Positions 1 through 64,000 of a stretch of DNA of 64,000 nt are shown here, one piece after another. The DNA is from Candidatus Microgenomates bacterium (lineage in GTDB: Bacteria; Patescibacteriota; Microgenomatia; UBA8517). Both the position numbers and the translations under genes were made by a program. The stretch lies in the NCBI GenBank assembly GCA_049519355.1, contig JBEKQV010000002.1, positions 67,479 through 131,478 on the forward strand. The letters are read 5' to 3'. The notes under the pieces were generated by a model. It was not told the DNA's origin. It ran no database searches and saw nothing but the letters and a program-made list of their open reading frames with translations. The number at the start of each line of letters is the position of its first letter. Within the stretch, counting starts at the first letter, position 1.

Positions 1-523
1 CATTACCTGTGGAACCTATACTAAACCCTGCGGTAGTTAACAACGTTTTCGCTTTACCCGCTTCACCTGAAATTCCCGAACCATTCAAGATATCAATTGT
101 GTATTTTGACAAATCGGGTGTTGCTGAAGGACTTGCTGAGGGTGCAGCGGAAATCTCGGGGACTGCAGTAGGGGTAGTTTCCGCTTGACCATTATTTACA
201 CCTTTTTGGTAAAAAACGATTCCGCCAAGAATTGCACCCAAAAGAAAAATTCCGGGTATTATTATCCAAAAAACGGGAGAAATTCCCTTTTTTGTAGTTT
301 CGGGGACTGGTAATATTTCCTCCGTTTCCCTTTCAATGGGTTTTTCTTCCTTCGGTACTTCTTTCTCTTCCTTAATAAGTTCCTCCGAGGAAACTTTCGC
401 TCCCTCTTCCAGGATGTCAGGTGTGGGATATTCTTCCTTTTTGATTTCTTCGCCTTTTGGAGTCTCCTTGACTTCGACTTCTTCAACAACAATTCTTTTT
501 CGAGGTTTGGTATTATCAGGCAT
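1..523 (-). CDS. LytR_C-domain (LytR/CpsA/Psr C-terminal-like) membrane-anchored protein, N-terminal part; gene runs off the window start
   Basis: Open frame from ATG at 523 (rc) translated by hand: MPDNTKPRK..., then a lysine/glutamate-rich linker, a TM helix (IIIPGIFLLGAILGGIVFY), and DILNGSGISGEAGKAKTLLTTAGFSIG, which resembles the LytR_C domain. It has no in-window stop, so it is missing from the ORF track. Confidence 0.5.
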   Translation of the reverse strand, partial: MPDNTKPRKRIVVEEVEVKETPKGEEIKKEEYPTPDILEEGAKVSSEELIKEEKEVPKEEKPIERETEEILPVPETTKKGISPVFWIIIPGIFLLGAILGGIVFYQKGVNNGQAETTPTAVPEISAAPSASPSATPDLSKYTIDILNGSGISGEAGKAKTLLTTAGFSIGSTGN

Positions 524-586
524 TCCAAGGTAATTATATAGGAAATAGTTTGTTAATAGCAATCCAAGAATGTTAGTATTAATTAA

Positions 587-1204
587 ATGGATAGAAGAAT
601 TTATAAAGTCGGCTGGAAGAATATTTTGAACATTAATAGAATTTTAACCACTTTAGTTGTTTCGGACATTTTCCTTTTCGCCAGCTTTGGCTTAATTTCG
701 CCAATTTTCGCCGTATTCGTAAATCAACAAATACTCGGCGGAACTTTAATCGTCGTCGGCATCGGGGAAGCAATTTATCTGGCTACTAAATCAATATTGC
801 AACTTCCAATAGGCATCTTAATTGACAATGTAAGCGGGGAAAAAATTGATTTTTATCTGACTATTTCAGGAAATCTTTTAATAAGCATTTCGATAGGACT
901 TTATATTTTTGCAACAATACCAGTCCATATTTATCTAATTCAAGCTTTAATGGGAATTGGCGGCGCTATTTCATATCCTGCCTGGATGGGACTATTCACA
1001 AGAAACATGGAGGAAGGACGGGAATCTTTTATTTGGAGCGTTCACTCGACCTTCACTGAGCTTTTTTCTGCGGTAGCTGCAGCTCTCGGCGGATATTTGG
1101 CGGTTACTCTGGGGTTTCACTACCTATTTTTAGTTGTTTCCATATTGAGTTTGATCGGAACTCTTCTTCTGGTCTTTATATACCCAAAAATCCTGAAGTC
1201 CTAA
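587..1204 (+). CDS. Multi-pass membrane protein, MFS-transporter-like half (about 6 TM)
   Basis: 205 aa ORF with repeated hydrophobic helices and the glycine-rich inter-helix motifs typical of MFS transporters. Assignment is from composition and topology only. Confidence 0.45.
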   Translation: MDRRIYKVGWKNILNINRILTTLVVSDIFLFASFGLISPIFAVFVNQQILGGTLIVVGIGEAIYLATKSILQLPIGILIDNVSGEKIDFYLTISGNLLISISIGLYIFATIPVHIYLIQALMGIGGAISYPAWMGLFTRNMEEGRESFIWSVHSTFTELFSAVAAALGGYLAVTLGFHYLFLVVSILSLIGTLLLVFIYPKILKS

Positions 1205-1290
1205 CCTTGGCTAATTCTCTCCCCAAATGCTAAAATATGACTGTGGCTGTAAGAAAAATATGAATTTTCTCGACAGTCATATTGTTGTGT

Positions 1291-1367
1291 GGTGGCTGTA
1301 GCTCAACGGCTAGAGCACTAGGTTGTGGACCTAGGGGTTGCGCGTCCGAATCGCGTCAGCCACCCCA
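1291..1367 (+). tRNA. tRNA-His (anticodon GTG) with genome-encoded G-1 and CCA
   Basis: Cloverleaf folded by hand: G-1 pairs with discriminator C73, acceptor GTGGCTG/CAGCCAC, D-arm GCTC..GAGC, anticodon stem CTAGG/CCTAG with loop TTGTGGA (GTG), T-stem GCGCG/CGCGT, 3' CCA at 1365-1367. The T-loop reads TCCGAAT, with C where U55 is expected. Confidence 0.85.
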
Positions 1368-2987
1368 ATTGTTTTGAGGTGCATAATGATCGTGTGTTTG
1401 TGCCGTAAATATGACATTATCTCCAGGTTCGAGCCGTTTAGAGGTAGAATACCTACTATCTAAGAAGTCTTTAATCTTCAGAAAAGGAATACGAGGCTGA
1501 ATATCCAATTTCTTGCCTGAAAGAGTCAAGTACGAGCCAATACCTCTAAGAACCAATCTTTTTGTACTCAGATCACCTTCAATAAATCTTTGCCGGGCTT
1601 TTGAGGCAAAATCAAATGTTTTTACGGTTAAGTCGTCCCATTCGTCGTTTCCCATGTCAAAATTATCCAAAGCTACTTTTGCCTGATCGCGCTCGGCAAT
1701 AAGTCTATCCATTTTTGATCTATACACTTCCTCCGGCATTCCGGATGACAATTTAAGATCCACAAGACCTTCTATTTTAGACGCCGCGCCATCGTAAGAA
1801 TCTTTTATGGCTCTAAGTTTTGATTCTCTAAATTTTCTATCTTCATTCGTAAGATATTTACACCATTCAGCAGCCCAAGTGGCAAAATCCGGGTCAACTT
1901 CAACGGTCTCCAAAAAATCCGCAACTTGTTTTTCAAGGGCGTTAGCGCTTATGTAAAGTTGATTGCAAATCTTGGTTTTACTTTTCTTCGTACACCTGTA
2001 ATATCTGAACTCTTTAGATTTACCATTTTTGTAACGCTTTATATGTCTTTCGCCACAGATCGCCATGCCACATTCACCACACCGGACAAGCCCACTAAGT
2101 GTAAATTCTAAAGGTTTTTGGGGTCGAGACTTGCCATTATCTTCAAGGATTTCCTGAACAAGTTCATATTCTTCGTCCTTGAGCATTCTCTCATGAATAC
2201 CTTTGTGAATTTTACCTTCATAAATAAATCTTCCTGCATAAAACGGATCACGGAGTATCCGGTACATCTGGCTTTTACCGATTTCCCGTCCCAGACTGTT
2301 CTTTAATCCCATTTTGCTTGCCTCCCTAGTTAACCCGCTTACGGAAAAATCTCTGGTCATATATAATTCAAACAGCTTTCTCATTAACGGAAAAGTTTTT
2401 GGATCGGGAAGTATGTCTCTTTTACCCTGAGGCTTGGTTTTATCGTTGATGAATCCGGGAGGTGCCAAAATCGGCGCGATTCCTTGTTCAACTTTGAAAT
2501 GAACACCCCTCATAGAGGCTTTACGGAGGTCCAGAATGTATTGATTAGCCATTCCACCCTCAAGGGATACCAATATCGCAGAATCTTCAGACTTGAAAGT
2601 TCTTTCCATGGTAACGATTTCATCAATTACACCTTTCTGGAGCATCCATTGAAGTTTTCCGGTATCAATTGGGTTTCTTGAAAGACGATTAAAATGCCAC
2701 GCAACTATTCCTTTTATGTCCTTCCTTTCGAGTGCAAGATCCGTCATCCGATCAAATTCAAGCCTGCCGGGTTGTTTAGCACTTTTGCTTTCTTCAAACC
2801 GCTTGAGAATCGGAAGATTCAACCTTTTTATAAGTTCATTATTTTCGCGGCTCTGATCCTCCAAACTTTGGACTTGCCGTTCATCGCTTTCCGAACTCTT
2901 GCGTGTATAAACCAAGTAATATTTTTTCACTACTGGCTCGGTTTTTTTACTTGTTCGTTCTTGAAAAATATCTTCGATAGTACCCAT
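1356..2987 (-). CDS. Large serine recombinase (resolvase/invertase catalytic domain + recombinase domain + zinc ribbon)
   Basis: 543 aa. N-terminal YLVYTRKSSESDERQVQSLEDQ matches the serine-recombinase catalytic motif around the nucleophilic Ser. A CGECG...C zinc-ribbon region and a C-terminal coiled coil are typical of large serine integrases. The last 12 nt, including the stop, overlap the 3' end of tRNA-His on the other strand. Confidence 0.85.
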   Translation of the reverse strand: MGTIEDIFQERTSKKTEPVVKKYYLVYTRKSSESDERQVQSLEDQSRENNELIKRLNLPILKRFEESKSAKQPGRLEFDRMTDLALERKDIKGIVAWHFNRLSRNPIDTGKLQWMLQKGVIDEIVTMERTFKSEDSAILVSLEGGMANQYILDLRKASMRGVHFKVEQGIAPILAPPGFINDKTKPQGKRDILPDPKTFPLMRKLFELYMTRDFSVSGLTREASKMGLKNSLGREIGKSQMYRILRDPFYAGRFIYEGKIHKGIHERMLKDEEYELVQEILEDNGKSRPQKPLEFTLSGLVRCGECGMAICGERHIKRYKNGKSKEFRYYRCTKKSKTKICNQLYISANALEKQVADFLETVEVDPDFATWAAEWCKYLTNEDRKFRESKLRAIKDSYDGAASKIEGLVDLKLSSGMPEEVYRSKMDRLIAERDQAKVALDNFDMGNDEWDDLTVKTFDFASKARQRFIEGDLSTKRLVLRGIGSYLTLSGKKLDIQPRIPFLKIKDFLDSRYSTSKRLEPGDNVIFTAQTHDHYAPQNNWGG

Positions 2988-2989
2988 AA

Positions 2990-3160
2990 TTATCTGTCTT
3001 TACTCGTTTGTGTCAATCCTCTTTTAGTTTTTGCCTCCGCGAGGACTCGATACAGCGCTACCAAATTATTTGCTTCATCCACAGCCTGCTTATCAGAAAG
3101 GTGAATATCCTTCTTTTTACAAATTTCTTTGAATTGTTTAATTGCTTCTTCCGGTAACAT
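2990..3160 (-). CDS. Small hypothetical protein (56 aa), possible recombination directionality factor or accessory protein of the integration module
   Basis: Hand-translated: MLPEEAIKQFKEICKKKDIHLSDKQAVDEANNLVALYRVLAEAKTKRGLTQTSKDR. A strong SD (GAAGGAGG) lies about 12 nt upstream. Its start is 1 nt after the upstream gene's stop (TGAtATG), and its stop is 3 nt before the recombinase ATG. Under 60 aa, so not in the ORF track. Confidence 0.35.
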   Translation of the reverse strand: MLPEEAIKQFKEICKKKDIHLSDKQAVDEANNLVALYRVLAEAKTKRGLTQTSKDR

Positions 3161-3161
3161 A

Positions 3162-3806
3162 TCAGCCGTAATCGTTTTGTTCCTCCTTCAATTGCTTAAT
3201 CGCATTCCAGAAGTTTTTTGGGTGTGGCGCGTAAGGCTTGCATGCGTATTCGTCCCAAATTTTATTGATCCTATCGAAACCCCACTTTTGAATCGTATGA
3301 GTAATCTGAAGTCTGACGGCATATTCCGGAGCCAAGGTATTAAATTCCGGTAAGGTACACCACTTAACAATTTTTTCTATTAGCTTATTTTCATCCTCAG
3401 AAAGTTTCTGTTCCCATTTATTAGAAACATCTCTATAGATATTCTTAGTCTCTGTGTTATTAGGCTCAGTATTATTAGGGAGAAGATTTTGTAACTTATC
3501 AGGAGAACATTCCTTCACAATAGATGTGAAGTTTTCTTCACCAATGAATTTGTAAATATTGGATTGCGAATAACCTCTCCGCTTAAAGTCAATAATTTGT
3601 TTTTTTCTTAAAGATCGGAGGTGTGCATTTATAATTCTCCTGCTTTTCCCCCGGATTCCGGCTATTGTTGCCTGAGACGGGAAAACCTTGCCTCTTTCGC
3701 CGTATTTGTAGCTTTTTAGCAAACATAGCGTCCTAAACTCGGCATCGCTAATGTTCTTGTCTTTAATTAGAAAGTTTGGTATTTGAGTAAAATCTTTGTT
3801 TTTCAT
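3162..3806 (-). CDS. Winged-helix/HTH DNA-binding protein, replication-initiator-like (plasmid/phage RepA/DnaD-N-like)
   Basis: 214 aa. N-terminal FTQIPNFLIKD...DAEFRTLCLL...GKVFPSQATIAGIRGKSRRIINAHLRSLRKKQIID is the usual phage/plasmid replication-initiator HTH pattern. It sits in the operon with the recombinase. Confidence 0.5.
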   Translation of the reverse strand: MKNKDFTQIPNFLIKDKNISDAEFRTLCLLKSYKYGERGKVFPSQATIAGIRGKSRRIINAHLRSLRKKQIIDFKRRGYSQSNIYKFIGEENFTSIVKECSPDKLQNLLPNNTEPNNTETKNIYRDVSNKWEQKLSEDENKLIEKIVKWCTLPEFNTLAPEYAVRLQITHTIQKWGFDRINKIWDEYACKPYAPHPKNFWNAIKQLKEEQNDYG

Positions 3807-3976
3807 GCTTTTTCTTTCTCTCTATCTTTCAATATGGGAACCAAAATGAAGCCTTTCCCGCCGCACGCATGGCATTGAACTCTTTTGAAGGAAACAGTAC
3901 CCCAACCGTTGCATACTGGGCATCTCTGGGCTATGTAGGATGGTTTTATCTGTGCCGGAATAATATTTTCTGTCAT
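3803..3976 (-). CDS. Small zinc-ribbon protein (57 aa, two CxxC pairs)
   Basis: Hand-translated: MTENIIPAQIKPSYIAQRCPVCNGWGTVSFKRVQCHACGGKGFILVPILKDREKEKA. Its stop overlaps the downstream ATG (ATGA). Not in the ORF track because it is under 60 aa. Confidence 0.4.
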   Translation of the reverse strand: MTENIIPAQIKPSYIAQRCPVCNGWGTVSFKRVQCHACGGKGFILVPILKDREKEKA

Positions 3977-3995
3977 ATTTCTTTCGTTTTGTCAC

Positions 3996-4021
3996 AAAAA
4001 AAGCGACCCTGAAAAGGTCGC
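3996..4021 (-). terminator. Intrinsic-terminator-like hairpin on the minus strand (GCGACC-7 nt loop-GGTCGC followed by T7)
   Basis: Forward 3996-4021 reads AAAAAAAGCGACCctgaaaaGGTCGC. On the minus strand this is a perfect 6-bp GC stem followed by 7 T. It sits about 20 nt upstream of the zinc-ribbon gene start, so its role is unclear: terminator of an upstream minus-strand transcript, or a 5' hairpin. Confidence 0.4.
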
Positions 4022-4252
4022 CAAATAAAAACTTTTGGAAACGATTGCTCTTCAGTAATACCTGAATAGTCAACCGTTCCAACTTGTTAGGTCGTTCTGA
4101 CTCCCCGAAGGCTTCCGTTCCGAATTACAATTTTCTGGTTGAGAAAACTAATTGTTCGTTAAGGGTCTCCTCGGATTCGCGTCAAAACGCCGCAAATCAA
4201 AACAAACTTTTTAAGATTTTAACTAATGAAATTATTACATATGAGGCTGTTT

Positions 4253-4288
4253 TTGTCAATCTTTATAAGAGATATTTAGTTGTATAAT
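4253..4288 (+). promoter_or_regulatory. Candidate promoter for the TIR-like gene (TTGTCA ... TGTATAAT)
   Basis: TTGTCA at 4253-4258 and TATAAT at 4283-4288 preceded by TG. The 24-nt spacing is too long for a canonical -35, so mainly the extended -10 is supported. ATG at 4302. Confidence 0.25.
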
Positions 4289-4301
4289 CCTGATTGAAAC
4301 T

Positions 4302-5207
4302 ATGAGAAAAGCGAGAGTGTTTATTAGTTGTGGGCAAGATCCGGAAGAAAAAAAGGTCGGCTTAAAAATTGTTGAGTATTTTAGAAAAAGAGGTTTTGAT
4401 CCTTACTTCGCGGGAGAAGTTCAAACACCCGAAGCGTTAACTAGAGATATTTTTGAATCACTAAAAAGATCTGAGTATTTTATAAGTATAAATTTTGAAC
4501 GATCGGAACTTAATTCAGGATCACTTTTTGTCCGACAAGAATTTGCCATTGCAGCATTTTTAGGAATAGAGATGTTAGCCTTTCACAAAGGAAAAGATGC
4601 AACTTTGACAGGGAAAGGCACAGGAATTGGAAATTATTTGGTATTAAAGAGTATTGAATTTGTTTCCGTTAAAGGTTTGTTAAAGAATTTGGACAAAAAC
4701 ACCATGCATTGGGATTCTAATTCTGTTCACGGATTGAAATTAGAGTTTGGTAATTACCATAGCAATGTTGTCGTTAGTAATAACCCCAACGGTCCTCTAA
4801 CAAATTGGATTCATGTAATCGTGTCTAATACGAGTTCAAAATTCTATTGTAAAAATTGTTGCGCTTATGTTGATGAAGTCGTTGACCTAATCAATAAAAA
4901 GGTAATTATTGGCAAAAATGATTATAAGACTGAACTCGTTTGGTCAGGCGCCGGAGCCTTCACAATTAACATTCCTCAAGGTGGAAAAAGAGATTTTGAC
5001 GCCTGTTATTGGGCGCAAGGCACGAACGCATTGGTTTTTCATCAACTTTCAATGTCAACTTTTTATAGATACCCCAATTTGAATTTTGGTAAATATAAAA
5101 TTCGTTATGTTATTATTTCTGAAAATTTCCCAGCTTCCAAAGTAGAGGCAATTATTGAGTTTCGTAAAACTGGAATATCAGTTCTGAGCTTTGTACAAAC
5201 TGAATGA
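4302..5207 (+). CDS. TIR-like domain protein (N-terminal ~100 aa) fused to an uncharacterised beta-rich C-terminal domain (~200 aa); candidate defence/NADase-type effector
   Basis: The N-terminus ARVFISCGQD...GFDPYFA...IFESLKRSEYFISINFERSELNSGSLFVRQEFAIAAF follows the TIR pattern (FISxxxxD ... S-yF-vlS ... S-W/F-xxxE, with a candidate catalytic Glu in VRQEF). I could not relate the C-terminal part to any known family. Confidence 0.5.
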   Translation: MRKARVFISCGQDPEEKKVGLKIVEYFRKRGFDPYFAGEVQTPEALTRDIFESLKRSEYFISINFERSELNSGSLFVRQEFAIAAFLGIEMLAFHKGKDATLTGKGTGIGNYLVLKSIEFVSVKGLLKNLDKNTMHWDSNSVHGLKLEFGNYHSNVVVSNNPNGPLTNWIHVIVSNTSSKFYCKNCCAYVDEVVDLINKKVIIGKNDYKTELVWSGAGAFTINIPQGGKRDFDACYWAQGTNALVFHQLSMSTFYRYPNLNFGKYKIRYVIISENFPASKVEAIIEFRKTGISVLSFVQTE

Positions 5208-5238
5208 CAGTCTCGCAGCATACAACACACCTTTTCTA

Positions 5239-5463
5239 TTAAAACATTTCTTTTACCTTAATGTGGAGAGCGCGACCCAATTTGGCTAGCGTCTTTACCG
5301 AAACATTCCTTTTTCCATTTTCAAGCTGATTGTAAAAACTATAATCTAGCCCAGCCTTATACGCTAAATCTTCCTGCGTCATTCCTGCTTCGCGCCGGAG
5401 TTTTCCCAACCTCGCACCGATCTTTTTGTTGACTATAGTCATAGCCAAAGTATGGCTAGACAT
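5239..5463 (-). CDS. XRE-family helix-turn-helix transcriptional regulator
   Basis: 74 aa. IGARLGKLRREAGMTQEDLAYKAGLDYSFYNQLENGKRNVSVKTLAKLGRAL is the classic Cro/C1-type HTH. Confidence 0.8.
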   Translation of the reverse strand: MSSHTLAMTIVNKKIGARLGKLRREAGMTQEDLAYKAGLDYSFYNQLENGKRNVSVKTLAKLGRALHIKVKEMF

Positions 5464-5477
5464 TTACATAAAGTGTA

Positions 5478-5507
5478 TTGACTATAACCAATATTTAACC
5501 ATATACT
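5478..5507 (+). promoter_or_regulatory. Candidate sigma70-like promoter (TTGACT-18 nt-TATACT) for the 5520 gene
   Basis: TTGACT at 5478-5483 and TATACT at 5502-5507, with the ATG at 5520. The 5' UTR would be very short. Confidence 0.3.
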
Positions 5508-5510
5508 CAA

Positions 5511-6029
5511 TTGATACAGATGAATATTTTCCTTTTTCTTCTGGCAGTTTTTGTAATTGCTGTTGTTTATCAAACATTTAAGCTCAAGCGTGAATCCGGA
5601 AAAGATTTTGAAAATAATTTAGTAAGAGCTTGGAAACAATACGATACGATCATGACTTACGATAAAGAACCGTTTGTGAGAGATGGCAAACCGGATCCTG
5701 TCTTAATTAAGTTCCAAGAGAGAACCAAAAAGGACTACGAAATGTATAAAAAATTGATAATGAGGTATCCCGACATTCCACGGCACAATAAAGCCAGAAT
5801 GGCAATCGACGATAATTGGTGTTTGTTGCTACAGACAGTATTTATGCTCTCTGGCTACCAAGTCATTGATTCCGCTGGACGCAGAAATGAGAATTTTACA
5901 AAGAAAAAATATGTATCAGACCAAACTGACCAGAAGCGAAGAAATTCTGAGATTGAACTAGATGAATATGAGAATTTTTTTAAGAATAAATTAAAAGAAT
6001 CTGAAGGAAAAGCCCCCCTACCGCTATAA
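5511..6029 (+). CDS. Hypothetical membrane-anchored protein (single N-terminal TM, charged soluble domain)
   Basis: The ORF track starts at TTG 5511. The in-frame ATG at 5520 (MNIFLFLLAVFVIAVVY...) is the more likely start. No recognisable domain. Confidence 0.45.
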   Translation: MIQMNIFLFLLAVFVIAVVYQTFKLKRESGKDFENNLVRAWKQYDTIMTYDKEPFVRDGKPDPVLIKFQERTKKDYEMYKKLIMRYPDIPRHNKARMAIDDNWCLLLQTVFMLSGYQVIDSAGRRNENFTKKKYVSDQTDQKRRNSEIELDEYENFFKNKLKESEGKAPLPL

Positions 6030-6084
6030 ATCGCTTTCTTAAAACAATCGTTTAGGCGTAAAAAAAGTGTTAGAATAAGCCAGA

Positions 6085-7827
6085 ATGGCGAAAGATTATT
6101 CCACTTGGTCAAAACCGGAGCTAATCCGTGAGTTAAAAAAAATCGGCGAAAGAAAAAAATACGGAATTGTTTGGGAAGATAAACCTGAGGAAGTTGTTGA
6201 ATTGTGTAAGACAAAGCTCCCAGTTCTCGAAGAACTTAAAAAGCGTGAAATAGCAACATCAAAGGAAGATCCCACCAATATTCTTATCGAGGGCGACAAT
6301 TACCACGCTCTTTCTGTCTTAAATTACACACATAAAGGAGAAGTTGACCTAATTTATATTGACCCTCCATACAATACGGGTAGCAAAGATTTTGTTTATA
6401 ACGACCGTTATGTTGATACAGAAGATGGCTATAGGCATAGCAAGTGGCTCAATTTTATGGACAAAAGACTAAGATTAGCAAAAAATCTTTTAAAAAATGA
6501 TGGAATTATATGTATTAGCATTGACGAGAATGAGCAAGCACAACTAAAACTTTTATGTGATGAAATATTTGGTGAAACTAATAGAATTTCTACCCTGCAT
6601 ATTCAGGTTAGATATTCCGGAAAGACTTTGAATGAGAAAAACGACTGGCAGCCCGTAATGGAATATGTATTAATTTATGCAAAAAATGGAAACTCCTTTA
6701 GAGCAAACAAACCAACAGTTGAATATTCAATTGATAAATTTAATTACGAAATAAAAGAATTGACTCAGGGGACTGAGATTCTGGTAAAAAACAGAAGGGT
6801 AACTATATTTAAAAAAGGTGAATGGAAAATACTAAAACACACAGAATCTGGTAAAAATCTTTTAAAAGAGACTTGGGTTTCTGGAAGCATATATTCAGGA
6901 ACAGGAAATGGAACAATGGTTCAAAATGTAATCGAGCCGAGAGTGCTGGTTGACGGATATGGAAGCTTATACAAGATCGAAGGTCTAGGAGAAGATGGTT
7001 TGGGATTCCGTTATTTTACCGGTCCTCAAAAGGTTGGAGCAACAAGAAGCAAGATGTACACAGGTATTCCGACGGTTAGAGCAGAAGAATTAAATGAAGG
7101 AAATGCTGTTAGATATTTATCTATTCCTAACTATTACGATTTTAGTCCTGACTTTGGAAATATAAGAAGTGAGGGCGGCGTTCCTTTTAATAGCGGTAAA
7201 AAACCAGTCAAAATGTTGAAACAAATTATTAACTACCATAAGAATAAAAATGCTACTATTCTCGATTTTTTTGCCGGTTCTGGTACAACTGCACACGCTG
7301 TTATGGAAATAAACAAATTCGACTCCGGATCCCGAAAATTTATTCTGTGTACAGACAATGAGGATAATACTGGTAGCGGTACTAAAATAGCTGAGGACAT
7401 ATGCTATCAAAGAATAATGAATGTTATTAAGGGCTATAACCATAAAACCGGATTGGGCGGTACATTAAAGTATTTTAAAACAGCGTTTGTTGACAGTGCG
7501 CCATCGGACGAGAATAAAAGAATATTGGTTGACAAATCTACTGAAATGCTTTGTCTTAAGGAGGATTGTTTTGACAATCTCACTGAGGGTAAAGAATACA
7601 AAGCATTTACCAATAGCAAAAACAATCTTCTTGGAATCATTTATGATGATGCCGGAATAGAACCTTTCAAGAAATTTATTAGAGAGACAAATAAGAAATT
7701 TGTAGTTTATGTTTTTTCCCTCGATGAAAGTGCACGAGAAGAAGAATTTGAAGATATTAGAAAATTGGTGGAGCTCAAACCTATTCCTGCGGTTATATTA
7801 AATGTCTATAAGAGAATTTTCAAATGA
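6085..7827 (+). CDS. mod: Type III restriction-modification system methyltransferase subunit (Mod), N6-adenine, beta-class
   Basis: 580 aa. Motif IV DPPYNTG lies upstream of motif I ILDFFAGSGTTAHAV, the order and sequences characteristic of Type III Mod proteins (EcoP15I-like). 4-nt overlap (ATGA) with the downstream res. Confidence 0.8.
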   Translation: MAKDYSTWSKPELIRELKKIGERKKYGIVWEDKPEEVVELCKTKLPVLEELKKREIATSKEDPTNILIEGDNYHALSVLNYTHKGEVDLIYIDPPYNTGSKDFVYNDRYVDTEDGYRHSKWLNFMDKRLRLAKNLLKNDGIICISIDENEQAQLKLLCDEIFGETNRISTLHIQVRYSGKTLNEKNDWQPVMEYVLIYAKNGNSFRANKPTVEYSIDKFNYEIKELTQGTEILVKNRRVTIFKKGEWKILKHTESGKNLLKETWVSGSIYSGTGNGTMVQNVIEPRVLVDGYGSLYKIEGLGEDGLGFRYFTGPQKVGATRSKMYTGIPTVRAEELNEGNAVRYLSIPNYYDFSPDFGNIRSEGGVPFNSGKKPVKMLKQIINYHKNKNATILDFFAGSGTTAHAVMEINKFDSGSRKFILCTDNEDNTGSGTKIAEDICYQRIMNVIKGYNHKTGLGGTLKYFKTAFVDSAPSDENKRILVDKSTEMLCLKEDCFDNLTEGKEYKAFTNSKNNLLGIIYDDAGIEPFKKFIRETNKKFVVYVFSLDESAREEEFEDIRKLVELKPIPAVILNVYKRIFK

Positions 7828-10022
7828 TTTACTTAAAGGATTACCAAAAAGAAGCTGTAGCGAGTCTAAAAGAAACTGTAGAAAAGTTATTGAGGTCATC
7901 TGAGCGTGAGATTTGTATTTTTCAAGCTCCTACCGGAAGTGGAAAAACTGTTATGGTTTCGGAACTTCTTAAAGATTTAGTGAGAGATAGAAAAGACGAC
8001 AAAAAGTTTTCTTTTGTCTGGATTTCAGTCCGGATGCTGCACGAGCAAAGTAAGGAAAAGCTTGAAAAATATTATGCAGATGACAGGTTACTTCAATGTT
8101 CATATTTTGAGGATTTGGAAGATAAAAAGATTGGCGAAAACGAAATCTTGTTTATTAACTGGCAAAGCATAAATAAAAAAGACATAAACATTTATGTCAG
8201 AGAAAACGAGCAAGACAATAATCTTAACAGCGTAATTCAAAATACAAAAGAAGAAGGGCGCGAAATAATACTTATTATCGATGAAAGCCACCACACAGCG
8301 GGATCCGAAAAGTCAAAGGAACTGATAGAAGTAATTAGTCCGAAAGTAACGATTGAAGTTTCTGCTACCCCGCAACTAAAAGAAGGTATCGGCGGATACG
8401 AGAAAATTAATCTGAGTGATGTAAAAGCGGAGGAAATGATTAAGTCTGAAATTTCGGTAAATCCAGAGTTCACAAATGTTAAGGTTGGGTCAGAAAGTGC
8501 GGATGAACTTGTCATAGGACAAGCGTTAAAGAAACGAGAAGAATTAGCAAACCTATACAGGAAATCTGGATCAAATATAAACCCCCTTGTATTGGTTCAG
8601 TTGCCAGATCAAAAAAGCAGCTTGATTAGTAAAAAAGAAGATGTTCTAAAAATTCTTAACGATAAATTCGCTATCAATGAGAAAAATGGAAAATTAGCAG
8701 TTTGGTTATCAGAAGAAAAAACAGAAACACTTGCCAATATCGAGAAAAACGATAATGAAGTCGAGGTTTTGGTTTTCAAGCAAGCCCCTGCACTTGGCTG
8801 GGATTGTCCAAGAGCGTCAATACTTATAATTTTTAGGGAAACCAAGAGTTTTGTTTTTACGATTCAAACGATTGGTAGGATTATGCGTATGCCAGAATTG
8901 AAATACTATTCCGAAGAAGAATTGAATAAAGGCTTTGTATTTACCAATCTTCCGAATATTGCAATAACCGAGGATTACGCAAAAGATTATGTCACGATTT
9001 ACGAAGCCAAAAGAAGCGCGGAACTTTACAAAGACATTTCCTTGCCGTCAATATTTCTAAGGCGACAAAGGGAAAGAACAAGATTATCCGGAGAATTTGT
9101 TACCATCTTTCAAAAAGTTGCAAATGAAAACGATCTCAAAAATCGAGTAGTATTTACTCCTTCAAAACTAGTAAATCCAATAATTGCAGATGGTAGAATC
9201 GTCAATGTTGACCAAGCGGGCGAAATTGAACATAAAGGAGTAATTGAAGTTAAATTAAATCCGCTTGAACTTCAACAGCTTTTTGATAGTTTTATCTCGC
9301 AGAATTGCTCTCCATACGCTCCAGTAGATTCAAGCGATAGAATGAAAACCGCCATTTATAATTTTTTTACAATAAATTTCAAGATTAGGAAATTTGATCC
9401 GACTGTCCAGCGTATAGTTCTAGGTAAGGAAAATGTGCAGGCATTCGTTGACACAATAAACTTGGCTAAAGAAAAATACCAATTGGAAATTGTTAGGCAA
9501 CTTAGTGAAAAAAGGGAACTTCAGACAACCCCAGAATGGGAAGTTCCGGTAATAGTTACCTATAACAGCAGGTATATCAGTGAAAATAAACCAAAGTCTA
9601 TTCTTAAGCCCTATTACACCAAGAAAGCCAGTGAACCGGAAATGTTATTTATTGAGCTCTTAGAAGGATCAGATAAGGTTAAATGGTGGTTCAAGAATGG
9701 TGAGAGCGAAATTAAGTATTTTGCAGTCTTGTATAAAGATGAAGCGGAGATTGAACACGCTTTTTATGTTGACTTTATCGTTCAATTTACCGATGGAAAG
9801 ATAGGTTTATTCGATACCAAAAAGGGAATAACTGCCAAAGATGCAAAAATGCGAGCAAAAGGTTTAGCACGCTACATAAAAGAGCAGTCAAAGAAAGGAA
9901 GAAAGATATGGGGTGGTATAGCGGTATATGTTAACGGTAGTTGGAGATATAACGAAAGTGAAGATTATGTCTATGAAGAAGGTAATCTGTCTAAAGATTG
10001 GAAATTTCTTAATCTTAATTAG
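7824..10022 (+). CDS. res: Type III restriction enzyme Res subunit (SF2 helicase + C-terminal PD-(D/E)xK nuclease)
   Basis: 732 aa. Walker A QAPTGSGKT, DEAH-type IIDESHH, and a C-terminal VDFIV...FDTKKG that is PD-(D/E)xK-like. Translationally coupled to mod. Confidence 0.75.
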   Translation: MIYLKDYQKEAVASLKETVEKLLRSSEREICIFQAPTGSGKTVMVSELLKDLVRDRKDDKKFSFVWISVRMLHEQSKEKLEKYYADDRLLQCSYFEDLEDKKIGENEILFINWQSINKKDINIYVRENEQDNNLNSVIQNTKEEGREIILIIDESHHTAGSEKSKELIEVISPKVTIEVSATPQLKEGIGGYEKINLSDVKAEEMIKSEISVNPEFTNVKVGSESADELVIGQALKKREELANLYRKSGSNINPLVLVQLPDQKSSLISKKEDVLKILNDKFAINEKNGKLAVWLSEEKTETLANIEKNDNEVEVLVFKQAPALGWDCPRASILIIFRETKSFVFTIQTIGRIMRMPELKYYSEEELNKGFVFTNLPNIAITEDYAKDYVTIYEAKRSAELYKDISLPSIFLRRQRERTRLSGEFVTIFQKVANENDLKNRVVFTPSKLVNPIIADGRIVNVDQAGEIEHKGVIEVKLNPLELQQLFDSFISQNCSPYAPVDSSDRMKTAIYNFFTINFKIRKFDPTVQRIVLGKENVQAFVDTINLAKEKYQLEIVRQLSEKRELQTTPEWEVPVIVTYNSRYISENKPKSILKPYYTKKASEPEMLFIELLEGSDKVKWWFKNGESEIKYFAVLYKDEAEIEHAFYVDFIVQFTDGKIGLFDTKKGITAKDAKMRAKGLARYIKEQSKKGRKIWGGIAVYVNGSWRYNESEDYVYEEGNLSKDWKFLNLN

Positions 10023-10048
10023 AACCTAGAAATTTTGTATTAGTTTTT

Positions 10049-10459
10049 ATGCCCGTATCTAAAAAGGAAGAATTGTGTGCCTATCATGAAGCCGGGCATG
10101 CGGTGTTGGCTGTTATATTAGGTATGCCCGTTGAATCTGTGAGTATGAAGGATCGCGTAACGAAATATAAAGTTGAAGGTAAAATACGCGATAGTATCTT
10201 GGTATCACTTGCAGGGGCTTTTGCAGCACAACATATCGATAAAATGGGACTGACCGCAGCAGATGACCTTTACAAAGCAAAGCGACTGCTAATCGAAGGA
10301 GAAAATATCGAATCATTCGAAAGAGAGGCAAAGAGACTTGTGAAAAAACATAAAAAAATAATCCACGCTGTAGCCTTAGAATTGTTATCCAAAAACTGCT
10401 TAACCGGAGAGGAGGTAAAAAGGATTGTGGACATACATTTCTTACCTCAACAAACTTAG
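10049..10459 (+). CDS. Stand-alone FtsH-type (peptidase M41) zinc-metallopeptidase domain protein, no AAA+ or TM region
   Basis: 136 aa. AYHEAGHAV is the M41 HExxH site. TAADDLYKAKRL matches the FtsH third zinc ligand region (GASNDLERAT). The whole protein corresponds only to the C-terminal protease domain of FtsH. Confidence 0.6.
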   Translation: MPVSKKEELCAYHEAGHAVLAVILGMPVESVSMKDRVTKYKVEGKIRDSILVSLAGAFAAQHIDKMGLTAADDLYKAKRLLIEGENIESFEREAKRLVKKHKKIIHAVALELLSKNCLTGEEVKRIVDIHFLPQQT

Positions 10460-10719
10460 CTTAGCATGTTAATTATCTAAGTGTATGGTACCCTTGGTCG
10501 CATGTGCAGTATTAGGTTAAATATTAATACGATTCCCCCAATATAGTATTTACAATGATCTAGCCTCAAATGGGTATGTGATTTACTCAAAGTTGTGCTT
10601 GAGACAATTGATGAAACTGATAGTCATTAGATAACATTTGTTTTAGAAATTCTTTTTCTTTGTCTTGATTAAGTTTCCAATAAGTTCTAACATCGTTCAC
10701 TAGGTCACCCAATATTTTC

Positions 10720-10728
10720 TGATATAAT
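10720..10728 (+). promoter_or_regulatory. Extended -10 element (TGaTATAAT) 7 nt upstream of the dsbA-like ATG; the mRNA is probably leaderless
   Basis: TGATATAAT at 10720-10728, ATG at 10736. There is no room for a Shine-Dalgarno. Confidence 0.35.
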
Positions 10729-10735
10729 ATTTACT

Positions 10736-11428
10736 ATGGATTTTTTGAAAAGAAATAAGGTATTTATTATCGTCGTTCTGGCAACTTTGGTTTTGCTCAT
10801 AGGAGGAATTTATTTATTCTCGAGAGGCAGTGGGAATTCAACAACATTAAGTAGCACCGTAAGTTCCTCCCTTTTAATACCCCAAAATGATTACGAAACG
10901 TCCGGTATAGTCAACGGAAATTATTTGCTCGCAACTCCATCGGCCAGTGTTACTCTTGTAGAATTTGGTGATTATGAATGCCCGGCGTGCGGCGAATACC
11001 ATCCGATGGTTAAGCAGCTTTTAACTGATTTTGCCGGCAAAGTTATTTTTGTTTTTAGAAATTTTCCGCTTTCTCAACACTTGAACGCCCCAATTTCGGC
11101 GTATGCAGCAGAAGCCGCCGGGCTTCAAGGAAAATTCTGGCAAATGCACGACAAACTCTACGAAACACAAAATGATTGGTCAGGCTCAACCGACGCGAGA
11201 AGTATATTCATTGGTTATGCTAAAGATTTAGGTTTGGATGTTACTAAATTTACGGCAGATATAGATTCCTCAGCCGTTAAGAATAAAGTTCAGAGCGATA
11301 TGAATGACGGGAATACAATTGGAATTAATGAAACACCGACATTTTTCCTTAACGGATCCGAACTTAATCTTACCGGCTCTTCTAATGAACTTGAGACTGA
11401 TGTTCAAAAAGTGCTTAACGGAAAATAG
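10736..11428 (+). CDS. DsbA/BdbD-family thiol:disulfide oxidoreductase (thioredoxin fold), membrane-anchored
   Basis: 230 aa. N-terminal TM helix. A CPAC active site sits in VEFGDYECPACGEYHP, the DsbA-type context. Confidence 0.75.
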   Translation: MDFLKRNKVFIIVVLATLVLLIGGIYLFSRGSGNSTTLSSTVSSSLLIPQNDYETSGIVNGNYLLATPSASVTLVEFGDYECPACGEYHPMVKQLLTDFAGKVIFVFRNFPLSQHLNAPISAYAAEAAGLQGKFWQMHDKLYETQNDWSGSTDARSIFIGYAKDLGLDVTKFTADIDSSAVKNKVQSDMNDGNTIGINETPTFFLNGSELNLTGSSNELETDVQKVLNGK

Positions 11429-11432
11429 TCCG

Positions 11433-12776
11433 TTATTTTCTGGAGATCGTATAATTTGTCGGGTAATATAAAAAGGCAGCAGGAGAATCTTCAACCAAGA
11501 ATCTTTGGAAATCCAAATAAATTTGCTTTCTGTCCTCGATACTAATTGTACTTCGGCCGTCTTCAAGAAGTTTATCAATCCTGGGATTTTGATAGTGCGT
11601 AATATTTGTCGCGGTTTGTGTTGAGTGCCAGATTGAGTACTGATCGGGATCGTTTGGAATATCAAAAATCGCCAAGAAAGCCTGGTAATCAGAAGGGACA
11701 TTGGAAATTACCTGTAAGCTAACATTGACACCAATTGCCTGCCAATCTTTCGAAATGCTTTCGGCTTGGGTTAAAAGAATGGGTGGAGTCGTTAGTGTGA
11801 TTGAAAGGCTGCCGGTTTTTGCACTTGTTTCATAATCCTCAACCATTTGCTTGGCTTTTACGGGATCGTAATCGTAGGGCTTCACTTGAGGATTATATGC
11901 CCAAGAATCTATTGAAATCGGACTTATAGCTCTTTCGCCGCCAAGTGCGCCTTTATTGATGGCGTATGAAAGCGCCTGACGGAGGTTTTTATCTGATAGG
12001 GTCTTATCTTGAGTATCAAAAAATACCGCTACATATTCCCCGGTATTTGAAGTTTTATCTATTTTGACTTTTGGCCAAGACGAAAAAGGACTGGGATCAA
12101 GAATTCCTATTATTTGATCAACGTCTCCCAGTTCAAATGCCAATTTTGTATCATCTTCGGTAGGATAAAATTTATAAGCGATTCTATCGCCGTTTTTATT
12201 AACTAAATTTATTTGTTGAACATATGACCCGTTTAAGGAAATACTTGAAACTTTCCAAGCCCCGGTACCCAGAAGCCCCATCCTGAAAGTCGGCCTGGAA
12301 ACAACAGAAGGAAAAGCCGAATATGGATTCTGAAGTTCAAAAGTTATAGTAGCATCATCAGGCCGGAGAACAGTGACATCCGAAAACTCATAAGTAATAC
12401 CTGAACTTGTAACTTTTTTTCCGTCTTGCCAATAAACTCCTGAACGCAAAGTGAAAACCCAGGTCTTACCGCCATCAGGCGATTCCCAAGACGAAGCGAG
12501 ATCGGGTTCGACGTTTCCGTTTTTATCAAGCTTGGTTAGACCGTCACCGACCATCTCGAGAACATTATCAGGAAGCGAACTAACGGTATAAAGTCCTGTT
12601 AACCCTATCCTTGTGCTTTGACCTGAGGACAAAACAGGCAAAAGGTAACGAAGGAGAAAGAAAAGAACAATGCCAAGTCCTACACAAGCTAAGATAATGA
12701 TTTTAAAACGGCTAAAAAATGCTCCCACTAGCCTTGCAATGTATCGGAAATTAAGCATCGGTAAGTTATACCACAA
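11433..12776 (-). CDS. ABC transporter substrate-binding protein, family 5 (peptide/nickel type)
   Basis: 447 aa. N-terminal anchor. Length and motifs (e.g. YDPVKAKQM, DPDQYSIWHS) are typical of SBP_bac_5. Confidence 0.65.
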   Translation of the reverse strand: MWYNLPMLNFRYIARLVGAFFSRFKIIILACVGLGIVLFFLLRYLLPVLSSGQSTRIGLTGLYTVSSLPDNVLEMVGDGLTKLDKNGNVEPDLASSWESPDGGKTWVFTLRSGVYWQDGKKVTSSGITYEFSDVTVLRPDDATITFELQNPYSAFPSVVSRPTFRMGLLGTGAWKVSSISLNGSYVQQINLVNKNGDRIAYKFYPTEDDTKLAFELGDVDQIIGILDPSPFSSWPKVKIDKTSNTGEYVAVFFDTQDKTLSDKNLRQALSYAINKGALGGERAISPISIDSWAYNPQVKPYDYDPVKAKQMVEDYETSAKTGSLSITLTTPPILLTQAESISKDWQAIGVNVSLQVISNVPSDYQAFLAIFDIPNDPDQYSIWHSTQTATNITHYQNPRIDKLLEDGRSTISIEDRKQIYLDFQRFLVEDSPAAFLYYPTNYTISRK

Positions 12777-12981
12777 GCTGCAGAATAGAAATCGCTATAA
12801 ACAAAAAAGCCAGGACAAAGGTAAGCCTAAAAACCAATTTCTCTAAACCTCTCCGGCTAAATGAAGAACCTCCTCCAAAGCCTGATGACCTACTAAAACC
12901 TGTACCGCGAGCTTGAACTAAAATAAGTCCGATAAGAGCAACCGACACAATTATTTGAATAACGGTTAGAATTTGCTTCAC
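12766..12981 (-). CDS. secG: Preprotein translocase subunit SecG
   Basis: 71 aa. Two TM helices flank a Gly-rich loop (LVQARGTGFSRSSGFGGGSSF), as in SecG. Confidence 0.7.
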   Translation of the reverse strand: MKQILTVIQIIVSVALIGLILVQARGTGFSRSSGFGGGSSFSRRGLEKLVFRLTFVLAFLFIAISILQLVV

Positions 12982-13004
12982 TTCGAGTCAATTATACTCA
13001 AAAA

Positions 13005-13406
13005 TCACTTGAAGATCCAATGAAGTACGGACGAAACAATAGAAATTATGAAAGAAAATGCCAGAAAAGCTAAAATTCCGTTAAGAAAGATTGCCGGTAT
13101 GGAAAACCAATAAGAGGAGAAGCCGTTAAAAGCAAAGTCGAGCAATTTAAACCCCGGCACAATCAAAGTCACTATATAAAGTGTTACAGCATAACCCACC
13201 CACCTAAAAAGACCGAAAGTGATCAAGTTTATAGGCAGCAGCAAAATGTTTATGATAGGCCTTATGAACATTGTAGTTACTGTTAGAACTGCTCCCGCCA
13301 GCAAGAGCGAATAAATTCCGTCCGAAAAAACTATCCCCGAAACGGCAAGAGAAACCAAATAAAGCGAAACTGTATTTATCAAAAAATGCTTAATAATTGT
13401 TCTCAT
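13005..13406 (-). CDS. 4-TM membrane protein, phage-holin-4-like (YvlD/DUF360-type) family
   Basis: 133 aa, four predicted TM helices. The overall pattern resembles Phage_holin_4_2/YvlD proteins common in small genomes. Confidence 0.45.
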   Translation of the reverse strand: MRTIIKHFLINTVSLYLVSLAVSGIVFSDGIYSLLLAGAVLTVTTMFIRPIINILLLPINLITFGLFRWVGYAVTLYIVTLIVPGFKLLDFAFNGFSSYWFSIPAIFLNGILAFLAFSFIISIVSSVLHWIFK

Positions 13407-13443
13407 TAAACACAGTATATCCAGTTTGGAGAGTTATTTACAA

Positions 13444-14805
13444 CTAATTTTGGGTCAAAGATTTTGAAATCAATTTATGATGGTATGTTCTTGCAAACCT
13501 GTGGGCTTCATCTCTAATCCGCTGGACTAAATTTAGGGCGGCACCTCTAGGGAACCTGTACTCTTTAAGCGCGATTGTACCGTCGGTGTAAACCGGAATA
13601 ACCAAAGTTTCAAATCTTTTGGCCAGACCTACAACTGGAATTTTTTCACCCGCAAGCTCCCTTAAAAAAACCGATACTTGTCCCTTGCCACCATCAACAA
13701 TAATAAGATCGGGTTTACCCCAATCCGCAAAATGATTTTTTCTTCGGTCAATTACCTCCTTCATTGAAGCGTAGTCATTTTGGGATTCTAATTGTCTTAT
13801 TTTGAAATGCCGGTAATAGTTTTTTTCCGGCTCTCCGTTTACAAACGTAACCATTGAGGCGGTGGGGCTTGTTCCTGCCAGATGAGCGACATCAAAACAT
13901 TCAATTCTTTCGATTTTATCTACTTTTACATTAAATTTTGATAAAACCGACGACAGCTGGTGCGCTTCCTTCAACCTTTCGTCCTCGTAGAGATTCGGGT
14001 TCTGTATATAAAACTCCATGGGCATTTGGGGACGCGTTATATACTCCAACTTTTGGATTTGATCACGCAAAGCCGCGGCAGCCTCAAAATCCTGCGAACC
14101 TGACGACCTGTTCATCTCCTCTTCAAGATTTGTCCTAACCTTTCCGACTTCTCCATTAAGAACTGTTTTTATATGTCGTATATTTTTAAGGTATCTCTTC
14201 CTTTGGGCTGACTTTTCCGATTCATCTTTTAGGCCTTCGATAACGTTTGGGCAGGGACTGCAAAGCCCGATGTGCGAATAAAGGCAACCGCGGGGACCGA
14301 GTTTATGATCAGAATAGGGAAAAATCCGTCTCAGCATTTTAAGTACCGAGCGGATATTCTTTGAAGAAGGAAATGGACCAAAAAATGCGATGTTTTTTTC
14401 ACCTTCCGCAATTTTCCTTGCCGTTATAACTCTCGGATATTTTTCTTTAGTGATTCGAATGTAAAGAGGATGTTTGTCATCTTTTGCCGCAATATTATAT
14501 TTCGGCATATAACTTCTGATTAGTTTTGCCTCAAGAAGAAGTGCTTCAAGTTCCGACTCTACCTGAATATATGACAAGGCTTCGGCATCACCTATCATTT
14601 TTTCGGTTTTTATTTCGAGATCCAAATCAAAATATGAAGAAACACGCCGCTTTAAGTTAATCGCCTTTCCGATATAGATAGGGTAATTATCCTTAAAAAA
14701 AACGTAAACCCCGGCTGTTTCGGGAAGTGTTTTCTTAAGGTCAGTGTTATAGCTTCTGCCCCGGTGGATTGATATTTTGGGTAGATCTTTTAGTAAGTCT
14801 TTCAT
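13444..14805 (-). CDS. uvrC: Excinuclease ABC subunit C (UvrC), short form lacking the C-terminal HhH tail
   Basis: 453 aa. N-terminal GIY-YIG (AGVYVFFKDNYPIYIGKAINLKRRVSSYF). C-terminal RNase-H-like UvrC endonuclease region (IIVDGGKGQ...VVGLAK). The annotated start overlaps the upstream gene by 59 nt. Confidence 0.8.
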   Translation of the reverse strand: MKDLLKDLPKISIHRGRSYNTDLKKTLPETAGVYVFFKDNYPIYIGKAINLKRRVSSYFDLDLEIKTEKMIGDAEALSYIQVESELEALLLEAKLIRSYMPKYNIAAKDDKHPLYIRITKEKYPRVITARKIAEGEKNIAFFGPFPSSKNIRSVLKMLRRIFPYSDHKLGPRGCLYSHIGLCSPCPNVIEGLKDESEKSAQRKRYLKNIRHIKTVLNGEVGKVRTNLEEEMNRSSGSQDFEAAAALRDQIQKLEYITRPQMPMEFYIQNPNLYEDERLKEAHQLSSVLSKFNVKVDKIERIECFDVAHLAGTSPTASMVTFVNGEPEKNYYRHFKIRQLESQNDYASMKEVIDRRKNHFADWGKPDLIIVDGGKGQVSVFLRELAGEKIPVVGLAKRFETLVIPVYTDGTIALKEYRFPRGAALNLVQRIRDEAHRFARTYHHKLISKSLTQN

Positions 14806-16678
14806 ACATTTTCGCTCCTTTCACCCCTATTTTATCAAATAACCGTCCTATTTTTATTTTTTTAAGCCGCATTAATATCCCGAAAATTATCAAAATCATA
14901 AAAAACGAAATAATTAGGAGGCTGTTTATTACAACTTGTGACTTATTTGTTGTTATTTTTGCCGTCGCGGTATCTACGCCAACCTCAATCACATCAGGAG
15001 TGTTTTTACCGAGAAGACTAAACGGTACATCAATTTCGGACTGATAATTGGAATAAGGAGGGAGAACGCTGATAAAATCACGGCTTTTCTCTAACGTGTC
15101 GAAATATACAGTCGGATAAACACCGTACAAAGCCACCGGCCCCGGATTAAAAACTCTATATGAATAGATCGAACTAAGCAAAGGTAAAGTACGTATTGGA
15201 GTTATTGTTACTTGTGGCGTACTAATCCTGATATCAGGTAACTGTCCGAAAGATACGTAGACGTCTTTCTGAGGATTCGGGCCGAGTTTATAAGAACCGG
15301 GTGGATACGGCATTGTATCGCTTTCTCCTCCCGACGGATTTGTGTCGCCGTGAATCACAAAAGCGAAATGTCTTAAGTCAAGCTTATTAAAATAATCCAC
15401 GCCACCGCTTGTTGAACCCCAGGTAGGGTCAATTGGTATCCAGACACCCTTAGACTTATCATAATATTCCGGCCAAGCATGTAAAACGTCGGCAACGAGA
15501 CTCAATGGTTGTAATTGAGGATTTTCGGTATAGGCAAAACCGTTAATTTCTCTTGCAGGAATCCCTGCGGCCCGGGCTATGGCTATAAAAAGATCCGTAT
15601 ATTCCATACATATGGCCTGGGTAGGATTTTCAAGAGCGCCTACCGCCCCTAACCGCTGCACATTGGGTTGCACGCGGGCAAAATCATATTTCAATGTAGT
15701 CGAAACGTAGTCATAAATCGCTTCGGGAGTTTTGAGTTGCTGGGCTAAAGCTTGAATTTTTGGATCACTTACCTGCCAATATTCCGTTCCAGTCAAATCG
15801 TCACTTAGAACCTGATCGGTTGGTTTTGGAAAAGAACGATAGCTCGCAAAAATTTGTACGGAACCGGTAGCGTTTACATCAACTCTTTGATGCGGAGACA
15901 AAATATATGTAGCGAGCCAGTTTCCGTCGGAGTCAACGTTCACATTTGCCGGCTTCGGGTCAACCTTTTGAAGATAAACTTTCTGATAAGCTGTGTCGGG
16001 AGGTAGAGCTATTTGTGTTTGTGCAGTCGAACCTAACGGATTTTCTAGATGGTACGAAAGATTAAAGGAAAAAACCTGAAATTGGCCAAATCCGGCGGTA
16101 ATTCCAGATTGAACAACGTCGTCTTTTGAAAAAGTGTAGGTTTTACCTGAGGCGTCTTCGGTTGTGGTTTCGGGCTTTGGGGAAATATATGCCTCAAGCC
16201 CAAAACTTTCCGGGATTTGAAGTGTAACGTTATAACTCCGGAAACTGTTCTGATCGCTGAGGCGCGGAATAGAAACTTCCCAGATTTCACCGGTTCTAAC
16301 CGCAAAACTACCGTTATCGTAAGAAATAGAAAAATGTCTTTCTGCATCCTTTCCTACAACGGCATTAGGAAAAGTTATTTTAATAGTTGTTGTCGTGCCG
16401 TTTTTCTGTATATCCGTTTGTAGAGATGTACCGGAAGAGTCGGTTGCCGAAACATTTGAAGCGTCAATATTTTCTAAGGTCAGAGAATAAGTTGTTGCGT
16501 AAAGAAGGTCCGAGTTATTCTCGAGGGTTATATTGTGAGTTGCTGTCGTTATCCCGGTGGTGCGTACATTATATGTAACGTTCGAGTCAACCGAAAAATC
16601 TTGTTGGGCATATACAAAACCAGTTACTAAGAAAACCAAGAAAATCCCGACAAATATTGCCAACCACTTTTTAAACAT
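14747..16678 (-). CDS. Transglutaminase-like domain protein, secreted/membrane-anchored
   Basis: 643 aa. Signal/TM at the N-terminus and a TM near the C-terminus. Cys-His-Asp core motifs CMEYTDLFIAIARAAGIPAR and HAWPEYYD. Confidence 0.6.
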   Translation of the reverse strand: MFKKWLAIFVGIFLVFLVTGFVYAQQDFSVDSNVTYNVRTTGITTATHNITLENNSDLLYATTYSLTLENIDASNVSATDSSGTSLQTDIQKNGTTTTIKITFPNAVVGKDAERHFSISYDNGSFAVRTGEIWEVSIPRLSDQNSFRSYNVTLQIPESFGLEAYISPKPETTTEDASGKTYTFSKDDVVQSGITAGFGQFQVFSFNLSYHLENPLGSTAQTQIALPPDTAYQKVYLQKVDPKPANVNVDSDGNWLATYILSPHQRVDVNATGSVQIFASYRSFPKPTDQVLSDDLTGTEYWQVSDPKIQALAQQLKTPEAIYDYVSTTLKYDFARVQPNVQRLGAVGALENPTQAICMEYTDLFIAIARAAGIPAREINGFAYTENPQLQPLSLVADVLHAWPEYYDKSKGVWIPIDPTWGSTSGGVDYFNKLDLRHFAFVIHGDTNPSGGESDTMPYPPGSYKLGPNPQKDVYVSFGQLPDIRISTPQVTITPIRTLPLLSSIYSYRVFNPGPVALYGVYPTVYFDTLEKSRDFISVLPPYSNYQSEIDVPFSLLGKNTPDVIEVGVDTATAKITTNKSQVVINSLLIISFFMILIIFGILMRLKKIKIGRLFDKIGVKGAKMYERLTKRSTQNINPPGQKL

Positions 16679-16690
16679 AAATAAAGTATA

Positions 16691-19603
16691 TCAACGAAGG
16701 TATGCTCCTGTATATGAAGCTCTATTTTTTGCAATATCACTGGGTCTTCCTGTAGCCACCACTTTTCCTCCGGCATCTCCCCCTTCAGGACCTAAATCAA
16801 TCACCCAATCGCTATTTTTAATTACATCCAAATTATGCTCAATAATAAAGACGCTGTTACCTTTTTGGACGAGAAGCCTCAAAACATTCATCAACTTTTC
16901 GACATCGGCAAAATGCAGTCCTGTTGTCGGTTCGTCCAGAATATAAACAGTTCTCCCGGTTGCCTTTCTTGAAAGTTCGGTTGCCAATTTAACCCTTTGC
17001 GCCTCACCGCCCGAAAGTGTAGTTGCCGCCTGGCCCAATTCCATGTAGCCAAGCCCGACAAGCGAAAGTGTTTCAAGTTTGGCCTCGATTTGAGGATGGG
17101 CGTGGAAAAATTCCAGTGCTTCATCGACAGTCATAGCCAAAACATCCGCAATGCTTTTTCCTCTATATAAAACTTCCAATGTTTGCTGGTTATAACGTTT
17201 ACCGTGACAAACATCACAGGTTATCCAAATATCACTCATAAATTGCATCTCTATCTTTATTTGACCCTGGCCTTCACAAGCCTCACACCTTCCGCCTCTG
17301 ACATTAAACGAAAATCTTCCTTTCTTATAACCCGCAGCCCTGGCGTCACGTGTTGAGGTATATACGTCGCGTATAGGATCAAAAACCCCCGTATATGTTG
17401 CAGGGTTGCTCCTTGGGGTTCGCCCAATCGGACTTTGGTCAATTAGAATTACTTTGTCGACGTTTTCCAACCCTTCCAAATTTCTATATCCTCCAGGCTC
17501 ACCCCTATATATAGGGTTTAACTCTTTTTGCAACGCCGGATATAGCGTTTCTACTAGAAGAGTGGATTTACCGGATCCGGAAACTCCGGTTATTGCCACA
17601 AGCTTTCCCAATGGAAGTTCAACATCAATATTTTTCAGATTATATTGATTGCATCCTTTAATTTTTAGGGCACCGTGACCTCCGATTGTCAGTTGCTGAT
17701 TGGATATCTCTATTTTTTTCTTGCCAGACAAGTATTTGCCTGTAATTGATTTTGGATTTTCCTCAATTTGCTTCGGAGTGCCTGTTGCGACAACCTCCCC
17801 TCCGTGCTTTCCGGCTCCAGGCCCAAAATCGACAATATAGTCGCTCTGCTTCATCATTGTTGCGTCGTGTTCAACAACTGTAACGGTATTTCCTAAATCC
17901 CTAAGGTTCTTTAACGTATCTATAAGTTTTTGGTCATCTCTTGGATGAAGCCCAATTGTGGGTTCATCAAGAACATACAAAACTCCTGTTAAACCGGAGC
18001 CTATTTGGCTTGCAAGCCTTATTCTTTGGGCTTCCCCGCCGGAAAGTGAACCTGCAACTCTATTTAAGGTTAAATACTCCAAGCCGACCGAAATTAAAAA
18101 CTTAAGTCGACCCAAGATTTCTTTAATAATTAGCCGGGAAATTTCTTTTTCCCTGGTATTTGTGACCGGAGTTTGACTTAATGAGTTTACCCATTCAATT
18201 GCTTTTATTATTGAATAATCGGTAACCTCGGCAACTGAAAGACCGCCGATTGTTATGGAAAGAGCCTCTTTTTTAAGCCTGGTCCCGTTACATTCCGGGC
18301 AAATCTTCTCTCTCATGTATTTCCTAATCTCTTCTTTTACCCAGTCGCTATCCGACTCCGCGTACCTTCTCTCCAATTCGCTTACAAATCCGGTAAAGCT
18401 TTCCCAAATATAAGTCTCGCGGCCGAACCTGTTCGTCCCATAAACGTGGTACTGTTTTGTTCCGGTTCCTTCCAATAAAATATTTTTTTCTTTATCGCCG
18501 AATTCTTTGATAGGCTTCCTCATGTCGATACTGTTCTCTTCACACATTTGTTTAACCAATCTTCCGTACCATGTTTCTCGCTCAAACATATTGGCAAAAG
18601 GTAATATTCCGCCTTCCATAATGGTTAGTTCAGGAGAGAATACGAGTTCCGGGGCAACTTTAAGAATTTTTCCCAACCCCGTGCAAGTCGGACAGGCTCC
18701 CTGAGGAGAATTAAAAGAAAAACTTCTGGGTTCAATTTCGGGGAGGCTTATATTATCGACCGGACACGCAAACCTTTCCGAAAAGAGATGATTCTCAAAT
18801 TTTTTGGGGTATGTAGGCATGGTAAACTCTTTATCAAGAACCTGTGCCAAAACAACCATGCCTTCGGCCAAATTAAGAGCTTGCTGAATCGAATCGGCAA
18901 GTCTGCTCTTTAAATTATCATAAAAAACTTTGTCTTTAATGTTTGCGGGGGAAACACTGAGCCTGTCTATAACTGCCTCAATTGTGTGTTTATTGGTTTT
19001 AATTAAAACCAAATCTTCCGATAGATCATGAATATAGCCGTCAATTCTAACCTGTCTGTAGCCTTTTGACTTTAAATTTTCAAAAAGTTGGGAAAATTCT
19101 CCTTTTCGCGCTTCAACCATCGGCGAAAGAATCAAAAACCAGGCTTTTTTATCTTTATTGGCGGTTTCCGTTATCAAATTAAGTGATTGGTCGACAATTT
19201 GATCCAAAGTTTGATGAGAAATTTCTCTTCCGCAAACTGGACAATGAGGATGACCGATTCGGGCAAAAAGAAGCCTTAAATAATCATAAATTTCCGTAAC
19301 CGTTCCGACAGTTGAACGTGGGTTATGAGATGTTGTCTTCTGATCGATTGAAATTGCCGGAGAAAGTCCTTCAATCGTATCAACATCAGGCTTTTCCATA
19401 ATCCCCAAGAATTGGCGTGCGTAGCTTGAAAGCGATTCAACATATCTTCTTTGACCTTCGGCATAGAGTGTGTCGAAAGCCAAAGAGCTTTTCCCACTGC
19501 CGGAAACGCCCGTAAGAACGACTAATTTGTTCTTGGGAATATCAAGGTCAATATTTTTGAGATTGTGCTGTCTTGCACCCCGTATTTTAATTGCGTTTTC
19601 CAA
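16691..19603 (-). CDS. uvrA: Excinuclease ABC subunit A (UvrA)
   Basis: 970 aa. Two ABC ATPase modules (GVSGSGKSSL, LSGGEAQR x2) and zinc-finger Cys clusters. The start codon is TTG (ttggaaaacgcaatt = M-E-N-A-I). Confidence 0.95.
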   Translation of the reverse strand: MENAIKIRGARQHNLKNIDLDIPKNKLVVLTGVSGSGKSSLAFDTLYAEGQRRYVESLSSYARQFLGIMEKPDVDTIEGLSPAISIDQKTTSHNPRSTVGTVTEIYDYLRLLFARIGHPHCPVCGREISHQTLDQIVDQSLNLITETANKDKKAWFLILSPMVEARKGEFSQLFENLKSKGYRQVRIDGYIHDLSEDLVLIKTNKHTIEAVIDRLSVSPANIKDKVFYDNLKSRLADSIQQALNLAEGMVVLAQVLDKEFTMPTYPKKFENHLFSERFACPVDNISLPEIEPRSFSFNSPQGACPTCTGLGKILKVAPELVFSPELTIMEGGILPFANMFERETWYGRLVKQMCEENSIDMRKPIKEFGDKEKNILLEGTGTKQYHVYGTNRFGRETYIWESFTGFVSELERRYAESDSDWVKEEIRKYMREKICPECNGTRLKKEALSITIGGLSVAEVTDYSIIKAIEWVNSLSQTPVTNTREKEISRLIIKEILGRLKFLISVGLEYLTLNRVAGSLSGGEAQRIRLASQIGSGLTGVLYVLDEPTIGLHPRDDQKLIDTLKNLRDLGNTVTVVEHDATMMKQSDYIVDFGPGAGKHGGEVVATGTPKQIEENPKSITGKYLSGKKKIEISNQQLTIGGHGALKIKGCNQYNLKNIDVELPLGKLVAITGVSGSGKSTLLVETLYPALQKELNPIYRGEPGGYRNLEGLENVDKVILIDQSPIGRTPRSNPATYTGVFDPIRDVYTSTRDARAAGYKKGRFSFNVRGGRCEACEGQGQIKIEMQFMSDIWITCDVCHGKRYNQQTLEVLYRGKSIADVLAMTVDEALEFFHAHPQIEAKLETLSLVGLGYMELGQAATTLSGGEAQRVKLATELSRKATGRTVYILDEPTTGLHFADVEKLMNVLRLLVQKGNSVFIIEHNLDVIKNSDWVIDLGPEGGDAGGKVVATGRPSDIAKNRASYTGAYLR

Positions 19604-19731
19604 ACAATGTTTCCGCCGGTTTTATCCGGTGGATTAAACATTATACCACAGGCTCAAAGTTGTATAATCCGCATATGAAAGAAAACTAGAATCTATTACG
19701 TCCGCTTACACACCGATACATACCAGGTGAT

Positions 19732-19992
19732 ATGACTTTGGAACAACTTGCCGATAACCCACTCCTTCTAAAAGAAACAAACATCGCCGGGATGGACGGT
19801 GAAGACAAAACTGAACTTCAGATGTCTCTTAGAACTTTATCGGGAAAATTTGACTGTATTTCAAATCTAAGAAAAGAGCTTGTTTCTAACCCAGGTAGCC
19901 TCGGTTTGGAAAAAAATCTAACCAAGGCCTTACTTGTTCTTCTTGTAGATCGCAGAAGCGCAGGCGAATACCGGCCAACACAGTCTACCTAA
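19732..19992 (+). CDS. Hypothetical small protein (86 aa)
   Basis: ORF preceded by an AGGTGA SD 5 nt upstream of the ATG, in the 396-nt uvrA-uvrB intergenic region. No recognisable domain, so it may be spurious. Confidence 0.25.
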   Translation: MTLEQLADNPLLLKETNIAGMDGEDKTELQMSLRTLSGKFDCISNLRKELVSNPGSLGLEKNLTKALLVLLVDRRSAGEYRPTQST

Positions 19993-19999
19993 CCCGTTT

Positions 20000-22021
20000 T
20001 TATTCTATTTCTCTAATTTTATCCCTAATTTCCGCCGCAAGTTCAAAGTTGAGATCTTGGGCGGCAAGACGCATTTCGGTTTGAAGGTTTTTAATCAGTC
20101 GCTTTTTCTCCATAGGAGTCATCGCATCAACTTCCAAATGAGGAAGACTTGCATAAACAGGTTCTTTTGACCCGAAAAGCCAGGGGGCACGTTCGTCCGA
20201 TTCGCGTTCAGTCAATTTCTCACGGATTGGCTTAGTAACACTCACCGGGGTTATATTGTGTTTTTTATTGTATGCAACTTGGTACTTACGCCTTCTTCTT
20301 ACCTCGGAGAGTGCTCTCTCCATGGATCCCGTCACTTTATCGGCATACATAATTACACGTCCCTCAACGTGTCTTGCGGCCCTACCCATCGTTTGAATAA
20401 GCGTTACGTCACTTCGCAGGAAGCCTTCTTTGTCCGCATCAAGTATTGCCACCAAACTTACTTCGGGCAAGTCTAACCCTTCTCTAAGAAGGTTAATTCC
20501 TACAAGAACGTCATACTTTCCGTTTCTTAAATCATCAAGAATATCGGTTCTATCAAGTGTGGCCACGTCAGAATGCAAATATTGGACTTTCAGACCTTGC
20601 TCATTCAAATATGTTGTCAAATCTTCGGCTGTACGTTTTGTAAGAGTCGTAACGAGTGTTCTTTGTTTTTTAGCCGTAACTTTTTTGATTTCTTCGATAA
20701 CGTCGGCAACTTGATTTTTAACAGGCCTAACCTCAACCAAAGGATCCGGAATACCGGTAGGACGGACCAAAAGCTCCACGGTTTTACCTCCGCTCATACT
20801 TATCTCCCATTCATTAGGAGTTGCGGAGCTGGCAATAAAATTGGGAATCCTGCGCATAAACTCCTCGAATCTTAAAGGCCTGTTGTCAAGTGCAGAAGGA
20901 AGCCGAAAGCCGTAATCGATCAATGTTTGTTTCCTAGCCAAGTCTCCGTTAAACATCCCGCGAATCTGGGGAAAAGTCATATGCGATTCATCAACCATAA
21001 GAAGCCACTTATCTTTGTAGGGCTCATTAAAGTAATCCAAAAGAGAATAGGGCGGGTCTCCCGGGCTTCTGCCGTCAAAATACCTGGAATAGTTTTCAAT
21101 TCCTTTGACATAACCAACTTCCTGAATCATTTCAAGATCATAGGTAACTTTTTGAGCTATTCTATGGGCTTCCAAAAGTTTCCCTTCTTTCTTAAGTTGA
21201 GCAACACGGACAACCAAATCGCTTCTTATATGGTCAAAGGCGTCATTATAAGTTGAAGGGTTTGTCATAAAATGTTTTGCCGGATAAAGAATAAATTTCG
21301 TCGGGTCAAAACCCTCTTTCTTTTCGACTTTGGTGCCGCTTGCCGCGTTAATCATTTCAACTTTATTTATTGAATTTTCGCCAAATTCAATGTGAACACC
21401 CTCGTCAAGATATGCCGGGTAAACGTCGACCGCATTACCGCGAACCCTGAAAGTGCCGCGGTTAAATCCGAAGTCGCTTCTTTCATACTGAAGATCAACA
21501 ATCCTATCGATAATTTGCTCACGGGCAATCTTCATCCCTTCAGCAAATTCCAAAACAAAATGCCCGTATTCACGGGGTGAACCGATGTTATATATACACG
21601 AAACCGAGGCAATAACAATGGTGTCACTCCTAGTCAAAAGATTGGTAGTCGCGGCAAGACGGAGCTTGTCTATAGTTTCATTTATATCGGCATCTTTTTC
21701 TATATATGTATCGGTGGAAGGAATATAAGCCTCAGGTTGATAAAAATCATAGTAAGAAACAAAATAACTGACAGCGTTACCTGGAAAGAAATCTCTTAAT
21801 TCCTGATAAAGTTGTGCGGCGAGTGTTTTATTGTGAGAAATAATAAGCGTTGGCCGCTGGACATTCTGAATAACGTTAGCCATTGTAAAAGTCTTACCGG
21901 AACCGGTTACTCCTAATAGTGTCTGATATTTTTCGCCATGCAAAACGCGCTGGGTAAGTGTTTCAACAGCTTTTTTTTGATCAGGAATCGGTTCAAATTT
22001 GGACTCGAGTTTAAATTCCAT
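20000..22021 (-). CDS. uvrB: Excinuclease ABC subunit B (UvrB)
   Basis: 673 aa. Helicase motifs (GVTGSGKT, DESH) and a UvrB C-terminal coiled coil. A minus-strand TATAAT (rc of 22036-22041) lies only about 14 nt upstream of the ATG. Confidence 0.95.
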   Translation of the reverse strand: MEFKLESKFEPIPDQKKAVETLTQRVLHGEKYQTLLGVTGSGKTFTMANVIQNVQRPTLIISHNKTLAAQLYQELRDFFPGNAVSYFVSYYDFYQPEAYIPSTDTYIEKDADINETIDKLRLAATTNLLTRSDTIVIASVSCIYNIGSPREYGHFVLEFAEGMKIAREQIIDRIVDLQYERSDFGFNRGTFRVRGNAVDVYPAYLDEGVHIEFGENSINKVEMINAASGTKVEKKEGFDPTKFILYPAKHFMTNPSTYNDAFDHIRSDLVVRVAQLKKEGKLLEAHRIAQKVTYDLEMIQEVGYVKGIENYSRYFDGRSPGDPPYSLLDYFNEPYKDKWLLMVDESHMTFPQIRGMFNGDLARKQTLIDYGFRLPSALDNRPLRFEEFMRRIPNFIASSATPNEWEISMSGGKTVELLVRPTGIPDPLVEVRPVKNQVADVIEEIKKVTAKKQRTLVTTLTKRTAEDLTTYLNEQGLKVQYLHSDVATLDRTDILDDLRNGKYDVLVGINLLREGLDLPEVSLVAILDADKEGFLRSDVTLIQTMGRAARHVEGRVIMYADKVTGSMERALSEVRRRRKYQVAYNKKHNITPVSVTKPIREKLTERESDERAPWLFGSKEPVYASLPHLEVDAMTPMEKKRLIKNLQTEMRLAAQDLNFELAAEIRDKIREIE

Positions 22022-22071
22022 ATCTATATTTTATCATTATATGAACAAAAATCATTTCGTAAAATGTTTGG

Positions 22072-22084
22072 TTTTGATACAAAA
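22072..22084. promoter_or_regulatory. 13-nt perfect palindrome TTTTGataCAAAA in the uvrB/lexA divergent region, a candidate operator (LexA box?)
   Basis: Seen directly. It lies between the divergent uvrB and lexA start codons. A related GTTTTG...TATAAAAAAG motif is at 22110-22124. Confidence 0.25.
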
Positions 22085-22092
22085 AGTTCCAG

Positions 22093-22121
22093 TTGACTAA
22101 TTCGGGTTTTGTTTGTATAAA
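22093..22121 (+). promoter_or_regulatory. Candidate lexA promoter TTGACT-17 nt-TATAAA; the mRNA is probably leaderless
   Basis: TTGACT at 22093-22098, TATAAA at 22116-22121, ATG at 22127. Confidence 0.35.
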
Positions 22122-22126
22122 AAAGT

Positions 22127-22750
22127 ATGGCACTTATAGTTTACAAAAGGCAACGACAGATCCTGGGTTTTATAAAACAGTTTATCCAGTCTAACGGAAC
22201 CGCACCAACCTTGAAGCAGATTGCCGGCGCCATTGGCGTCTCCTCTCTTGCGACGGTTCATGAACACCTTCAGGCATTAGAGGCAAAGGGTTTAATCAAA
22301 AGAAAAGCAGGCAAGATCCGTTCGATTGAGCTCGAAGAGAGCAAAATCAATTTCGGTAAACCAGAAGGCTTTGATGCGCCCATTCTTGGTTTCATAGCAG
22401 CAGGCGCGCCTATCGAACCTTACACCGACCCCAACGCCACAATGAATATCCCTGCAGCTTTCGTTACCGGCAAAAAAAGAACTTATGTGCTCCAGGTACG
22501 TGGTGAATCAATGATTGAAGACGGAATAATGGATGGCGATCATGTAATTATCGAACAGGCGGAAGCGGCAAACAACGGTGAAATTGTTGTCGCACTACTC
22601 GATAACGGCATGGCTACCCTTAAAAGATTTTTCAGAGAAACGACAAGAATAAGGCTTGAACCGGCTAATGCCAAGATGCAACCAATTTTTGTTAAAAATG
22701 TGAGAATTCAAGGGCGTGTAGTCGGATTGGTAAGAAGATATCAGAACTAA
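22127..22750 (+). CDS. lexA: LexA repressor (SOS regulator, S24 peptidase)
   Basis: 207 aa. N-terminal winged HTH, cleavage-site region IAAGAPIEP, catalytic Ser-Lys (RGESM ... VALLDNGMATLKRF). Confidence 0.85.
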   Translation: MALIVYKRQRQILGFIKQFIQSNGTAPTLKQIAGAIGVSSLATVHEHLQALEAKGLIKRKAGKIRSIELEESKINFGKPEGFDAPILGFIAAGAPIEPYTDPNATMNIPAAFVTGKKRTYVLQVRGESMIEDGIMDGDHVIIEQAEAANNGEIVVALLDNGMATLKRFFRETTRIRLEPANAKMQPIFVKNVRIQGRVVGLVRRYQN

Positions 22751-22751
22751 T

Positions 22752-23375
22752 CTACTTCTTGTATTTTTTTATGTGCCTGTAAATATAGGCAACCACAGCA
22801 ATAATAATCAATCCTATAATTACAAATTGAAACTTACGGAAGAAAGGTTCCACTGCCGTCCAATTTTGGCCAAGTTTAAGGCCTAAATATGCCAATACCG
22901 CAGACCATAGAAGCGACCCTATAAACGTATATATTGCAAACTTTTTGGAGTCCATTTTGGAAATTCCGGCAGGAAGGGAAATGAATGTGCGAACAATCGG
23001 GAGTAGGCGAGACCCGAAAGTAATTCCTTGACCATACTTCTTAAACCACTTAAGTGCCGTATTAAAATCATCTTCATGGACAAGAAGCCATTTTCCCCAC
23101 TTTCTAATTGATTTTCTAATCCACTGCTCCCCCATCGCTCTCCCCAACCAAAATGAAAGAAGTGAACCCGTTAAATTTCCTACAGTCCCAATAATAATCA
23201 CAAACCATATATTAAGAACTCCCAGCCCGCACAAAAAACCTGCGAAAGTCATTGTCACTTCAGAAGGAATGGGGATCAGAGCAGATTCAGCTGTCATTAG
23301 TAGAAATACGGCAAAATACCCATACGAAGAAATAAATGATGTTAAATGCCCAACAAGAGACGTTGTAGTGTTCAT
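22752..23375 (-). CDS. DedA/SNARE-associated family membrane protein
   Basis: 207 aa. The DedA pattern (GYFAVFLLMTAESALIPIPSEV ... LLPIVRTFISLPAG). Confidence 0.8.
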   Translation of the reverse strand: MNTTTSLVGHLTSFISSYGYFAVFLLMTAESALIPIPSEVTMTFAGFLCGLGVLNIWFVIIIGTVGNLTGSLLSFWLGRAMGEQWIRKSIRKWGKWLLVHEDDFNTALKWFKKYGQGITFGSRLLPIVRTFISLPAGISKMDSKKFAIYTFIGSLLWSAVLAYLGLKLGQNWTAVEPFFRKFQFVIIGLIIIAVVAYIYRHIKKYKK

Positions 23376-23393
23376 TCCGGAAAATTATACAAT

Positions 23394-25061
23394 CTAAGCC
23401 TTATTTTGTGAATCAAGTAAATTTCTACCCGTCATTGTTGAAGGAACTTCAAGACCTAGAATTTTTAAAACCGTTGGGGCAACATCGGCAAGTATTCCTG
23501 AACTAATTATTTGGGGGTTGTTTGCAACGGTTTTCGACAAAACTATAAAAGGCACGGGGCTGGAATTGTGTTCGGTATCGATTGTCCCTGTCGCCGTATC
23601 TATCATGACCTCAGCATTACCGTGGTCACCGGTTATTATCATTACCCCATCATTCGCAATTACCCAAGCACTTAATTTTCCAAGACATTCGTCAACAACA
23701 TCGCATGCTTTAACCGCCGCGCCAATATTGCCGGTGTGTCCCACCATGTCCGCGTTAGCGTAATTAATCAAAATAAATTTATAATCCGGAGTTTCCTGAA
23801 GCCTCTTTAACAAGAATTCTGTCATAGGAATAGCGCTCATTTCAGGCATTAAATCGTAAGTTGCAACTTTTGGGGAAGGAACTATCAATCTGTCCTCTCC
23901 GTCAAACGCAATTTCCTGCTGTCCGTTAAAGTAGAACGTTACAAATCTTTCTTTTTCACTTTCGGCAACTCTCAACTGTCGATAGCCCGCCTCAGAAATC
24001 GCCCGCCCCAACGGCAACTGAACAACTTCGGGTGGAAACGCGACTTTTGCTCCGGCATCAACGATAGCTTTTTCGTATTCGGTCATAGAAACAAAAAATA
24101 AATTGGGTATTCTGGGTCCCCTTTCGAAAGGTTCCGACGGTGGCCCAAGCGAGGACGCCAAATGTGACTTCTGATATTTAACAAGATAGGGGTCAAAACC
24201 AGCAGTAAAATTAGCTTTAGTAAAGTCCTCAAAAACAAAGGCCCTAGAAAGTTGTCTAGGTCTATCAATTCTAAAATTGAAAAAAATGACCGAATCATTA
24301 TCTTTGATTAACGAAAGCGGTTTCCCATCGCTACCTGCAATAAGACAGGGGTCGATAAATTCATCCGTTTTACCTTGAGAGTACGATAAATCTACAGCTT
24401 CTTCGGGAGTTTTAAATAAATTTCCGATACCTTTGGTCAACGCAAAATACGCCTTAGAAGTACGGTCCCAACGGTAATCTCTATCCATCGCCCAATACCT
24501 TCCCATTATGGATGCAATTTGCCCCACACCTTCCCTGGCAATAACCTGTTTCAATTGTTCTATGTAGGTTTTTGCCGATGTAGGAGGGGAATCTCTTCCG
24601 TCGGTAAAAACATGCAAAAATACGCGGTTAAACTCATGTTTCTTTGCAAGTTCGATAAGAGCATAAAGGTGTTCAATATTGCTATGTACTCCGCCCGCCC
24701 CAATCAAACCCATTAGGTGAAGATTACTATTATTAGTGCGTGCGTGGTCAATAGCTCCAATAAGAGCCTGATTTTGATAGAACGTGCCGTCAGCAATACT
24801 TAGGTTAATTCTTAATAAATCTTGATAAACGATTCGGCCCGCTCCAAGGTTAAGGTGCCCCGTTTCGGTATTCCCGACTTCCCCCCTGGGAAGCCCTACT
24901 GCTTCTCCCGAAGCTTCCAAAATAGTATGAGGGTACGATGCTGCAAATCTATCCATATTGGGTGTTTCAGCCTGTTTAATTGCGTTTCCAGGTCCCTCTG
25001 CAGCAACTCCCCAACCGTCAAGCACTACCAGCATGACAAATTTTGGAGGGTTATGATCCAT
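23394..25061 (-). CDS. gpmI: 2,3-bisphosphoglycerate-independent phosphoglycerate mutase
   Basis: 555 aa. N-terminal VVLDGWG, metal-binding motifs and length typical of iPGM. Confidence 0.9.
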   Translation of the reverse strand: MDHNPPKFVMLVVLDGWGVAAEGPGNAIKQAETPNMDRFAASYPHTILEASGEAVGLPRGEVGNTETGHLNLGAGRIVYQDLLRINLSIADGTFYQNQALIGAIDHARTNNSNLHLMGLIGAGGVHSNIEHLYALIELAKKHEFNRVFLHVFTDGRDSPPTSAKTYIEQLKQVIAREGVGQIASIMGRYWAMDRDYRWDRTSKAYFALTKGIGNLFKTPEEAVDLSYSQGKTDEFIDPCLIAGSDGKPLSLIKDNDSVIFFNFRIDRPRQLSRAFVFEDFTKANFTAGFDPYLVKYQKSHLASSLGPPSEPFERGPRIPNLFFVSMTEYEKAIVDAGAKVAFPPEVVQLPLGRAISEAGYRQLRVAESEKERFVTFYFNGQQEIAFDGEDRLIVPSPKVATYDLMPEMSAIPMTEFLLKRLQETPDYKFILINYANADMVGHTGNIGAAVKACDVVDECLGKLSAWVIANDGVMIITGDHGNAEVMIDTATGTIDTEHNSSPVPFIVLSKTVANNPQIISSGILADVAPTVLKILGLEVPSTMTGRNLLDSQNKA

Positions 25062-25062
25062 T

Positions 25063-26331
25063 TTAAGTAATTCTTGAAAGCTCTGTCTCTATTGTGGAAA
25101 GACGGTTGTATTTGGCTACACGTTCACCTCTTGCAGGGGCGCCAAACTTAGCATAATCGGCGGAAATTCCAACACTAAAATCGGCAATAAAACTATCGTT
25201 CGTCTCTCCCGAACGGTGCGATGCAATAATGCGCCAACCTGCATCTCTTGCCATTTTAACAACCCTCAAGGTTTCCGTAACGGTACCTATCTGGTTAGGT
25301 TTAACCAATACCGCATTACAGGCTTTTTCCTTGATAGCCTTTTCCACGCGTTTAGGATTGGTTGCCAGTAGATCATCACCGACTATGGTTACACTCTGAG
25401 AAAGTTCTCCTGAGAGATTCTCCCAAGCATTCCAAGCATCCTCCTGATACGGATCTTCCAAAATAGCCAACTTATACTGATCACACAAGGATTTATAAAA
25501 ATCAAGAAATTGACTGTCATCCATTCCCGAGGAACGGTCTTTTATTAAATATTCACCATCTTTATAAAAACTATTTGCCGCAACATCCAATCCCAAAAAG
25601 ACATCTCTGCCGAGCGAATATTTAGTCTTTCGTATAGATTCGATGAATACTTCGAAAGCGTCGGAGTTTGTAAAGAGATTTGGAGCGTAACCTCCTTCAT
25701 CTCCAACGGAATGGATCGCACCTCTATGGGCAAGGGTTTCACCGATTGTTAAATAAATTTCAACACCCATTTCAAGTCCATCCGAAAATTTTTTCGACGT
25801 TGCCGGTATAACCCAAAACTCCTGAAAATCCAGATTTCCGGCTCCATGCTTTCCACCGTTTATCATATTAAAAAGAGGTGTCGGCATCTTTACTGTTTGC
25901 GTAATTCCCGCTTTCGATGCTAAGCCGAAAACCCACGCGTATAGAGCTTGGCCCGTACTTACGGCACCGCTTTTTGTTACCACTTCCGAAACGGAAAGTA
26001 TTGCATTCGCGCCATATTTTGACTTATTTTCGGTTCCGTCAATACTAATAAGCTTTCCGTCAATTTCAGCCTGATTGGTTGGGTCCATCCCAACTACCGC
26101 AGGTCCCAAAACCGAATTTACATTATTCACGGCCTTCAAAACTCCTAACCCAAGGTATCTATTAGAGTCTCCGTCTCTAAGCTCCAATGCCTCATGGGTA
26201 CCGGTGGAAGTTCCTGCAGGAACTGAGGAAACGGAGATTTGCCCCGTGTCCAGAAGGCATGCAGTTTCAACCGTAGGAATACTTCTGGAATCCAATATTT
26301 CTCTAGCCCAAATATGTTTAATTTTACTCAT
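25063..26331 (-). CDS. eno: Enolase
   Basis: 422 aa. N-terminal IKHIWAREILDSRSIPTVE and C-terminal SHRSGETNDSFIADFSV enolase signature. Confidence 0.95.
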   Translation of the reverse strand: MSKIKHIWAREILDSRSIPTVETACLLDTGQISVSSVPAGTSTGTHEALELRDGDSNRYLGLGVLKAVNNVNSVLGPAVVGMDPTNQAEIDGKLISIDGTENKSKYGANAILSVSEVVTKSGAVSTGQALYAWVFGLASKAGITQTVKMPTPLFNMINGGKHGAGNLDFQEFWVIPATSKKFSDGLEMGVEIYLTIGETLAHRGAIHSVGDEGGYAPNLFTNSDAFEVFIESIRKTKYSLGRDVFLGLDVAANSFYKDGEYLIKDRSSGMDDSQFLDFYKSLCDQYKLAILEDPYQEDAWNAWENLSGELSQSVTIVGDDLLATNPKRVEKAIKEKACNAVLVKPNQIGTVTETLRVVKMARDAGWRIIASHRSGETNDSFIADFSVGISADYAKFGAPARGERVAKYNRLSTIETELSRIT

Positions 26332-26335
26332 AGAC

Positions 26336-28603
26336 TTATATTTCTTTTTCCGCCTCAGCTATAACCCCACGAACTCTGTCTATCGTATCAGGGTTAATCG
26401 AGACACTTGTTATACCCCATCTTACCAGTTTTTTCACCAAATCTTCATACTCACTTGGTGCCTGACCGCAAATCGAACTGGTAACTCCCGCCTCAGAACA
26501 TTTCCGTATAACCCGTCTTAGAGCCCATAAAACTGCAGGAGTCCTTTCGCTGAACTCTTGAGCAACTTCGGAGTTATCCCTATCCGTTCCTTCCATAAGC
26601 ATTGTTAAATCATTGCTGCCGATAGAAACTCCGTCAATTCCAACTTTAATAAAATCTTCAATTTGAATAACATTAACGGGAATTTCAACCATCATCCAAA
26701 ATTTAAATGAGGATTTTTCAAAAAGCCCTTCACTGGCAACCATTCTTCTAACCTTGGCAAGCTCTTCTGGAGATCTGACAAACGGAATCATCAAGTGTAA
26801 ATTATCATATTTTTCTCTTACTGTTTTTATTGCCTGAAGTTCAAGATTAAAAACTTCGGGACTCGCAATATAGCGAAAAGCTCCTCTAAATCCGAGCATT
26901 GGGTTAGGTTCCACCGGCTCCCAGTATTTTCCTCCCAAAAGGCTCCTGTATTCATTTGTCTTAAAATCCGTTGCCCTGTATGTAACGGGCCTTGGATAAA
27001 AGGCTTTACAAAAGATCTCCAGATCATCAGACAATTTTTTAATAAACTTCCCCTGTTCTTTTCTTTTAATTGCTTCTTTTGGATGAATTCCGATGTTTGC
27101 GATCATAAACTCTGCCCTAAGTAGCCCTACGCCATCAACATTCTTTTTCGCAATCTCCTTGGCCCTCTCCGGCTCAGCCAAATTTACATAAACTTTAGTC
27201 GCGGTTTTTATATGATTATTTTTGGGTTTTTCTACAGGCTTTACCGTAGCAAACTGTGATTTAACAAAAGCCCCCATAAATATTTGGCCGGCCTCTCCAT
27301 TAACCGTTACAATTTGCCCATCTTTAAGTTTTTTGGTTGCTTGCAGCGTACCGACAACACAGGGAATTCCCAACTCTCTCGAAACAATTGCCGCGTGTGA
27401 GGTCTGCCCGCCTTCATCGGTAATAATTGCAGCGGATTTCTTCATCGCCGGAACGTAATCCGGTGAGGTCATTGGAGCAACCATCACATCCCCTTTATTA
27501 ATCTTATTAATCTCCTTCGGAGATTTTAGAATTTTAACAGGACCAGTTCCGATTCCGGGAGACGCGGGGCTTCCGGTAAGAATTGGAACTTCAGCAATCT
27601 TAACCTCCCCCAAGTCATGTTTCTCAATTTTTGTAGTTTCGGCAATGGTAGTAACCGGACGTGTCTGAACAATATACAACTTGCCTTTTTCCTTAGCCCA
27701 CTCGGTATCCTGAGGAAAGTAATAATGTTTCTGGAGCCTATCTGAGAGCCTGGCTAAAGCAATAACTTCCTCATCTGTAATCTTTTGCCTACCACGAATC
27801 TTTGCGGGAACATCCACCTCCTTCGTTTTTCCTTCTACCTTTATAAGTTGGGTTACTTGGTCCGATATTTCTTTTGAAAGTATCGCAAAAGTATCTTTCT
27901 GAACAACATAAGTGTCAGGCACAACAGATCCTTGAACTATCATTTCTCCCAGCCCCCAAACCGATTCGATAATAATTCTATCTTTATCGTTTTTAACGGG
28001 ATCAATTGAAAACATTACTCCGGAAACCTCAGACTGAATCATTTTCTGGACAATAACTGAAATCTTCACGCTCTCGTGAGGAACTTTATTTTCAACACGA
28101 TAATAAATAGCGCGTGCCGTAAAAAGCGATGCCCAGCACTCCCTAACGGCATTCATCAGATTGGCCTCTCCTTTAATATCAAGCAAAGTTGCCTGTTGCC
28201 CGGCAAAACTTGCTGAAGGTAAATCTTCTGCGGTTGCAGATGACCTAACAGCAACAAGTGCCGATTTCATAAAACCGGAGAGTTTTTTATAAGCCGAAAT
28301 TGTTTGTTGAGCAATATCGTCAGGAATTTTACCGGTTAAAATCATTTTTTGAATTTTGTTTGAAGCTTGATCAAGCTGGGCAGGATCGTTTACGTCGAGT
28401 GTTTTCAGAAGATTGTAAATTTTATTAATCAAATCGTTCTCTTTTAGAAATAAATCATATCCGGCAACTGTTATGGCAAATCCTGGCGGAACAGGAAAAC
28501 CTGCTTGATAAATTTCACCAAGGTTTGCACCTTTTCCGCCGACAAGAGGTGTATCGTTTTTATCTATATCTTTGAAGAAAGCAATAATGGGCAGACTGGA
28601 CAT
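26336..28603 (-). CDS. ppsA: Phosphoenolpyruvate synthase (pyruvate, water dikinase) family
   Basis: 755 aa. N-terminal PPDK_N (GGKGANLGEIYQAGFPVPPGF), phospho-His mobile domain (GGQTSHAAIVSRELGIPCVVG), C-terminal PEP-utilizing barrel. Confidence 0.75.
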   Translation of the reverse strand: MSSLPIIAFFKDIDKNDTPLVGGKGANLGEIYQAGFPVPPGFAITVAGYDLFLKENDLINKIYNLLKTLDVNDPAQLDQASNKIQKMILTGKIPDDIAQQTISAYKKLSGFMKSALVAVRSSATAEDLPSASFAGQQATLLDIKGEANLMNAVRECWASLFTARAIYYRVENKVPHESVKISVIVQKMIQSEVSGVMFSIDPVKNDKDRIIIESVWGLGEMIVQGSVVPDTYVVQKDTFAILSKEISDQVTQLIKVEGKTKEVDVPAKIRGRQKITDEEVIALARLSDRLQKHYYFPQDTEWAKEKGKLYIVQTRPVTTIAETTKIEKHDLGEVKIAEVPILTGSPASPGIGTGPVKILKSPKEINKINKGDVMVAPMTSPDYVPAMKKSAAIITDEGGQTSHAAIVSRELGIPCVVGTLQATKKLKDGQIVTVNGEAGQIFMGAFVKSQFATVKPVEKPKNNHIKTATKVYVNLAEPERAKEIAKKNVDGVGLLRAEFMIANIGIHPKEAIKRKEQGKFIKKLSDDLEIFCKAFYPRPVTYRATDFKTNEYRSLLGGKYWEPVEPNPMLGFRGAFRYIASPEVFNLELQAIKTVREKYDNLHLMIPFVRSPEELAKVRRMVASEGLFEKSSFKFWMMVEIPVNVIQIEDFIKVGIDGVSIGSNDLTMLMEGTDRDNSEVAQEFSERTPAVLWALRRVIRKCSEAGVTSSICGQAPSEYEDLVKKLVRWGITSVSINPDTIDRVRGVIAEAEKEI

Positions 28604-28618
28604 ATAAACAGTATAAAA

Positions 28619-29662
28619 CTAATGGACAGGTTGGGAAAGAGAGGATTTGAGTTTAAGAATCCATGGTTCGGGACCTGGGTCAACCCCATCCAACATCGAG
28701 ATATAAAAACCAAGCCATGCCGAGTAGTGAGCTAGTTCCAGTGCTTGTCCAAACGCAGAGTCTGACTTAAGCAAATAGGTTCTACTCATAAGTCCCATTT
28801 CATTAAGAATTCCTTTTGTTATTTCGTATCGCTTACGCACTCGTTCATTATTAAATCCACTTTCAAAGAACAAATATTTATTTTTTAATACCGACTCTGG
28901 TTTTTGGAGAGCTTCTATCAAAACGTGATTAACCTCAGGAAAATCATAAAACTGGCTAAAGTTTCTGGAAATTTCGCACATTGCATTACGCCCCGCATTC
29001 AAAGCCCCAACAAGAGGTTTACCTCCAAAAAGTACTGGTACACTTCCGTATAGCCACTTAGCGGTATCTTTTACATCCCACGAATCCCTAATTTTAACCA
29101 AATTATCAATGGCCGAAGATGCAATCTCTCTTTTAATCGGTAAAACACCAATTTTAATTAAAGCGCCGGTTAAAGCTCCTAAAGAAACACCAAGCCCCGT
29201 CTTCGGAAAACCTGTAGGATTTGTATCTCCCGGGTTGATAATAACTCCCATGATAGTTTTTGATTTAATCATTTCACCGATTTTTCCCCCAGTGGTTACT
29301 CCTAAAACTCTTGAACCAATTTTTGAAGCGACATCAATAGCAGATAATGTTTCCTCAGTGTTACCCGAATAAGAGTTGGCGATAACTAAAGTATCTTCAT
29401 TCACCCAGGCGGGAAGCCCGTAATCATTCCTTACTTCGAAGGGAAAATCAAGATCGTCCTCAAACACACCTTGGATAATCTTTGCTGCGTTGCTGCTTCC
29501 CCCCATTCCCGAAACAATCACGGACTTAGTAAAAATTTCAGGTATGTCTGCACCGGATGCCTGTTTCAATGAATCTTTAATTTGCTCGGGAAATAGAGCC
29601 AACGCTTTTTCAACTCCCATGGGGTCTAACTTTTTAAATTCTTCGGAATTATCTAAATTCAT
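28619..29662 (-). CDS. Bifunctional phosphoglucose/phosphomannose isomerase (SIS domain)
   Basis: 347 aa. SIS motifs VIVSGMGGSSNAA and VIANSYSGNTEETL, with archaeal-type PGI/PMI length. Confidence 0.6.
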   Translation of the reverse strand: MNLDNSEEFKKLDPMGVEKALALFPEQIKDSLKQASGADIPEIFTKSVIVSGMGGSSNAAKIIQGVFEDDLDFPFEVRNDYGLPAWVNEDTLVIANSYSGNTEETLSAIDVASKIGSRVLGVTTGGKIGEMIKSKTIMGVIINPGDTNPTGFPKTGLGVSLGALTGALIKIGVLPIKREIASSAIDNLVKIRDSWDVKDTAKWLYGSVPVLFGGKPLVGALNAGRNAMCEISRNFSQFYDFPEVNHVLIEALQKPESVLKNKYLFFESGFNNERVRKRYEITKGILNEMGLMSRTYLLKSDSAFGQALELAHYSAWLGFYISMLDGVDPGPEPWILKLKSSLSQPVH

Positions 29663-30429
29663 ATAATATTATTTAACTCATTGTAAATTTTTTGATTGTT
29701 GCAAGCAACAACCGGATATTTCTTTGAATCTATAATCACTCCGGCCTCTTTAGCAATCAAATACCCCGGAAGAAAGTCGTGTCTATGTGGGGGATTACTC
29801 AAGTTAATATAAGCTTCCATTGCGCCGTCGCACAAAAAACATAACGCCAGACTAACACTCGCTTCACTTTCGACTCGGTAAACTTTATCAGCCACAAGCT
29901 TAATTTTTTTCCAGGAATCGTCATAATTTATAACCTTTCTGTTTTTTGTCGGTAAATAGAAATAAACGTACGATTTACTCAAATCGGTAATTCCTGAAAG
30001 TTGTGCGGGCAAGCCATTAATAAAAGCACCCAAGCCTCCAGCTGCACTATAAATTTTGCCAAAAGCCGGGCAATAAACCACAGACACTATCGGAATTTCC
30101 TTTTCGGTCAAGCAAATATTACAACTGTAGTTTGGAAGATTCCGGATATAAGCTTTTGTACCGTCTAATGGATCAATTATCCATTTGTATTTCGGATTCT
30201 TTATTATTTCCCCTTTTTCTTCGGAAAAAATTGAGTGATCGGGATAAGATTTCTGAATTTTATCTATAATAAATTTTTCCGAATCGATATCCGCGTTCGT
30301 TGCCACATCGCGTATATCTTTTTGCTTAACTATCTTCAAATTTTTCTGGTGCTCAAGAAGAATTTGCCCCGTATTCCTTGTCAAGTCCTCGGCAAATTTC
30401 CTAAGCGTAAGAAGATCCATAATTTCCAC
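29659..30429 (-). CDS. Inositol monophosphatase / FBPase family phosphatase
   Basis: 256 aa. WIIDPLDGTKAY metal-binding motif of the IMPase family. Confidence 0.7.
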   Translation of the reverse strand: MEIMDLLTLRKFAEDLTRNTGQILLEHQKNLKIVKQKDIRDVATNADIDSEKFIIDKIQKSYPDHSIFSEEKGEIIKNPKYKWIIDPLDGTKAYIRNLPNYSCNICLTEKEIPIVSVVYCPAFGKIYSAAGGLGAFINGLPAQLSGITDLSKSYVYFYLPTKNRKVINYDDSWKKIKLVADKVYRVESEASVSLALCFLCDGAMEAYINLSNPPHRHDFLPGYLIAKEAGVIIDSKKYPVVACNNQKIYNELNNII

Positions 30430-31217
30430 TAGCCTTTTACAAGTTCTATAAGCTTGTTTGTTAATTCAAGCCCACCCAAATTTTGTACTTCCTCAGTAAA
30501 GAAATCTGCTTTCAATTCTTTTGGTTCCGTAGAAACACCAATACCTGCCACGTCAATCATGCTCTGGTCGTTCGGGCCATTTGCAATCGCCATTGTTTGA
30601 GAAATATCAATTTTCAAATAATCAGTCAGGTGCTTCAATGCGGTTCCTTTATTTAATCTTTTTGGAGCAATATCAAACGCTTCACCATTCCAAATGGCAT
30701 AAAATTCTCCTTCCGGATCATTCTTTTTTAAGACTTCGTAAACTTCCGGAATTTCAGAGTAGGCGTGTAAAGTGATAAGAAATTGTTTCGGCTCGAAGGC
30801 TCTAAAATCTTTTACTTTTCCCTCCAAAGCCTGCAAACCGACAAGAATATTTCTCATTTTCATAAGAGTGGCACTATCAAATTTTTCGTGCTGAATGAGC
30901 TCGCCGTTCAAAAGTGAAAAAATTCCGATTTCACTAATTAAAGCAACATTGTCCCAAAGGAGTTCCGAAAATACTTTCGTTAGGTACATTGAACTTCTAC
31001 CGCTATTGATTGCTACAAAAAAATATTTTTTAAGTTCAATTAGCGCGTTCTTAATTTCATCACTCAAATTCGAAGTTTTTATTGTTAAAGTAGTATTTTC
31101 TGAAGTTTTAACTTCACTAATTTCAGTTCCCTTTTTTATAGTCACACCATCAACATCAAAACAAATTAATTTAATATTTTTTATGTCCTCCTTTGTTAGT
31201 TGGCTTATAGGTTTCAT
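30429..31217 (-). CDS. HAD-superfamily (IIB, Cof-like) sugar-phosphate phosphatase
   Basis: 262 aa. ICFDVDGV motif I (DxD) and a C-terminal AIANGPNDQSMIDVAG motif IV. Confidence 0.6.
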   Translation of the reverse strand: MKPISQLTKEDIKNIKLICFDVDGVTIKKGTEISEVKTSENTTLTIKTSNLSDEIKNALIELKKYFFVAINSGRSSMYLTKVFSELLWDNVALISEIGIFSLLNGELIQHEKFDSATLMKMRNILVGLQALEGKVKDFRAFEPKQFLITLHAYSEIPEVYEVLKKNDPEGEFYAIWNGEAFDIAPKRLNKGTALKHLTDYLKIDISQTMAIANGPNDQSMIDVAGIGVSTEPKELKADFFTEEVQNLGGLELTNKLIELVKG

Positions 31218-31223
31218 ACTGGT

Positions 31224-31898
31224 TTATTGTAGATTTTTAATAATAAGTAGGTCAAGAGCAGAAAGCAAATCTGTTTTTGAGGTTTTGACCTTTATGTCTA
31301 TATCCGCAAGCTTATCTATTAGGTTTTTTAATTCTTCTATCGTAAATTTGGAGGCCTGAGGTTTTAACTTCCCCACTCTCCAACTTGGATAGGGGATACT
31401 TAAGGCATCGACTTTCACCCAGTACAAATCTCTAAAAAGTTTTGCAATAAGGGTAAAAATAAATTCAGGCGGCTCCTTTTCTATTAACTTGTGAAATTGT
31501 TTTATACTTTTTTCTGAATTCCCAGGATAAAGTCCATCCAAAAAGTTCCATAAAATCACGGGCAATTTAAACTCCTCAACTTTTGTTTCCTTCGGTAAAG
31601 ACTTCAAAATTCCTTGAGAAATATAACCTTCGTGGTAAATTATCAAATTTCCGGTTAGATCTTTTGATTTCTCACTCAACCACTGCAACCCTTTTTTATC
31701 AAGCCTTGTTATATCCCTGATAATAAAAAATCTCTCAGCACTAAATAAAGATGAGGTTCTTAACTGCTCCTGAATCGATAGTGAGCTACTATCAAGATAT
31801 GAAACCTCCCAACTCCGTTGCTTTGCGACTTCAGTAAATTTGGACAATCTTTCGTACAATTTCTTCTCATCGTCACCGTGTAAAATTATTATCTTCAT
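31224..31898 (-). CDS. DNA polymerase III delta subunit-like (HolA-like), short
   Basis: 224 aa. No P-loop. N-terminal IIILHGDDE ... SLFSAERFFIIRD resembles the delta N-domain. Weak assignment. Confidence 0.45.
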   Translation of the reverse strand: MKIIILHGDDEKKLYERLSKFTEVAKQRSWEVSYLDSSSLSIQEQLRTSSLFSAERFFIIRDITRLDKKGLQWLSEKSKDLTGNLIIYHEGYISQGILKSLPKETKVEEFKLPVILWNFLDGLYPGNSEKSIKQFHKLIEKEPPEFIFTLIAKLFRDLYWVKVDALSIPYPSWRVGKLKPQASKFTIEELKNLIDKLADIDIKVKTSKTDLLSALDLLIIKNLQ

Positions 31899-32311
31899 CT
31901 CATGTTCTCAAAATATCTGTCTATCAGCTCCTCAAGTTTTCCATGGAAACTTCCTTTACCGTGCCGTGTGTGAGGAAGTAGTGCCCCCGAAAAATTCTTT
32001 GGAATGTGGCTTATTTCATGAAGAAGAACCTTGTCCTGATCTCGCGGAGACAATTTATCAAAATAATGCGAAATTACCTCAACAATGTAAGCAGGCTCAA
32101 TCTGTAAAGCGTTTTGCCATAATCTAGGTAAACCCCAAGTTCTGGCATAGGCCCGCGATTTGGAACCAACGGAACGATAAAAGAAGAGTCTTTCTCCCAA
32201 AAGGTAATCAAGATGAAGCTCGTCAATCAAACGAAGAACTCGGGCCCTTATATCAGGTGCCTCAACCCACTCAAATTTTAAATACTTTCGTTCCCTCCTT
32301 AACCGCCTCAT
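31895..32311 (-). CDS. Putative HExxH zinc metallopeptidase (small; SprT/YgjP-like)
   Basis: 138 aa with LLHEISHIP and downstream His/Gly-rich residues. Family assignment is tentative. Confidence 0.4.
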   Translation of the reverse strand: MRRLRRERKYLKFEWVEAPDIRARVLRLIDELHLDYLLGERLFFYRSVGSKSRAYARTWGLPRLWQNALQIEPAYIVEVISHYFDKLSPRDQDKVLLHEISHIPKNFSGALLPHTRHGKGSFHGKLEELIDRYFENMR

Positions 32312-32349
32312 TAGTCTTCAATCCTATCACAAGAAGCACTAATTCCATA

Positions 32350-32556
32350 CTAGATTTTGTAGACTTCTGTTCCCTCTTTGACCGCTTCTCTTGCCTTAAG
32401 TCCTACCACATCTCCTTTCCCCGCGGTATCCTTCTTTTCGTGCTCAATTTGAATAGATTCAACCTTTTGTTCGAATAAATCTTCGCCACCTCGGACAAAC
32501 TTTATACTATCACCCACCGAAATCGTTCCATCCAAGTCAATAATAGCAACGCCCAA
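32350..32556 (-). CDS. Small beta-barrel protein resembling translation-factor domain 2 (EF-Tu D2-like)
   Basis: About 68 aa. (V)GHVSHYYDKLGVAIIDLDGTISVGDSIKFV fits the EFTU_D2 barrel pattern. No in-frame ATG, so the start must be TTG, or CTG further upstream. Confidence 0.35.
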   Translation of the reverse strand: MGVAIIDLDGTISVGDSIKFVRGGEDLFEQKVESIQIEHEKKDTAGKGDVVGLKAREAVKEGTEVYKI

Positions 32557-32587
32557 TTTGTCGTAATAGTGAGATACGTGTCCAACT

Positions 32588-33106
32588 TTAAACAGCTTTC
32601 TTCACCCCCTCTCGACCTTCCGTCAATTTAAAAGCATGAGTCAATGCAATTGCCAGCGCATCCGCCGCATTGTCAAAATGAGTTTTCTTATGTGCTTCAC
32701 TTTTTACCCTACTTCCCAAAATAAGTCTTATATGCTGCTGAACTTCCTTTTTGTTTGCTCTTCCGTTTCCGGTTATCATCTTTTTAATCGTACCAGGCGA
32801 ATATTCCTCTACGTGAACTTTTGCTTTCGAAGCAGCCAAAAGCATTACGCCTTGAGCCTGACCAACACCAATTACCGTTTTAGCATTGTTTGAAAAAAAA
32901 ACTTTCTCAAAAACAAAAACATCAGGTTTATGCTTATTAATTAAACGGAGGGTTTCTTCAAATATAAAGTCCAGTCGGGTTTCTTTTAGAAGACTCTTAT
33001 CAGTTTCAATAAGACCCCACGTTACAACTTCATTTCCCTTATCACCCAAGTTAACTAATCCAAAACCCGTAGTCGCCGTGCCGGGGTCCATACCCATTAT
33101 TAACAT
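32588..33106 (-). CDS. ruvC: Crossover junction endodeoxyribonuclease RuvC
   Basis: 172 aa. IMGMDPGTATTGFGLV and the catalytic acidic residues typical of RuvC. Confidence 0.9.
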   Translation of the reverse strand: MLIMGMDPGTATTGFGLVNLGDKGNEVVTWGLIETDKSLLKETRLDFIFEETLRLINKHKPDVFVFEKVFFSNNAKTVIGVGQAQGVMLLAASKAKVHVEEYSPGTIKKMITGNGRANKKEVQQHIRLILGSRVKSEAHKKTHFDNAADALAIALTHAFKLTEGREGVKKAV

Positions 33107-33123
33107 TCCCTAGTCTAACACAT

Positions 33124-33378
33124 TTACTTTCGACCTTTTCTGCCAGTCTTTTTGGAAATAAAAAATATATAAATAATATCTAAAATTCCCAAAGTATGAA
33201 CCAGCAAGAAAACGACAAACCAGACTTTACTGTCATTTTTTGCGGCCCTCCACAGAGCCCAACCCATCCAGAATAGACTCCAAAGTGTCAAGGGAATTAA
33301 CATGGCTCCCAGCCAACCTGCAGCCACTATGCCAGGAAATGCTAAACCCATTGGGTTTACATATGAATAGTTATACAT
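33124..33378 (-). CDS. Small membrane protein (84 aa, 2 TM), function unknown
   Basis: Hydrophobic helices with a Trp-rich core, and a stop-start overlap with sod. Confidence 0.4.
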   Translation of the reverse strand: MYNYSYVNPMGLAFPGIVAAGWLGAMLIPLTLWSLFWMGWALWRAAKNDSKVWFVVFLLVHTLGILDIIYIFFISKKTGRKGRK

Positions 33379-33992
33379 CAGCTTTTATTCACCCCGCTTT
33401 CAAATAATTTTTCGACTTTCTCCCAATTCACCGTATTCCACCAAGCTTTTATATAATCCGCTCTCATATTTTTGTACTTGAGATAATATGCATGCTCCCA
33501 GACATCAAGAAGAAGTATTGGAGTTTTTCGCTCGCTTACAGGTGAATCCTGGTTGGGAGTATCTAAAATATCCAGCTTTCCATCCTTAATAACAAGCCAT
33601 GCCCAACCGCTTCCAAAATGACTCACCCCGGCAGCCGAAAATTTTTCCTGAAAAGTAGGAAAGTCCCCGAAAGAATTTTCGATTGCTCCAAGTACTTTTC
33701 CTTTCGGTTCTCCACCTCCACCCGGTGTCATTACTTCCCAGAAAAGCGAGTGGTTTGCGTGTCCCCCACCATTATTTTTTACTTTGATCCTGATCTCTTC
33801 CGGTATCTTTTCTAAATCTCTAAGAATATCGTTTATGTCTAAATTTAATAAATCCTCGTGTCCACCCAACACGTCGTTAAGGTTTTTGACATATGTTGCA
33901 TGGTGCCTGTCGTGATGAAAATGCATTGTCTCTTCGTCAATGAAAGGTTCGAGAGCTTTGTAATCGTAGGGAAGATCCGGCAGTGTAAACAT
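33378..33992 (-). CDS. Fe/Mn superoxide dismutase
   Basis: 204 aa. LPDLPYDYKALEPFIDEETMHFHHDRHHATYV and the C-terminal DVWEHAYY signature. Confidence 0.9.
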   Translation of the reverse strand: MFTLPDLPYDYKALEPFIDEETMHFHHDRHHATYVKNLNDVLGGHEDLLNLDINDILRDLEKIPEEIRIKVKNNGGGHANHSLFWEVMTPGGGGEPKGKVLGAIENSFGDFPTFQEKFSAAGVSHFGSGWAWLVIKDGKLDILDTPNQDSPVSERKTPILLLDVWEHAYYLKYKNMRADYIKAWWNTVNWEKVEKLFESGVNKS

Positions 33993-34100
33993 TTTTGTAA
34001 CTTTATTTAATTTAAATTATCTGAAGGTATTCGTCAAGACTCTGAAGTTTCGATCACCAATTTTATATTCTTTCCGGGTAAGAAGTTTTACCACAAAACC

Positions 34101-34490
34101 TCAGCCAGTTTTCCTTGAACGTTTGACGGCGGTTTTTTCCCCACTCTTTATTCTAGTCGCGGCATTTTTAAAAATCATCTCGACCTCCGTAGGAGCCTTG
34201 CCTCGTGTATAGTAAAGTTTAGCCCGGCGTATTCCTTCAACTCCCCTTTTAACAACAATAATTTTATCAATTGAAGGCAGATTTATTGGGAAAATTCTTT
34301 CAATTCCGATTCCCGCTTCTCCTGTCCTTCGCACAACAAAAGTCTTACCGGGGTTTCTACCGCGGATTCCTATCACCATTCCCTCAAAAATAGCCTCGCG
34401 TGACTTATCCGCTTCCTTTATTTTCTGAACAACACGGATCCTGTCACCCACTCCAAATTCAACTTCTTTGTGTGATATTTTCAGTGCCAT
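34101..34490 (-). CDS. rplS: 50S ribosomal protein L19
   Basis: 129 aa. FGVGDRIRV...FEGMVIGIRGRNPGKTFVVRR...GIERIFPINLP...RRAKLYYTRG. Confidence 0.9.
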   Translation of the reverse strand: MALKISHKEVEFGVGDRIRVVQKIKEADKSREAIFEGMVIGIRGRNPGKTFVVRRTGEAGIGIERIFPINLPSIDKIIVVKRGVEGIRRAKLYYTRGKAPTEVEMIFKNAATRIKSGEKTAVKRSRKTG

Positions 34491-34523
34491 ACGGGGTATT
34501 GTACACTAAAACTGAGGTTAGCT

Positions 34524-37500
34524 TCAAGAAGGTTTGCTTTCGAGGATATCGGAGATTTCTTTCGCCAATGTTTCATTCCAGGCGATCTTAAAAGGCAGTC
34601 TCACTTTTTTACCGCCTTCAAACATAAGAAACGCGGTTTCTTCACCTAAACGATCTGTCAAAAGTGTCTTTAAACGCCTTAGCGAATTGATTTCGGTGTT
34701 TTTGGATATTTTAATAAATACCTCTCTATTTTTCTTTTCGTTTAAACTGGTCATTGTTTCAATGGATTCGGCAATTAGGGCAGGTATTTCGTCCCGGGTG
34801 TCGATTCTTCCTGAAATTAAAAGGGGCTGACCCTCCGCCCAAAAATCCCTTGTTTCTTTAAATATCTTTGGAAACACAACCACCTCAATAGTTCCGGTTC
34901 CGTCGTCAATTTTAACAAAAGCCATTTCAGCACCGGTCTTTTTAGTTACTATTACTCTAACTTCAGCAACAACCCCGGCAACCCTGACGGAATCAGTAGA
35001 AGTTTCAGCTCCCAATATTTCAAAAATCTTATGTGTAGATTGAAATTCAAGCGGCCCGATAATCTCACTTATAGGTTTTGCCGAAAGCGAAAAACCTAAA
35101 AGTTGGCGTTCCAATGACTGAATCTCATCATCGGAAAATTCTTCAATATTGGAAACCGTAATTACGGTCGCAGCCTCTGTCTTTTTAAGCACCCCTGTAG
35201 CAAAAAGGCCTTGTTGATTATCGTCATCCTTTGGACGCACCACTTTATCTTTTATGGAATCCATTGAAGAAAGAAGCGCTGCCCGACCCCCGAAGTTTGC
35301 CATAGCTCCAACTTTAATGAGGCTTTCCAAAACTTTTTTGTTAACCTTCCTTCCGTCCACCTTACCCAAAAAATCTGCAAAAGATACAAATTTTCCTTCA
35401 CTCCGGGCTGCCAGTATTGCGGTAATTGCCGCTTCCCCCACATTTTTTATGGCTGACAGACCAAATCTAATTCCTTTACCACCAATCGAATCTTTATCTT
35501 TAACAATTGTAAAACCAACCTGGGACTCATTTATATCGGGAGCAAAAACTTTTATTCCCATCCTCCTGCACTCATTAATAGCTGCAGAAACTTTATCTTT
35601 ATCATCCGATTCCGCAGTCATAAGAGCCGCCATGTATTCAACAGGATAATTGGCCTTCATGTAAGCAGTTTGGTAGGCAATCATTCCATAAGACGCAGCG
35701 TGGGCCTTGTTAAAACCGTAGGATTGGAAGGGTTCAAACAACTTCCAAAGGTTTTCCGCAAAAGTTTGCGTTTGACCGTTAGCAACAACACCTTTGATAA
35801 ACTTTTCTTTTTGTGCAGCCATCTCTTCAGGAATCTTTTTTCCAACTGCTTTTCTAAATTTGTCGGCCTCCTCCCATGTGTAGCCTGCGAGGTCCAAGGC
35901 ACAGAACAAAAGATCGTCCTGATAAACAATAAGGCCATAAGATTTACCTAAGAACTTTTCCATCCTCGGATCCAAATATTTAACCAGCTTCGGATTGTGT
36001 TTCCTTTTAATGTATTCGGGAATTTGCGAGATCGGGCCGGGTCTATATAGCGCCACCATCGCCATCAAATCCTCTATTTGAGTCGGTTTAAGCTCAGTAA
36101 GATATTTGGTCATTCCTGCACTAGCCAGTTGAAAAACTCCCATGGTTTCACCTTTAGCCAACATCTGGAACGTTTTTTTATCATCCAGTGGAATCTTGTG
36201 AAGATCGATGTCGATTCCGTAAGTTTTCTTTACTATGTCAACCGCCGCCCCCAAGATCGATAAATTTCTAATTCCGAGAATATCGAATTTAATAAGACCC
36301 ACCTCTTCACAAGCATGCATTTCGTATTGGGTAATTATTTTTTCGCCCGATGGTTCGCGTTGAACAGGACTAAAATCGGTTATCTCTGTAGGAGCAACAA
36401 CAACCCCCGCTGCATGCACAGAAACATGCCTCGCGTTTCCTTCAATTTGCATTGCCAGGTCCAGTACTTTCTTTGTATTGGGATCGGTATTATAAAGAGT
36501 TCTAAGTTCCAAAATTTCATCCATTGCTTTGGTGATTGTTATCGGAAATCCCTGTTTTGGAGGAGGAATCATTTTGGCAATTCTGTCACCTGTTGAATAC
36601 GGGTAGCCCAAAACTCTGGCAACATCACGTACCGCGGCCCGGCTTAGCATCCTTCCGAAAGTGCAAACCTGAGCAACTTTTTCTTTTCCATAAGTTTTTG
36701 TAATATAACCAATAATTTCGTCCCTCCTGTCGTCCGCAACATCAAAATCAATATCAGGGGGGCTTGGTCTATAGGGATTTAAAAATCTTTCAAAAGGCAA
36801 ATAATATGTAAGGGGGTTCACTGTGGTTATTCCCAGAACGTATGAAACGAGGCTTCCTGCGGCAGAACCCCTGGTATTTGTAATAATTCCCTGCGAGTTT
36901 GTCCAGTTGGCCAAATCTCTGACAATTAGAAAATAAGGAGAATATCCCTTTTTAATTATGATGTCGAGTTCGTAATTCAAACGTTCATTTGTTTTCTTGT
37001 CTGCTTTTGGCACTTTAACCTTAAGCCCATCTTCCGCCAATTTTTTTAGCTGCTCATCAGCCGTGACCCCTTTGGGTAACGGAAACTTCGGAAAGCTCCA
37101 GGCACCAAGCTTTACCTCCAAATTACACTTTTTCGCAATCTTTACCGTATTTTCCAGTGCATCAGGAACATCAAGGAATAGTTTTTGCATTTCGTCGGGA
37201 CTTTTTATATAAAATTCCTGAGCATCAATGTAGCGCATTCGTTTTGTGTCGGTTATAATTTTGCCTGTTGCAATACAAACCAAAACATCCTGAGCTAACG
37301 CGTCTTCCTGTTTAATATAATGGGTATCGTTCGTAGCAATAACCGGTATTCCAAGCTCTCTACTAATCTTAAGGATTCCTTGATTCCATTTCTTCTCGTT
37401 ATCCTCCATTTCTATAAGGGAAGTTTTTATTTCCGGTTCTTTGGCTTTCTCAACCCACTTTCCGAATTCATGCCTTTGGAGTTCGAGATAATAATCTTCT

Positions 37501-38000
37501 CCAAAAACACTTGAATACCATTGAACCGTCTTTTTGGCTTTCGCAAATTCGTCATGGATTATTGCCTGACCAACCTCACCCAGAGGACAGGCAGATGTAC
37601 AAATCAATCCCCTTGAATATTTTTCAAGAGTCTCTCTATCAAACCTCGCACGGTAATAATAACCATCAAGGTGAGCAATAGAAGAAAGCTTCATAAGGTT
37701 TTGGTAGCCTTCGTTATTTTTAGCCAAAAGCAAAAGGTGAAAATTTTGAAGTTCACCCCGGGCCGGTCTATCGGTTAATTTTCCAGAAGTAATATAACCT
37801 TCCATCCCCAAAATCGGCTTCACTCCCTGTTTTATCGCTTCTTTATAAAACTCGATCTCCCCATACATCACACCGTGATCGGTAATGGCGAGTGAATCCA
37901 TCTCGTTTTCTTTAACGTGGTTCAAAAGCTTCTTGATGTTACTGAGTCCATCAAGAAGTGAATATTCCGTGTGGACATGAAGATGAACAAATTTAGCCAT
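34524..38000 (-). CDS. dnaE: DNA polymerase III alpha subunit (DnaE)
   Basis: 1158 aa. N-terminal PHP (FVHLHVHTEYSLLDG), polymerase core and OB fold. Confidence 0.95.
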   Translation of the reverse strand: MAKFVHLHVHTEYSLLDGLSNIKKLLNHVKENEMDSLAITDHGVMYGEIEFYKEAIKQGVKPILGMEGYITSGKLTDRPARGELQNFHLLLLAKNNEGYQNLMKLSSIAHLDGYYYRARFDRETLEKYSRGLICTSACPLGEVGQAIIHDEFAKAKKTVQWYSSVFGEDYYLELQRHEFGKWVEKAKEPEIKTSLIEMEDNEKKWNQGILKISRELGIPVIATNDTHYIKQEDALAQDVLVCIATGKIITDTKRMRYIDAQEFYIKSPDEMQKLFLDVPDALENTVKIAKKCNLEVKLGAWSFPKFPLPKGVTADEQLKKLAEDGLKVKVPKADKKTNERLNYELDIIIKKGYSPYFLIVRDLANWTNSQGIITNTRGSAAGSLVSYVLGITTVNPLTYYLPFERFLNPYRPSPPDIDFDVADDRRDEIIGYITKTYGKEKVAQVCTFGRMLSRAAVRDVARVLGYPYSTGDRIAKMIPPPKQGFPITITKAMDEILELRTLYNTDPNTKKVLDLAMQIEGNARHVSVHAAGVVVAPTEITDFSPVQREPSGEKIITQYEMHACEEVGLIKFDILGIRNLSILGAAVDIVKKTYGIDIDLHKIPLDDKKTFQMLAKGETMGVFQLASAGMTKYLTELKPTQIEDLMAMVALYRPGPISQIPEYIKRKHNPKLVKYLDPRMEKFLGKSYGLIVYQDDLLFCALDLAGYTWEEADKFRKAVGKKIPEEMAAQKEKFIKGVVANGQTQTFAENLWKLFEPFQSYGFNKAHAASYGMIAYQTAYMKANYPVEYMAALMTAESDDKDKVSAAINECRRMGIKVFAPDINESQVGFTIVKDKDSIGGKGIRFGLSAIKNVGEAAITAILAARSEGKFVSFADFLGKVDGRKVNKKVLESLIKVGAMANFGGRAALLSSMDSIKDKVVRPKDDDNQQGLFATGVLKKTEAATVITVSNIEEFSDDEIQSLERQLLGFSLSAKPISEIIGPLEFQSTHKIFEILGAETSTDSVRVAGVVAEVRVIVTKKTGAEMAFVKIDDGTGTIEVVVFPKIFKETRDFWAEGQPLLISGRIDTRDEIPALIAESIETMTSLNEKKNREVFIKISKNTEINSLRRLKTLLTDRLGEETAFLMFEGGKKVRLPFKIAWNETLAKEISDILESKPS

Positions 38001-38005
38001 TATTT

Positions 38006-38914
38006 TTAAGATTCTGTAACAAAACTTTCCAATGCATTCCCTTGGGCATCTGCCAACAAGCCTCTTGAGTGTTCTGTTTTAATATCTTTTGCTTTCTGGG
38101 TAACATTATCAAGTAACGGATTGACTTTCGTCTTCCACAACTTTAATAAATTTTCCTGGTCCTCGATATTCAAAGTCGAATTTCCTGTTAGTCTCATTAA
38201 ATCTTCTCGTGACAAAATCAACCCCCCCATACTTGTGGTCATCATCCCCAAATCATCCCAATCAAATTTTTTGTTCAACTCCGGAAGTCTCAGGGCATGA
38301 TTAACCCGATCTGGATTTTCCTTAGCTATTTTGTCAAATGCATCTTTATCTAACGCTCTTCTACTCCAATGCAATTTTTTACCCACCTCGAGCAACCTTG
38401 AAATTAAAGGATGTTTATAATTCCAACCAAAGTCCTGTCTTTTTACTCTAGTTATCACTACAAAATCATCTCCGCCCAACCGCCCAACAACCGCATCAGA
38501 TCTAACAGCACCTTCATGCTTCTTATCTCCCCTAATTAAAACTGCTAATTCTTTAAGACATTCATCCCCGACAGCCCAAGTAAATAAATCGTCATAGGCC
38601 TTAAAGTACCGTATATCAGTTTTTAACACCAAAAGTGATTCTGAAGGATCCTTGTCTCTAAAAACCTCATTAATTAGTCTTCCAAGACCGATGGAAATCC
38701 CTTTTTCATTAGCAACCCCGGTTAATGGGTCCCTTGCGCTTTCTCTTTCCAGTCTTGCCCTTACCTCGTTGCCAGACAAAGTGTTCTCAGCCGATATACT
38801 TTTACCACTCAGGAAGGATGTTCCTTCTTTGTCTATGGCAATTTCGGTGTTACTTATTTCGGCACCCCGCTTAATATCTTCAAAATCGGTTTCCTGACTT
38901 GAGTTATCTGCCAT
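38006..38914 (-). CDS. GGDEF-family (diguanylate-cyclase-like palm) domain protein with GGDDF motif and an unknown C-terminal domain
   Basis: 302 aa. RDPLTGVAN (the DxLTG start of GGDEF), then the [10 protein letters not shown]...GDECL region, then RLGGDDFVV in place of RxGGDEF. About 130 aa of unassigned sequence follows. Confidence 0.6.
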
Positions 38915-40214
38915 TTAATTTACCCAAAAGTCGCGTTTGTAATTCTTTAACATTTCCTTTCCCTTTTAATTTTTTCTGTACCATTCCAATCAAAAATCCG
39001 ATTACTTCACCTTTACCTTTTTTATAATCCTCAACTGCTTTCTGATTCTCTCCCAAAACTTCCGCTATAGCAACATCAGTTTCTCCCTGAGCGGCATATG
39101 CAACACTTGTTAATTCCAACACCTTCCTGATAAGTCCCGCGGGTTCGGGAAAATCCACATCGAGTTTTTTATTTATCATTAAATCGGCAACCATCTTGGG
39201 AGAAATATTCTCTTTCGTTGCTAATTTAACTGCATCTTCAAAATATTTCGCTCTTTCGATGTCAGAAACCAAAATCTCCGTATAATCTTCAGGCAATTTA
39301 TATTCTTCTATAAATCTAACCCTTTTGTCCTTTGGCAATTCCGGTAAAGAACTCTGAAGTTTTTCAATTTCGTCATTGGTGAATCTCATGGGAGGAATGT
39401 CAGGTTCGGGGAAATATCTATAATCTTTTGCCTCTTCCTTGCTTCTTTGTAAATACGTTGTCTGTTTTACTTCATCGTAACCTCGCGTTTCGTCATATAC
39501 TTTTTCTCCCTTAAGGAGAATTTCTGTTTGTCTTGCAATCTCTGCGTTAATTGCTTTTTCTAAAAATTTGAAAGAATTGATATTTTTTAGCTCAACTTTG
39601 TAATCCGGAAGTTCTCCGTCTGAAGAAAGCGAAATATTTGCTTCAAGCCTCATTGAACCTTTCTCCATATCAGCATTACTGATTTCCAAATATCTGGCGA
39701 CTATTTGAACTTCCTTCAGAAAATCAACTACGGATTTAACATCATGGAAGTCGGGTTCCGTTACCATTTCCATAAGCGGAACCGAGCTGCGATTAAAATC
39801 AATTAACGAAGATTTTTCCCCATCCACCGTTTCATGAACCAGCTTTCCGGTGTCCTCCTCCAGATGAACCCTTCTTAATTTCTTATCCTCAAAATTTCCA
39901 CCAACGCAAAGCGGCAAATCATATTGTGAAATTTGATAACTCTTGGGTAAATCGGGATAAAAATAGTGTTTTCTATCAAATTTACTGAATCTATTTATGC
40001 GGGAACCGAAAGCCAAGCCAAATTTTATTACGTCGATAACAGCCTCCCTGTTTGCAAAAGGAAGTGCACCAGGTAGACCCAAACAAACCGGACAAACCTG
40101 AGTATTCGGTTTCTTGCCGAAGTGGTCGGCGGGGCATGAACAAAACATTTTGCTTTTCGTAGAAAGCTCAATGTGTACTTCAAGTCCGATAATAGGAATC
40201 AAGTTATTAGCCAT
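38904..40214 (-). CDS. gatB: Asp/Glu-tRNA amidotransferase subunit B
   Basis: 436 aa. [21 protein letters not shown]-terminus and a GatB/YqeY-like C-terminal region. Shorter than usual. Confidence 0.9.
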
Positions 40215-40223
40215 TTCTATAAA

Positions 40224-41468
40224 CTACCCTCCCAAAAAACTGTCACCGAACCTCCGGGAAATAAAGAACAACGTAATTGAAAACAAAGATAAAATCAAAA
40301 GCAGCACTCTAATACCCAAGATTTCTACAATTGATCCGGAAAATATAACTGGAACAACTGATGCAATAGTCACAAGAAACCAAAAATTGCCGAAAACCCT
40401 GCCCCTTAGGTTTTCCGGAGTTGACTCCTGTAAAAAGGTCTGCGACGGCACTACAATTCCGACAAAGCTAAACCCTATTATAAGAACCGCAAAAAAGGAA
40501 AGGATTACTCTAACCCAATAAGAAAACAAAGGAATTACAAATGTGAGTAGCAAAATCGTAATTCCCGCTGTAAGAAGCGCAGCATCCACAACTTGTTTTT
40601 TCCTGATTCTCATTTTCAATATTCTCGGCATTGTCAGGGCACCAGTAATAGCCCCTATCCCAGCCGGAACTAAAATATAAATTCCTGCAGTCGTAAGCGG
40701 AATTAAAAGAATTTCCTTGGCTACTGCGGGAACTTGCACTATAGTAACTTGTAACGCAACTTCAAAACCGATTAGAAGCAGGAAAGGAGTCAAAACCTTC
40801 CTTTCTCCTTTTATAAATTCGTAACCGTTACTGATATGTTTAAAAAATCCTATGACTGCAGTTTCAAATTTCTTTGGAATTGTATTGTTGGGTGACAAAT
40901 GGGGCAGGAAAAGAGTACTCACAAAAGCAATGAATAGGAAAAATGAACAAACAAAAAGTGTATTGTTAAAACCTAAAAGTCCCAGCATCAAACCCGCAAC
41001 CGCAAAACCTAAAACAATGGCACCTTGTTGTGTTAAAAAGAAAAGGCTATTACCGTGCGCCAGATTTTCTTTATGAAGTACCGACGGCATTGTAGCGGCC
41101 TCCGAGGGAACATAAAATTGATTAATCAAAGAATAAATAAAGACCACCTCATAAAGGAGAAAAATATTCTGCTTAGAAGCCAGCCCGTAAAGAAGAATTG
41201 TAACTGATTGCAGTAAATTAGTAATAACAAGCATTTTTCTTCTATCTACGAGGTCGACGGTTGCGGAAGCAAATGGCCCAATAAGCATGGCAGGGAGCGA
41301 ATATGCAACCCAAAGAAATGAAGTTGAAATTGCTGAGCCTGTGACCTCAAACAATCTAATAAGAAAAACAAAATTCATAATATTTATTGTCAGCTGGGAG
41401 AAAATTTGGGAAATCCAAATATATAAAAAGTTTTTATTTTCCAAAACCGGTTTAAATTCTTTCAACAT
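40224..41468 (-). CDS. MFS transporter (12 TM)
   Basis: 414 aa, hydrophobic throughout, with the MFS loop motif (VDLVDRRKM). Located between gatA and gatB. Confidence 0.75.
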   Translation of the reverse strand: MLKEFKPVLENKNFLYIWISQIFSQLTINIMNFVFLIRLFEVTGSAISTSFLWVAYSLPAMLIGPFASATVDLVDRRKMLVITNLLQSVTILLYGLASKQNIFLLYEVVFIYSLINQFYVPSEAATMPSVLHKENLAHGNSLFFLTQQGAIVLGFAVAGLMLGLLGFNNTLFVCSFFLFIAFVSTLFLPHLSPNNTIPKKFETAVIGFFKHISNGYEFIKGERKVLTPFLLLIGFEVALQVTIVQVPAVAKEILLIPLTTAGIYILVPAGIGAITGALTMPRILKMRIRKKQVVDAALLTAGITILLLTFVIPLFSYWVRVILSFFAVLIIGFSFVGIVVPSQTFLQESTPENLRGRVFGNFWFLVTIASVVPVIFSGSIVEILGIRVLLLILSLFSITLFFISRRFGDSFLGG

Positions 41469-41469
41469 C

Positions 41470-42948
41470 TTATTTAAATGCTAACTTTGGTTGATAACTC
41501 GTAATTTCCTGATACATATTTCCAAGAGCAAAAAGAGTATTCTCGGAAAAACGCGGGCCCAGAATCTGAAACCCTAAAGGAAGACCGGATTGATTAAATC
41601 CTGACGGAACCGCAAGCCCGGGAATTCCTACTAAATTCGCTGAGGCCGTATAAATATCGGCAAGATACATTTTTAAGGGATCCGAGGCTTTTTCTCCAAG
41701 TTTAAATGCCGCAGTAGGAGAAACCGGTGCTATCAGTGCGTCAACTTTTTCAAAAACTTTATCAAAATCGCCTATCATTTTAGACCTGACTTTCTGGGCT
41801 TTAAGATAATACGCATCATAATATCCCGCCGAAAGAACGTAGGTACCGAGCATTATTCTTCTTTTTGCTTCCGCTCCGAAGCTGTCTCTACTGTTTCCGT
41901 ATCTGATTCCGTCATATCTCCCCAAATTCGATGAAACTTCGGCCGGCTGCACTATGTAATAAACCGAAATCGCATACTTTGTGTTTGGCAATGTAACATC
42001 GACGATCTTAACTCCCTTACTTCTGAAGACCTTAACAACTTCCAAAACAGATTCTTCAACCTCCCTGTCAAGTCCGCCCAAAAAATATTCTTTTGGAATA
42101 CCTATTTTTAATTTATCTTTGGGTTTTTGATCGTTAGCGTTCTTTACGGTTGAATCAAATCCGTCTTCTCCTTTTGTGACATCAAAAATTGTCTCGACAT
42201 CGGAAACCGTGTGACCAAAACAGCCGATACTGTCAAGGGATGAGGCCATTGCAATAACTCCGTATCTAGAAACGGCTCCGTAAGTTGGTTTAAGTCCAGT
42301 AACCCCACAAAAATTAGCCGGTTGCCGAATAGAACCTCCCGTATCGGTCCCTGAAGCTATCAAGCTCATTCCGGAGGCAACTGCCGTTGCGGATCCGCTC
42401 GATGAACCACCTGGAACATATTCCTTATTCCAGGGGTTTAGAGTCGGACCAAAATCTGAATTCTCACCGCTTGCACCATGTGCCCAAGCGTCACAGTTTG
42501 TTTTTCCGATCATTATTGCACCGGCTTTTTTGTCCCGTTCAACAACAGTGGCGGAATATTCAGGAATAAATGATTCCAACACTTTTGAAGACGCCGTGGT
42601 TCTTATACCCTTCGTCATAAACAAATCTTTATGTGCAATCACCGAACCCAGAAGCGGATACTGATCTTTTGAGATTCCTGTCTCGACTAATTTATCAACT
42701 TCCTTTGCCTCCTTATAAGCAACCTCATCAGATATTGTCAAAAAAGCATTTAAACCTTTGAATTCGTCTATTCGTTCCAAATATTTATCAACAAGTTCGA
42801 CTGCAGAAAACTTTTTATCAAGAAGACCTTTTCTTGTTTCTTTTATTGTCAGGGGTGTTTCCATTTTACTTGTCTGTTCTTTCGGAAAGAATCGCTTTAA
42901 CTTTAAAATATCCGTTATATGTTTTTTCGCTTCCTGCGACTGCCTCAT
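41470..42948 (-). CDS. gatA: Glu-tRNA(Gln)/Asp-tRNA(Asn) amidotransferase subunit A (amidase)
   Basis: 492 aa. Amidase signature GGSSSGSATAVASG and a Ser-cisSer-Lys triad context. Confidence 0.9.
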   Translation of the reverse strand: MRQSQEAKKHITDILKLKRFFPKEQTSKMETPLTIKETRKGLLDKKFSAVELVDKYLERIDEFKGLNAFLTISDEVAYKEAKEVDKLVETGISKDQYPLLGSVIAHKDLFMTKGIRTTASSKVLESFIPEYSATVVERDKKAGAIMIGKTNCDAWAHGASGENSDFGPTLNPWNKEYVPGGSSSGSATAVASGMSLIASGTDTGGSIRQPANFCGVTGLKPTYGAVSRYGVIAMASSLDSIGCFGHTVSDVETIFDVTKGEDGFDSTVKNANDQKPKDKLKIGIPKEYFLGGLDREVEESVLEVVKVFRSKGVKIVDVTLPNTKYAISVYYIVQPAEVSSNLGRYDGIRYGNSRDSFGAEAKRRIMLGTYVLSAGYYDAYYLKAQKVRSKMIGDFDKVFEKVDALIAPVSPTAAFKLGEKASDPLKMYLADIYTASANLVGIPGLAVPSGFNQSGLPLGFQILGPRFSENTLFALGNMYQEITSYQPKLAFK

Positions 42949-43177
42949 CTTGATTTAAACAATTTTCTCCTTTTATCACGTCTTGCCTAAAAACATTTTC
43001 AAGACCCGTTGTCTGACTTGTTGGCTCAACATCATTCGTATCAATCTCGGAGAGTTCGCTAAAGTAATTGATAACGGGGGCCAGTTGCTCAGTATATTTA
43101 TTTATTTCTTTCTCGGAAATATCAAGCTTTGCCAACTTTGCGACATGTAAAACATCAACTTTTGTGAGCTTTGCCAT
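42866..43177 (-). CDS. gatC: Amidotransferase subunit C
   Basis: 103 aa. VDVLHVAKLAKLDISEKE ... is GatC-like. Overlaps the gatA start. Confidence 0.8.
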   Translation of the reverse strand: MAKLTKVDVLHVAKLAKLDISEKEINKYTEQLAPVINYFSELSEIDTNDVEPTSQTTGLENVFRQDVIKGENCLNQDEAVAGSEKTYNGYFKVKAILSERTDK

Positions 43178-43217
43178 ATCTGTAATAATAAATCCTTCGA
43201 GGCTTTTTCACAAGAAG

Positions 43218-44144
43218 TCAGATCATATTTTCGAGAGCCTTAATCCTATCCGGAATTGGCGGATGTGTATTAAAAAGATTCGCAAACCAACCAACACTTC
43301 CGTGTCCTTTCTGCTTAAAAGGGTTACTGATGTAAAGATGTGCCGTTGCCTTGTTGGCCGTATGTAACACATTAGGATCAGACGAAATCTTTTTAAGAGC
43401 TGAAATAAGACCATTCGGTTGTCTGGTTATTTCTACAGAACCAGCATCAGCGGCATATTCACGCCTCCTTGAAATTGCCAACTGTATTAACGATCCTACA
43501 ATCGGAGAAAGAATTGCAAAAATAATCCCCAAAATTAAAAAGATCGAACCAACACTATCTCTATCATTACCTCTTCTACCGCCAAACCAGGTCATCCTGA
43601 TAAGCCAATCACCAAGAAGTGCAACAAGCCCGACCATTACGGCGACTACCGCCATGAGCCTAGTGTCGTAACTTTTTACATGGGTCATTTCATGACCAAT
43701 TACCCCTTCAAGTTCGGTCCTATTTAGTTTTGAAAGAAGTCCGGTTGTCGCACAAATTGCTGCATGCTTGGGATCACGCCCTGTGGCAAAAGCATTGGGG
43801 GCAGGGTCATCGATAACATAAAGCTTCGGCATTGGAACTCCCGCTCCTATAGCTATGTTTTCGGCTACAGTATAAAAAAGGAAATCCGCCTTACGATTGG
43901 CAGGACGCGCACCGGATATCCCCAGCACAATTTTGTCCGAATAATAATAGCCGACAAAACTCGAGACCCCGGAAATTATTAAGGCCAAGCCAACAAAACC
44001 TAATCCTCCGGGCTGATAACCGAGATAAATTCCTATTGCATTAGTTAAAATGTAAGCCGCAACAAAAACAAACACAATGAAAAGCGCAATAATTATTGCG
44101 CTTTTCCACTTGTTGGCAGTTTGAACCTCGTAAATGTTTTTCAC
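43218..44144 (-). CDS. htpX: Protease HtpX (peptidase M48)
   Basis: 308 aa, 4 TM. HEMTHV zinc site and a downstream E ligand, with HtpX architecture. Confidence 0.85.
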   Translation of the reverse strand: MKNIYEVQTANKWKSAIIIALFIVFVFVAAYILTNAIGIYLGYQPGGLGFVGLALIISGVSSFVGYYYSDKIVLGISGARPANRKADFLFYTVAENIAIGAGVPMPKLYVIDDPAPNAFATGRDPKHAAICATTGLLSKLNRTELEGVIGHEMTHVKSYDTRLMAVVAVMVGLVALLGDWLIRMTWFGGRRGNDRDSVGSIFLILGIIFAILSPIVGSLIQLAISRRREYAADAGSVEITRQPNGLISALKKISSDPNVLHTANKATAHLYISNPFKQKGHGSVGWFANLFNTHPPIPDRIKALENMI

Positions 44145-44722
44145 AGATTCACTTTGGGCGTTTTCATTTCCTCTTCAGTCACCTTCATCTCAGCTCCATC
44201 TGCGGGTGTTTCAAGCCCCACAAGTTTTTCAAAATGGAACATTCCTGCAATTACATTACTTGGAAACGAAACCAGCCTGACATTATACTCGGCAGTCAAA
44301 TCAATTAAAAGACGCCTGGCATACATTACTTTATCCGAGGTATCCCTAAGTTCATCCATCAAATTTGTAACAACCTCTGCTCCTTTTAGTTCAGGGTTGC
44401 TTTCAACAACCACCTGAATTTTAGGTAAAACATCCGAAAGCATTTTGCCTGCGTCGGCCATTTTCTTTAAATTTCCTGAATCCACTGCCGACGAAATTGC
44501 GCGTCTTGCAGCCGTAAGTTCATCGTATATTCCTTTTTCGTGTTTTAGATAACCTTTTGCAGAAGCTTCCAGATTCGGTATAAGTTCTGCTTGTCTTTTG
44601 AGCTGATTTCCGATTTCCTGAATTGAAGCTCCGACTCTTGTTTTTGTAGAAACAAAAAAGTTATAGATAGAAACGACCCAAAGAATAAGTATTAAAATAA
44701 TTCCCAAAAAAATATAAATCAT
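44141..44722 (-). CDS. LemA family protein
   Basis: 193 aa. N-terminal TM and a LemA helical domain (QEIGNQLKRQAELIPNL ... YDELTAAR). Confidence 0.8.
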   Translation of the reverse strand: MIYIFLGIILILILWVVSIYNFFVSTKTRVGASIQEIGNQLKRQAELIPNLEASAKGYLKHEKGIYDELTAARRAISSAVDSGNLKKMADAGKMLSDVLPKIQVVVESNPELKGAEVVTNLMDELRDTSDKVMYARRLLIDLTAEYNVRLVSFPSNVIAGMFHFEKLVGLETPADGAEMKVTEEEMKTPKVNL

Positions 44723-44725
44723 AAT

Positions 44726-46441
44726 TTAATCACCACCTTTCAGTAATTTCTCAAATTCAACCAAACTTCGCGTATTGATTATATCATTGTCGGTTGCCCA
44801 CCCACGCCGTGCCACAGAAACTCCAAACATCATATTATTCAACCCGTCTTTGTGATGCGCATCGGTTCCGAACGTAAGTTTCACACCAATTTTCACCGCT
44901 TCCCTTACCAATGTATCAGGAAGATCCAATCGCATCGGATCACAGTTAATTTCAATCCATTTATCATTTTTTAGGCAAAATTCAAAAATTTCCGGCCAAT
45001 TTAATTCAACCCCTTCTCTTTCATTTAATTTCCTTGCGGTCGGGTGAGCGAATATTCTCGCTTTGGGCTGAGATAGTGCTGAAAGAACTCTTTTCGTCAT
45101 GTTGCTGCGCTCTAAATCAAAACTTGAGTGAATTGACACGAGAGCGAAGTCCAAAAGATCAAAACCCGAGTCGGGAACTGGAAGCTTACCGTTAGGCAGA
45201 ATATCAATTTCGAGGCAGTTAAACACTCTTCGAATATATTTTGTGTTCTTTTTTGATAATGAGTAATTTAATTCGTCAATCTTTTCACGCTTCCTTTTTA
45301 AAATTTCCACAATTTGTTTTTCGTCGTGACCTTTCTGACTGGGATTGTGTTCTGTGAAAGCTAGATATTCATAATGAAGCTCCTCGGCTTTTCTAATTAT
45401 TTCTTCCATACTGCTTTCACCCAGATCGTGACTGGTTTCAATATCAAAACTTGAGTGTATTTGAAGATCGGCTTTTATATCTTTTAACTCAACAAGTTTT
45501 GGAATTTTTTTTTCGCGGGCAGCTTCAATTTCACCTGTATCTTCTCTAAGCTCAGGAGGAATATAATCAAGGCCGAGGAATTTATAAAAACTTTTTTCAT
45601 CGGAAAACTTCTTAACCTGGCCGGTTGATTGATTTTTTACTCCATGCTCCGATAAGGACAAGCCTTTCTTCAATGCATACTCTCTTAAGGCAATGTTATG
45701 ATGTTTTGAACCTGTGAAATGTTGAAGAAGAGAGCCGTAAGACTCTGGTGGCTGAGTCATCAAATCAACTTGTACATTACCCGGAAGCAAAATCGATGAA
45801 GTATAATCCCCCTTTTCGATAGTTTTAACCGACTTTGGATATTTAGTAAAATAATCGAGAACTTCAGGCGCATTTTCAGTTGCAACCGATAAATCTATAT
45901 CTCCTATTGTCGAAGCTTGACGTCTAAGACTGCCCAGCGTGTCTATACGATTTACGGCCTTATCTTTAATTAAGTAATCCATCAACTCCGATGCAATCAT
46001 TGCCGCATAAGGTAATAAATGGCGTTTACCTTTCTTTTCCTTAGCTTCAACTTCTTTGAGTTTCTCGTCTACTTCCTTTTGTGAACCTTCTTTAATCATT
46101 TTCATAGCCGTTTTAATACCAATTCCCGGAAGTTCCATTAACTTAAAAGCTTCTTTAGGAATCCCTTTCATCAGGCTTCCAAAATGCTTTGATCTTCCCG
46201 TACGGAAAAGTTCATCTAAATGCTCAGCGATGCCCGGACCGACTCCAGGAACCTCCTCAAGCTTCTTATCGTCCCACAAGTCTTTAAGTTCGCTTGTAGC
46301 ATGCTCTACCGCGTCTGCGGCCCTTTCATAAGCAATTATCTGGAATTTATACTTGTTCTGATCTTTATATTGATAGGCAGAAGCTACATCCCTGAGAAGT
46401 TCTGCTATTTGAAGGTTTGTTAACTCTTTACGGGTGGGCAT
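44726..46441 (-). CDS. DNA polymerase/3'-5' exonuclease PolX (Pol-beta-like + PHP domain)
   Basis: 571 aa. N-terminal HhH/pol-beta fingers-palm (GVGPGIAEHL, GSLRRQ..IGDIDL). C-terminal PHP histidines (LQIHSSFD ... HTDAHH-like). Confidence 0.8.
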   Translation of the reverse strand: MPTRKELTNLQIAELLRDVASAYQYKDQNKYKFQIIAYERAADAVEHATSELKDLWDDKKLEEVPGVGPGIAEHLDELFRTGRSKHFGSLMKGIPKEAFKLMELPGIGIKTAMKMIKEGSQKEVDEKLKEVEAKEKKGKRHLLPYAAMIASELMDYLIKDKAVNRIDTLGSLRRQASTIGDIDLSVATENAPEVLDYFTKYPKSVKTIEKGDYTSSILLPGNVQVDLMTQPPESYGSLLQHFTGSKHHNIALREYALKKGLSLSEHGVKNQSTGQVKKFSDEKSFYKFLGLDYIPPELREDTGEIEAAREKKIPKLVELKDIKADLQIHSSFDIETSHDLGESSMEEIIRKAEELHYEYLAFTEHNPSQKGHDEKQIVEILKRKREKIDELNYSLSKKNTKYIRRVFNCLEIDILPNGKLPVPDSGFDLLDFALVSIHSSFDLERSNMTKRVLSALSQPKARIFAHPTARKLNEREGVELNWPEIFEFCLKNDKWIEINCDPMRLDLPDTLVREAVKIGVKLTFGTDAHHKDGLNNMMFGVSVARRGWATDNDIINTRSLVEFEKLLKGGD

Positions 46442-46479
46442 GCAATTATTATATATCAGGTTTCGATAGTTTTGCCTTA

Positions 46480-46851
46480 CTATCTAGGAACTCCCGTTAA
46501 GACAAAATAAGGCTTGGGTGGAATTTCTCCGGGATTAGCAAGGTGTTTTCTGACCAGTTCAGAAATATGTACCGATTCAGGTACATATTTAGAAGTTATA
46601 AATTGCCACGCATCGGAATCTTTTATCCGTTCGGGTAATTCCCCTAACTTATATCCGTCTATTGGAATCGTCTCGTTTCCCGCAAGCAGATACCTTGCTA
46701 AGGTGTCCCCTTCCTGAACTAAAACCATCTCCGCAGGAGTCTCCTGCTTGCCCATAGTGATTATCCTGCGCGTCGGATTCAGTTGCTCGTAATCGCGAAT
46801 GGCATTCTCTTTGCTTTCAAACAAAGTGTCGATTTGGAGAATCCATTCCAT
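46480..46851 (-). CDS. Hypothetical protein (123 aa)
   Basis: Clean ORF with compact spacing. No recognisable motif. Confidence 0.4.
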   Translation of the reverse strand: MEWILQIDTLFESKENAIRDYEQLNPTRRIITMGKQETPAEMVLVQEGDTLARYLLAGNETIPIDGYKLGELPERIKDSDAWQFITSKYVPESVHISELVRKHLANPGEIPPKPYFVLTGVPR

Positions 46852-46916
46852 AAAAGAATTCTAACACCCGAATCAACAGATTTTTTTACTAAAAACTGGC
46901 TTAATTTAGCCCCAAT

Positions 46917-46925
46917 TGATATAAT
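46917..46925 (+). promoter_or_regulatory. Extended -10 (TGaTATAAT) 17 nt upstream of tRNA-Asp
   Basis: TGATATAAT at 46917-46925. The mature tRNA 5' end is at 46943. Confidence 0.3.
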
Positions 46926-46942
46926 TACACCGTAATAAATTT

Positions 46943-47020
46943 GGGGTCGTAGCTCAACCTGGTTAGAGCGTCTCCCTGTCACGGAGAAGGTTGCGAGTTC
47001 GAGTCTCGTCGACCCCGCCA
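46943..47020 (+). tRNA. tRNA-Asp (anticodon GTC), CCA encoded
   Basis: Hand-folded: acceptor GGGGTCG/CGACCCC, anticodon stem TCTCC/GGAGA, loop CTGTCAC, T-loop TTCGAGT, 3' GCCA. Confidence 0.9.
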
Positions 47021-47029
47021 ATATTCCCC

Positions 47030-47058
47030 TTGACTTCAATCACTTCTTCATTTACATT
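47030..47058 (+). promoter_or_regulatory. Candidate promoter TTGACT-17 nt-TACATT for the LysM gene, followed by a CCCGA/TCGGG hairpin at 47072-47086
   Basis: TTGACT at 47030-47035 and TACATT at 47053-47058. A 5-bp GC-rich stem (CCCGAaagaaTCGGG) sits in the leader, after tRNA-Asp. Confidence 0.35.
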
Positions 47059-47096
47059 CAGGCTACTTCTGCCCGAAAGAATCGGGGTGAATATAT

Positions 47097-47633
47097 TTGA
47101 AATTTGATCTTAAAAAGTTCCTCAAACAGTTAAAGCTAAATGAAGAAAGTATCAGCATGGTACTCGGAGCGATTGTTATCGTTATTGTGGGAATTCTAAT
47201 TGTTAATTATTTTAAAGATAAAGGAACGGGGGTAATTCCGGCAACTTCTTCCCAGACAAGCACGAGAGAGCATGTCGTAGTAAAAGGAGACACCCTTTGG
47301 TCTATTGCAGAAGACTCTTTTGGATCCGGATACAACTGGGTAGATATAAAAAGTGCAAACAATCTTAAAACAGAAACTATCGAGGTAGGGCAAAAATTAA
47401 TAATTCCGGATGTTGCTCCGAAACAGCCTACTTCAACAAAGACGGTGTCAACCATTATATCGGTTCAACCGATTACCAGTAGTAGTTACACTGTCGTAAA
47501 AGGTGACAATCTTTGGAAAATTGCGGTTAGAGCATATGGTGACGGTTATAAATGGGTCGAAATCGCCAAAACAAATAATCTCAAAAATCCCAATCTGATT
47601 TTCTCAGGGAACGTGCTGGTCTTGCCGCGCTGA
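47097..47633 (+). CDS. Membrane-anchored tandem-LysM peptidoglycan-binding protein
   Basis: 178 aa. N-terminal TM and two LysM repeats (HVVVKGDTLWSIAEDSFGSGYNWVDI... and YTVVKGDNLWKIAVRAYGDGYKWVEI...). Confidence 0.8.
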   Translation: MKFDLKKFLKQLKLNEESISMVLGAIVIVIVGILIVNYFKDKGTGVIPATSSQTSTREHVVVKGDTLWSIAEDSFGSGYNWVDIKSANNLKTETIEVGQKLIIPDVAPKQPTSTKTVSTIISVQPITSSSYTVVKGDNLWKIAVRAYGDGYKWVEIAKTNNLKNPNLIFSGNVLVLPR

Positions 47634-47664
47634 ATGATATAATGTACCCGTACGTATTTGATAT

Positions 47665-47735
47665 GCGGGTATAGTTCACCGGTAGAATGCGTCCTTCCCA
47701 AGGACGAGAAGTGGGTTCGATTCCCATTACCCGCT
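47665..47735 (+). tRNA. tRNA-Gly (anticodon CCC), 71 nt, CCA not encoded
   Basis: Hand-folded: acceptor GCGGGTA/TACCCGC, anticodon stem CGTCC/GGACG with loop TTCCCAA, T-loop TTCGATT, discriminator T followed by CAC. Confidence 0.85.
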
Positions 47736-48019
47736 CACGATGGCTCTTTCTTGAAAAGTCTTCTAAGCTCAGCTTTTGCTTCATCCAAAATTTTTAACCG
47801 CCTTGGTGGCAAGTTCTTCCCCGCACGGTTAATATAAAAATTCAACATACTCATAGCTGATTGAAACGGAGCGGCTTTACGTCGTACCGAGTTTTCGGCC
47901 GATTCCTTGAGCGATCTTGCAATCTCTTTCGGATTACTCCAGGTGAATACCCCTTCTTCAAGATCCAAGGCAAAACTATTTTTTGTAACTTTATCCGACC
48001 ATTTCTCTTTTTTTAACAT
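47735..48019 (-). CDS. Small conserved hypothetical protein (DUF3175-like)
   Basis: 94 aa. WSNPKEIARSLKESAENSVRRKAAPFQSAMSMLNFYINRAGKNL resembles the DUF3175 pattern as I recall it. Family recall is uncertain. Confidence 0.45.
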   Translation of the reverse strand: MLKKEKWSDKVTKNSFALDLEEGVFTWSNPKEIARSLKESAENSVRRKAAPFQSAMSMLNFYINRAGKNLPPRRLKILDEAKAELRRLFKKEPS

Positions 48020-48043
48020 TGTCTTAAAGTTATATACTTAATT

Positions 48044-48181
48044 ATGATTGTAAAACGTAAAAATGGTTATTACGTGATATCTAAGCTTTCGCATAAACAT
48101 TTAGGTGGTCCTTATAAAAAACGTGAGGACGCGCTTAAACGTTTGCGGCAGGTGGAATACTTCAAGCGCATTGGAAAATAA
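48044..48181 (+). CDS. Possible small basic protein (45 aa)
   Basis: Hand-translated: MIVKRKNGYYVISKLSHKHLGGPYKKREDALKRLRQVEYFKRIGK. No clear SD. It lies in an otherwise empty 200-nt gap. Confidence 0.2.
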   Translation: MIVKRKNGYYVISKLSHKHLGGPYKKREDALKRLRQVEYFKRIGK

Positions 48182-48220
48182 ATTGCCACCTTATGTTACT
48201 ATTATGTTACCATTATTCTC

Positions 48221-48940
48221 ATGGAACTAAAACTTATTGAAAAAAGAGATGAAACTAAAGGAACTAAATCATTTTTCTGGCAACCCGAAAAGCCCGTTAA
48301 CTGGTTTGCAGGACAGTACTACTATTTTACAATCCCTGTAATGAAATATCCTGACCCGAGGGGAAACACAAGACATTTTACAATCTCCGCCTCGCCCACC
48401 GAAGGAAACATTCTGAGACTTACCACAAGGATACGTGAAGAATCAGGTTATAAAAAGACATTAGATGAGCTCACAATCGGATCCGAGATTGAAGGGGAAG
48501 GCCCAAACGGCACTTTTATTCTCGATGAAACTTCCGATAAATCAAATATTTTTATCGCAGGAGGAATCGGAATAACTCCTTTCAGAAGCATTATCAAGTA
48601 TGTTGTTGATAAAAACTTAACGACCCCAATTCATCTCATTTACTCCAACTCAGTTCCCGAAGAAATCACTTTCAGAAAAGAACTTGAAGATTGGTCAAAG
48701 ACACATCTCAATATCAAGGTAGATATTACAATCAGTCATCCGGAAGAGTCCAAAGAACCATGGACCGGATTAACCGGAAGGATTGATGAAAACTTAATAA
48801 ATAAACTTGTTCATGATACCGAAAATCCTATATTTTGGGTTTGCGGGCCACCCGCGATGACCGATGCAATCGAACAAGTTCTTGGTAAAATAAAGATCAC
48901 TTCAGACAGGATCCGTTCAGAAAAATTCACCGGCTACTAG
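48221..48940 (+). CDS. Ferredoxin-NADP reductase-type FAD/NAD(P)-binding oxidoreductase
   Basis: 239 aa. RxFTISASP-like FAD motif (RHFTISASP) and an NAD-binding GGIGITP. Confidence 0.7.
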   Translation: MELKLIEKRDETKGTKSFFWQPEKPVNWFAGQYYYFTIPVMKYPDPRGNTRHFTISASPTEGNILRLTTRIREESGYKKTLDELTIGSEIEGEGPNGTFILDETSDKSNIFIAGGIGITPFRSIIKYVVDKNLTTPIHLIYSNSVPEEITFRKELEDWSKTHLNIKVDITISHPEESKEPWTGLTGRIDENLINKLVHDTENPIFWVCGPPAMTDAIEQVLGKIKITSDRIRSEKFTGY

Positions 48941-50154
48941 AGTGTAAATCTGCCGTTTTTATAAATAACAATTTCCGTTCCGTCGGATAATTTAGCGGTA
49001 ACGGTTCTATCTGTGGTAGAAATTATATCCGTATGGACCGGGGAATCGTTATACCCCATCTTTAACCATTCAATTTTTGTAACTCTGGGTATGTCCCCGG
49101 GATACGATTCTTTATAAGCATTACCAAGCGCTAAGTGCGTATTACCGAATCTCCCACCGATATTTTCGTCAAAAAGTGTTTCGCCCATAAAATGACTTAT
49201 ATTTGAAAACCGGTTGTCGGTTAATGAAAATTCCCCAACCATATCTGCACCTTTTGTAGCAATCATTTGTCCTAAAAGCTCTTTTCCGGCTGAAGCTTCA
49301 AAGTTCACAACTCTGCCTTCCTTAAACTCAAGTTTTATGTCTCGAGTAACATTTCCGTATCTATACAATGGTTCGCTAAAAGATATTAACCCTTCTGTCT
49401 TTGTTCTATCGGGACTAATGAATATTTCGAAACTGGGAATATTCCTGCCGTCTCCCCCCAACCAGGTCCTATTTTTATCAATTCCGATAACCAAATCCGT
49501 CTCGGGCGCTGTGATGTGAAGATTTCTTATATCAAGACTGTTTAATTTTCCTCGCAGTCTTTTAATTTCTCCAAATGTTTCTTTCCATTTTATAATCGGA
49601 TCGGAACTGTCCAAATAACATCCTTTAATAATTTGCCCCCAATAATCTTCGAGATCCATCCCGACGTCTTTTGCCAAAGCCGGGGTTCCATATAGACCTA
49701 TTGTCCAAGTTAATTTCCCCCGATTTTCTTTTTCATCCCGCCATTCGTAATACAAATTCTGCGCAACCCCCCTTTTCATTATCTTCCCGGGATCCACACC
49801 CTTAAGCTCATACTTGTCAGTATCCGCAATTATCATTACAACATGATCCATCTGGTCAATTTCACCGCGGATATACTTTTTCGGGAAAAAATTTATTTGG
49901 TCATCACTTGCCCACTCATAGAATTCTTTTGAATAACCGTCGGGTATAAATTCAGTGATCGGAAACGCTCCGGCCTGAAGGACAACTCGTCTTAAAGAAA
50001 AAAGAAGAGGCTTGGCGGCCTCGGGAACCTGCAAAAAAACAACTTCGCCTTTTTTAACACCATATCCACCACCAAGAGCAAAATTAATTAAAACCTGAGC
50101 ATATTTATCCAGTATTTTTCTATCAGGAATATACACGTACTTATTATATCGCAC
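48937..50154 (-). CDS. Aminopeptidase, M29 family (AmpS/PepS-like)
   Basis: 405 aa. The N-terminal LDKYAQVLINFALGGGYGVKKGEVVFLQ pattern and length match thermophilic M29 aminopeptidases. Confidence 0.75.
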   Translation of the reverse strand: MRYNKYVYIPDRKILDKYAQVLINFALGGGYGVKKGEVVFLQVPEAAKPLLFSLRRVVLQAGAFPITEFIPDGYSKEFYEWASDDQINFFPKKYIRGEIDQMDHVVMIIADTDKYELKGVDPGKIMKRGVAQNLYYEWRDEKENRGKLTWTIGLYGTPALAKDVGMDLEDYWGQIIKGCYLDSSDPIIKWKETFGEIKRLRGKLNSLDIRNLHITAPETDLVIGIDKNRTWLGGDGRNIPSFEIFISPDRTKTEGLISFSEPLYRYGNVTRDIKLEFKEGRVVNFEASAGKELLGQMIATKGADMVGEFSLTDNRFSNISHFMGETLFDENIGGRFGNTHLALGNAYKESYPGDIPRVTKIEWLKMGYNDSPVHTDIISTTDRTVTAKLSDGTEIVIYKNGRFTL

Positions 50155-50184
50155 TCAGTCTCAGGTGGTATAATTACGTTTGTC

Positions 50185-50260
50185 GCCGAGGTAGCTCAGT
50201 TGGTAGAGCGGCGGTATCGTAAACCGCAGGTCGTGGGTTCGATCCCCACTCTCGGCTCCA
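50185..50260 (+). tRNA. tRNA-Thr (anticodon CGT), CCA encoded
   Basis: Hand-folded: acceptor GCCGAGG/TCTCGGC (one G-U pair), anticodon stem GCGGT/ACCGC with loop ATCGTAA, T-loop TTCGATC. Confidence 0.9.
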
Positions 50261-50266
50261 ATAAAA

Positions 50267-50983
50267 ATGAGACGTCAATATTCCAGACTCGTAGGGGTGG
50301 AGGAAAAAAGAAACACCAGAAGTGCCATATTTTTTATTGTTTTAACTGTGGCATTTCTATCCCTGATTTATTTTGCCGGAATTCCATTAATAGGCAAGTT
50401 TACAGTCTTTGTTTCAAGCCTGCGCGGCGGGTCTAAAGCTATCCAGCAAACCGACACAACTCCACCGGCCCCTCCAACTTTTAATAACTTCCCCACATTT
50501 ACTAACCAACAAAACGCTTCAGTTTCAGGAACAACTGAACCCGGAGCGACCGTAAAGCTAACCTTAAACGGCACCACACAAGAATCTGTGGCGGATAAAG
50601 ATGGAATATTTTCCTTCAATCTCCAACTCCAAAACGGCGTTAACTCACTCTCCGCAATTTCAGTAGACCAAGCGGGAAATCAAAGTTTGCAAACACAAAA
50701 TTTCCAGATAACTTTCGATAATAAACCTCCGAATCTCACAATAAATTCTCCCTCGGATGGAGCCGGTTTCTTTGGATCCAATCAAATTCAGGTTACAATT
50801 CAGGGCAAAACCGATGCGGGTGCCCAAATCACAATAAACGGCCGTATTGTGTCGGTTGATGATAGCGGTAATTTCCAATACACAACAACCTTAAATAGCG
50901 GAGCCAATCCTTTCGCCGTAATATCCACGGATCAGGCGGGAAACACTACGGAGAAAGACATCACTCTTAACTTCACTCCTTAA
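50267..50983 (+). CDS. Membrane-anchored surface protein with bacterial Ig-like repeats
   Basis: 238 aa. N-terminal TM, then a Thr/Asn/Gln-rich beta-repeat region (two similar about 90-aa repeats: ...TVKLTLNGTT... / ...QITINGRIVS...). Confidence 0.5.
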   Translation: MRRQYSRLVGVEEKRNTRSAIFFIVLTVAFLSLIYFAGIPLIGKFTVFVSSLRGGSKAIQQTDTTPPAPPTFNNFPTFTNQQNASVSGTTEPGATVKLTLNGTTQESVADKDGIFSFNLQLQNGVNSLSAISVDQAGNQSLQTQNFQITFDNKPPNLTINSPSDGAGFFGSNQIQVTIQGKTDAGAQITINGRIVSVDDSGNFQYTTTLNSGANPFAVISTDQAGNTTEKDITLNFTP

Positions 50984-52166
50984 GTGAAACCGCAAGCAGA
51001 ATAACGATATAACCCATTATCCACGGGTAAAAAATGGAATTGGAAAAAAGACTGTGTATAAGAAGCGCCATAAATGAAACAATAAAAATTTTAGATTCTA
51101 CCGACCTGCTAAGGGAACTTCCGATTTTTCTAATCAAATCCAAAAAAATCATAAACCCGACAGCCCCCGTTGTTGTCAGAACAAAAAGCAAGCTTGAATC
51201 TGATCCGGAACAGGAATGTGAGGAAAAGTCTTGAAAACCGATAAATTTTTGGTAGGCGAGGCACATATTGTCATAACCGATCCCAAAAACTGGGGAAGCC
51301 GAAAATATTTTTAAGGTTAATCTATAATCCACTAATCGCGCTATAACGGAAAAACTCCTAAAAAGCTCTATGCTGTGATTTCTGGCTGTAGGAAGAAGAA
51401 GAACAATTACAACAAGACCTAAAATCAATAACAGTAGTTTCTTAAACTTCTTCTCAATATAAATTATTGCCAAAATGGCAACCGCAAAGGCCAGATAGCT
51501 TGCTCTGGAATATGTAAATGCAAGTGAGACAAAAAGGAATGCCGCAATCAAAATGTTTTTCCAGTCCCGCTTATTAATGTACCTATATATGGATATCACA
51601 AGCCCAAACACCAAAATAAGACCTAAAAACGTCGGGTCAAGAAACGTTCCCACAAGCCTAAACAAATGCATGTCCCATCCCCAAACAAAGAAGGGTTTGA
51701 TATCAGGAAAAGTGAAAAACTGAATCCAACCAAAAACAGCCGAAACAACCGAAATTCCCAAAAGACAATCCTTCAGCAAACTTACGTTTACCTTGGACCT
51801 CTTTGCAAAATTCCAGACATAAACCAGGAAATAGAAGTAGGCCGCAAGTCTAATAAAGTAAAAAAATCCGTAGACCAAATCGGCAGACTTAAAGACAAAT
51901 ATGGAAAAAACAAACGCAAATAATGCCGCAAAAAGAAAATTAACTACCGACCTAAAAAAAACAGGTTTTAAAAACCTTTTAATTAACGCATAAACACCTG
52001 CACAACCTACAATAATATCTACCGGCTGAAGAGGAATAGTAAGCCCCACAAGGTAAAAATTTAAACGGATAATTTGTCCAAAAGGGAACGCCACCAAAAA
52101 AAGGAAAAGAAACAAACTTTCCAGCGAAAAAATATTATGCCAGTTTAATTTTTTTGTAATTCCCAT
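50973..52166 (-). CDS. O-antigen ligase (Wzy_C) family membrane protein
   Basis: 397 aa, about 10 TM, with a periplasmic loop and the Wzy_C pattern (…YSRASYLAF…). Confidence 0.6.
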   Translation of the reverse strand: MGITKKLNWHNIFSLESLFLFLFLVAFPFGQIIRLNFYLVGLTIPLQPVDIIVGCAGVYALIKRFLKPVFFRSVVNFLFAALFAFVFSIFVFKSADLVYGFFYFIRLAAYFYFLVYVWNFAKRSKVNVSLLKDCLLGISVVSAVFGWIQFFTFPDIKPFFVWGWDMHLFRLVGTFLDPTFLGLILVFGLVISIYRYINKRDWKNILIAAFLFVSLAFTYSRASYLAFAVAILAIIYIEKKFKKLLLLILGLVVIVLLLPTARNHSIELFRSFSVIARLVDYRLTLKIFSASPVFGIGYDNMCLAYQKFIGFQDFSSHSCSGSDSSLLFVLTTTGAVGFMIFLDLIRKIGSSLSRSVESKIFIVSFMALLIHSLFSNSIFYPWIMGYIVILLAVSLKE

Positions 52167-52726
52167 TGTTTAGCCCACCCTAAAAACGAGTGAAAAGATT
52201 GTAGCATACTAAAAATATATCCACGGCCTTCCAGTATATTTTGAATAAACTTGGCCTTAGGATAAAAAATCATTTTGAAGAGATTTGAACTTTTTCCCTC
52301 TTTAAGATTCTCGGAAGCATGAATTGAGGAGTAATTATTAATTTTTTCAATGTAATTGTGCAAATTGTAAGCAGTGTTATGAATAATATAATTTTTTAAA
52401 GTACCAACCGGACCGTTAATCTTCCAGGTTTCGTGTACTCTCCTCACCCATTTGCCAGACTTTTTCCTGGCTAATCTTAAAACTTTATCCTCTCCGATAA
52501 CCTTACCCAAAAACACAATTTTTCTTTTTATATAAAAACCTTCAAAATTTCCGGGTTCTAGTTTAGCAATTTCTTCCGCCAATTTTTTAGGTAACTTTTC
52601 ATCAGTATCCAAAAACAATATCCATTCGGATTTGGTTTTTGCCAAAAGCCTGTTCCGGGCTAATGCAAAGTCTTTTATGTTCTCCTCCTTTAAAATAATT
52701 ACTTTAAAATTAATCATTTCTTTCAA
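52145..52726 (-). CDS. Glycosyltransferase family 2-like protein (short)
   Basis: 193 aa. WILFLDTDE (a DxD-type motif in GT2 context). Only part of a typical GT2 length. Confidence 0.5.
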   Translation of the reverse strand: MKEMINFKVIILKEENIKDFALARNRLLAKTKSEWILFLDTDEKLPKKLAEEIAKLEPGNFEGFYIKRKIVFLGKVIGEDKVLRLARKKSGKWVRRVHETWKINGPVGTLKNYIIHNTAYNLHNYIEKINNYSSIHASENLKEGKSSNLFKMIFYPKAKFIQNILEGRGYIFSMLQSFHSFLGWAKQWELQKN

Positions 52727-54089
52727 CAGTTACGTCGCCAACGTCATAAATTATGTATTTCTTTTTTGCGGATGGATCGATTTTTCCACCTTTTGTCAGA
52801 ATCAAAAACTGATAATTTTGGTCGTAGTTTTCAGGAAAATAATCATAAGGGCCAAGCCGAATTAAACTGAAAGGAGTGCCGTTTGCATCTTTGACAATAG
52901 CCGATGCCACGCCTTCTTGAATTTTAAGAGGAATATAATCCACGTCATTAACGTGTTCGTTATTTAGACCAAGAATGCTGGCAACAAATATTAAAATAAA
53001 TAGAATAGTCGTTAAAAACTTTACAGACCTTTTTTCCCAGTATTCGCAAACAAAAAAAGAAAATAATAATCCAAAATTCAGAAAAACCGGCAAAAAATAG
53101 TGAATCGGAGGACTGGTATGAATAACGAGTGCGAAAAACTGAACAACTGTAGATGAAATCAGATAAAAAACAAAAAAATCTTTTACAAATTTTTTATAAT
53201 TTTGAAAAACAAAAACGGCAAAAAGTACAATAAAAATTATTGATCCCAATATCCAAAAGCGGTTATCCCAAAACAAATTTCTACCTAAAAATTCGTTGAA
53301 CGCCTGCAATGTGGTCCCGCCGGAAACAACATCGAAGTTGTTTTTCGGATATAAACCTGCAAATCCCGCAAACCTATACGGAATCCAAAGAATAAGGTTT
53401 TTAACCATCGAAAAATTCTGACCGGCATCGTAAATTAAAATCGTAATATTCGGCAAAATCAAACCAATAACAAATTTAAAATAATCGGAAACTTTCAGAA
53501 TTTTTCTTCTAACCCAAAAAACTCCAAAAAATACCAAGAAAAGCGGTATTTGGCTGAAGTGAAAACTGAAAAGCAGTCCAAAAAAAAATCCCAACCAGAA
53601 AACATACTTTTTCTCTTTGTGCCAAATTTTATAAAGTGAATATATTACCAAAGGAATCAAAATAAAGAAAAAAGTATGCAATTTCGATAAGCGCGTAATC
53701 CAGATCCAAAGCGGGGAAAGAGAAACAAAAAATGACAAAATTACGGCAAATTTTTGCCCGGCGATTTTGGAAAAAACAAAATAGGTAATAAATATTCCTA
53801 TCATTGACACCGTTAGCGCCAACCAAAATAAAATAAAGGGCGATTGACCAAATATCCTTACCAACGGAATCAAAATCCAATAATAAACGGGGCCGTACCG
53901 CAGCCACACATGAGAAGTCGGAAGACCAACAAGGGGCAACCCGCCGTTTTGAACATATTGCCTAATATACAGAAATTCTTTTCCGAGTTCCCCAGTAAAA
54001 TAATAATTGCTGCCGATTTTATAAATTCTGAGAAAAGTGCCGGCAGCGATAATCAAAAAAAGAAGTATCAAGTTAAGCTTTTTGGACAT
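52710..54089 (-). CDS. Glycosyltransferase family 39 / ArnT-like membrane protein (dolichyl-phosphate-mannose transferase-like)
   Basis: 459 aa, multi-TM. N-terminal LNLILLFLIIAAGTFLRIYKIGSNYYFTGELGKEF is PMT_2-like. Confidence 0.55.
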   Translation of the reverse strand: MSKKLNLILLFLIIAAGTFLRIYKIGSNYYFTGELGKEFLYIRQYVQNGGLPLVGLPTSHVWLRYGPVYYWILIPLVRIFGQSPFILFWLALTVSMIGIFITYFVFSKIAGQKFAVILSFFVSLSPLWIWITRLSKLHTFFFILIPLVIYSLYKIWHKEKKYVFWLGFFFGLLFSFHFSQIPLFLVFFGVFWVRRKILKVSDYFKFVIGLILPNITILIYDAGQNFSMVKNLILWIPYRFAGFAGLYPKNNFDVVSGGTTLQAFNEFLGRNLFWDNRFWILGSIIFIVLFAVFVFQNYKKFVKDFFVFYLISSTVVQFFALVIHTSPPIHYFLPVFLNFGLLFSFFVCEYWEKRSVKFLTTILFILIFVASILGLNNEHVNDVDYIPLKIQEGVASAIVKDANGTPFSLIRLGPYDYFPENYDQNYQFLILTKGGKIDPSAKKKYIIYDVGDVTVERND

Positions 54090-55311
54090 CTTTGGGTATA
54101 AATATTTTCTGGATATTAACGATAATCACAGGTAAGCTACAAATCACGGCAATTATAGTTGAATAGCCTGCACCAACTATTCCGTACTTCAGCACTAAAG
54201 GATAGATTACCAACCCCATTCCGACAATTCCAAAAAGTTCCGATAACATGACTGTTTTTTGCATCTTGAGAGAAAGAAAAAGAGAGTAAGTAGAATTCAA
54301 AATTGATTTAAGAACTCCAAAAACCGCCAGGACTTTTAAGACGGGTTCAATTGACAGCCACTTGGGACCCAAAAAAACCAGAATGATCGGATGGGCAAAA
54401 CCCAAAATGACAACACCAAAGACGATGGCCAGAAAGAAAATCGCCCCAAAAGCCCGTATAAATGCTTTTTTTAGAATCTTCGCGTCGTCGGAGATCTTCA
54501 CAAACACCGGGAACATCACGACACTGAAAATATCACTAACCCCCGAAACGGGTAAAGTTGAAATGCTATATGACTGTTGATAAAAACCAAGACTGGTTGT
54601 TCCCAAAACTTTTCCTACCGTAACGTTATCAATATTCTGAAAAATGTAGGCAAAAATACCAGCCCCCGTTACCCATTTGCCACTATGAATCACCTTTAGA
54701 AACTTTTCTTTATCAAGATTTAATCGTGGCCTGTCCTTAAAGATTGCAAAACTTAATATCACCTCGACAGTCGCCGCAACTATCATGCTTATTATCATTG
54801 CGCTTTCGGAATGTGTAATAATTCCCAAGCTAATCGCCACCCCCGCATCTATTAAATAAAGAAGCCCTTGGAATAAAAATTGCTTCATAAACTTCAATTC
54901 CTTCTGAAAAGTTACTTCCATCGGGTTTATAAATCCCCTTATGAACGCTACCGCGGCAATCAGATAAAGTAAGGTAATAACTTGAGGTGTATTAAAAAAA
55001 TGAATAACTAGGGGGGCCGATAGAAAAATCAAAAGCGAAACCAAGGTTCCCCTGATAATCGATACTACCCAGGCCGAATTAAGATATTTTTGAATTTCGT
55101 CTTTTTCCTGAATCAAAAAAACATTAATCCCTGTTTCCGTAATAACTTCCAGGAAACCCAGAACCAGGAGGGCAATACCGTAGGAACCAAACTGTGAAGG
55201 AGTCAGAATCCGGGCTAAGACAGCAATTTTAAGAACCGCAACAGCCTTGGTTAGACCCTCAAGAGCGGTCATCCAGGAAATCCCTTTTAACGCATCCTTA
55301 AAGTAGCCCAT
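54073..55311 (-). CDS. Polysaccharide biosynthesis protein / Wzx-type flippase
   Basis: 412 aa, 12 TM. The N-terminal pattern is typical of oligosaccharide flippases. Confidence 0.7.
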   Translation of the reverse strand: MGYFKDALKGISWMTALEGLTKAVAVLKIAVLARILTPSQFGSYGIALLVLGFLEVITETGINVFLIQEKDEIQKYLNSAWVVSIIRGTLVSLLIFLSAPLVIHFFNTPQVITLLYLIAAVAFIRGFINPMEVTFQKELKFMKQFLFQGLLYLIDAGVAISLGIITHSESAMIISMIVAATVEVILSFAIFKDRPRLNLDKEKFLKVIHSGKWVTGAGIFAYIFQNIDNVTVGKVLGTTSLGFYQQSYSISTLPVSGVSDIFSVVMFPVFVKISDDAKILKKAFIRAFGAIFFLAIVFGVVILGFAHPIILVFLGPKWLSIEPVLKVLAVFGVLKSILNSTYSLFLSLKMQKTVMLSELFGIVGMGLVIYPLVLKYGIVGAGYSTIIAVICSLPVIIVNIQKIFIPKDVQKA

Positions 55312-56264
55312 TACAAACTGATTATACCCGATATGAAGCCTGCTATCACTGCAAAGTCAGAAGTTATCTGAAGAACTGGACCCCATAAAGAAACTTTCCA
55401 ATCCCCAAACTCCAAATAAACTTTTCTGTAAGCCCAATAAAAATAAATAAAAATCAAAATTATCAGAACGGGGAGTAGTAGATCATATTCAAAAGATAAA
55501 ATTAAAATTGCAAGCCCAATAACATATCTCACAAGGATAAATAGTGACTTAATATTGTGCGACATAAGACGTTGAGTTGGATGCCACCAAATTCCGTACC
55601 TCGCATCCCACTTTGCATAATCTCTAATCTTTCCAAAAAATCCCTTGAGGGTTTCCGGCATCCCCCACTCTACTTCTGCACTTTTCACGCGTGAATACTT
55701 TAAACCCAATTTCACGGCTTTATAATTAAAGTCCGTATCCTCGGCTGAATTCCCCTTCCCTTCCGGAAATCCCCCGATTTCTTCCCAGGCTTTTTTGGTA
55801 AATGCCATAGATCTGGTCGACGGTAAAAAATTTATTCCGAATTTTCTCGAAGTTACCCCCAAAAATACCGATTCTGCTTTTTGGAGATAAGAATTTCCGG
55901 TCATTTTATAAAATCCGGCTGAAATATCCACTCTACCTGTTGCAAACGGAGCCGTAAGATTCTTCAACCAATCCTTATCGGCAACACACCCGGCATCCGT
56001 TATAGCAATCACATCCCCTTTGGCAATCTCCATTCCGAAATTCCTGCCTTTAGCCCGAGAACACTTTTCTACCAAAAGTTTTATCCGGCTGTCTTTTTGT
56101 TGATAATGACGGATAATCTCGACGGTCCTATCAGTTGAACCACCGTCAACAATAATAATCTGCTCCGCCTTCTTTGATTGATCCATCAAAGAATCCAGAA
56201 GCGGTGCAATCGTACCTTCCTCGTTAAATGTGGTTATACAAATTGAGATATTCATGCTCTCCAA
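55311..56264 (-). CDS. Glycosyltransferase family 2
   Basis: 317 aa. ISICITTFNEEGTI, IIIVDGGSTDRT and a DxD-containing GT-A fold, with C-terminal TM helices. Confidence 0.8.
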   Translation of the reverse strand: MESMNISICITTFNEEGTIAPLLDSLMDQSKKAEQIIIVDGGSTDRTVEIIRHYQQKDSRIKLLVEKCSRAKGRNFGMEIAKGDVIAITDAGCVADKDWLKNLTAPFATGRVDISAGFYKMTGNSYLQKAESVFLGVTSRKFGINFLPSTRSMAFTKKAWEEIGGFPEGKGNSAEDTDFNYKAVKLGLKYSRVKSAEVEWGMPETLKGFFGKIRDYAKWDARYGIWWHPTQRLMSHNIKSLFILVRYVIGLAILILSFEYDLLLPVLIILIFIYFYWAYRKVYLEFGDWKVSLWGPVLQITSDFAVIAGFISGIISL

Positions 56265-57025
56265 GCATATATGTAGCCTATCCGTGTTCCTGTTTTCGAC
56301 ATTTTAGTTTTATAGTTACTCTTTCTTAACACTTTAACGATTTGTTGATGAGATAATACTGACATATCGTCATGATATTCTAACGCAATTCTGTTTATTT
56401 TTTTCCAACCTTTTTTGTTCATTGATTTTATAATTGCACCTTCTCCACCTTCACAATCAATCTTTAAAAAATCAACCCTTTTTATTTTATAGTCACTTAA
56501 TACTCTCGCCAATGTCAAAGACCGGACTATAATGTACTTTTTTAATTCTCTGCCACCTTTGCCAGCAGAAAGCGATCCCTGCGAATCCAGGTCGTTGAGG
56601 TATAATTTATCACTTCCATTCCGGAAGGATACCGCCGCTTCAATAATAATTGGCACTACTGATTTATTCAATCCAAAATTTCTTTTAACGAGCGCAATAT
56701 TCTTTTTCAATGGTTCAATGGCAATAATTCTTTTCGCGCCGAACTTCAAGGCAAACAAACAAAAAACACCTGCGTTCGCACCAATATCGACAACGGTATC
56801 TCCATTTTTAATTCGCATAAAGGGAGGGTTGTAAACCTTTTTGATAAATATCTCATGGACCAAATCGACTATCAAATTCCTCGAACCTCCGACCAAAATC
56901 GTTCCATCTCGCAAATTTACTTTTTGCGTTCGAATTCTAAAAAGTCGGTTAAAAAATATAATATACCAGTCTTTGTAATTTTGGAGAATTTCCAATATAT
57001 AATTCCATTTATTATTCAAATTCAT
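56252..57025 (-). CDS. FkbM-family SAM-dependent methyltransferase
   Basis: 257 aa. VVDIGANAGVFCLFALKFGAKRIIAIEP motif I, in FkbM context. Confidence 0.8.
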   Translation of the reverse strand: MNLNNKWNYILEILQNYKDWYIIFFNRLFRIRTQKVNLRDGTILVGGSRNLIVDLVHEIFIKKVYNPPFMRIKNGDTVVDIGANAGVFCLFALKFGAKRIIAIEPLKKNIALVKRNFGLNKSVVPIIIEAAVSFRNGSDKLYLNDLDSQGSLSAGKGGRELKKYIIVRSLTLARVLSDYKIKRVDFLKIDCEGGEGAIIKSMNKKGWKKINRIALEYHDDMSVLSHQQIVKVLRKSNYKTKMSKTGTRIGYIYAWRA

Positions 57026-57145
57026 AATCGGAGTTTATCATTTGTCTTGAAGTGTTGCATTTTCCTGTCCACCTCCACAACGTAGCCATAGTATAAAAAT
57101 TACGGAGGTTTGACTTCCGAGGAAGGAAGAGTAAGATGATCTTAT

Positions 57146-57355
57146 ATGTCAGTTGGTGAGTGGATAAAAAGTAAATTGGGAAAAGGTGAAGGGGATAAGG
57201 ATCCGCGTTTATCGGGAGAGGGCTTACAGCCGACTCGGGTTCCTAGTATTGACGAGTTAAAAAATAGTAGAAAGTGGGGCCAGGAAACTTCAGAACAAGG
57301 TGGAAGCACAAATCCACCTGGCAGCCAGTCAAATCCAGGAGAAAAGATAGGTTAA
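57146..57355 (+). CDS. Hypothetical Gly/Ser/Pro-rich small protein (69 aa)
   Basis: ORF with an AGGAAGG upstream. Low-complexity sequence. Confidence 0.25.
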   Translation: MSVGEWIKSKLGKGEGDKDPRLSGEGLQPTRVPSIDELKNSRKWGQETSEQGGSTNPPGSQSNPGEKIG

Positions 57356-58017
57356 CTTCTAACCCAGACAAGAAAGTTTCTGAAAAGGATTGGAATTTCT
57401 TTGAAGATTACAACTCCCAAGATTACTGCGTACATTATTAAGCCAATCGTAAAGAAAGGTTGAACTTTGAAATCGGTGCCAATAAGAAATCCGTGCAACC
57501 CCGCGATCAAAAATACAACATAATTAAACACATGCAGCTTTCTCCAATTTAGTCTCATCCAAGGGCTAGAGGCTCTGAAAAACCCTGCAAAAACCGTTAC
57601 CGTCAAGAGCCAGAAAGATATCATCCCAAGCGTATAGTAATAACCAGTAGCCGTCTGGCAAAGTAAACATACATTTATAAATACAGCATAAGGATTCCAC
57701 CCTTGACCTATAAAGTGATTGTAAGCCATAAAAATGAGAGGATGCAGCAGTGCCAGTGTGTAAATTAAAATCCCTTCAAAAATATGAAAGCTGAAAACCC
57801 ATGCTCCGAGCTTTTCGGTTAACTTTTCCATAAAAGCTCCCAAAAGTATTTGGGTAAACATGAGTGTAAAAGCCGCGAGACCAAAAATTCTTTGAAGAAA
57901 ATTGGTAATGGTTGAGGGGTACTTGAGAGCAAGGTGCAAAGGAGTTACTCGCAAGGCCGTAATAGGGATCAACAATAAAAGCAAAGTCCAGACTACAAAG
58001 AAAATAAATTTCTTCAT
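57352..58017 (-). CDS. Polytopic membrane protein with conserved His residues (ferric-reductase/cytochrome-b-like?)
   Basis: 221 aa, about 6 TM. Paired His in helices (HIFEG..., LHGFLIG). Family is uncertain. Confidence 0.45.
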   Translation of the reverse strand: MKKFIFFVVWTLLLLLIPITALRVTPLHLALKYPSTITNFLQRIFGLAAFTLMFTQILLGAFMEKLTEKLGAWVFSFHIFEGILIYTLALLHPLIFMAYNHFIGQGWNPYAVFINVCLLCQTATGYYYTLGMISFWLLTVTVFAGFFRASSPWMRLNWRKLHVFNYVVFLIAGLHGFLIGTDFKVQPFFTIGLIMYAVILGVVIFKEIPILFRNFLVWVRS

Positions 58018-58041
58018 AAATCAATTATAAACGATTTTTAG

Positions 58042-58115
58042 TGGTCGCGCCTGGGCTCGAACCAGGGACCTTTGCAATGTGAATGCAACGCTCTAACCAA
58101 CTGAGCTACGCGACC
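58042..58115 (-). tRNA. tRNA-Val (anticodon CAC), CCA not encoded
   Basis: rc folded by hand: acceptor GGTCGCG/CGCGACC, anticodon stem TTGCA/TGCAA with loop TTCACAT, T-loop TTCGAGC, discriminator A. Confidence 0.9.
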
Positions 58116-58183
58116 CTGCCTATATTTTACCACGAGGCTGTGCCCATTGCCGAGTGTCGTGTTTACTTATCATGAAAAAGCCG

Positions 58184-58238
58184 TTGACAGAAAAGACTCT
58201 TTTCTATAGAGTTAAATGTAATGATTCATATCATTACA
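58184..58238 (+). promoter_or_regulatory. Candidate promoter (TTGACA-15 nt-TATAGA) followed by a 22-nt perfect palindrome TGTAATGAT-tcat-ATCATTACA just upstream of the IMPDH-family gene
   Basis: TTGACA at 58184-58189, TATAGA at 58205-58210, palindrome at 58217-58238, ATG at 58243. Confidence 0.3.
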
Positions 58239-58242
58239 GCAT

Positions 58243-59301
58243 ATGAATCAGAAGTTTCCCCTAGCGCTTTCCTACGATGATGTTCTTCTGTCCCCCCAAA
58301 TATCTCAAGTTCAAAGCCGGTCGGACGTAGACTTATCCACGCAAATTTCACCACACGTGAGACTAGCAATTCCACTCATCAGTATAAACATGACCGATGT
58401 TACGGGGGTCGAGATGGCAATAGAGCTCGGAAAGCTAGGTGGCCTGGGATTCTTGCCAAGATTTGAAACTCCCGAGAAACAGGCGGACATGGTAAAAGCG
58501 GTTAAAAAGGAAGGGGTGCCTGTTGGCGCCGCTGTCGGATGCAAAGAAGGCTATTTGGAACGGGCAGAAATGCTTGCAAACGCCGGAGCGGACATAATTA
58601 CTCTTGATGTCGCTCACGGAGGAATGACACAGGCGATTGAAGCAACAACAAAACTAAAAAGAAGCTTCGGGAAAAGGGTTGATATTATTTCAGGAGTGGT
58701 CGGTACTTACGAAACTGCTTATGCACTTTTTAAGGCAGGTGCTGATTCGGTCCGTGTAGGGGTTGGACCGGGAACAATTTGCATAACAAGAATTCAAACA
58801 GGTGTCGGCGTTCCTCAAATAACAGCGGTCCTTGAGGCGGCCAGAGCCGCCAGACGCTTTGGCAAAACAATACTTTGCGACGGCGGAACAAAAAATTCCG
58901 GCGACATTGTTAAAGGATTAGCTGCCGGGTCCTCGGCAGTGGTTATCGGCAGCCAGTTTGCAGGACATAAAGAAACCCCGGGAAAACTAATCGTCATGAA
59001 TGGGCTAAAGTACAAAACTTACAACGCGTCAACTTCTCTAGCCGAAAAACGGATTCACACCAAAAAACTTAAGGGGTTGGCAAAAGATTATACAAATCAC
59101 ATTGAAGGAGTCGAGAGTGTTGTCCCCTATAAGGGTCCTCTGAAAATAAGCATCGAAAATTGGACTGCTAACATTAGATCCGGTCTATCCTATTGCGGGG
59201 CCCGAAACATACCGGAACTTTGGAAAAAAGCAAAATTCTTAAGGATTAGTCCATTAGGAATTAGGGAAAACGGCGCACACGATGTGATACTTGCAAGCTA
59301 A
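58243..59301 (+). CDS. IMP dehydrogenase/GMP reductase family protein (no CBS pair)
   Basis: 352 aa. TIM-barrel motifs and the catalytic-Cys loop VGPGTICITR. The length fits a GMP reductase-like protein or a CBS-less IMPDH. Confidence 0.8.
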   Translation: MNQKFPLALSYDDVLLSPQISQVQSRSDVDLSTQISPHVRLAIPLISINMTDVTGVEMAIELGKLGGLGFLPRFETPEKQADMVKAVKKEGVPVGAAVGCKEGYLERAEMLANAGADIITLDVAHGGMTQAIEATTKLKRSFGKRVDIISGVVGTYETAYALFKAGADSVRVGVGPGTICITRIQTGVGVPQITAVLEAARAARRFGKTILCDGGTKNSGDIVKGLAAGSSAVVIGSQFAGHKETPGKLIVMNGLKYKTYNASTSLAEKRIHTKKLKGLAKDYTNHIEGVESVVPYKGPLKISIENWTANIRSGLSYCGARNIPELWKKAKFLRISPLGIRENGAHDVILAS

Positions 59302-59328
59302 GCCGCTATATTCAATAATGAAGTACCG

Positions 59329-59886
59329 ATGCTTAAAAACCTTGGAACATTCTTTCTTGATATCTTAGAAGTAATCGTATTCGCAGTCGGAATTTTCTTC
59401 TTTGTTTACCTACTCATCATGAGACCTCATAAGATCAGTGGCCAATCGATGATGCCAAATTTTCCCGACGGTGAATATCTTCTTACCGAAAAAGTTACTT
59501 ATTATCTTAGAAACCCCGAAAGAGGCGACGTTGTTGTTTTTACACCTCCTGTTTCCAATACCGACGAATATATTAAAAGGGTGATTGGTCTTCCGGGTGA
59601 AACAATTATGGTACAAAATGGTCAAGTTTACATTAACGATAGACTTCTATCTGAACCATATCTCAAAGACACTGTTGTAACCCAAGGCGGTACGTTCTTA
59701 GCCGACGGACAGGAATACCAAATCCCGCAAGGTGAATACTTCGTTATGGGCGACAACCGTCCGAATTCTTCGGATTCAAGGTATTGGGGCCCAATAACCA
59801 AACCGGTCATAAGTGGCCGGGCGTGGATAGTTTATTGGCCCGTCAGCAATGCGGGAGTCGTTCCAAAACCTCAGTACAATTTCTAA
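59329..59886 (+). CDS. lepB: Signal peptidase I
   Basis: 185 aa. N-terminal TM, SGQSMMPNF (catalytic Ser), KRVIGLPGE (Lys), GDNRPNSSDSRYWG. Confidence 0.85.
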   Translation: MLKNLGTFFLDILEVIVFAVGIFFFVYLLIMRPHKISGQSMMPNFPDGEYLLTEKVTYYLRNPERGDVVVFTPPVSNTDEYIKRVIGLPGETIMVQNGQVYINDRLLSEPYLKDTVVTQGGTFLADGQEYQIPQGEYFVMGDNRPNSSDSRYWGPITKPVISGRAWIVYWPVSNAGVVPKPQYNF

Positions 59887-59894
59887 TTAAACAA

Positions 59895-60737
59895 TCAAGA
59901 GGTGACGGATTTATAGATTTTTTGAAGTGTTTGTTCTGTTTCTTCCAAACCGCCTTTGAGAATAAATACTATTCTGGTTTCTCTTCTTGATCTTATAAGT
60001 TTAACGGAATTTTTCTTTGAACTTTCATCACCGTCTACTTGATTTTCAAGAGCTTTTTCCAAATCCGCCTGCATTTTATCAATCTCCTCAGAAACGATAC
60101 GTACATGTGTATCCGGTGCTCGGGTTTCTTGCTGAGATTTTACCTTCATACGCCTGGCAAGTTCTTCTGCACGTCTTACCGAGCCGCTCTCGCGGAGAAT
60201 AATCTTATAAGCCTCAATCATCAAATTACTGTCATCAATTGCCGCCAAAGCCCTTGCATGACCTTCACTGATTAAACCTGAAAGAAGTCCGTCCTTAAGT
60301 GCGTCCGGAAGTGACAATAGTCTTAAGGAATTGCTGACATAAGCAACACTTTTCCCAATTCTTACCGCAATTTCGCTTGTCGTCAAACCAAACTCATTCA
60401 TTAAACGCTCAAATCCTTTTGCCCTGTCAAGGGGATTCAAATCAACTCTCTGCACATTTTCAACCAAGGCCATTTCGAGCATGCCTTTGGGAGATGTTTC
60501 CCTAATAATTGCGGGAACGTGGGTTAGCCCTGCCAACTTTGAAGCGCGCCATCGTCTCTCACCCGCAATAATCTGAAAACCTGCCGGAGTTTTTGCAACA
60601 ACCAAAGGCTCCAAAATACCGTGTTCACGAATTGAATCAACCAAATCAACTAAACTTTCCGGAGTAATGGCACCACGAGGTTGAAGAGGATTTGGCTGTA
60701 GTTGATTTATCTCGATTTGTATTACTTCTTCGGCCAT
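59895..60737 (-). CDS. parB: Chromosome partitioning protein ParB/Spo0J
   Basis: 280 aa. ParB box GILEPLVV...IIAGERRWRA and an HTH. Confidence 0.85.
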   Translation of the reverse strand: MAEEVIQIEINQLQPNPLQPRGAITPESLVDLVDSIREHGILEPLVVAKTPAGFQIIAGERRWRASKLAGLTHVPAIIRETSPKGMLEMALVENVQRVDLNPLDRAKGFERLMNEFGLTTSEIAVRIGKSVAYVSNSLRLLSLPDALKDGLLSGLISEGHARALAAIDDSNLMIEAYKIILRESGSVRRAEELARRMKVKSQQETRAPDTHVRIVSEEIDKMQADLEKALENQVDGDESSKKNSVKLIRSRRETRIVFILKGGLEETEQTLQKIYKSVTS

Positions 60738-60738
60738 T

Positions 60739-60990
60739 TTATTTAGAAACTACAGAAACAACCTTCTTGCCTAATTTCTTACCTATCTTTATTTTTCCGT
60801 CGGAAATTGAATAAAGACTGTGATCCCTTCCTTCTTTAACACCGACTCCTTTTGTAAATGTTGTGCCTCTTTGACGGATTAAGATTTGGCCTTTTATAAC
60901 TTTTTCCCCATCAGAAACTTTAGCACCAAGTCTCTTACCCGCCGGACTAACATGTTGTGAAGCTTTTCCTCCCGCTTTATGCGTTGACAT
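60739..60990 (-). CDS. rpmA: 50S ribosomal protein L27
   Basis: 83 aa. HKAGGKASQ...GKRLGAKV...GQILIRQRGTTF. Confidence 0.9.
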   Translation of the reverse strand: MSTHKAGGKASQHVSPAGKRLGAKVSDGEKVIKGQILIRQRGTTFTKGVGVKEGRDHSLYSISDGKIKIGKKLGKKVVSVVSK

Positions 60991-61059
60991 ATGTGTTCAG
61001 GACAATATAAAGGAAGTTTTCACAGTTGTCAAGAGGTCAGAGAGTTATAGTTTGATACC

Positions 61060-61383
61060 CTAACCGATTTTTTCAACCAGCAGTCTGGTATATTGGGGTC
61101 TAAATCCTGTGTGTCTCTTGTATCTGCTTTTGGCCTTGAATTTATAGATTTCCACCTTTTCTCCTTTTTCTACTTCCGTTACAACTTTAACTTTTACGGA
61201 AGCATCTTTAAGGGTTGGTTTACCTATACTGACTTTGTCTCCATCCGTAACCATAAGGACTTCAATACCAAATTTTTTAGGATCGGTAAGTTTATCGACA
61301 AGAATCTCCTTGCCTTCTATAGCTTTGTACTGTTTGCCGCCAATTCTTAAAATTGCGTACTTCATATGTCGGTATTTTACCAC
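61060..61383 (-). CDS. rplU: 50S ribosomal protein L21
   Basis: MKYAILRIGGKQYKAIEGKEILVDKL... The true start is probably the internal Met (Met7 of the listed ORF). Confidence 0.85.
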   Translation of the reverse strand: MVKYRHMKYAILRIGGKQYKAIEGKEILVDKLTDPKKFGIEVLMVTDGDKVSIGKPTLKDASVKVKVVTEVEKGEKVEIYKFKAKSRYKRHTGFRPQYTRLLVEKIG

Positions 61384-61432
61384 TAGGCTGTGTGGGTGGC
61401 AAGCTCCGTTTTAGCTTATAACCTACTGTTGA

Positions 61433-62485
61433 TTACTTTTTATAGGCTCCCAGAGCAACCCCCAAACCTATCATTGTCGCCAAAAGGGACGACCCTCCTT
61501 CGGAAAGAAGAGGAAAAGGAACGCCTGTTATCGGCAAAATCCCCATATTCATTCCCACATGAACAAAAATTTGTGCCAAATATATAAGGAAGAATCCGGA
61601 AATATAGGCCCTCGCCGCGGGGGACGTCGACCGTTCCAAAAAGTGTATTAAACTGAGAAGAATTATAAAACTGGCTAAAAGCACAAGACCTGCCCCCAGA
61701 AAACCCAGTTCTTCGGAAATCGTTGCGAAAATAAAATCAGTTTGTTTCTCGGGTAAGAATGACAACTGAGTTTGAGAACCCCTACCTATACCCGTACCGA
61801 AAAAGCCCCCCGATCCTGCAGCAATCGTCGATTGAAGGCTGTTGTAACCGGCTCCTAATGGATCACTGCCCGGCTCCATAAAATTTAATAGCCGTTGTCT
61901 TTGATAAGGTGCCAAAAAATTCCAAAAAAGCGGAATGAGAACCACTATAACGCCAATTCCGATAAAAAGATATTTCTTATCAAACTTACTGGCCAAGATT
62001 ATACCGATAAAACCCACAACCGTTAGTATCGCCACACCCAATGACGGTTGCACAAAAATTAAAAAAACGGGAAGAAGGAGAAGCCCTATGGCTTTCAGTA
62101 GTTTGGGAATCGTAATTTTTCCCTTTACAAGGTAATTCGAGAAAAAAATAAGCAAAAAAGGTCTGACAATTTCGGCCGGCTGGAGACTAAACGGTCCGAC
62201 AGGAATCCATCGGATTGTTCCTCTGGTCACCCGACCAATAATAATTGTCAAAAGCAATAATAAAATACTGACAATATAAAAGTGGTTTGAGAAAAGAGAA
62301 ATGATATCAAAATCTATTTGTGAAAAAAACCAGAAAGCGAGAAGAGCTAAAACAACATAGACAAAATAAAGTGGAAATAAAGACGGGGAAAGAGAGTTAA
62401 GCATAACGACACCAAAAATGACGAGAAAGAAGACGGAAAGAGCAAGATATAGATCTTTTGTCAAAAAACCGAAAAATGAACGCAT
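61433..62485 (-). CDS. SEDS-family peptidoglycan glycosyltransferase (RodA/FtsW)
   Basis: 350 aa, 10 TM. The NSLQSTIAAGSGGFFGTGIGRGSQ...FLPE.QTDFIFA signature. Confidence 0.85.
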   Translation of the reverse strand: MRSFFGFLTKDLYLALSVFFLVIFGVVMLNSLSPSLFPLYFVYVVLALLAFWFFSQIDFDIISLFSNHFYIVSILLLLLTIIIGRVTRGTIRWIPVGPFSLQPAEIVRPFLLIFFSNYLVKGKITIPKLLKAIGLLLLPVFLIFVQPSLGVAILTVVGFIGIILASKFDKKYLFIGIGVIVVLIPLFWNFLAPYQRQRLLNFMEPGSDPLGAGYNSLQSTIAAGSGGFFGTGIGRGSQTQLSFLPEKQTDFIFATISEELGFLGAGLVLLASFIILLSLIHFLERSTSPAARAYISGFFLIYLAQIFVHVGMNMGILPITGVPFPLLSEGGSSLLATMIGLGVALGAYKK

Positions 62486-64000
62486 TTACGAAGATTTTAT
62501 CACTCTAAATACACCTTTTTTAAGATTTAAGATTTGAGCCTTTTTTATCATCCATTGAGTAAGTTCCTTACTCTCCGGAAGTTTATCCAAACTGACGTTC
62601 ACCTTCTGAGTAAGATCTAACCCCAATCTCTTTCTTTCGTCTTGTATCTTTCTTATCAAGTCTCTAACTTCCGCTTCTTCCTTAAGCTCCGGTGTGATTT
62701 TTGTGTTAAGTTTAACCACAATCTCCCCCTTACCCTCCTTAAATGTCACTTCTTTTATATTCAGCTCATCCAAAAGAAGTTTCGTTAGTTCTGAAGTTTG
62801 CAATTTGAAATTCTCTACCTCTAACTTTAGAAGGGGCTGCCTAACGGGAATCCCCAGTTCTTTTCTGATGGCATGTGTTTTTTCAACAATCTCGCGGATT
62901 TTTTGCATCTCATCTATTAAACCGATAGTTTTAGTACCAAGATCCTCCTGTAACTCGGGCCAGTCGGACAAATGAATCGATTCCTCTTTCGTTAGATTCC
63001 TGTAAATAGATTCTGCCATAAACGGAGTAAAAGGAGCCATTAATCTGGTAAGATTCTGCAACACAAAATAAGTTGTCGTATAAAAACCTTCGCGGTCCTT
63101 TGTACTTTCCGCTGACGGCCCTACTCTATCACGCGAGCGCCTTACATACCAAAGTGACAAATCGTCAACAAATTTTTCAATTTCTCCGCTCGCCGAAAAG
63201 GCATCATACCTATCAAGCGCCCGAGTCACCAGAGTGATTGTTTGAGTAAGCCTTACCAAAATCCATTCGTCCAGAATATTCCGTCCGCTTAGTTTGGACC
63301 TTCTGTTTTTGGGAGGCCGCCAGCCATCTAGATTGGAGTAAGTAATAAAAAAATTATAAACATTCCAAAGTTTGAGGTGAAATTTTCTTCTTACCTCATC
63401 TCCTCCTTTATAACTAAAGATTATATTTTCCGCCGGGTTTTGTCGTGCAAACATCCAGCGCATCACATCCACCCCAATTTTATCGGCGCCTTCGCCAAAC
63501 TCAATCATATTACCCGAACTTTTATGCATGACACGTCCGTCTTCTCCTAAAAGAGTCCCAAATCCCAGAACTGTTTTGAATGGATTTGTGTCTTCCAAAA
63601 CCGTACTCATAGCTATCATTGCATAAAACCAATTCTTGAACTGTCCCGGGAAACTTTCGGTAATAAAGTCCGCGGGGAACCATTTTTGCCAATCTTCCTT
63701 ATCACTTAAATATGAAGGTTTGGTGGAAGTTTCTTCGAAACCGCAGGCTTTATTACCCTCACTAATTGTAGAAAATGGAACTATTCCTGCATCAAGCCAC
63801 GGGTTTCCTACCGGCTCTACCCTGGACACAACATTGCCGCACTTGGAACATTTTATTTTTACGGAATCGATTTGGGGTTTATGGGGAGTCTTGCCGTTGA
63901 ATTCTTTCCATCCCTCAACGGCACGTTCCTTAAGTTCGTCTTTAGAACCAATCACTTCAAAATTGTGACACTTCTTGCACTCCCAGATCGGTAAAGCCAA
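62486..64000 (-). CDS. Class I aminoacyl-tRNA synthetase, Ile/Val/Leu subfamily, most likely isoleucine-tRNA ligase (C-terminal about 500 aa; N-terminus is outside the window)
   Basis: Zn knuckle CKKCH...CSKCG, a degenerate KMSKS (HKSSGN), GADVMRWMFA, and the anticodon-binding motif DEWILVRL...LSLWYVRRSRDR, which resembles IleRS DRWIL...LSNWYL. Confidence 0.55.
   Translation of the reverse strand: MALPIWECKKCHNFEVIGSKDELKERAVEGWKEFNGKTPHKPQIDSVKIKCSKCGNVVSRVEPVGNPWLDAGIVPFSTISEGNKACGFEETSTKPSYLSDKEDWQKWFPADFITESFPGQFKNWFYAMIAMSTVLEDTNPFKTVLGFGTLLGEDGRVMHKSSGNMIEFGEGADKIGVDVMRWMFARQNPAENIIFSYKGGDEVRRKFHLKLWNVYNFFITYSNLDGWRPPKNRRSKLSGRNILDEWILVRLTQTITLVTRALDRYDAFSASGEIEKFVDDLSLWYVRRSRDRVGPSAESTKDREGFYTTTYFVLQNLTRLMAPFTPFMAESIYRNLTKEESIHLSDWPELQEDLGTKTIGLIDEMQKIREIVEKTHAIRKELGIPVRQPLLKLEVENFKLQTSELTKLLLDELNIKEVTFKEGKGEIVVKLNTKITPELKEEAEVRDLIRKIQDERKRLGLDLTQKVNVSLDKLPESKELTQWMIKKAQILNLKKGVFRVIKSS

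Follow-up and report, generated by a model that had tools for sequence, protein, structure and literature searches.

The 64,000-nucleotide stretch of Candidatus Microgenomates DNA analyzed here (the window) carries an integrative element of roughly 9,345 bp, from ~1361 to ~10710, at the 3′ end of a tRNA-His gene. This ~9.35-kb element (1361-10710) was very probably inserted by its own large serine recombinase (LSR), with an attachment site, attP, that lies inside the integrase gene itself and a C-terminal tail that was severed and carried to attR on the other side of the element. The features of the locus are listed below.

1292-1367 (G-1 at 1291), plus strand: tRNA-His(GTG), found by ARAGORN and Rfam (60.9 bits)
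1361..1369, no strand assigned: attL core CACCCCAAT, from its match with the attR core; crossover placed by analogy with the L001/L002 polymorphism
1356..2987, minus strand: LSR, prophage (truncated) form, 543 aa, from domain and PHROG matches and homologue alignment
2990..3160, minus strand: 56-aa protein directly upstream of the LSR, conserved likewise in sister elements
3162..3806, minus strand: HTH_36 protein, replication-initiator- or DnaD-like, 214 aa, from domain search and PHROG
3803..3976, minus strand: CxxC Zn-ribbon protein, 57 aa, backbone, common to the elements in L024 and L043
4302..5207, plus strand: 301-aa cargo protein with a TIR/nucleoside-2-deoxyribosyltransferase (NDT)-like N-domain and a C-terminal beta-sandwich, from predicted fold
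5239..5463, minus strand: XRE/C-protein-like HTH regulator, backbone, common to the elements in L023, L024, L026, and L066
5511..6029, plus strand: 172-aa cargo protein, no family match
6085..7827, plus strand: Type III R-M methyltransferase (Mod), PADLOC MTase_III 2.9e-81
7824..10022, plus strand: Type III R-M restriction/helicase subunit (Res), PADLOC REase_III 1.9e-18
10049..10459, plus strand: 136-aa HExxH cargo protein, weak Peptidase_M41 match over only ~20 residues
10587..10712, minus strand: orphan 41-codon ORF, native C-terminal tail of the LSR (..LGDLVNDVRTYWKLNQDKEKEFLKQML..), from tail-profile search and reconstruction
10706..10713, no strand assigned: attR core CACCCAAT, repeat of the attL core CACCCCAAT (1361-1369)

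The Integrase and Its Overlap with tRNA-His

The LSR is the sole long ORF on the strand opposite tRNA-His. It matches the Resolvase (PF00239, E 2.3e-11), Recombinase (PF07508, 7.5e-11), and Zn_ribbon_recom (PF13408, 6.3e-12) domains as well as the PHROG “integrase” category (1e-60), and an alignment of 30 sequences shows no variation at its catalytic arginine R29 or nucleophilic serine S31. Paired long helices (361-471) lie between the zinc-ribbon strands in the AF2 model of the LSR homologue P0072. The protein has the full three-domain integrase architecture, including a zinc ribbon with an inserted coiled coil. The 56-aa protein encoded directly upstream is a candidate recombination directionality factor (RDF) or accessory factor.

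The serine recombinase does overlap tRNA-His, as the original prediction held, with 12 nt shared between the LSR (1356-2987, minus strand) and the tRNA (1292-1367, plus strand). The last four codons plus the stop had been placed within the tRNA; three codons and the stop (12 nt) are inside, but the Asn codon (1368-1370) falls just outside. The string quoted there as the reverse complement of NWGG* was wrong, NWGG* being the reverse complement of TCAGCCACCCCAATT. The stop codon TGA is antisense to tRNA positions 65-67 (1356-1358), and the codons for G, G, and W are antisense to 1359-1367. Residues 1-542 are native, while Gly543 and the stop are supplied by the tRNA antisense strand. The same ORF/tRNA overlap is found in every relative whose contig extends to the end of the LSR gene and is therefore not a product of chance; it arises because the attP core sits within the integrase reading frame. 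No variant C-termini were found in the 90% cluster of the LSR. In the JGI record of the same locus, the LSR is not called.

The Severed C-Terminal Tail

In relatives on tRNA-free contigs whose annotated genes are all of mobile-element type, the tail encoded by the orphan ORF is fused in frame to the LSR (..GDLxxDVRTY..), and attP therefore lies within the integrase gene. On two such contigs with native-tail LSRs (L082, L083), all annotated neighbors have replication or recombination functions. A distant LSR on a viral contig has the C-terminus ..LLGDLDDVRTYG...

A profile was made solely from C-terminal tails of homologues whose ends lie outside a tRNA and was run on six-frame translations of the whole window and of 17 loci. 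Its best match in the window is at 10590-10730 on the minus strand (E 3.5e-6), and it also matches the far ends of the sister elements in L066 (4.5e-7) and L026 (3.5e-5). When 2987..1362 is joined to 10706..10590, an in-frame ORF of 581 aa results, which aligns across the junction as a single HSP with native 572-aa homologues (P0072, query 19-576, subject 15-568). The LSR gene is thus split by integration, with the last 39 of 581 residues parted from the body of the enzyme and all known domains kept. In exchange for these 39 codons, the gene receives one Gly codon and a stop from the tRNA antisense strand. Despite its separation, the 41-codon tail ORF is free of stops, as it is in three other full elements. 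The severed tail has never been annotated.

Attachment Sites and Extent of the Island

The two att cores share only 5-8 nt, a repeat that would be insignificant by itself; analogous cores were found in L066, L026, and L024. The host half of attL (B arm) is tRNA-His 1291..1367, while the orphan tail ORF doubles as the element half of attR (P arm) and carries a TTAGAAC motif 17 nt from the core. The CACCC common to both cores corresponds to tRNA-His positions 70-74, and the sequence on either side of the core is not the same in attL as in attR. The island is bounded by the tRNA and a partial, very short 3′ repeat, with the integrase proximal to the tRNA. A distance of 22 nt separates its attR core from the downstream ATG of the DsbA-like host gene (10736), where core genes resume as originally predicted. 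The block had been given an end at 10459, which is corrected to ~10710, and the distal boundary and att sites, formerly not identifiable by eye, are now both assigned. A partial tRNA repeat, suggested for the interval 10400-10800, is indeed present at 10706-10713, although it spans just 5-8 nt.

The crossover most likely falls within the attL core, a placement that draws on analogy with another LSR element of the same species, unrelated to the first. At tRNA-Arg(TCT), this other element is polymorphic in presence (L001/L002), and the two sequences part directly past tRNA position 74. By the same analogy, the element at tRNA-His would contribute at least C75 and A76. The CCA of tRNA-His is genomically encoded. 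The original view that an element inserts into the tRNA gene and rebuilds its 3′ end holds for the insertion; the rebuilt part amounts to at most the last 2-6 nt, with no long 3′ segment.

No convincing dyad symmetry was found between the two element arms, and in a comparison of the attL-proximal 60 nt with the rest of the element at six loci, no inverted repeat exceeded the null. A 12-nt inverted repeat in L024 was rejected; it is intragenic, with mismatched central dinucleotides. Three further attR candidates, CCCCCAAT at 10535, CATTTGTTTT at 10634, and CCTCAAATGGG at 10563, were superseded by the tail ORF. Nucleotide alignments of the region upstream of DsbA with L036 and sister species were too diverged to set the boundary alone.

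Backbone and Cargo

The backbone of the element comprises the LSR, its 56-aa partner, and the HTH_36, Zn-ribbon, and XRE proteins, and its cargo is defense-related (TIR/NDT-like protein and Type III R-M). The gene content agrees with the original prediction, with a replication-initiator-like HTH_36 protein, a Zn-ribbon protein, an XRE regulator, Type III Mod and Res, and an HExxH protein whose match to M41 is weak. Mod and Res are adjacent with a 4 nt overlap and make up a Type III R-M system.

The “TIR-like” designation of the 301-aa protein finds support in its predicted fold only, as domain, PADLOC, and NCBIfam-type searches returned no family match. Its AF2 model has a pLDDT of 90, and the N-domain structurally resembles BcmB, DNPH1, NDT, SPARTA TIR, RPPT-TIR, TIR-STING, and SARM1 (E 1e-4 to 1e-3). 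Invariant Glu residues are present. The protein is probably a defense effector.

A Family of tRNA-Targeting Integrases

Among the 120 closest LSR homologues, at least 92 end in tRNA-antisense sequence (His, Asp, Phe). The stop is inside the acceptor-stem antisense in 59, and at least 31 read through the tRNA; two are of the tRNA-Phe type, and seven to nine have a native tail. Checks at the DNA level confirmed tRNA-His (L024, L026, L043, L066), tRNA-Asp (L037), and tRNA-Phe (L039-42). Targeting of tRNA 3′ ends is therewith shown to be family-wide.

An NNCGAAC motif is positioned at an offset of 12 in every tRNA arm versus 17 in every element arm of the sites compared in silico, namely four attL/attR pairs, L043, L083, and the tRNA-Phe pair L040/L082. 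In these sequences, the motif of the element arm appears consistently 5 bp further from the core than that of the tRNA arm. A 5-bp shift of the zinc-ribbon motif between attP and attB has been described for the LI integrase (PMC3783163), and the offsets of 17 and 12 match this attP/attB signature of serine integrases. In the tRNA-His of the window, the T-loop reads TCCGAAT (U55C), from which all relatives differ. This substitution falls within the proposed zinc-ribbon motif of attL and might impair recognition.

Relatives and Empty Sites

Relatives with the same synteny (MFS - tRNA-His … SBP - SecG - holin - UvrC) lack the LSR in L021 and L034, and the island is likewise absent from this site in the sister species L073-L081. 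L036 retains an internally deleted remnant with an LSR stub, L073 has a scar, and in L066 this interval is occupied by another LSR element from the family. The empty tRNA-His site proposed as a check is hence found in related species, where the site is empty, scarred, or otherwise occupied, but not among conspecifics. The island is present in every one of at least 23 contigs that have the identical flanking proteins, and its attL and attR do not vary among them; exact-protein look-ups of both flanking host genes returned no empty-site conspecific strain. A scan of the genome collection with the MFS flank yielded one true relative only. Neither an attP nor an attB junction of the tRNA-His element was found, and IMG/VR does not contain the predicted attP junction. 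Because every sampled strain of the species carries the island, its present-day mobility remains an inference. Neither of the two findings named beforehand as speaking against an inserted element, close relatives with these genes in place but no recombinase and no empty-site variant, or a housekeeping resolvase lacking att sites, was encountered.

Alternative Explanations

The extent of the mobile unit could be read in other ways. If the crossover were further inside the tRNA, such as in the T-loop, the element would bring a long replacement 3′ half in the pattern of tyrosine-integrase islands, and both the natural palindromicity of the T-arm and the atypical T-loop, which could hint at foreign origin, would fit. 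This is very unlikely given that attL/attR identity stops at tRNA position 70, that every host has a fully paired acceptor stem, and that L001 and L002 diverge only past position 74. Moreover, no displaced tRNA-His 3′ fragment emerged from a search with 15-mers that allowed up to 3 mismatches, and the best Smith-Waterman alignment of the T-arm and acceptor against 1400-12000 (4160-4185) was no better than those of shuffled queries. It is also extremely improbable that only the LSR module (1356 to ~4300) is mobile and the defense genes at 4302-10459 are resident or a separate island. A 325-bp gap without genes at 3977-4301, which contains a hairpin, and the fall in GC content past 4000 would suit such a division, and the original prediction had named 4036-4300 as a place for an alternative boundary. 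That boundary is rejected, as genes of the sister-element backbone flank it on both sides (Zn-ribbon at 3803-3976, XRE at 5239-5463). The severed tail and core repeat at 10587-10713, the same-synteny relatives without anything between the tRNA and DsbA/SBP, and the similar size of sister elements, with cargo that varies beyond XRE, likewise argue for one unit.

The nature of the recombinase and the present state of the island bear on two further explanations. If the LSR were a housekeeping resolvase or invertase, its tRNA overlap would be an accident of ORF extension; the Resolvase domain is indeed generic, and NCBIfam finds resemblance to XisF and Ccr recombinases below threshold only. This explanation is hardly credible in view of the full three-domain architecture, the absence of the gene from syntenic relatives, and the recurrence of this overlap, in the same frame, across dozens of homologues and three distinct tRNAs. 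It is somewhat unlikely that the island, having arrived as proposed, is now an old, immobilized (domesticated) remnant that has lost excision, with the LSR a relic or re-purposed. The identical att sites in every contig of the species across many samples, the lack of the attP junction in IMG/VR, U55C in the tRNA arm, the unlike core flanks of attL and attR, and the decayed versions in relatives (the L036 stub and the L073 scar) are consistent with this scenario. Against it stand the intact LSR ORF with its conserved catalytic Arg and Ser, the intact 56-aa partner, the stop-free tail ORFs here and in three other full elements, and the different LSR element that is demonstrably polymorphic in the same species.

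Proposed Mechanism

In the preferred reading, insertion by the element's own integrase, the attP core (sense TGGGGTG, Trp-Gly codons) lies within the integrase frame, 39 codons ahead of the natural stop, and matches the antisense strand of the tRNA-His acceptor/CCA end without a mismatch. The predicted attP is ..CATCGTTCACTAGGTCACCCCAATTGTTTTGAGG.. (junction ...TAACATCGTTCACTAGGTCACCCCAATTGTTTTGAGGTGCAT...), and the predicted attB is ..GTCAGCCACCCAATATTTTCTGATATAAT.. (junction ...CGCGTCAGCCACCCAATATTTTCTGATATAATATTTACTATGG...). In this reading, recombination keeps tRNA-His intact, with C75 and A76 from the element. The LSR body remains at attL, ending ..NNWG-G* via the tRNA antisense, and the last 39 codons move 9.3 kb to attR, beside the DsbA-like gene. 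The integrase most likely takes the T-loop and T-stem of the tRNA for the attB half-site motif recognized by its zinc-ribbon domain; in attP, the counterpart is most likely the look-alike GTTAGAAC (Val-Arg-Thr codons of the tail), which lies 5 bp more distally.

More tentatively, the gene split may be functional and the clade may read the universal tRNA T-loop/acceptor end as an attB half-site, a combination that is conceivable, though the odds are somewhat against it. The free element would then produce the full-length tailed integrase as its integration-competent form, and the prophage enzyme without its tail would differ in activity, stability, or directionality. If true, this would be a bacterial serine counterpart of the archaeal “suicidal” integrases and of integration-dependent switches, and the clade would consist of naturally broad-range, tRNA-targeting serine integrases.

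Comparison with Known Systems

Serine integrases are major genome-engineering tools, and few genetic tools exist for CPR/Patescibacteria. The predicted attB is a conserved tRNA end and could yield an integration system for these organisms. Gene callers drop or truncate such integrases because of the tRNA overlap; with the tails also left unannotated, islands of this kind are under-detected.

The LSR shares its Resolvase, Recombinase, and Zn-ribbon/coiled-coil architecture with phiC31, Bxb1, A118/LI, SPbeta, TP901-1, CcrAB, and XisF. Like the large serine integrases of phages and ICEs, it has simple att sites with a very short core, a position at the element end by att, and a small adjacent ORF that could be an RDF, and the 5-bp half-site motif shift between attP and attB is that of the LI integrase (PMC3783163). 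Unlike these enzymes, it targets extreme tRNA 3′ ends in CPR hosts, and its attP is in the integrase coding sequence such that the gene is split on integration. Among precisely mapped islands, 14 of 297 serine-integrase islands were in t(m)RNA genes, and the authors were aware of no earlier report (PMC7192596). Use of tRNA genes by serine integrases has been regarded as rare and unvalidated, whereas here a large coherent clade does so systematically, with att sites readable from sequence.

P4-like and Islander/TIGER tRNA islands similarly have an integrase by the tRNA 3′ end, a functional tRNA, accessory or defense cargo, and a variable hot spot. However, these tyrosine islands have tRNA direct repeats of 15-50 nt, while the 5-8 nt found here fit serine-recombinase chemistry. 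The mycobacteriophages BPs and Brujita have attP in a coding sequence, and the C-termini of their viral and prophage proteins differ (PMC3694055). Their integration-dependent immunity shares with the present system an attP within a coding sequence and two C-terminal forms; there, a repressor is split by a tyrosine integrase and a degradation tag is removed with demonstrated function, whereas here the integrase itself is split.

The closest parallels in gene organization include the archaeal SSV-type “suicidal” integrases (SSV1, pTN3, pT26-2), with att in their own gene, tRNA integration, and gene halves at opposite ends of the element. These tyrosine integrases were reported to be exclusive to archaea (PMC8371274). 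The LSR likewise has att inside the integrase ORF, but its fold is not that of a tyrosine recombinase, and its host, Candidatus Microgenomates, is not an archaeon. In SSV-type tyrosine recombinases, the split divides the enzyme body itself, whereas this bacterial serine recombinase loses the last 39 of 581 residues. The att-in-integrase split, described as an archaeal tyrosine trait only, has at this locus a bacterial serine version.

Serine Integrase at the tRNA-His 3′ End

Features of the tRNA-His element (window positions)
1292-1367, + strand: tRNA-His(GTG), with G-1 at 1291 and CCA encoded
1356-2987, − strand: large serine recombinase (LSR), 543 aa, with Resolvase, Recombinase, and Zn_ribbon_recom domains
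1361-1369: attL core, CACCCCAAT
Downstream of the tRNA/LSR block: 56-aa ORF conserved in sister elements
Island: HTH_36 replication-initiator-like protein
Island: CxxC Zn-ribbon ORF
Island, between backbone genes: 301-aa protein (AF2 model, pLDDT 90)
Island: XRE
Island: 172-aa ORF, unknown cargo
Island: Type III Mod and Res, an R-M system (cargo)
Island: 136-aa HExxH protein (cargo)
10587-10712, − strand (that of the LSR): tail ORF, encoding MGDLVNDVRTYWKLNQDKEKEFLKQMLSNDYQFHQLSQAQL
10706-10713: attR core, CACCCAAT

The LSR matches the PHROG “integrase” at 1e-60 and is, by every sequence criterion, a predicted serine integrase. The antisense of tRNA positions 65-76 forms its last three codons and stop (W-G-G-*), a 12-nt overlap; the original observation of a tRNA-encoded end is correct, although the string it quoted was slightly off. 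Gene calls for the LSR differ among databases. The NCBI version is 524 aa with a start codon further in, and the JGI calls at L001/L011 (Ga0427927_000003) leave a 1.6-kb gap at 10770-12401 in the coordinates of that locus, where ENA and Logan calls have the LSR. The JGI omission is probably due to the ORF/tRNA overlap.

Distal End and the Split Integrase Gene

Neither a long tRNA repeat marking the distal end nor inverted repeats were found in searches for this boundary. The first clue was a 50-nt stretch upstream of the DsbA-like gene (~10677-10725) that is conserved with L066, a related locus. This stretch proved to belong to the tail ORF, which is homologous to the C-termini of LSRs ending outside any tRNA, such as P0028 (..LPNDVRTYY..) and P0072 (..GPLANSVRTYY..). 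A profile built solely from such tails was run against the 64-kb window and 17 loci, translated in all six frames. It matches window 10590-10730 on the − strand (E 3.5e-6), L066 (4.5e-7), and L026 (3.5e-5); all three matches are on the LSR strand, at the end of the element away from the tRNA. When 2987..1362 is fused to 10706..10590, the reading frame is kept and a 581-aa protein results, which aligns end to end, over the junction, with native 560-572-aa homologues. Two native-tail LSRs (L082, L083) lie on contigs without tRNA, where the annotated genes on both sides have only replication/recombination functions, and a distant IMG/VR LSR ends in ..LLGDLDDVRTYG... Together, the profile match, the in-frame join, the tRNA-free contigs, and the IMG/VR sequence place attP inside the integrase gene. 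Integration keeps residues 1-542 at attL, where tRNA antisense adds Gly543 and a stop, and moves the last 39 LSR codons to attR. The predicted integration at the tRNA-His 3′ end by a serine recombinase is supported, with boundaries and att sites now assigned. That the integrase gene is split, and that the whole clade uses tRNA 3′ ends, had not been foreseen.

Crossover Core and Reconstructed Empty Site

In a frame-preserving alignment, the block common to attL and attR is CACCC (tRNA positions 70-74), which in sense orientation corresponds to Trp/Leu-Gly codons (TGG GGT versus TTG GGT); equivalent cores are present in L066, L026, and L024. The reconstructed attB, ...CAGCCACCCAATATTTTCTGATATAATATTTACT-ATG(DsbA), resembles the empty site of metagenome contig L034 (..CAGCCACCCACAATTTG..). 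A complete encoded CCA is absent from both, so that C75 and A76, at least, come from the element. Independent support comes from L001 and L002, a true occupied/empty pair within the window species. In strain L002, a second, unrelated LSR (524 aa, 23% identity), whose element carries a DUF87/TrwB-like ATPase, reads into the 3′ end of tRNA-Arg(TCT), in a region some 5.3-9.4 kb to the left of where the window begins (L002:1-4136 versus L001:1-4136). This LSR is absent from L001, where a tRNA-Leu, Leu, Val, Phe array follows the tRNA-Arg. The two sequences are identical up to tRNA-Arg position 74 and then part, with C75 and A76 again element-supplied.

With the site empty, as reconstructed, the start of the DsbA-like gene would be only ~24 nt past the end of tRNA-His, which implies a leaderless or tRNA-cotranscribed mRNA. 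TGATATAAT lies ~10 nt ahead of its ATG (window 10714-10735), and upon integration its upstream promoter context becomes element DNA.

Element Content

ORF and domain annotation bore out the genes originally listed after the LSR. The backbone common to sister elements comprises the LSR, the 56-aa protein, the Zn-ribbon ORF, XRE, and a replication protein, which is of the HTH_36 type here and a primase or helicase in sister elements. Cargo past XRE is different in every element: Type III R-M, the 172-aa unknown, and the HExxH protein in the window, and CHAT, SLFN/AlbA, Trypsin, methyltransferases, and SNase, among others, in sister elements. The 301-aa protein is modeled as a TIR/NDT-like N-terminal domain with a beta-sandwich. 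A divergent 325-bp region without genes (3977-4301) contains a GC-rich hairpin (~3996-4021), and some pipelines call a 67-aa ORF within it (4084-4287). The string TCGCGTCA in this region also occurs in the T-arm of the tRNA, a match not above chance. Sister elements at L023:6284-6745 and L040:1542-2030 carry GP3_package (small-terminase-like) and primase/helicase genes. Such genes hint that the family is not made up of plain islands alone but includes some phage satellites or small temperate phages.

Occupancy in the Host and Its Relatives

The host belongs to Candidatus Microgenomates (CPR), and its contigs reach ~870 kb. Exact matches to the two host proteins that flank the island came from at least 23 contigs in many samples. 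The island, with identical attL and attR sequences, is on every one that reaches the region, which makes it fixed in the population sampled; no conspecific empty site occurs among them. The expected empty tRNA-His site was found outside the species, as sites without an LSR in L021 and L034, but not within it.

Woesebacteria genome L021 and contig L034 keep the gene order around the site (MFS or tRNA-His to one side; SBP, (SecG), holin, UvrC, transglutaminase, and UvrA beyond it), with only one or two unrelated small genes after tRNA-His. L036 has the synteny of the window, DsbA included, but all that is left of its LSR is a C-terminal stub of 88 aa ending (..SWGG*) inside tRNA-His, so it represents an internally deleted element; ~650 bp separates the stub from a tail-like ORF (MTNVRTNF..) adjoining DsbA (L036:6784-7050 and 6144-6515; also L029). 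L066 and L067 hold a different LSR element of the family (42% identity, ~9.7 kb) in the tRNA-His-to-SBP interval. These empty, deleted, and differently filled intervals make the interval after tRNA-His a hot spot and the 9-kb block accessory.

Sister species with a 79% identical DsbA have no LSR. Compared with the window, their tRNA-His points the other way, together with 70 nt of its upstream flank (L073:5833-5972 and 9900-10000; L077/L078), and a degenerate LSR-tail copy (..DLTND..VRLYNK..) still lies upstream of DsbA (L073/L077/L078), as if a local inversion had taken place and an attR had left an old scar. The UvrB of one sister species (L078:14031-14808; 1211-aa product) is annotated with intein domains (Intein_splicing, LAGLIDADG).

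Use of tRNA 3′ Ends and Site Reading

The 120 LSR homologues closest to this one share 38-57% identity with it. The acceptor-stem antisense, (W/V/L/M/I)G(G/D/E)*, forms the end of 59, and at least 31 run through a tRNA, as shown by antisense signatures of the T-arm or D-arm (DSNPQP, GIRTR, and LPLSY, for example). The tRNA-Phe type accounts for 2 of the 120, and 7-9 have a different tail, homologous among themselves. In DNA, the LSR adjoins tRNA-His at L024/L025, L026, L043 (an IMG/VR contig), and L066, tRNA-Asp at L037, and tRNA-Phe at L039-L042.

The antisense T-loop motif NNCGAAC starts 12 nt from the core end in every tRNA arm. A look-alike (TTAGAAC, TTCGGAC, or TACGAAC), supplied by the tail's Val-Arg-Thr codons, starts at 17 nt in every element arm. 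Both distances hold for four attL/attR pairs, for L043 and L083, and for the tRNA-Phe pair. The defining asymmetry of serine-integrase sites is a zinc-ribbon-domain motif 5 bp further out in attP than in attB (PMC3783163). We infer that in attB it is the T-loop/T-stem that the zinc-ribbon domain recognizes, and that the strong conservation of “VRTY” is at least partly a DNA constraint. A protein-level role for the tail, modeled by AF2 in native P0072 as moderate-confidence helices after a disordered linker, is possible but unproven. The window species has TCCGAAT (U55C) as its tRNA-His T-loop (1345-1351); all related tRNA-His genes (L021, L027-L034, L036, L029) and the window's other four tRNAs have the canonical TTCGA(A/G/T). 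As U55C falls inside the proposed integrase-read attL motif, it might alter recognition or excision.

Comparison with Known Systems

A full-text literature search returned no report of LSRs and tRNA in Patescibacteria, nor of attP inside a serine integrase gene. Targeting of tRNA, seen in this LSR family, is unusual for serine integrases in general: their islands lie at t(m)RNA genes in 14/297 cases, versus 44.5% for tyrosine integrases, in a survey describing such use as “not reported previously” (PMC7192596). Integrases that split their own gene have been described as exclusively archaeal tyrosine enzymes (PMC8371274), whereas the enzyme here is a serine integrase of a CPR bacterium. Among bacteria, the closest parallel is integration-dependent immunity, where the repressor gene contains attP (PMC3694055).

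Follow-up and report, generated by a model that had tools for sequence, protein, structure and literature searches.

The 301-aa protein encoded at positions 4302..5207 of the window (the whole 64-kb stretch of DNA analysed here) belongs to a family in which a TIR-like N-terminal domain is joined to a C-terminal β-sandwich, and it is best classed, from its sequence relationships, as a putative single-protein TIR-like NADase defence whose catalytic core is divergent and whose presumed sensor has a new fold. We put at about even the chance that it is a self-contained immune effector, encoded by a horizontally mobile gene, in which one protein combines a TIR-like NADase with a sensor. In such an effector, residue E80 on αC would cleave the nicotinamide-ribose bond of NAD+, and the C-terminal β-sandwich would hold the N-domain inactive until it bound an infection cue, which could be a protein of the phage or a small molecule arising from infection. 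Binding would probably trigger oligomerisation, and the ensuing collapse of NAD+ would arrest the infected cell (abortive infection). The NADase chemistry is suggested by homology to characterised DUF4062 proteins, and the sensor role of the C-domain by the way in which Swarozyc, Evangelion and Vulcan couple an effector to a sensor, together with the faster evolution of this domain; the defence role of the gene and the abortive-infection outcome are likewise inferred.

Reading frame, promoter and genomic island

The gene lies on the + strand and runs from ATG to TGA (301 aa plus stop). The identical protein is deposited as MGA2910691.1, a "hypothetical protein" of a Candidatus Microgenomates MAG (CPR/Patescibacteria), encoded there on an 872-kb contig, and no paralogue is present in the 64-kb window. 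An N-terminus of the form M-[RK]-K-A-[RK]-V-F-I-S is common to the homologues, which supports position 4302 as the true start. One metagenome gene call places the start 5 codons later. The motifs quoted in the original prediction are all found in this frame: RVFISCGQD at residues 5-13, SEYFISINFERSE at 57-69, LFVRQEF at 75-81 and CKNCC at 183-187, the N-terminal ones being well above chance expectation. A perfect TATAAT at 4283..4288 (+ strand), read from the sequence 13 nt before the ATG, may be the -10 element of a promoter belonging to this gene. The consensus promoter scan made no call at this hexamer, and neither a good -35 at canonical spacing nor an obvious Shine-Dalgarno was found upstream of the ATG. 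Because the TATAAT lies so placed and the XRE gene downstream is convergent, the gene at 4302-5207 is its own transcription unit.

The gene is carried by a low-GC integrative island (1292..10600), with a GC content of 0.35 inside vs ~0.40 outside. The left boundary is a tRNA-His gene (1292-1367), abutted by a large serine recombinase (1356-2987, - strand), and the island further holds a replication-initiator-like HTH gene (3162-3806, - strand), an XRE/C-protein-like gene (5239-5463, - strand), ORF172 (5511-6029), the Type III Mod (6085-7827) and Res (7824-10022) genes, and an HEAGH M41-like ORF (10049-10459). No att-like direct repeats were found for the island. The earlier placement of the gene in a mobile island, beside a Type III R-M system, is borne out by the serine recombinase at tRNA-His, by the Mod and Res genes, and by the low GC. 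The XRE gene and ORF172-Mod-Res have in common a 47-bp region with overlapping divergent promoters, and the XRE protein matches R-M "control protein" models (E 8e-14); these two observations assign XRE to the R-M module.

Fold and conserved residues of the N-domain

AlphaFold2, run with the family alignment, gave a model with a pLDDT of 89.7 and a pTM of 0.84. The N-terminal domain, a NIR/TIR-like Rossmannoid, occupies residues 1-134 (4302..4703, + strand), so that it spans ~134 residues instead of the ~100 proposed before. Residues 5-133 are predicted with confidence to form a β-α-β Rossmannoid of flavodoxin-like fold, built from βA (5-9), αA (14-29), βB (33-36), αB (43-55), βC (59-65), αC (75-87), βD (90-96), a low-confidence loop (~97-117) and αE (123-133). 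Two structural signatures are present together in this domain: the flavodoxin-like five-stranded parallel sheet with a conserved Glu on αC, which is a TIR hallmark, and a similarity to the NDT-type fold with a Glu at the nucleophile-equivalent position.

We counted conservation in a 123-sequence non-redundant family alignment, and the near-invariant residues of the N-domain fall mainly into three blocks that together look like an active-site-like set. The first block is the βA-loop motif V-F-I-S-C-G-Q...E16 (residues 6-16; 4317..4349, + strand), with F7 in 123/123 sequences, S9 in 122/123, C10 in 119/123, G11 in 122/123, Q12 in 121/123 and E16 in 121/123, the residue after E16 being K/R in 52/123; its counterparts are "FISST..DL..ER" in DUF4062 and "FISH/Y" in TIR_2. 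Y35 (113/123) and A37 (122/123) follow. The second block comprises the conserved polar positions S57-E58-Y59...N/D64...R67 of βC and the next loop (4470..4502, + strand): S57 (102/123), E/D58 (123/123), Y59 (123/123), D/N64 (121/123) and R67 (119/123). The S-E/D pair of the family at 57-58 corresponds to the invariant S-D of DUF4062. The third block, G73-S74-L-F76-x-x-Q79-E80-F-A-I-A84 at the start of αC (4518..4553, + strand), contains G73 (120/123), S74 (122/123), F76 (115/123), Q79 (123/123), E80 (122/123, followed by L/F) and A84 (118/123). The codon of E80, the predicted catalytic glutamate, is at 4539..4541 (+ strand).

Family assignment of the N-domain

Fold searches place the N-domain between the CMP/nucleotide N-glycosidases or NDT and the TIR domains, with the glycosidases marginally ahead. 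Search values on the glycosidase side were 14.0 for NDT 7o62, 13.4 for the CMP hydrolase MilB, 12.6 for NDT 6evs and 12.5 for Rcl/DNPH1, and on the TIR side 12.3 for SARM1, 12.0 for RPS4/RRS1, 11.7 for a B. cereus TIR and 10.4 for ThsB. Foldseek returned a TMt of 0.71 for BcmB, 0.65 for DNPH1, 0.60-0.63 for SARM1 and 0.59 for NDT. The original prediction had set a TIR fold against a flavodoxin- or NDT-like one lacking the TIR pocket; in the model the fold is flavodoxin-like and carries the Glu on αC, and nucleotide N-glycosidases score marginally above TIRs.

At the level of curated sequence models the protein is silent. Scans of the window protein against Pfam (to E≤1, TIR and DUF4062 included), PADLOC, NCBIfam and PHROGs returned no match, and it stays below threshold for all curated TIR, DUF4062 and defence models. 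A sequence-profile search of the PDB with 49- and 123-sequence profiles returned PH0822 as its sole match (E~0.1), which is spurious. When each of the 123 members was scanned against Pfam, all matches were sub-threshold: TIR_2 in 30/123 at E≤0.1 (best E 6.5e-5), DUF4062 in 7/123 (E 0.02-0.1), TIR in 2/123 and the NDT families in 0/123. The family consensus scores 17.9 bits against TIR_2, short of the gathering score of 28 bits, and the PF13271 gathering score of 24.7 bits is reached neither by the window protein nor by the members; Eva01 (S. aureus pMW2), the positive control, scores 91.8 bits against PF13271. By curated threshold, then, the N-domain is neither a canonical TIR nor a PF13271 member. 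One family member is named a TIR-domain protein by NCBI.

Profile-profile alignment with hhalign places DUF4062 nearest. The DUF4062 reference held 5 sequences (Eva01 and four plasmid homologues at 28-41% identity), the TIR_2 reference was of equal depth and likewise drawn from plasmid homologues, and the NDT reference was narrow (members ≥65% identical). The family aligns with DUF4062 over 101 columns, from βA to βD, at a probability of 60% and E 8.7e-5, a match that is moderate and not decisive because the 5-sequence reference is shallow. The alignment with TIR_2 covers 79 columns (probability 3.4%, E 0.013), which is no better than the calibration alignment of DUF4062 with TIR_2 (95 columns, probability 4.2%, E 0.0099). 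The alignment with NDT covers 59 columns (probability 0.16%, E 0.37), a weak negative given the narrow reference. In all hhalign alignments E80 is in register with the catalytic Glu of the other family: E87 of Eva01, the TIR_2 Glu of "C-E-L/M-G-A" and the NDT nucleophile Glu. The placement of the Glu of VRQEF at the NADase catalytic position, which had been proposed from the single sequence, is thus supported.

Motif by motif, the correspondence with DUF4062 (Eva01) pairs F7 with F11, S9 with S13, E16-K/R17 with E22-R23, S57-E/D58 with S61-D62, E80 with E87 and A84 with A91, so that the N-terminal aromatic, the E-R of αA, the S-D before βC and the catalytic E-[YF], all DUF4062 hallmarks, are found in the family. 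The DUF4062 "Q/W/E" motif had no confident placement on the family alignment. C10-G11-Q12, R67 and Q79 are hallmarks of the family's own; since these extra invariant residues are not TIR or DUF4062 hallmarks, the substrate or product could differ. From these alignments we conclude that the N-domain is probably a divergent branch, sister to DUF4062/NIR, of the TIR/NDT N-glycosidase superfamily. Of the TIR-like N-terminus first proposed, the TIR-superfamily-like Rossmannoid stands and the canonical TIR does not, the nearest relative being DUF4062/NIR (E 8.7e-5 vs 0.013).

The C-domain

The C-terminal domain (residues 136-301; 4707..5204, + strand) is a family-specific β-sandwich, for which AlphaFold2 predicts nine β-strands between residues ~145 and 300. 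Its fold matches are generic only (Ig-like and ApaG-like), and Pfam and fold searches give no specific match, in keeping with the original view of a β-rich domain outside the described families; it makes up ~55% of the protein instead of two-thirds. The CKNCC cluster, which had been singled out, is literally present and carries no family significance: position 183 is Ala in 109/123 sequences, position 187 is mostly Tyr, and C186 (119/123) is the only conserved Cys. We rejected CKNCC as a metal site on the ground that the cluster is not conserved across the 123 sequences.

Conserved positions of the C-domain include W137, H171, N176, C186, E211, W214, R230 and D233. The 11 near-invariant columns, several of them polar, are more than would be expected for a pure arms-race protein sensor, and the conserved polar residues suggest a defined ligand pocket. 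Speculatively, a pocket of this kind would point to recognition of a conserved cue, which has been proposed for VstA, and less to a hypervariable surface for protein contacts. In 98% of sequence pairs the identity is higher over the N-domain than over the C-domain (pairwise means 44% vs 30%), which fits an effector joined to a sensor.

Family size, distribution and neighbourhoods

Word-indexed searching yielded 55 relatives, of which ~50 are complete proteins of ~300 aa. When just the C-terminal half served as query in an exhaustive HMM search, the yield was at least 751 clusters at 50% identity (E≤1e-3). Among 202 proteins retrieved, 170 have both halves in the same order. A further 31 are "C-only" entries of 121-240 aa, each with <85 residues before the C-domain, which we take to be truncated gene calls. 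On this count, and with the short entries so read, the N- and C-domains are obligately fused in a fixed two-domain family; no architecture other than N+C was seen among the top matches, and we found no description of a TIR/NIR-like plus β-sandwich architecture in the literature.

The family is present in at least 104 of 185,579 species genomes (a frequency of ~0.06%), and these hosts, almost all MAGs, are spread over more than 10 bacterial and archaeal phyla, among them Patescibacteria, Acidobacteriota, Chloroflexota, Planctomycetota and Verrucomicrobiota, and the archaeal Nitrososphaeria, Bathyarchaeia, Methanocellales and Nanoarchaeota. The distribution is patchy, accessory and of the HGT type. 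There was no member in 50,697 phage records or in 72,556 plasmid records, and the sole IMG/VR match comes from a prophage fragment, where a large serine recombinase again neighbours the gene.

We searched for partners by all-vs-all BLAST of 1182 flanking ORFs and by scanning the 150 ORFs closest to the gene with Pfam and PADLOC. The largest cluster of neighbours, integrase-like in appearance, occurs in 8/88 loci, and this is the highest recurrence of any neighbour family. The 150 nearest ORFs match 109 different Pfam families, mostly housekeeping singletons: the commonest are Helicase/ResIII (in 4) and integrase, HTH_3 and TIR_2 (in 2 each), and the count does not rise above 4 of the 150 for any neighbour family, including alkaline phosphatase. 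When loci are compared at the DNA level, the gene itself is all that they have in common. With no conserved partner and nothing else common in the DNA, the gene is a single-gene cassette. The reported lack of a ThsA-like partner extends to the family, in which a SIR2, SLOG or Macro neighbour does not recur in 86 loci. The possible partner region at 5239-6029 fared otherwise, for it is not conserved: XRE lies within 300 bp in 3/86 loci, and ORF172 is beside no other member.

Defence context could be judged in the 10 loci with Pfam-annotated neighbours, a small sample that was not randomly chosen. In four of these few loci, defence genes lie no more than 8 kb away. The window has its Type III R-M, locus L006 has Schlafen/AlbA_2, L007 has GmrSD with a methylase and RT/PD-(D/E)xK, and in L098 the gene is followed directly by a type I-C CRISPR-Cas operon. 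Integrative or conjugative elements carry 4/10 of the annotated loci, and in 4/10 nothing is tied to defence or mobile elements. Exclusively housekeeping surroundings of the homologues had been named as evidence against a defence role; many members do stand beside housekeeping genes, and 4/10 annotated loci have defence genes within 8 kb.

Discussion

The results leave several other readings of the gene to be weighed. The N-domain might be a nucleotide N-glycosidase and not an NADase, hydrolysing or transferring the base of a (deoxy)nucleoside monophosphate on the model of MilB/BcmB (CMP/hmCMP), DNPH1 (dNMP) or NDT, and the outcome would be a nucleotide pool depleted or poisoned in infection, or nucleotide salvage. 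The marginal lead of nucleotide N-glycosidases over TIRs in the fold searches favours this chemistry, but the same "CMP hydrolase" structural call was made for the DUF4062 domain of PsAvs2, which proved to be an NADase. The βA motif is moreover of the FIS type of TIR and DUF4062 and not the Y-x-A/C-G-P/S of NDT and DNPH1; 0/123 members match an NDT-type Pfam family, the hhalign value of 0.37 (narrow reference) points the same way, and a rare, patchy, mobile distribution is atypical of a salvage enzyme. We consider a nucleotide N-glycosidase unlikely. A quite different possibility is that the protein does not act in immunity at all and hitch-hikes on islands as an accessory enzyme with a metabolic, regulatory or toxin-like role, for instance in NAD or nucleotide turnover or as an addiction toxin of mobile elements. 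Its frequency of ~0.06% of species genomes yet presence in more than 10 phyla, its recurrence beside R-M, CRISPR-Cas, GmrSD and Schlafen genes and on recombinase-bearing elements, and its homology to an established immune NADase family (DUF4062) all argue against this, and we regard it as improbable. It does account for the immediate neighbours, which are mostly housekeeping singletons, for the 4/10 annotated contexts that are unremarkable, and for antitoxin-like genes just upstream in two loci (HicB-like in L098, a weak MazE match in L096), and the conserved polar constellation of the C-domain is compatible with a fixed ligand.

Two further readings would give the protein a partner. As a signal generator like ThsB, it would sense phage and make an ADPR-derived second messenger for an unlinked effector; its layout, a catalytic TIR-like domain with a small extra domain in ~300 aa, resembles that of sensor TIRs, and a genuine TIR_2 protein lies directly upstream in locus L027. 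Against such a role, neither a ThsA-like (SIR2/SLOG/Macro) nor any other effector recurs in 86 loci, the PADLOC ThsB models are without a match, the nearest characterised relatives (DUF4062) are terminal NADase effectors, and a CPR genome of <1 Mb is not likely to retain a distant effector that serves a mobile cassette, so that we hold this reading to be quite unlikely. A two-gene system with XRE and/or ORF172 (5239-6029) is very improbable. XRE within 300 bp in 3/86 loci is ~8-fold above the flanking density, and in loci L004 and L015 the XRE gene is directly upstream and co-oriented; nevertheless 83/86 loci have no XRE within this distance, the XRE gene of the window is convergent, tied to the ORF172-Mod-Res promoter region and a match to R-M control proteins, and ORF172 is next to no other family member. 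XRE was rejected as a partner on the 3/86 count.

The preferred reading, a single-protein NADase effector with a sensor, draws on recent work on DUF4062/NIR proteins (PF13271), a TIR-like family that 2026 preprints describe as an anti-phage NADase and that includes Swarozyc (KpSwz), Evangelion (Eva01, S. aureus pMW2), Vulcan, VstA of Vesta, Avs2-NIR and human TEP1 (bioRxiv 10.64898/2026.05.01.722283, 10.64898/2026.06.25.731849, 10.64898/2026.09.04.749371). Glu-dependent hydrolysis of NAD+ to ADPR and nicotinamide is reported for KpSwz, PsAvs2, Vulcan, VstA and TEP1, and DUF4062 genes are reported to be enriched near known defence genes (~20% vs 3.9% expected). The published surveys worked from PF13271 matches or complete RefSeq genomes, and a sub-threshold, almost wholly MAG-borne family would therefore be missed. 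The family differs from these proteins in the βA loop (FISCGQ as against FISST..DL), in the second domain (an all-β sandwich where the named NIR systems have a helical stalk, a helical AUX region or C-terminal HEAT repeats), and in its hosts, which are almost only uncultured (CPR, Acidobacteriota, Chloroflexota and archaea). It is not Vesta, since the alkaline phosphatase partner VstB is absent.

If the preferred reading is confirmed, the DUF4062/NIR class gains a divergent branch that Pfam, PADLOC and NCBIfam models miss, and NIR-type effectors gain a new all-β sensor module. NIR-type immunity would then extend to archaea and to the ultra-small CPR bacteria, organisms of which the defence repertoire is little known and for which large defence systems are unaffordable. 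The conserved pocket of the C-domain would offer a tractable route to what such effectors sense, and a single gene of 301 aa is easily testable, although the finding follows a paradigm of TIR-like NADase immunity that is already established. As a tentative possibility, we suggest that the family may form a third lineage of TIR/NIR N-glycosidase effectors, defined by an FISCGQ...R...GSLFxxQE site and the obligately fused β-sandwich. In this lineage a polar pocket (H171, N176, C186, E211, R230, D233) would sense a conserved small molecule or host factor and not a variable phage protein, C10, Q12, R67 and Q79 might change the substrate or product from NAD+ → ADPR, and the family would be a main NAD-type immune effector of CPR, Acidobacteriota, Chloroflexota and several archaeal phyla.

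Against canonical TIR proteins (TIR_2; ThsB, AbTir, TIR-STING, TIR-SAVED, SPARTA TIR-APAZ) all matches of the family are sub-threshold. The ThsA, STING, SAVED or Argonaute partner or fusion of those systems is absent, the PADLOC TIR-system models are silent, and for the 301-aa gene both an adjacent ThsA and a ThsB-model match, the two components of Thoeris, are lacking. From the NDT / CMP N-glycosidase / DNPH1 superfamily (PF05014 and relatives; PDB 7o62, 4ohr, 4jen, 2khz) the family is set apart by the absence of both the Y-x-A/C-G-P/S loop and the D-x-G-T-x-x-E spacing, and by its architecture: NDT enzymes are housekeeping single-domain oligomers without a β-sandwich, whereas the N-domain described here is fused to one.

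Candidate regulatory RNA and genes flanking the restriction-modification system

Upstream of the island's minus-strand operon, promoter matching and a comparison of folding energy with shuffled sequences delineate a promoter, a structured RNA and a terminator in succession (window 3995-4259, minus strand). Downstream of the strong sigma-70-like promoter (4259→4231, minus strand; 11 of 12 matches, with TG) lies a highly structured RNA of ~230 nt (MFE −71.2 kcal/mol, z −4.15), whose stability was equalled in 0 of 200 shuffles. At its end stands a clean intrinsic terminator (4022→4002, minus strand), which precedes the ATG of the operon by ~20 nt. The RNA has no match in Rfam, and no counterpart was found in the other loci. 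We regard it as a candidate for an attenuator leader or for a small RNA, either of which would control the replication/recombination module of the element.

Two ORFs, both on the plus strand, flank the Type III restriction-modification genes. ORF172 (172 aa, window 5511-6029), which opens the ORF172-Mod-Res operon, has a hydrophobic N-terminus and matched a family in none of the libraries searched; it diverges from the XRE/C-protein-like regulator, and the 47 bp between them carry overlapping promoter-like sites. Directly 3' of Res, at the island's right edge, lies an ORF of 136 aa (window 10049-10459) with a HEAGH zinc-metalloprotease motif and a weak match to Peptidase_M41 (the FtsH protease domain): judged from its sequence, it looks like a stand-alone mini-protease.

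Genomic settings of other family members

We compared the island with other loci that encode homologues of its DUF4062/NIR/TIR-like protein (the family). An SBP_bac_5-SecG flank is common to the related locus L007 (15519-16900) and the window (11433-12981); the likeness is one of domain order, and DNA similarity between these two stretches was not detected. Between this flank and the family gene, L007 carries GmrSD, a methylase, RT + PD-(D/E)xK and FtsK, a cargo set that differs from the window's. A flank of the same order with different cargo suggests a hot spot of variable region in related Microgenomates-like genomes. The sole match in the viral collection (L088, IMG/VR UViG_2703719286_000001, 6126-9559) is a prophage fragment that encodes an SU10-type adaptor and part of an SPP1-like portal, and where a large serine recombinase adjoins the family gene, as in the window.

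An unannotated ORF of 178 aa in the P0005 subclade (L094, 1349-1885; L095, 388-924) overlaps the family gene start by 4 nt, suggesting a lineage-specific operon partner; this ORF was not seen in other loci. In L098 (673-9865), a HicB-like antitoxin gene lies upstream of the family member and overlaps it; ~460 bp downstream of that member lies a type I-C CRISPR-Cas operon, which is complete (Cas3, Cas5d, Csd1, Cas7, Cas4, Cas1). Finally, a bona fide TIR_2 protein (341 aa, 49.7 bits; 1372-2394) is encoded directly upstream of the family member (2536-3408), co-oriented with it, in one Acidobacteriota MAG (L027), a possible TIR + NIR-like tandem.

Follow-up and report, generated by a model that had tools for sequence, protein, structure and literature searches.

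What does an FtsH-type protease domain do when it is encoded alone, at the end of a mobile island and immediately behind a Type III restriction-modification (R-M) pair? This question is raised by a 136-aa protein, hereafter called mini-M41, encoded in the window, by which we mean the whole 64,000-nucleotide (64-kb) stretch of Candidatus Microgenomates DNA that was analyzed. The first-pass annotation had described the protein as an orphan and had proposed that it might be an anti-restriction factor, an ImmA-like switch, or part of a toxin/effector pair.

An M41 domain that is not FtsH

The mini-M41 open reading frame begins with ATG, is uninterrupted, and starts 27 nt beyond the last base of the upstream res gene (10022), leaving a spacer of 26 nt. 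The encoded protein reads MPVSKKEELCAYHEAGHAVLAVILGMPVESVSM...LTAADDLYKAKRLL...LTGEEVKRIVDIHFLPQQT, in which HEAGH occupies residues 13-17 and TAADDLYKAKRL spans residues 69-80. Three features define the gene and its predicted active site:

10049..10459, plus strand: mini-M41 gene, coding for a 136-aa stand-alone, minimised FtsH-type zinc-peptidase domain (ORF, Pfam M41, hhalign, AF2, Foldseek)
10085..10099, plus strand: codons for H13-E14-A15-G16-H17, the two predicted zinc-ligand histidines and the predicted catalytic Glu, aligned to HEAGH of FtsH
10265..10267, plus strand: codon for D73, which is predicted to be the third ligand of the zinc ion and aligns to the Asp of the FtsH TGAxxD motif

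Several comparisons establish that the product of 10049..10459 is a genuine FtsH-type (M41) domain and that the match lies far beyond chance. First, the Pfam profile Peptidase_M41 (PF01434, length 191) matches with 32.0 bits against a gathering cut-off of 29.9 (E 1.4e-7), which places the protein in M41 at the domain level. The match falls in two stretches, the HEAGH helix and the C-terminal helices, and the only other Pfam matches are weak ones to M50. Second, the significant matches (E<=0.001) of a phmmer search of PDB sequences are all FtsH; residues 7-37 align with the first strand and the helix that bears the catalytic motif, and residues 88-131 with the last helices. Third, hhalign comparison of 47 solo relatives with 13 FtsH M41 domains scores 99.8% (E 4.3e-28, 135 columns), and the D73 column falls on the invariant Asp of TGAxxD, completing by alignment the HExxH-plus-Asp ligand set of the M41 peptidases. 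Finally, the AF2 model built with the relatives' alignment has a pLDDT of 96 and a pTM of 0.90, and all 50 of the Foldseek PDB matches listed are protease domains of FtsH, YME1, AFG3L2, or FtsHi (query-normalised TM 0.56-0.80). The M41 protease-domain fold is thus predicted at an identity to FtsH of only 20-25%. On these points the first-pass annotation, which had recognized an FtsH protease domain from HEAGH and the region of the third-ligand Asp, was correct.

Mini-M41 is nevertheless not an FtsH. The FtsH_fam model (TIGR01241) gives 18.3 bits against a cut-off of 600, and the protein has neither the N-terminal AAA+ module nor the transmembrane anchor of that equivalog family. The 136 residues contain neither a Walker A motif nor a hydrophobic segment of membrane-anchor length, the AF2 model is a single globular domain, and the reading frame is closed by an in-frame stop just upstream of the ATG. 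These findings bear out the initial statement that the domain lacks both ATPase and anchor. Near the gene, AAA family matches (Pfam) occur only in the neighboring Res protein, and no second HE[AGST]GH motif is present in the 64-kb window. A fusion of res and mini-M41 by frameshift was considered and rejected, as the two genes lie in different frames with stops between them. A Shine-Dalgarno sequence is missing ahead of the gene, but this is no argument against its translation because only 6 of the 48 genes in the window have one.

Relative to the M41 domains of FtsH from T. maritima (2CE7/3KDS) and A. aeolicus (2DI4), to which it is homologous over the whole domain, mini-M41 shares the HEAGH helix, the TGAxxD-type Asp helix, C-terminal helices ending in an ‘LTGEEV’-type motif, and the predicted fold. 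It differs in having no AAA+ domain and no transmembrane or periplasmic part, in its length (136 versus ~600 aa), and in two internal deletions. Missing are approximately 13 residues of the beta-hairpin that follows the catalytic helix and a segment of approximately 45 residues that in FtsH connects the Asp helix to the last helices. What is kept comprises the catalytic helix with H13-E14-x-x-H17, the helix that supplies the Asp73 ligand, and the bundle of C-terminal helices. In FtsH structures, the deleted segment sits beside the active site, and its loss could impair the cleft. Furthermore, the equivalent of E479 of E. coli FtsH, a residue reportedly linked to activity by mutagenesis, is Ala60 in mini-M41 and also Ala in its three closest relatives, and a Glu occupies this position in only 27 of the 47 solo relatives.

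A large family of solo relatives

The exact mini-M41 protein is known from a single strain lineage, which occurs in peat and bog samples. A word-indexed search found it on 13 contigs, named as a Candidatus Microgenomates MAG protein, and more than 20 contigs from several samples carry the identical sequence. The same word-indexed search returned two further relatives at 53-54% identity.

More distant relatives are plentiful. A phmmer search of 1.84 billion cluster representatives produced 171 matches at E<=1e-3. Of the best 150, nearly all have lengths of 130-260 aa and only four exceed 400 aa; a Pfam AAA domain is present in one of these four, which is a genuine AAA+ FtsH. A profile search collected 327 proteins at E<=1e-5, many of them 150-200 aa in length and encoded inside long contigs, whose source labels are either ‘ATP-dependent Zn protease’ or hypothetical. 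In the alignment of 47 solo members, which are 26-54% identical to mini-M41, residues H13, E14, H17, and A109 are invariant (47/47), and conservation reaches at least 90% at A11, G56, D73, and L112, with Asp at the D73 position in 45 of the 47.

We also scanned a collection of species-representative genomes with a DNA pattern for HEAGHA-x5-LG-x3-E-x-V-S, a family-specific choice made because a pattern for AYHEAGHA is swamped by true FtsH genes. The scan gave 102 matching stretches and returned 80 loci. At 61 of these loci the gene is short and encodes a solo protein; 45 of the 61 belong to Planctomycetota, and the other 16 come from MAGs or genomes labeled Actinomycetota, Gemmatimonadota, Acidobacteria, Chloroflexota, Bacteroidota, Verrucomicrobia, Myxococcota, Proteobacteria, and Clostridia-type Bacillota. 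When mini-M41 is counted together with these 61 proteins, 58 of the 62 sequences have Asp at the D73-equivalent position, a column that lies outside the search pattern. A near-invariant general-base Glu together with three metal ligands, maintained across such wide divergence, is the signature of a working enzyme.

Members of this family are encoded by chromosomes (especially those of Planctomycetota) as well as by plasmids, viral contigs, and the mobile elements of candidate-phyla-radiation (CPR) bacteria. Among predicted viral structures, mini-M41 is matched best by a solo protein of 214 aa, annotated ‘Peptidase M41 domain-containing protein’, of an uncultured Caudovirales phage. A tblastn search with mini-M41 and two viral-contig relatives found no match among 50,697 phage records, and a tblastn search of plasmids gave only six weak matches in non-conserved contexts, including one beside a MarR gene on pAtK84b and one beside an IS256 transposase in Bradyrhizobium. 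Occasionally the M41 domain is fused, either to an RNA polymerase alpha-CTD/HhH domain or to Laminin_G_3, and a two-copy form is represented by a 576-aa protein with a second HExxH region.

Like mini-M41, the Caudovirales protein (UniProt A0A6J5RJ76), Arad_14027 of pAtK84b, and the Planctomycetota genes encode lone domains, of 130-220 aa, with the H-E-H-D residue set, and both internal deletions of mini-M41 are common to the whole solo family. Compared to these other members, mini-M41 lies at the short end of the size range, lacks the Glu that follows ‘LAG..A’, resides in a CPR host, and is encoded behind an R-M operon. As a result of these searches, we concluded that mini-M41 belongs to a large and uncharacterised family of solo M41 proteins, and that its original designation as an orphan was misleading. 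Conserved stand-alone homologues, whose absence would have weakened the first description, do exist.

Databases already label such proteins as M41-domain proteins. Mini-M41 itself has no informative match in PADLOC, PHROGs, or NCBIfam, and the defence models of PADLOC-DB 2.0 yield no family at E<=0.1. A literature search for solo M41 domains or for M41 in defence found no relevant publication.

The island and its restriction-modification genes

The first-pass annotation had invited the question whether short M41 proteins keep company with Type III R-M or XRE genes. The relevant features of the island are as follows:

1292..1367, plus strand: tRNA-His (ARAGORN), which adjoins the island on its left side and overlaps, with its 3′ end, the stop and last codons of the recombinase gene
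1356..2987, minus strand: large serine recombinase, at the island's left end (Pfam Resolvase, Recombinase, and Zn_ribbon_recom)
Between the recombinase and HTH_36 genes: 56-aa ORF
3162..3806, minus strand: Rep-like HTH_36 protein (Pfam)
Between the HTH_36 gene and the 301-aa gene: 57-aa zinc-ribbon-like ORF
4302..5207: 301-aa protein with no assigned function
5239..5463, minus strand: XRE-type HTH gene, divergent from the operon (Pfam HTH_3, E 5e-13)
5511..6029, plus strand: orf169/172, with a hydrophobic N-terminus and no family match, first gene of the putative operon (ORF)
6085..7827, plus strand: Type III methyltransferase mod, 580 aa (Pfam N6_N4_Mtase; PADLOC MTase_III, E 3e-81), its stop overlapping the start of res
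7824..10022, plus strand: Type III restriction subunit res, 732 aa (Pfam ResIII, E 5.5e-24; PADLOC REase_III)
10023..10048, plus strand: 26-nt spacer between res and mini-M41, with no promoter-like or terminator-like site
10460..10735: intergenic stretch of 276 bp that should hold the right island junction
10736..11428: DsbA-like gene, beyond the island

The island is approximately 9 kb long, and mini-M41 is its last gene and the neighbor of the Type III pair, as was proposed from the first reading. Several marks of mobile cargo are evident: the serine recombinase, the Rep-like HTH_36 gene, the XRE gene, the tRNA-His at the edge, and a lower G+C content (0.33-0.37 over the R-M and M41 genes versus ~0.41 in the DsbA-like gene and beyond). 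The closest homologue with a usable context, 54% identical to mini-M41, likewise lies on a plasmid-like contig. Every contig that carries mini-M41 or the neighboring DsbA-like gene has the same island and the identical protein, and no island-free variant of the locus was found when it was searched for through the DsbA-like protein. Neither att repeats of the island nor, at the right junction, a copy of the tRNA-His 3′ end was found, as expected for a serine recombinase.

A promoter-like element (TTGACT-18-TATACT, 5478-5507) precedes orf169, and the run from res to mini-M41 contains no site resembling a promoter or terminator. On this basis, orf169, mod, res, and mini-M41 are probably transcribed together. 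This arrangement on one strand, with a spacer of only 26 nt and a divergent XRE gene in front of the operon, gives some weight to the possibility that mini-M41 is a functional accessory of the Type III system or of its regulation. Such an accessory might cleave Res and thereby delay or relieve restriction after transfer, cleave the XRE protein in the manner of ImmA or CapP, act as a latent back-up effector, or serve as an anti-restriction factor. In the CapH/CapP pair, a zincin peptidase reportedly plays a conflict role, according to a preprint. Similarly, zincin peptidases of other mobile elements are known to function in conflicts (PMC5512222).

However, the genomic distribution of the family speaks against a partnership of this type. 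We scanned the neighbors of 79 solo loci in three sets with Pfam, listing the 25 commonest families for each scan. No family occurs in more than two of the 142 ORFs around 18 solo loci, in more than two of the 78 ORFs around the 16 non-Planctomycetota genome loci, or in more than four of the 86 ORFs that flank the 45 Planctomycetota loci. ResIII, N6_N4_Mtase, and HTH_3 are absent from the commonest neighbor families listed for these 79 loci. The neighbors that do turn up sporadically carry the marks of mobile elements: terminase, tape measure, transposases, integrases, HTH_17, DUF3987, SocA/Panacea, and a single M78 peptidase. Among the close homologues, the 54%-identical one is alone in having a context that can be judged, the contigs of the other two being too short, and its 4.9-kb contig carries a Replic_Relax gene and no R-M genes.

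A separate observation is that a 186-aa membrane protein, in distantly similar versions (24% identity, pairwise E 9e-7), is encoded near both of the two closest homologues. No counterpart of this membrane protein is present in the 64-kb window.

The same question can be asked from the side of the restriction genes. The res family is very mobile, with more than 6,600 homologues, and those that are 70-82% identical to the island's res reside in CPR bacteria, DPANN archaea, and Nitrososphaera. We compared four distinct contexts (loci of 7-14 kb) of res genes that are 79-82% identical. The res gene is followed in the first by a 222-aa protein without assigned function, in the second by an HTH_17 protein of 287 aa and a nuclease of the OLD family, in the third by an ORF of 59 aa, and in the fourth by an ORF of 97 aa and genes for DUF5655, UDG, and Fic proteins. 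A six-frame search of these four loci for HExxH revealed no ORF resembling mini-M41. The sole match is an HEAKH sequence in one context, which lies upstream of mod on the opposite strand and lacks M41-like flanks. Thus, the conserved co-occurrence with mod and res that would characterize an extra Type III subunit was not found, and the position after res is a variable cargo slot.

One of these four contexts belongs to the very 872-kb genome that encodes mini-M41, where it forms a second island. This second island carries its own mod gene (47% identical, with a divergent middle region), a res gene (79%), a serine recombinase gene, and an XRE gene (42%), but no M41 gene. Because a related XRE gene is present in this M41-free island, XRE appears to belong to the backbone of the island or of the R-M system, perhaps as a controller-like regulator, rather than being the dedicated partner of a protease. 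The genes for the ImmA, IrrE, and CapP proteases sit beside the gene for their XRE-type substrate or repressor. In contrast, the XRE gene of this island lies 4.6 kb upstream of mini-M41 and is divergently oriented.

Comparison with other small zinc peptidases leads to the same view. Mini-M41 resembles ImmA, IrrE, and CapP (M78, COG2856) in being a small predicted HExxH zinc protease carried on mobile elements, and in their case also in defence loci, but it shows no match at E<=0.1 to PF06114 (Peptidase_M78/IrrE N-terminal-like) and none in PADLOC. Anti-restriction metalloproteases of the ArdC type have an ssDNA-binding ArdC-N domain fused to a zincin peptidase (PMC5512222), whereas mini-M41 consists of a single domain. 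Taken together, these comparisons make an accessory role in R-M unlikely, and the proposals of an anti-restriction factor, an ImmA-like switch, a toxin/effector pair, or a defence function, which had invited a check for co-occurrence with Type III R-M or XRE genes elsewhere, found no support in its negative outcome. The adjacency to the Type III genes looks incidental and specific to this island, and it is best read as modular cargo packing rather than as evidence of a dedicated R-M or defence component.

Possible functions of the solo domain

The explanation that we favor, with moderate confidence, is that mini-M41 is an active, autonomous, ATP-independent zinc peptidase that the island carries as passenger cargo. 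Its intact catalytic core, its compact single domain, the lack of an unfoldase, an anchor, or a conserved partner, and the mobile carriage seen in its subfamily are the features from which we infer a soluble zinc endopeptidase. Specifically, mini-M41 would be a cytoplasmic, free-standing homologue of the FtsH (MEROPS M41) domain that no longer has an AAA+ unfoldase or a membrane anchor. H13, H17, and D73 would hold the zinc ion, and E14 would act as the base that activates water. Since it has no unfoldase, the enzyme would be expected to cut only peptides or exposed unstructured segments and tails, and to do so independently of ATP. It may therefore be a processing or clean-up peptidase, encoded by the last cargo gene of a serine-recombinase island inserted next to tRNA-His.

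This model has a precedent in LonC, a relative of Lon without ATPase activity for which experiments showed cleavage of unfolded proteins and peptides only (PMC3391209). Both are relatives of AAA+ proteases that do not, or in the case of mini-M41 would not, hydrolyze ATP. The parallel extends no further, because LonC is a non-homologous serine-lysine protease that retains a large AAA-like domain in degenerate form and has a hexameric chamber. Minigluzincins such as selecase are soluble HExxH peptidases of ~100-130 aa and illustrate that a zincin core of such size can be active alone, although they use Glu as the third ligand and derive from an M48/M56-like fold lineage. No sequence or fold match between mini-M41 and these proteins was seen in Pfam or among the 50 listed Foldseek PDB matches. 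The name minigluzincins is used in PMC4559962.

Two other functional proposals deserve consideration, each of which we regard as quite improbable. One is that mini-M41 is a non-catalytic or semi-catalytic mimic of FtsH that docks on the host FtsH, its adaptors, or its substrates and modulates proteolysis by the host in favor of the element. Inhibitors of FtsH and Lon are known from phages, and a mimic would agree with the retention of the FtsH protease-domain fold through the C-terminal helices, with carriage by mobile elements, and with the loss of the E479 equivalent in the mini-M41 subfamily. However, the constancy of the catalytic Glu and the three zinc ligands in so divergent a family is that of an enzyme rather than of a binder, and many members are ordinary chromosomal genes of Planctomycetota with no mobile context. 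The second proposal retains catalysis and holds that solo M41 proteins at large are widespread and unrecognised autonomous ATP-independent zinc proteases, which on mobile elements act in trans as regulators or effectors. Such a protein would, for example, trim Res or a host factor and so time restriction after transfer of the island, or would dock on host FtsH and redirect proteolysis. Finally, the notion that the gene is a pseudogene in decay, or what is left of the 3′ part of a disrupted full-length ftsH, which its shortness relative to the ~190-200 residues of an M41 domain might suggest, is effectively refuted by its own ATG after an in-frame stop, by the intact res gene that fills the upstream DNA to 10022 and leaves no AAA+ remnant there, by deletions that the solo family shares, by its low identity to FtsH, by its identical recovery from several samples, and by its compact and very confident AF2 model, and the first-pass annotation had rightly leaned against it.

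The favored reading of mini-M41 as a passenger peptidase removes a candidate ‘new defence component’ from consideration, the adjacency to R-M genes being peculiar to this island, and to this extent the significance of the locus is modest. The broader message concerns the family. Solo M41 proteins are a real, widespread, and unstudied architecture rather than a new defence mechanism, and the label ‘ATP-dependent Zn protease’ that is routinely given to them is wrong, since they lack an ATPase. In many phyla and on mobile elements, the protease domain of FtsH leads an evolutionary existence of its own as a solo protein of ~130-200 aa, and this family offers a tractable target for learning what the M41 active site is capable of when no unfoldase serves it.

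Relatives and neighbours of the stand-alone M41 protein

The 136-aa FtsH-type (M41) peptidase domain protein that closes the island, here called mini-M41, belongs to a family in which the domain is sometimes joined to other modules. Two members (P0174 and P0182) carry a C-terminal RNA polymerase alpha-CTD/helix-hairpin-helix domain, a third (P0032) is fused to Laminin_G_3, and a fourth (P0113) has a second HExxH region. The alpha-CTD/helix-hairpin-helix fusions are a hint that some members, at least, work on DNA-bound or transcription proteins or in their vicinity.

For two of the closest homologues (L001 and L056), the contig bears a membrane protein gene in addition to the M41 gene:

L001, 887-1447, minus strand: multi-pass membrane protein of about 186 aa
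L056, 935-1492, minus strand: multi-pass membrane protein of about 186 aa, convergent with and overlapping the M41 gene

These two membrane proteins, neither of which has a Pfam match, show distant mutual similarity (24% identity, pairwise E 9e-7); a counterpart is absent from the window.

Two independent assemblies of the same locus, one from ENA and one from JGI, begin within the mini-M41 gene at nearly coincident breakpoints (window 10188 and 10196), and both end at 12603. Over the part present, these sequences (L176 and L177) are identical to the window. The coinciding breaks may mark places where the assembly graphs branch between strains.

Ends and cargo of the island

The left part of the island and the tRNA gene beside it comprise the following features:

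1292-1367, plus strand: tRNA-His, abutting the island
1356-2987, minus strand: serine recombinase, overlapping the 3' end of tRNA-His
3162-3806, minus strand: HTH_36 protein, with PHROG matches to phage replication-initiation and DnaD-like proteins
3803-3976, minus strand: 57-aa ORF that weakly matches zinc ribbons (DnaJ CXXCXGXG/Anti-TRAP-like)
4302-5207, plus strand: 301-aa protein, N-terminus MRKARVFISCGQ...

Read on the antisense strand, the acceptor 3' end of the tRNA supplies the final four codons of the recombinase (W-G-G-stop). A search of the right junction (10460-10735) for a copy of the tRNA-His 3' end found none. The PHROG matches of the HTH_36 protein, whose gene lies directly downstream of the zinc-ribbon-like ORF, suggest that the island carries its own replication module.

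The 301-aa protein has no match in Pfam, PADLOC, PHROG or NCBIfam. Its residues 15-64 show a weak TIR-domain likeness (E 0.13) to PDB 7xoz, an ADP-ribosyl cyclase/cyclic ADP-ribose hydrolase, and the gene may be a candidate TIR-like defence or effector gene.

Type III restriction-modification and a second island

The same genome holds another mobile island (L164), outside the window:

contig Ga0427927_000003 (872 kb), 17982-32174: second mobile island

It carries a paralogous Type III restriction-modification (R-M) system whose res and mod are 79% and 47% identical, respectively, to the window copies. The central region of its mod is divergent, which suggests that the two systems differ in specificity. 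Other genes of this island encode an OLD-family nuclease, an XRE protein, a serine recombinase and a PLD-like protein. A reverse transcriptase is also present, paired with bAvd in an arrangement resembling a diversity-generating retroelement.

The Type III Res family (730 aa; window res at 7824-10022) retains 70-82% identity among bacterial and archaeal relatives. By source label, these come from CPR bacteria (Microgenomates, Daviesbacteria and Saccharimonadales), DPANN archaea (Woesearchaeota and Aenigmarchaeota) and Nitrososphaera. Such identity over this range of sources implies that the R-M module has recently been transferred horizontally between domains.

Translation initiation

The whole window has 48 ORFs that are 150 aa or longer; only six of them are preceded by a Shine-Dalgarno-like motif, and many window genes, such as the DsbA-like gene (10736), have a TATAAT-like box about 10-25 nt from the ATG. 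Together these features suggest that leaderless or Shine-Dalgarno-independent initiation is widespread in this Microgenomates genome.
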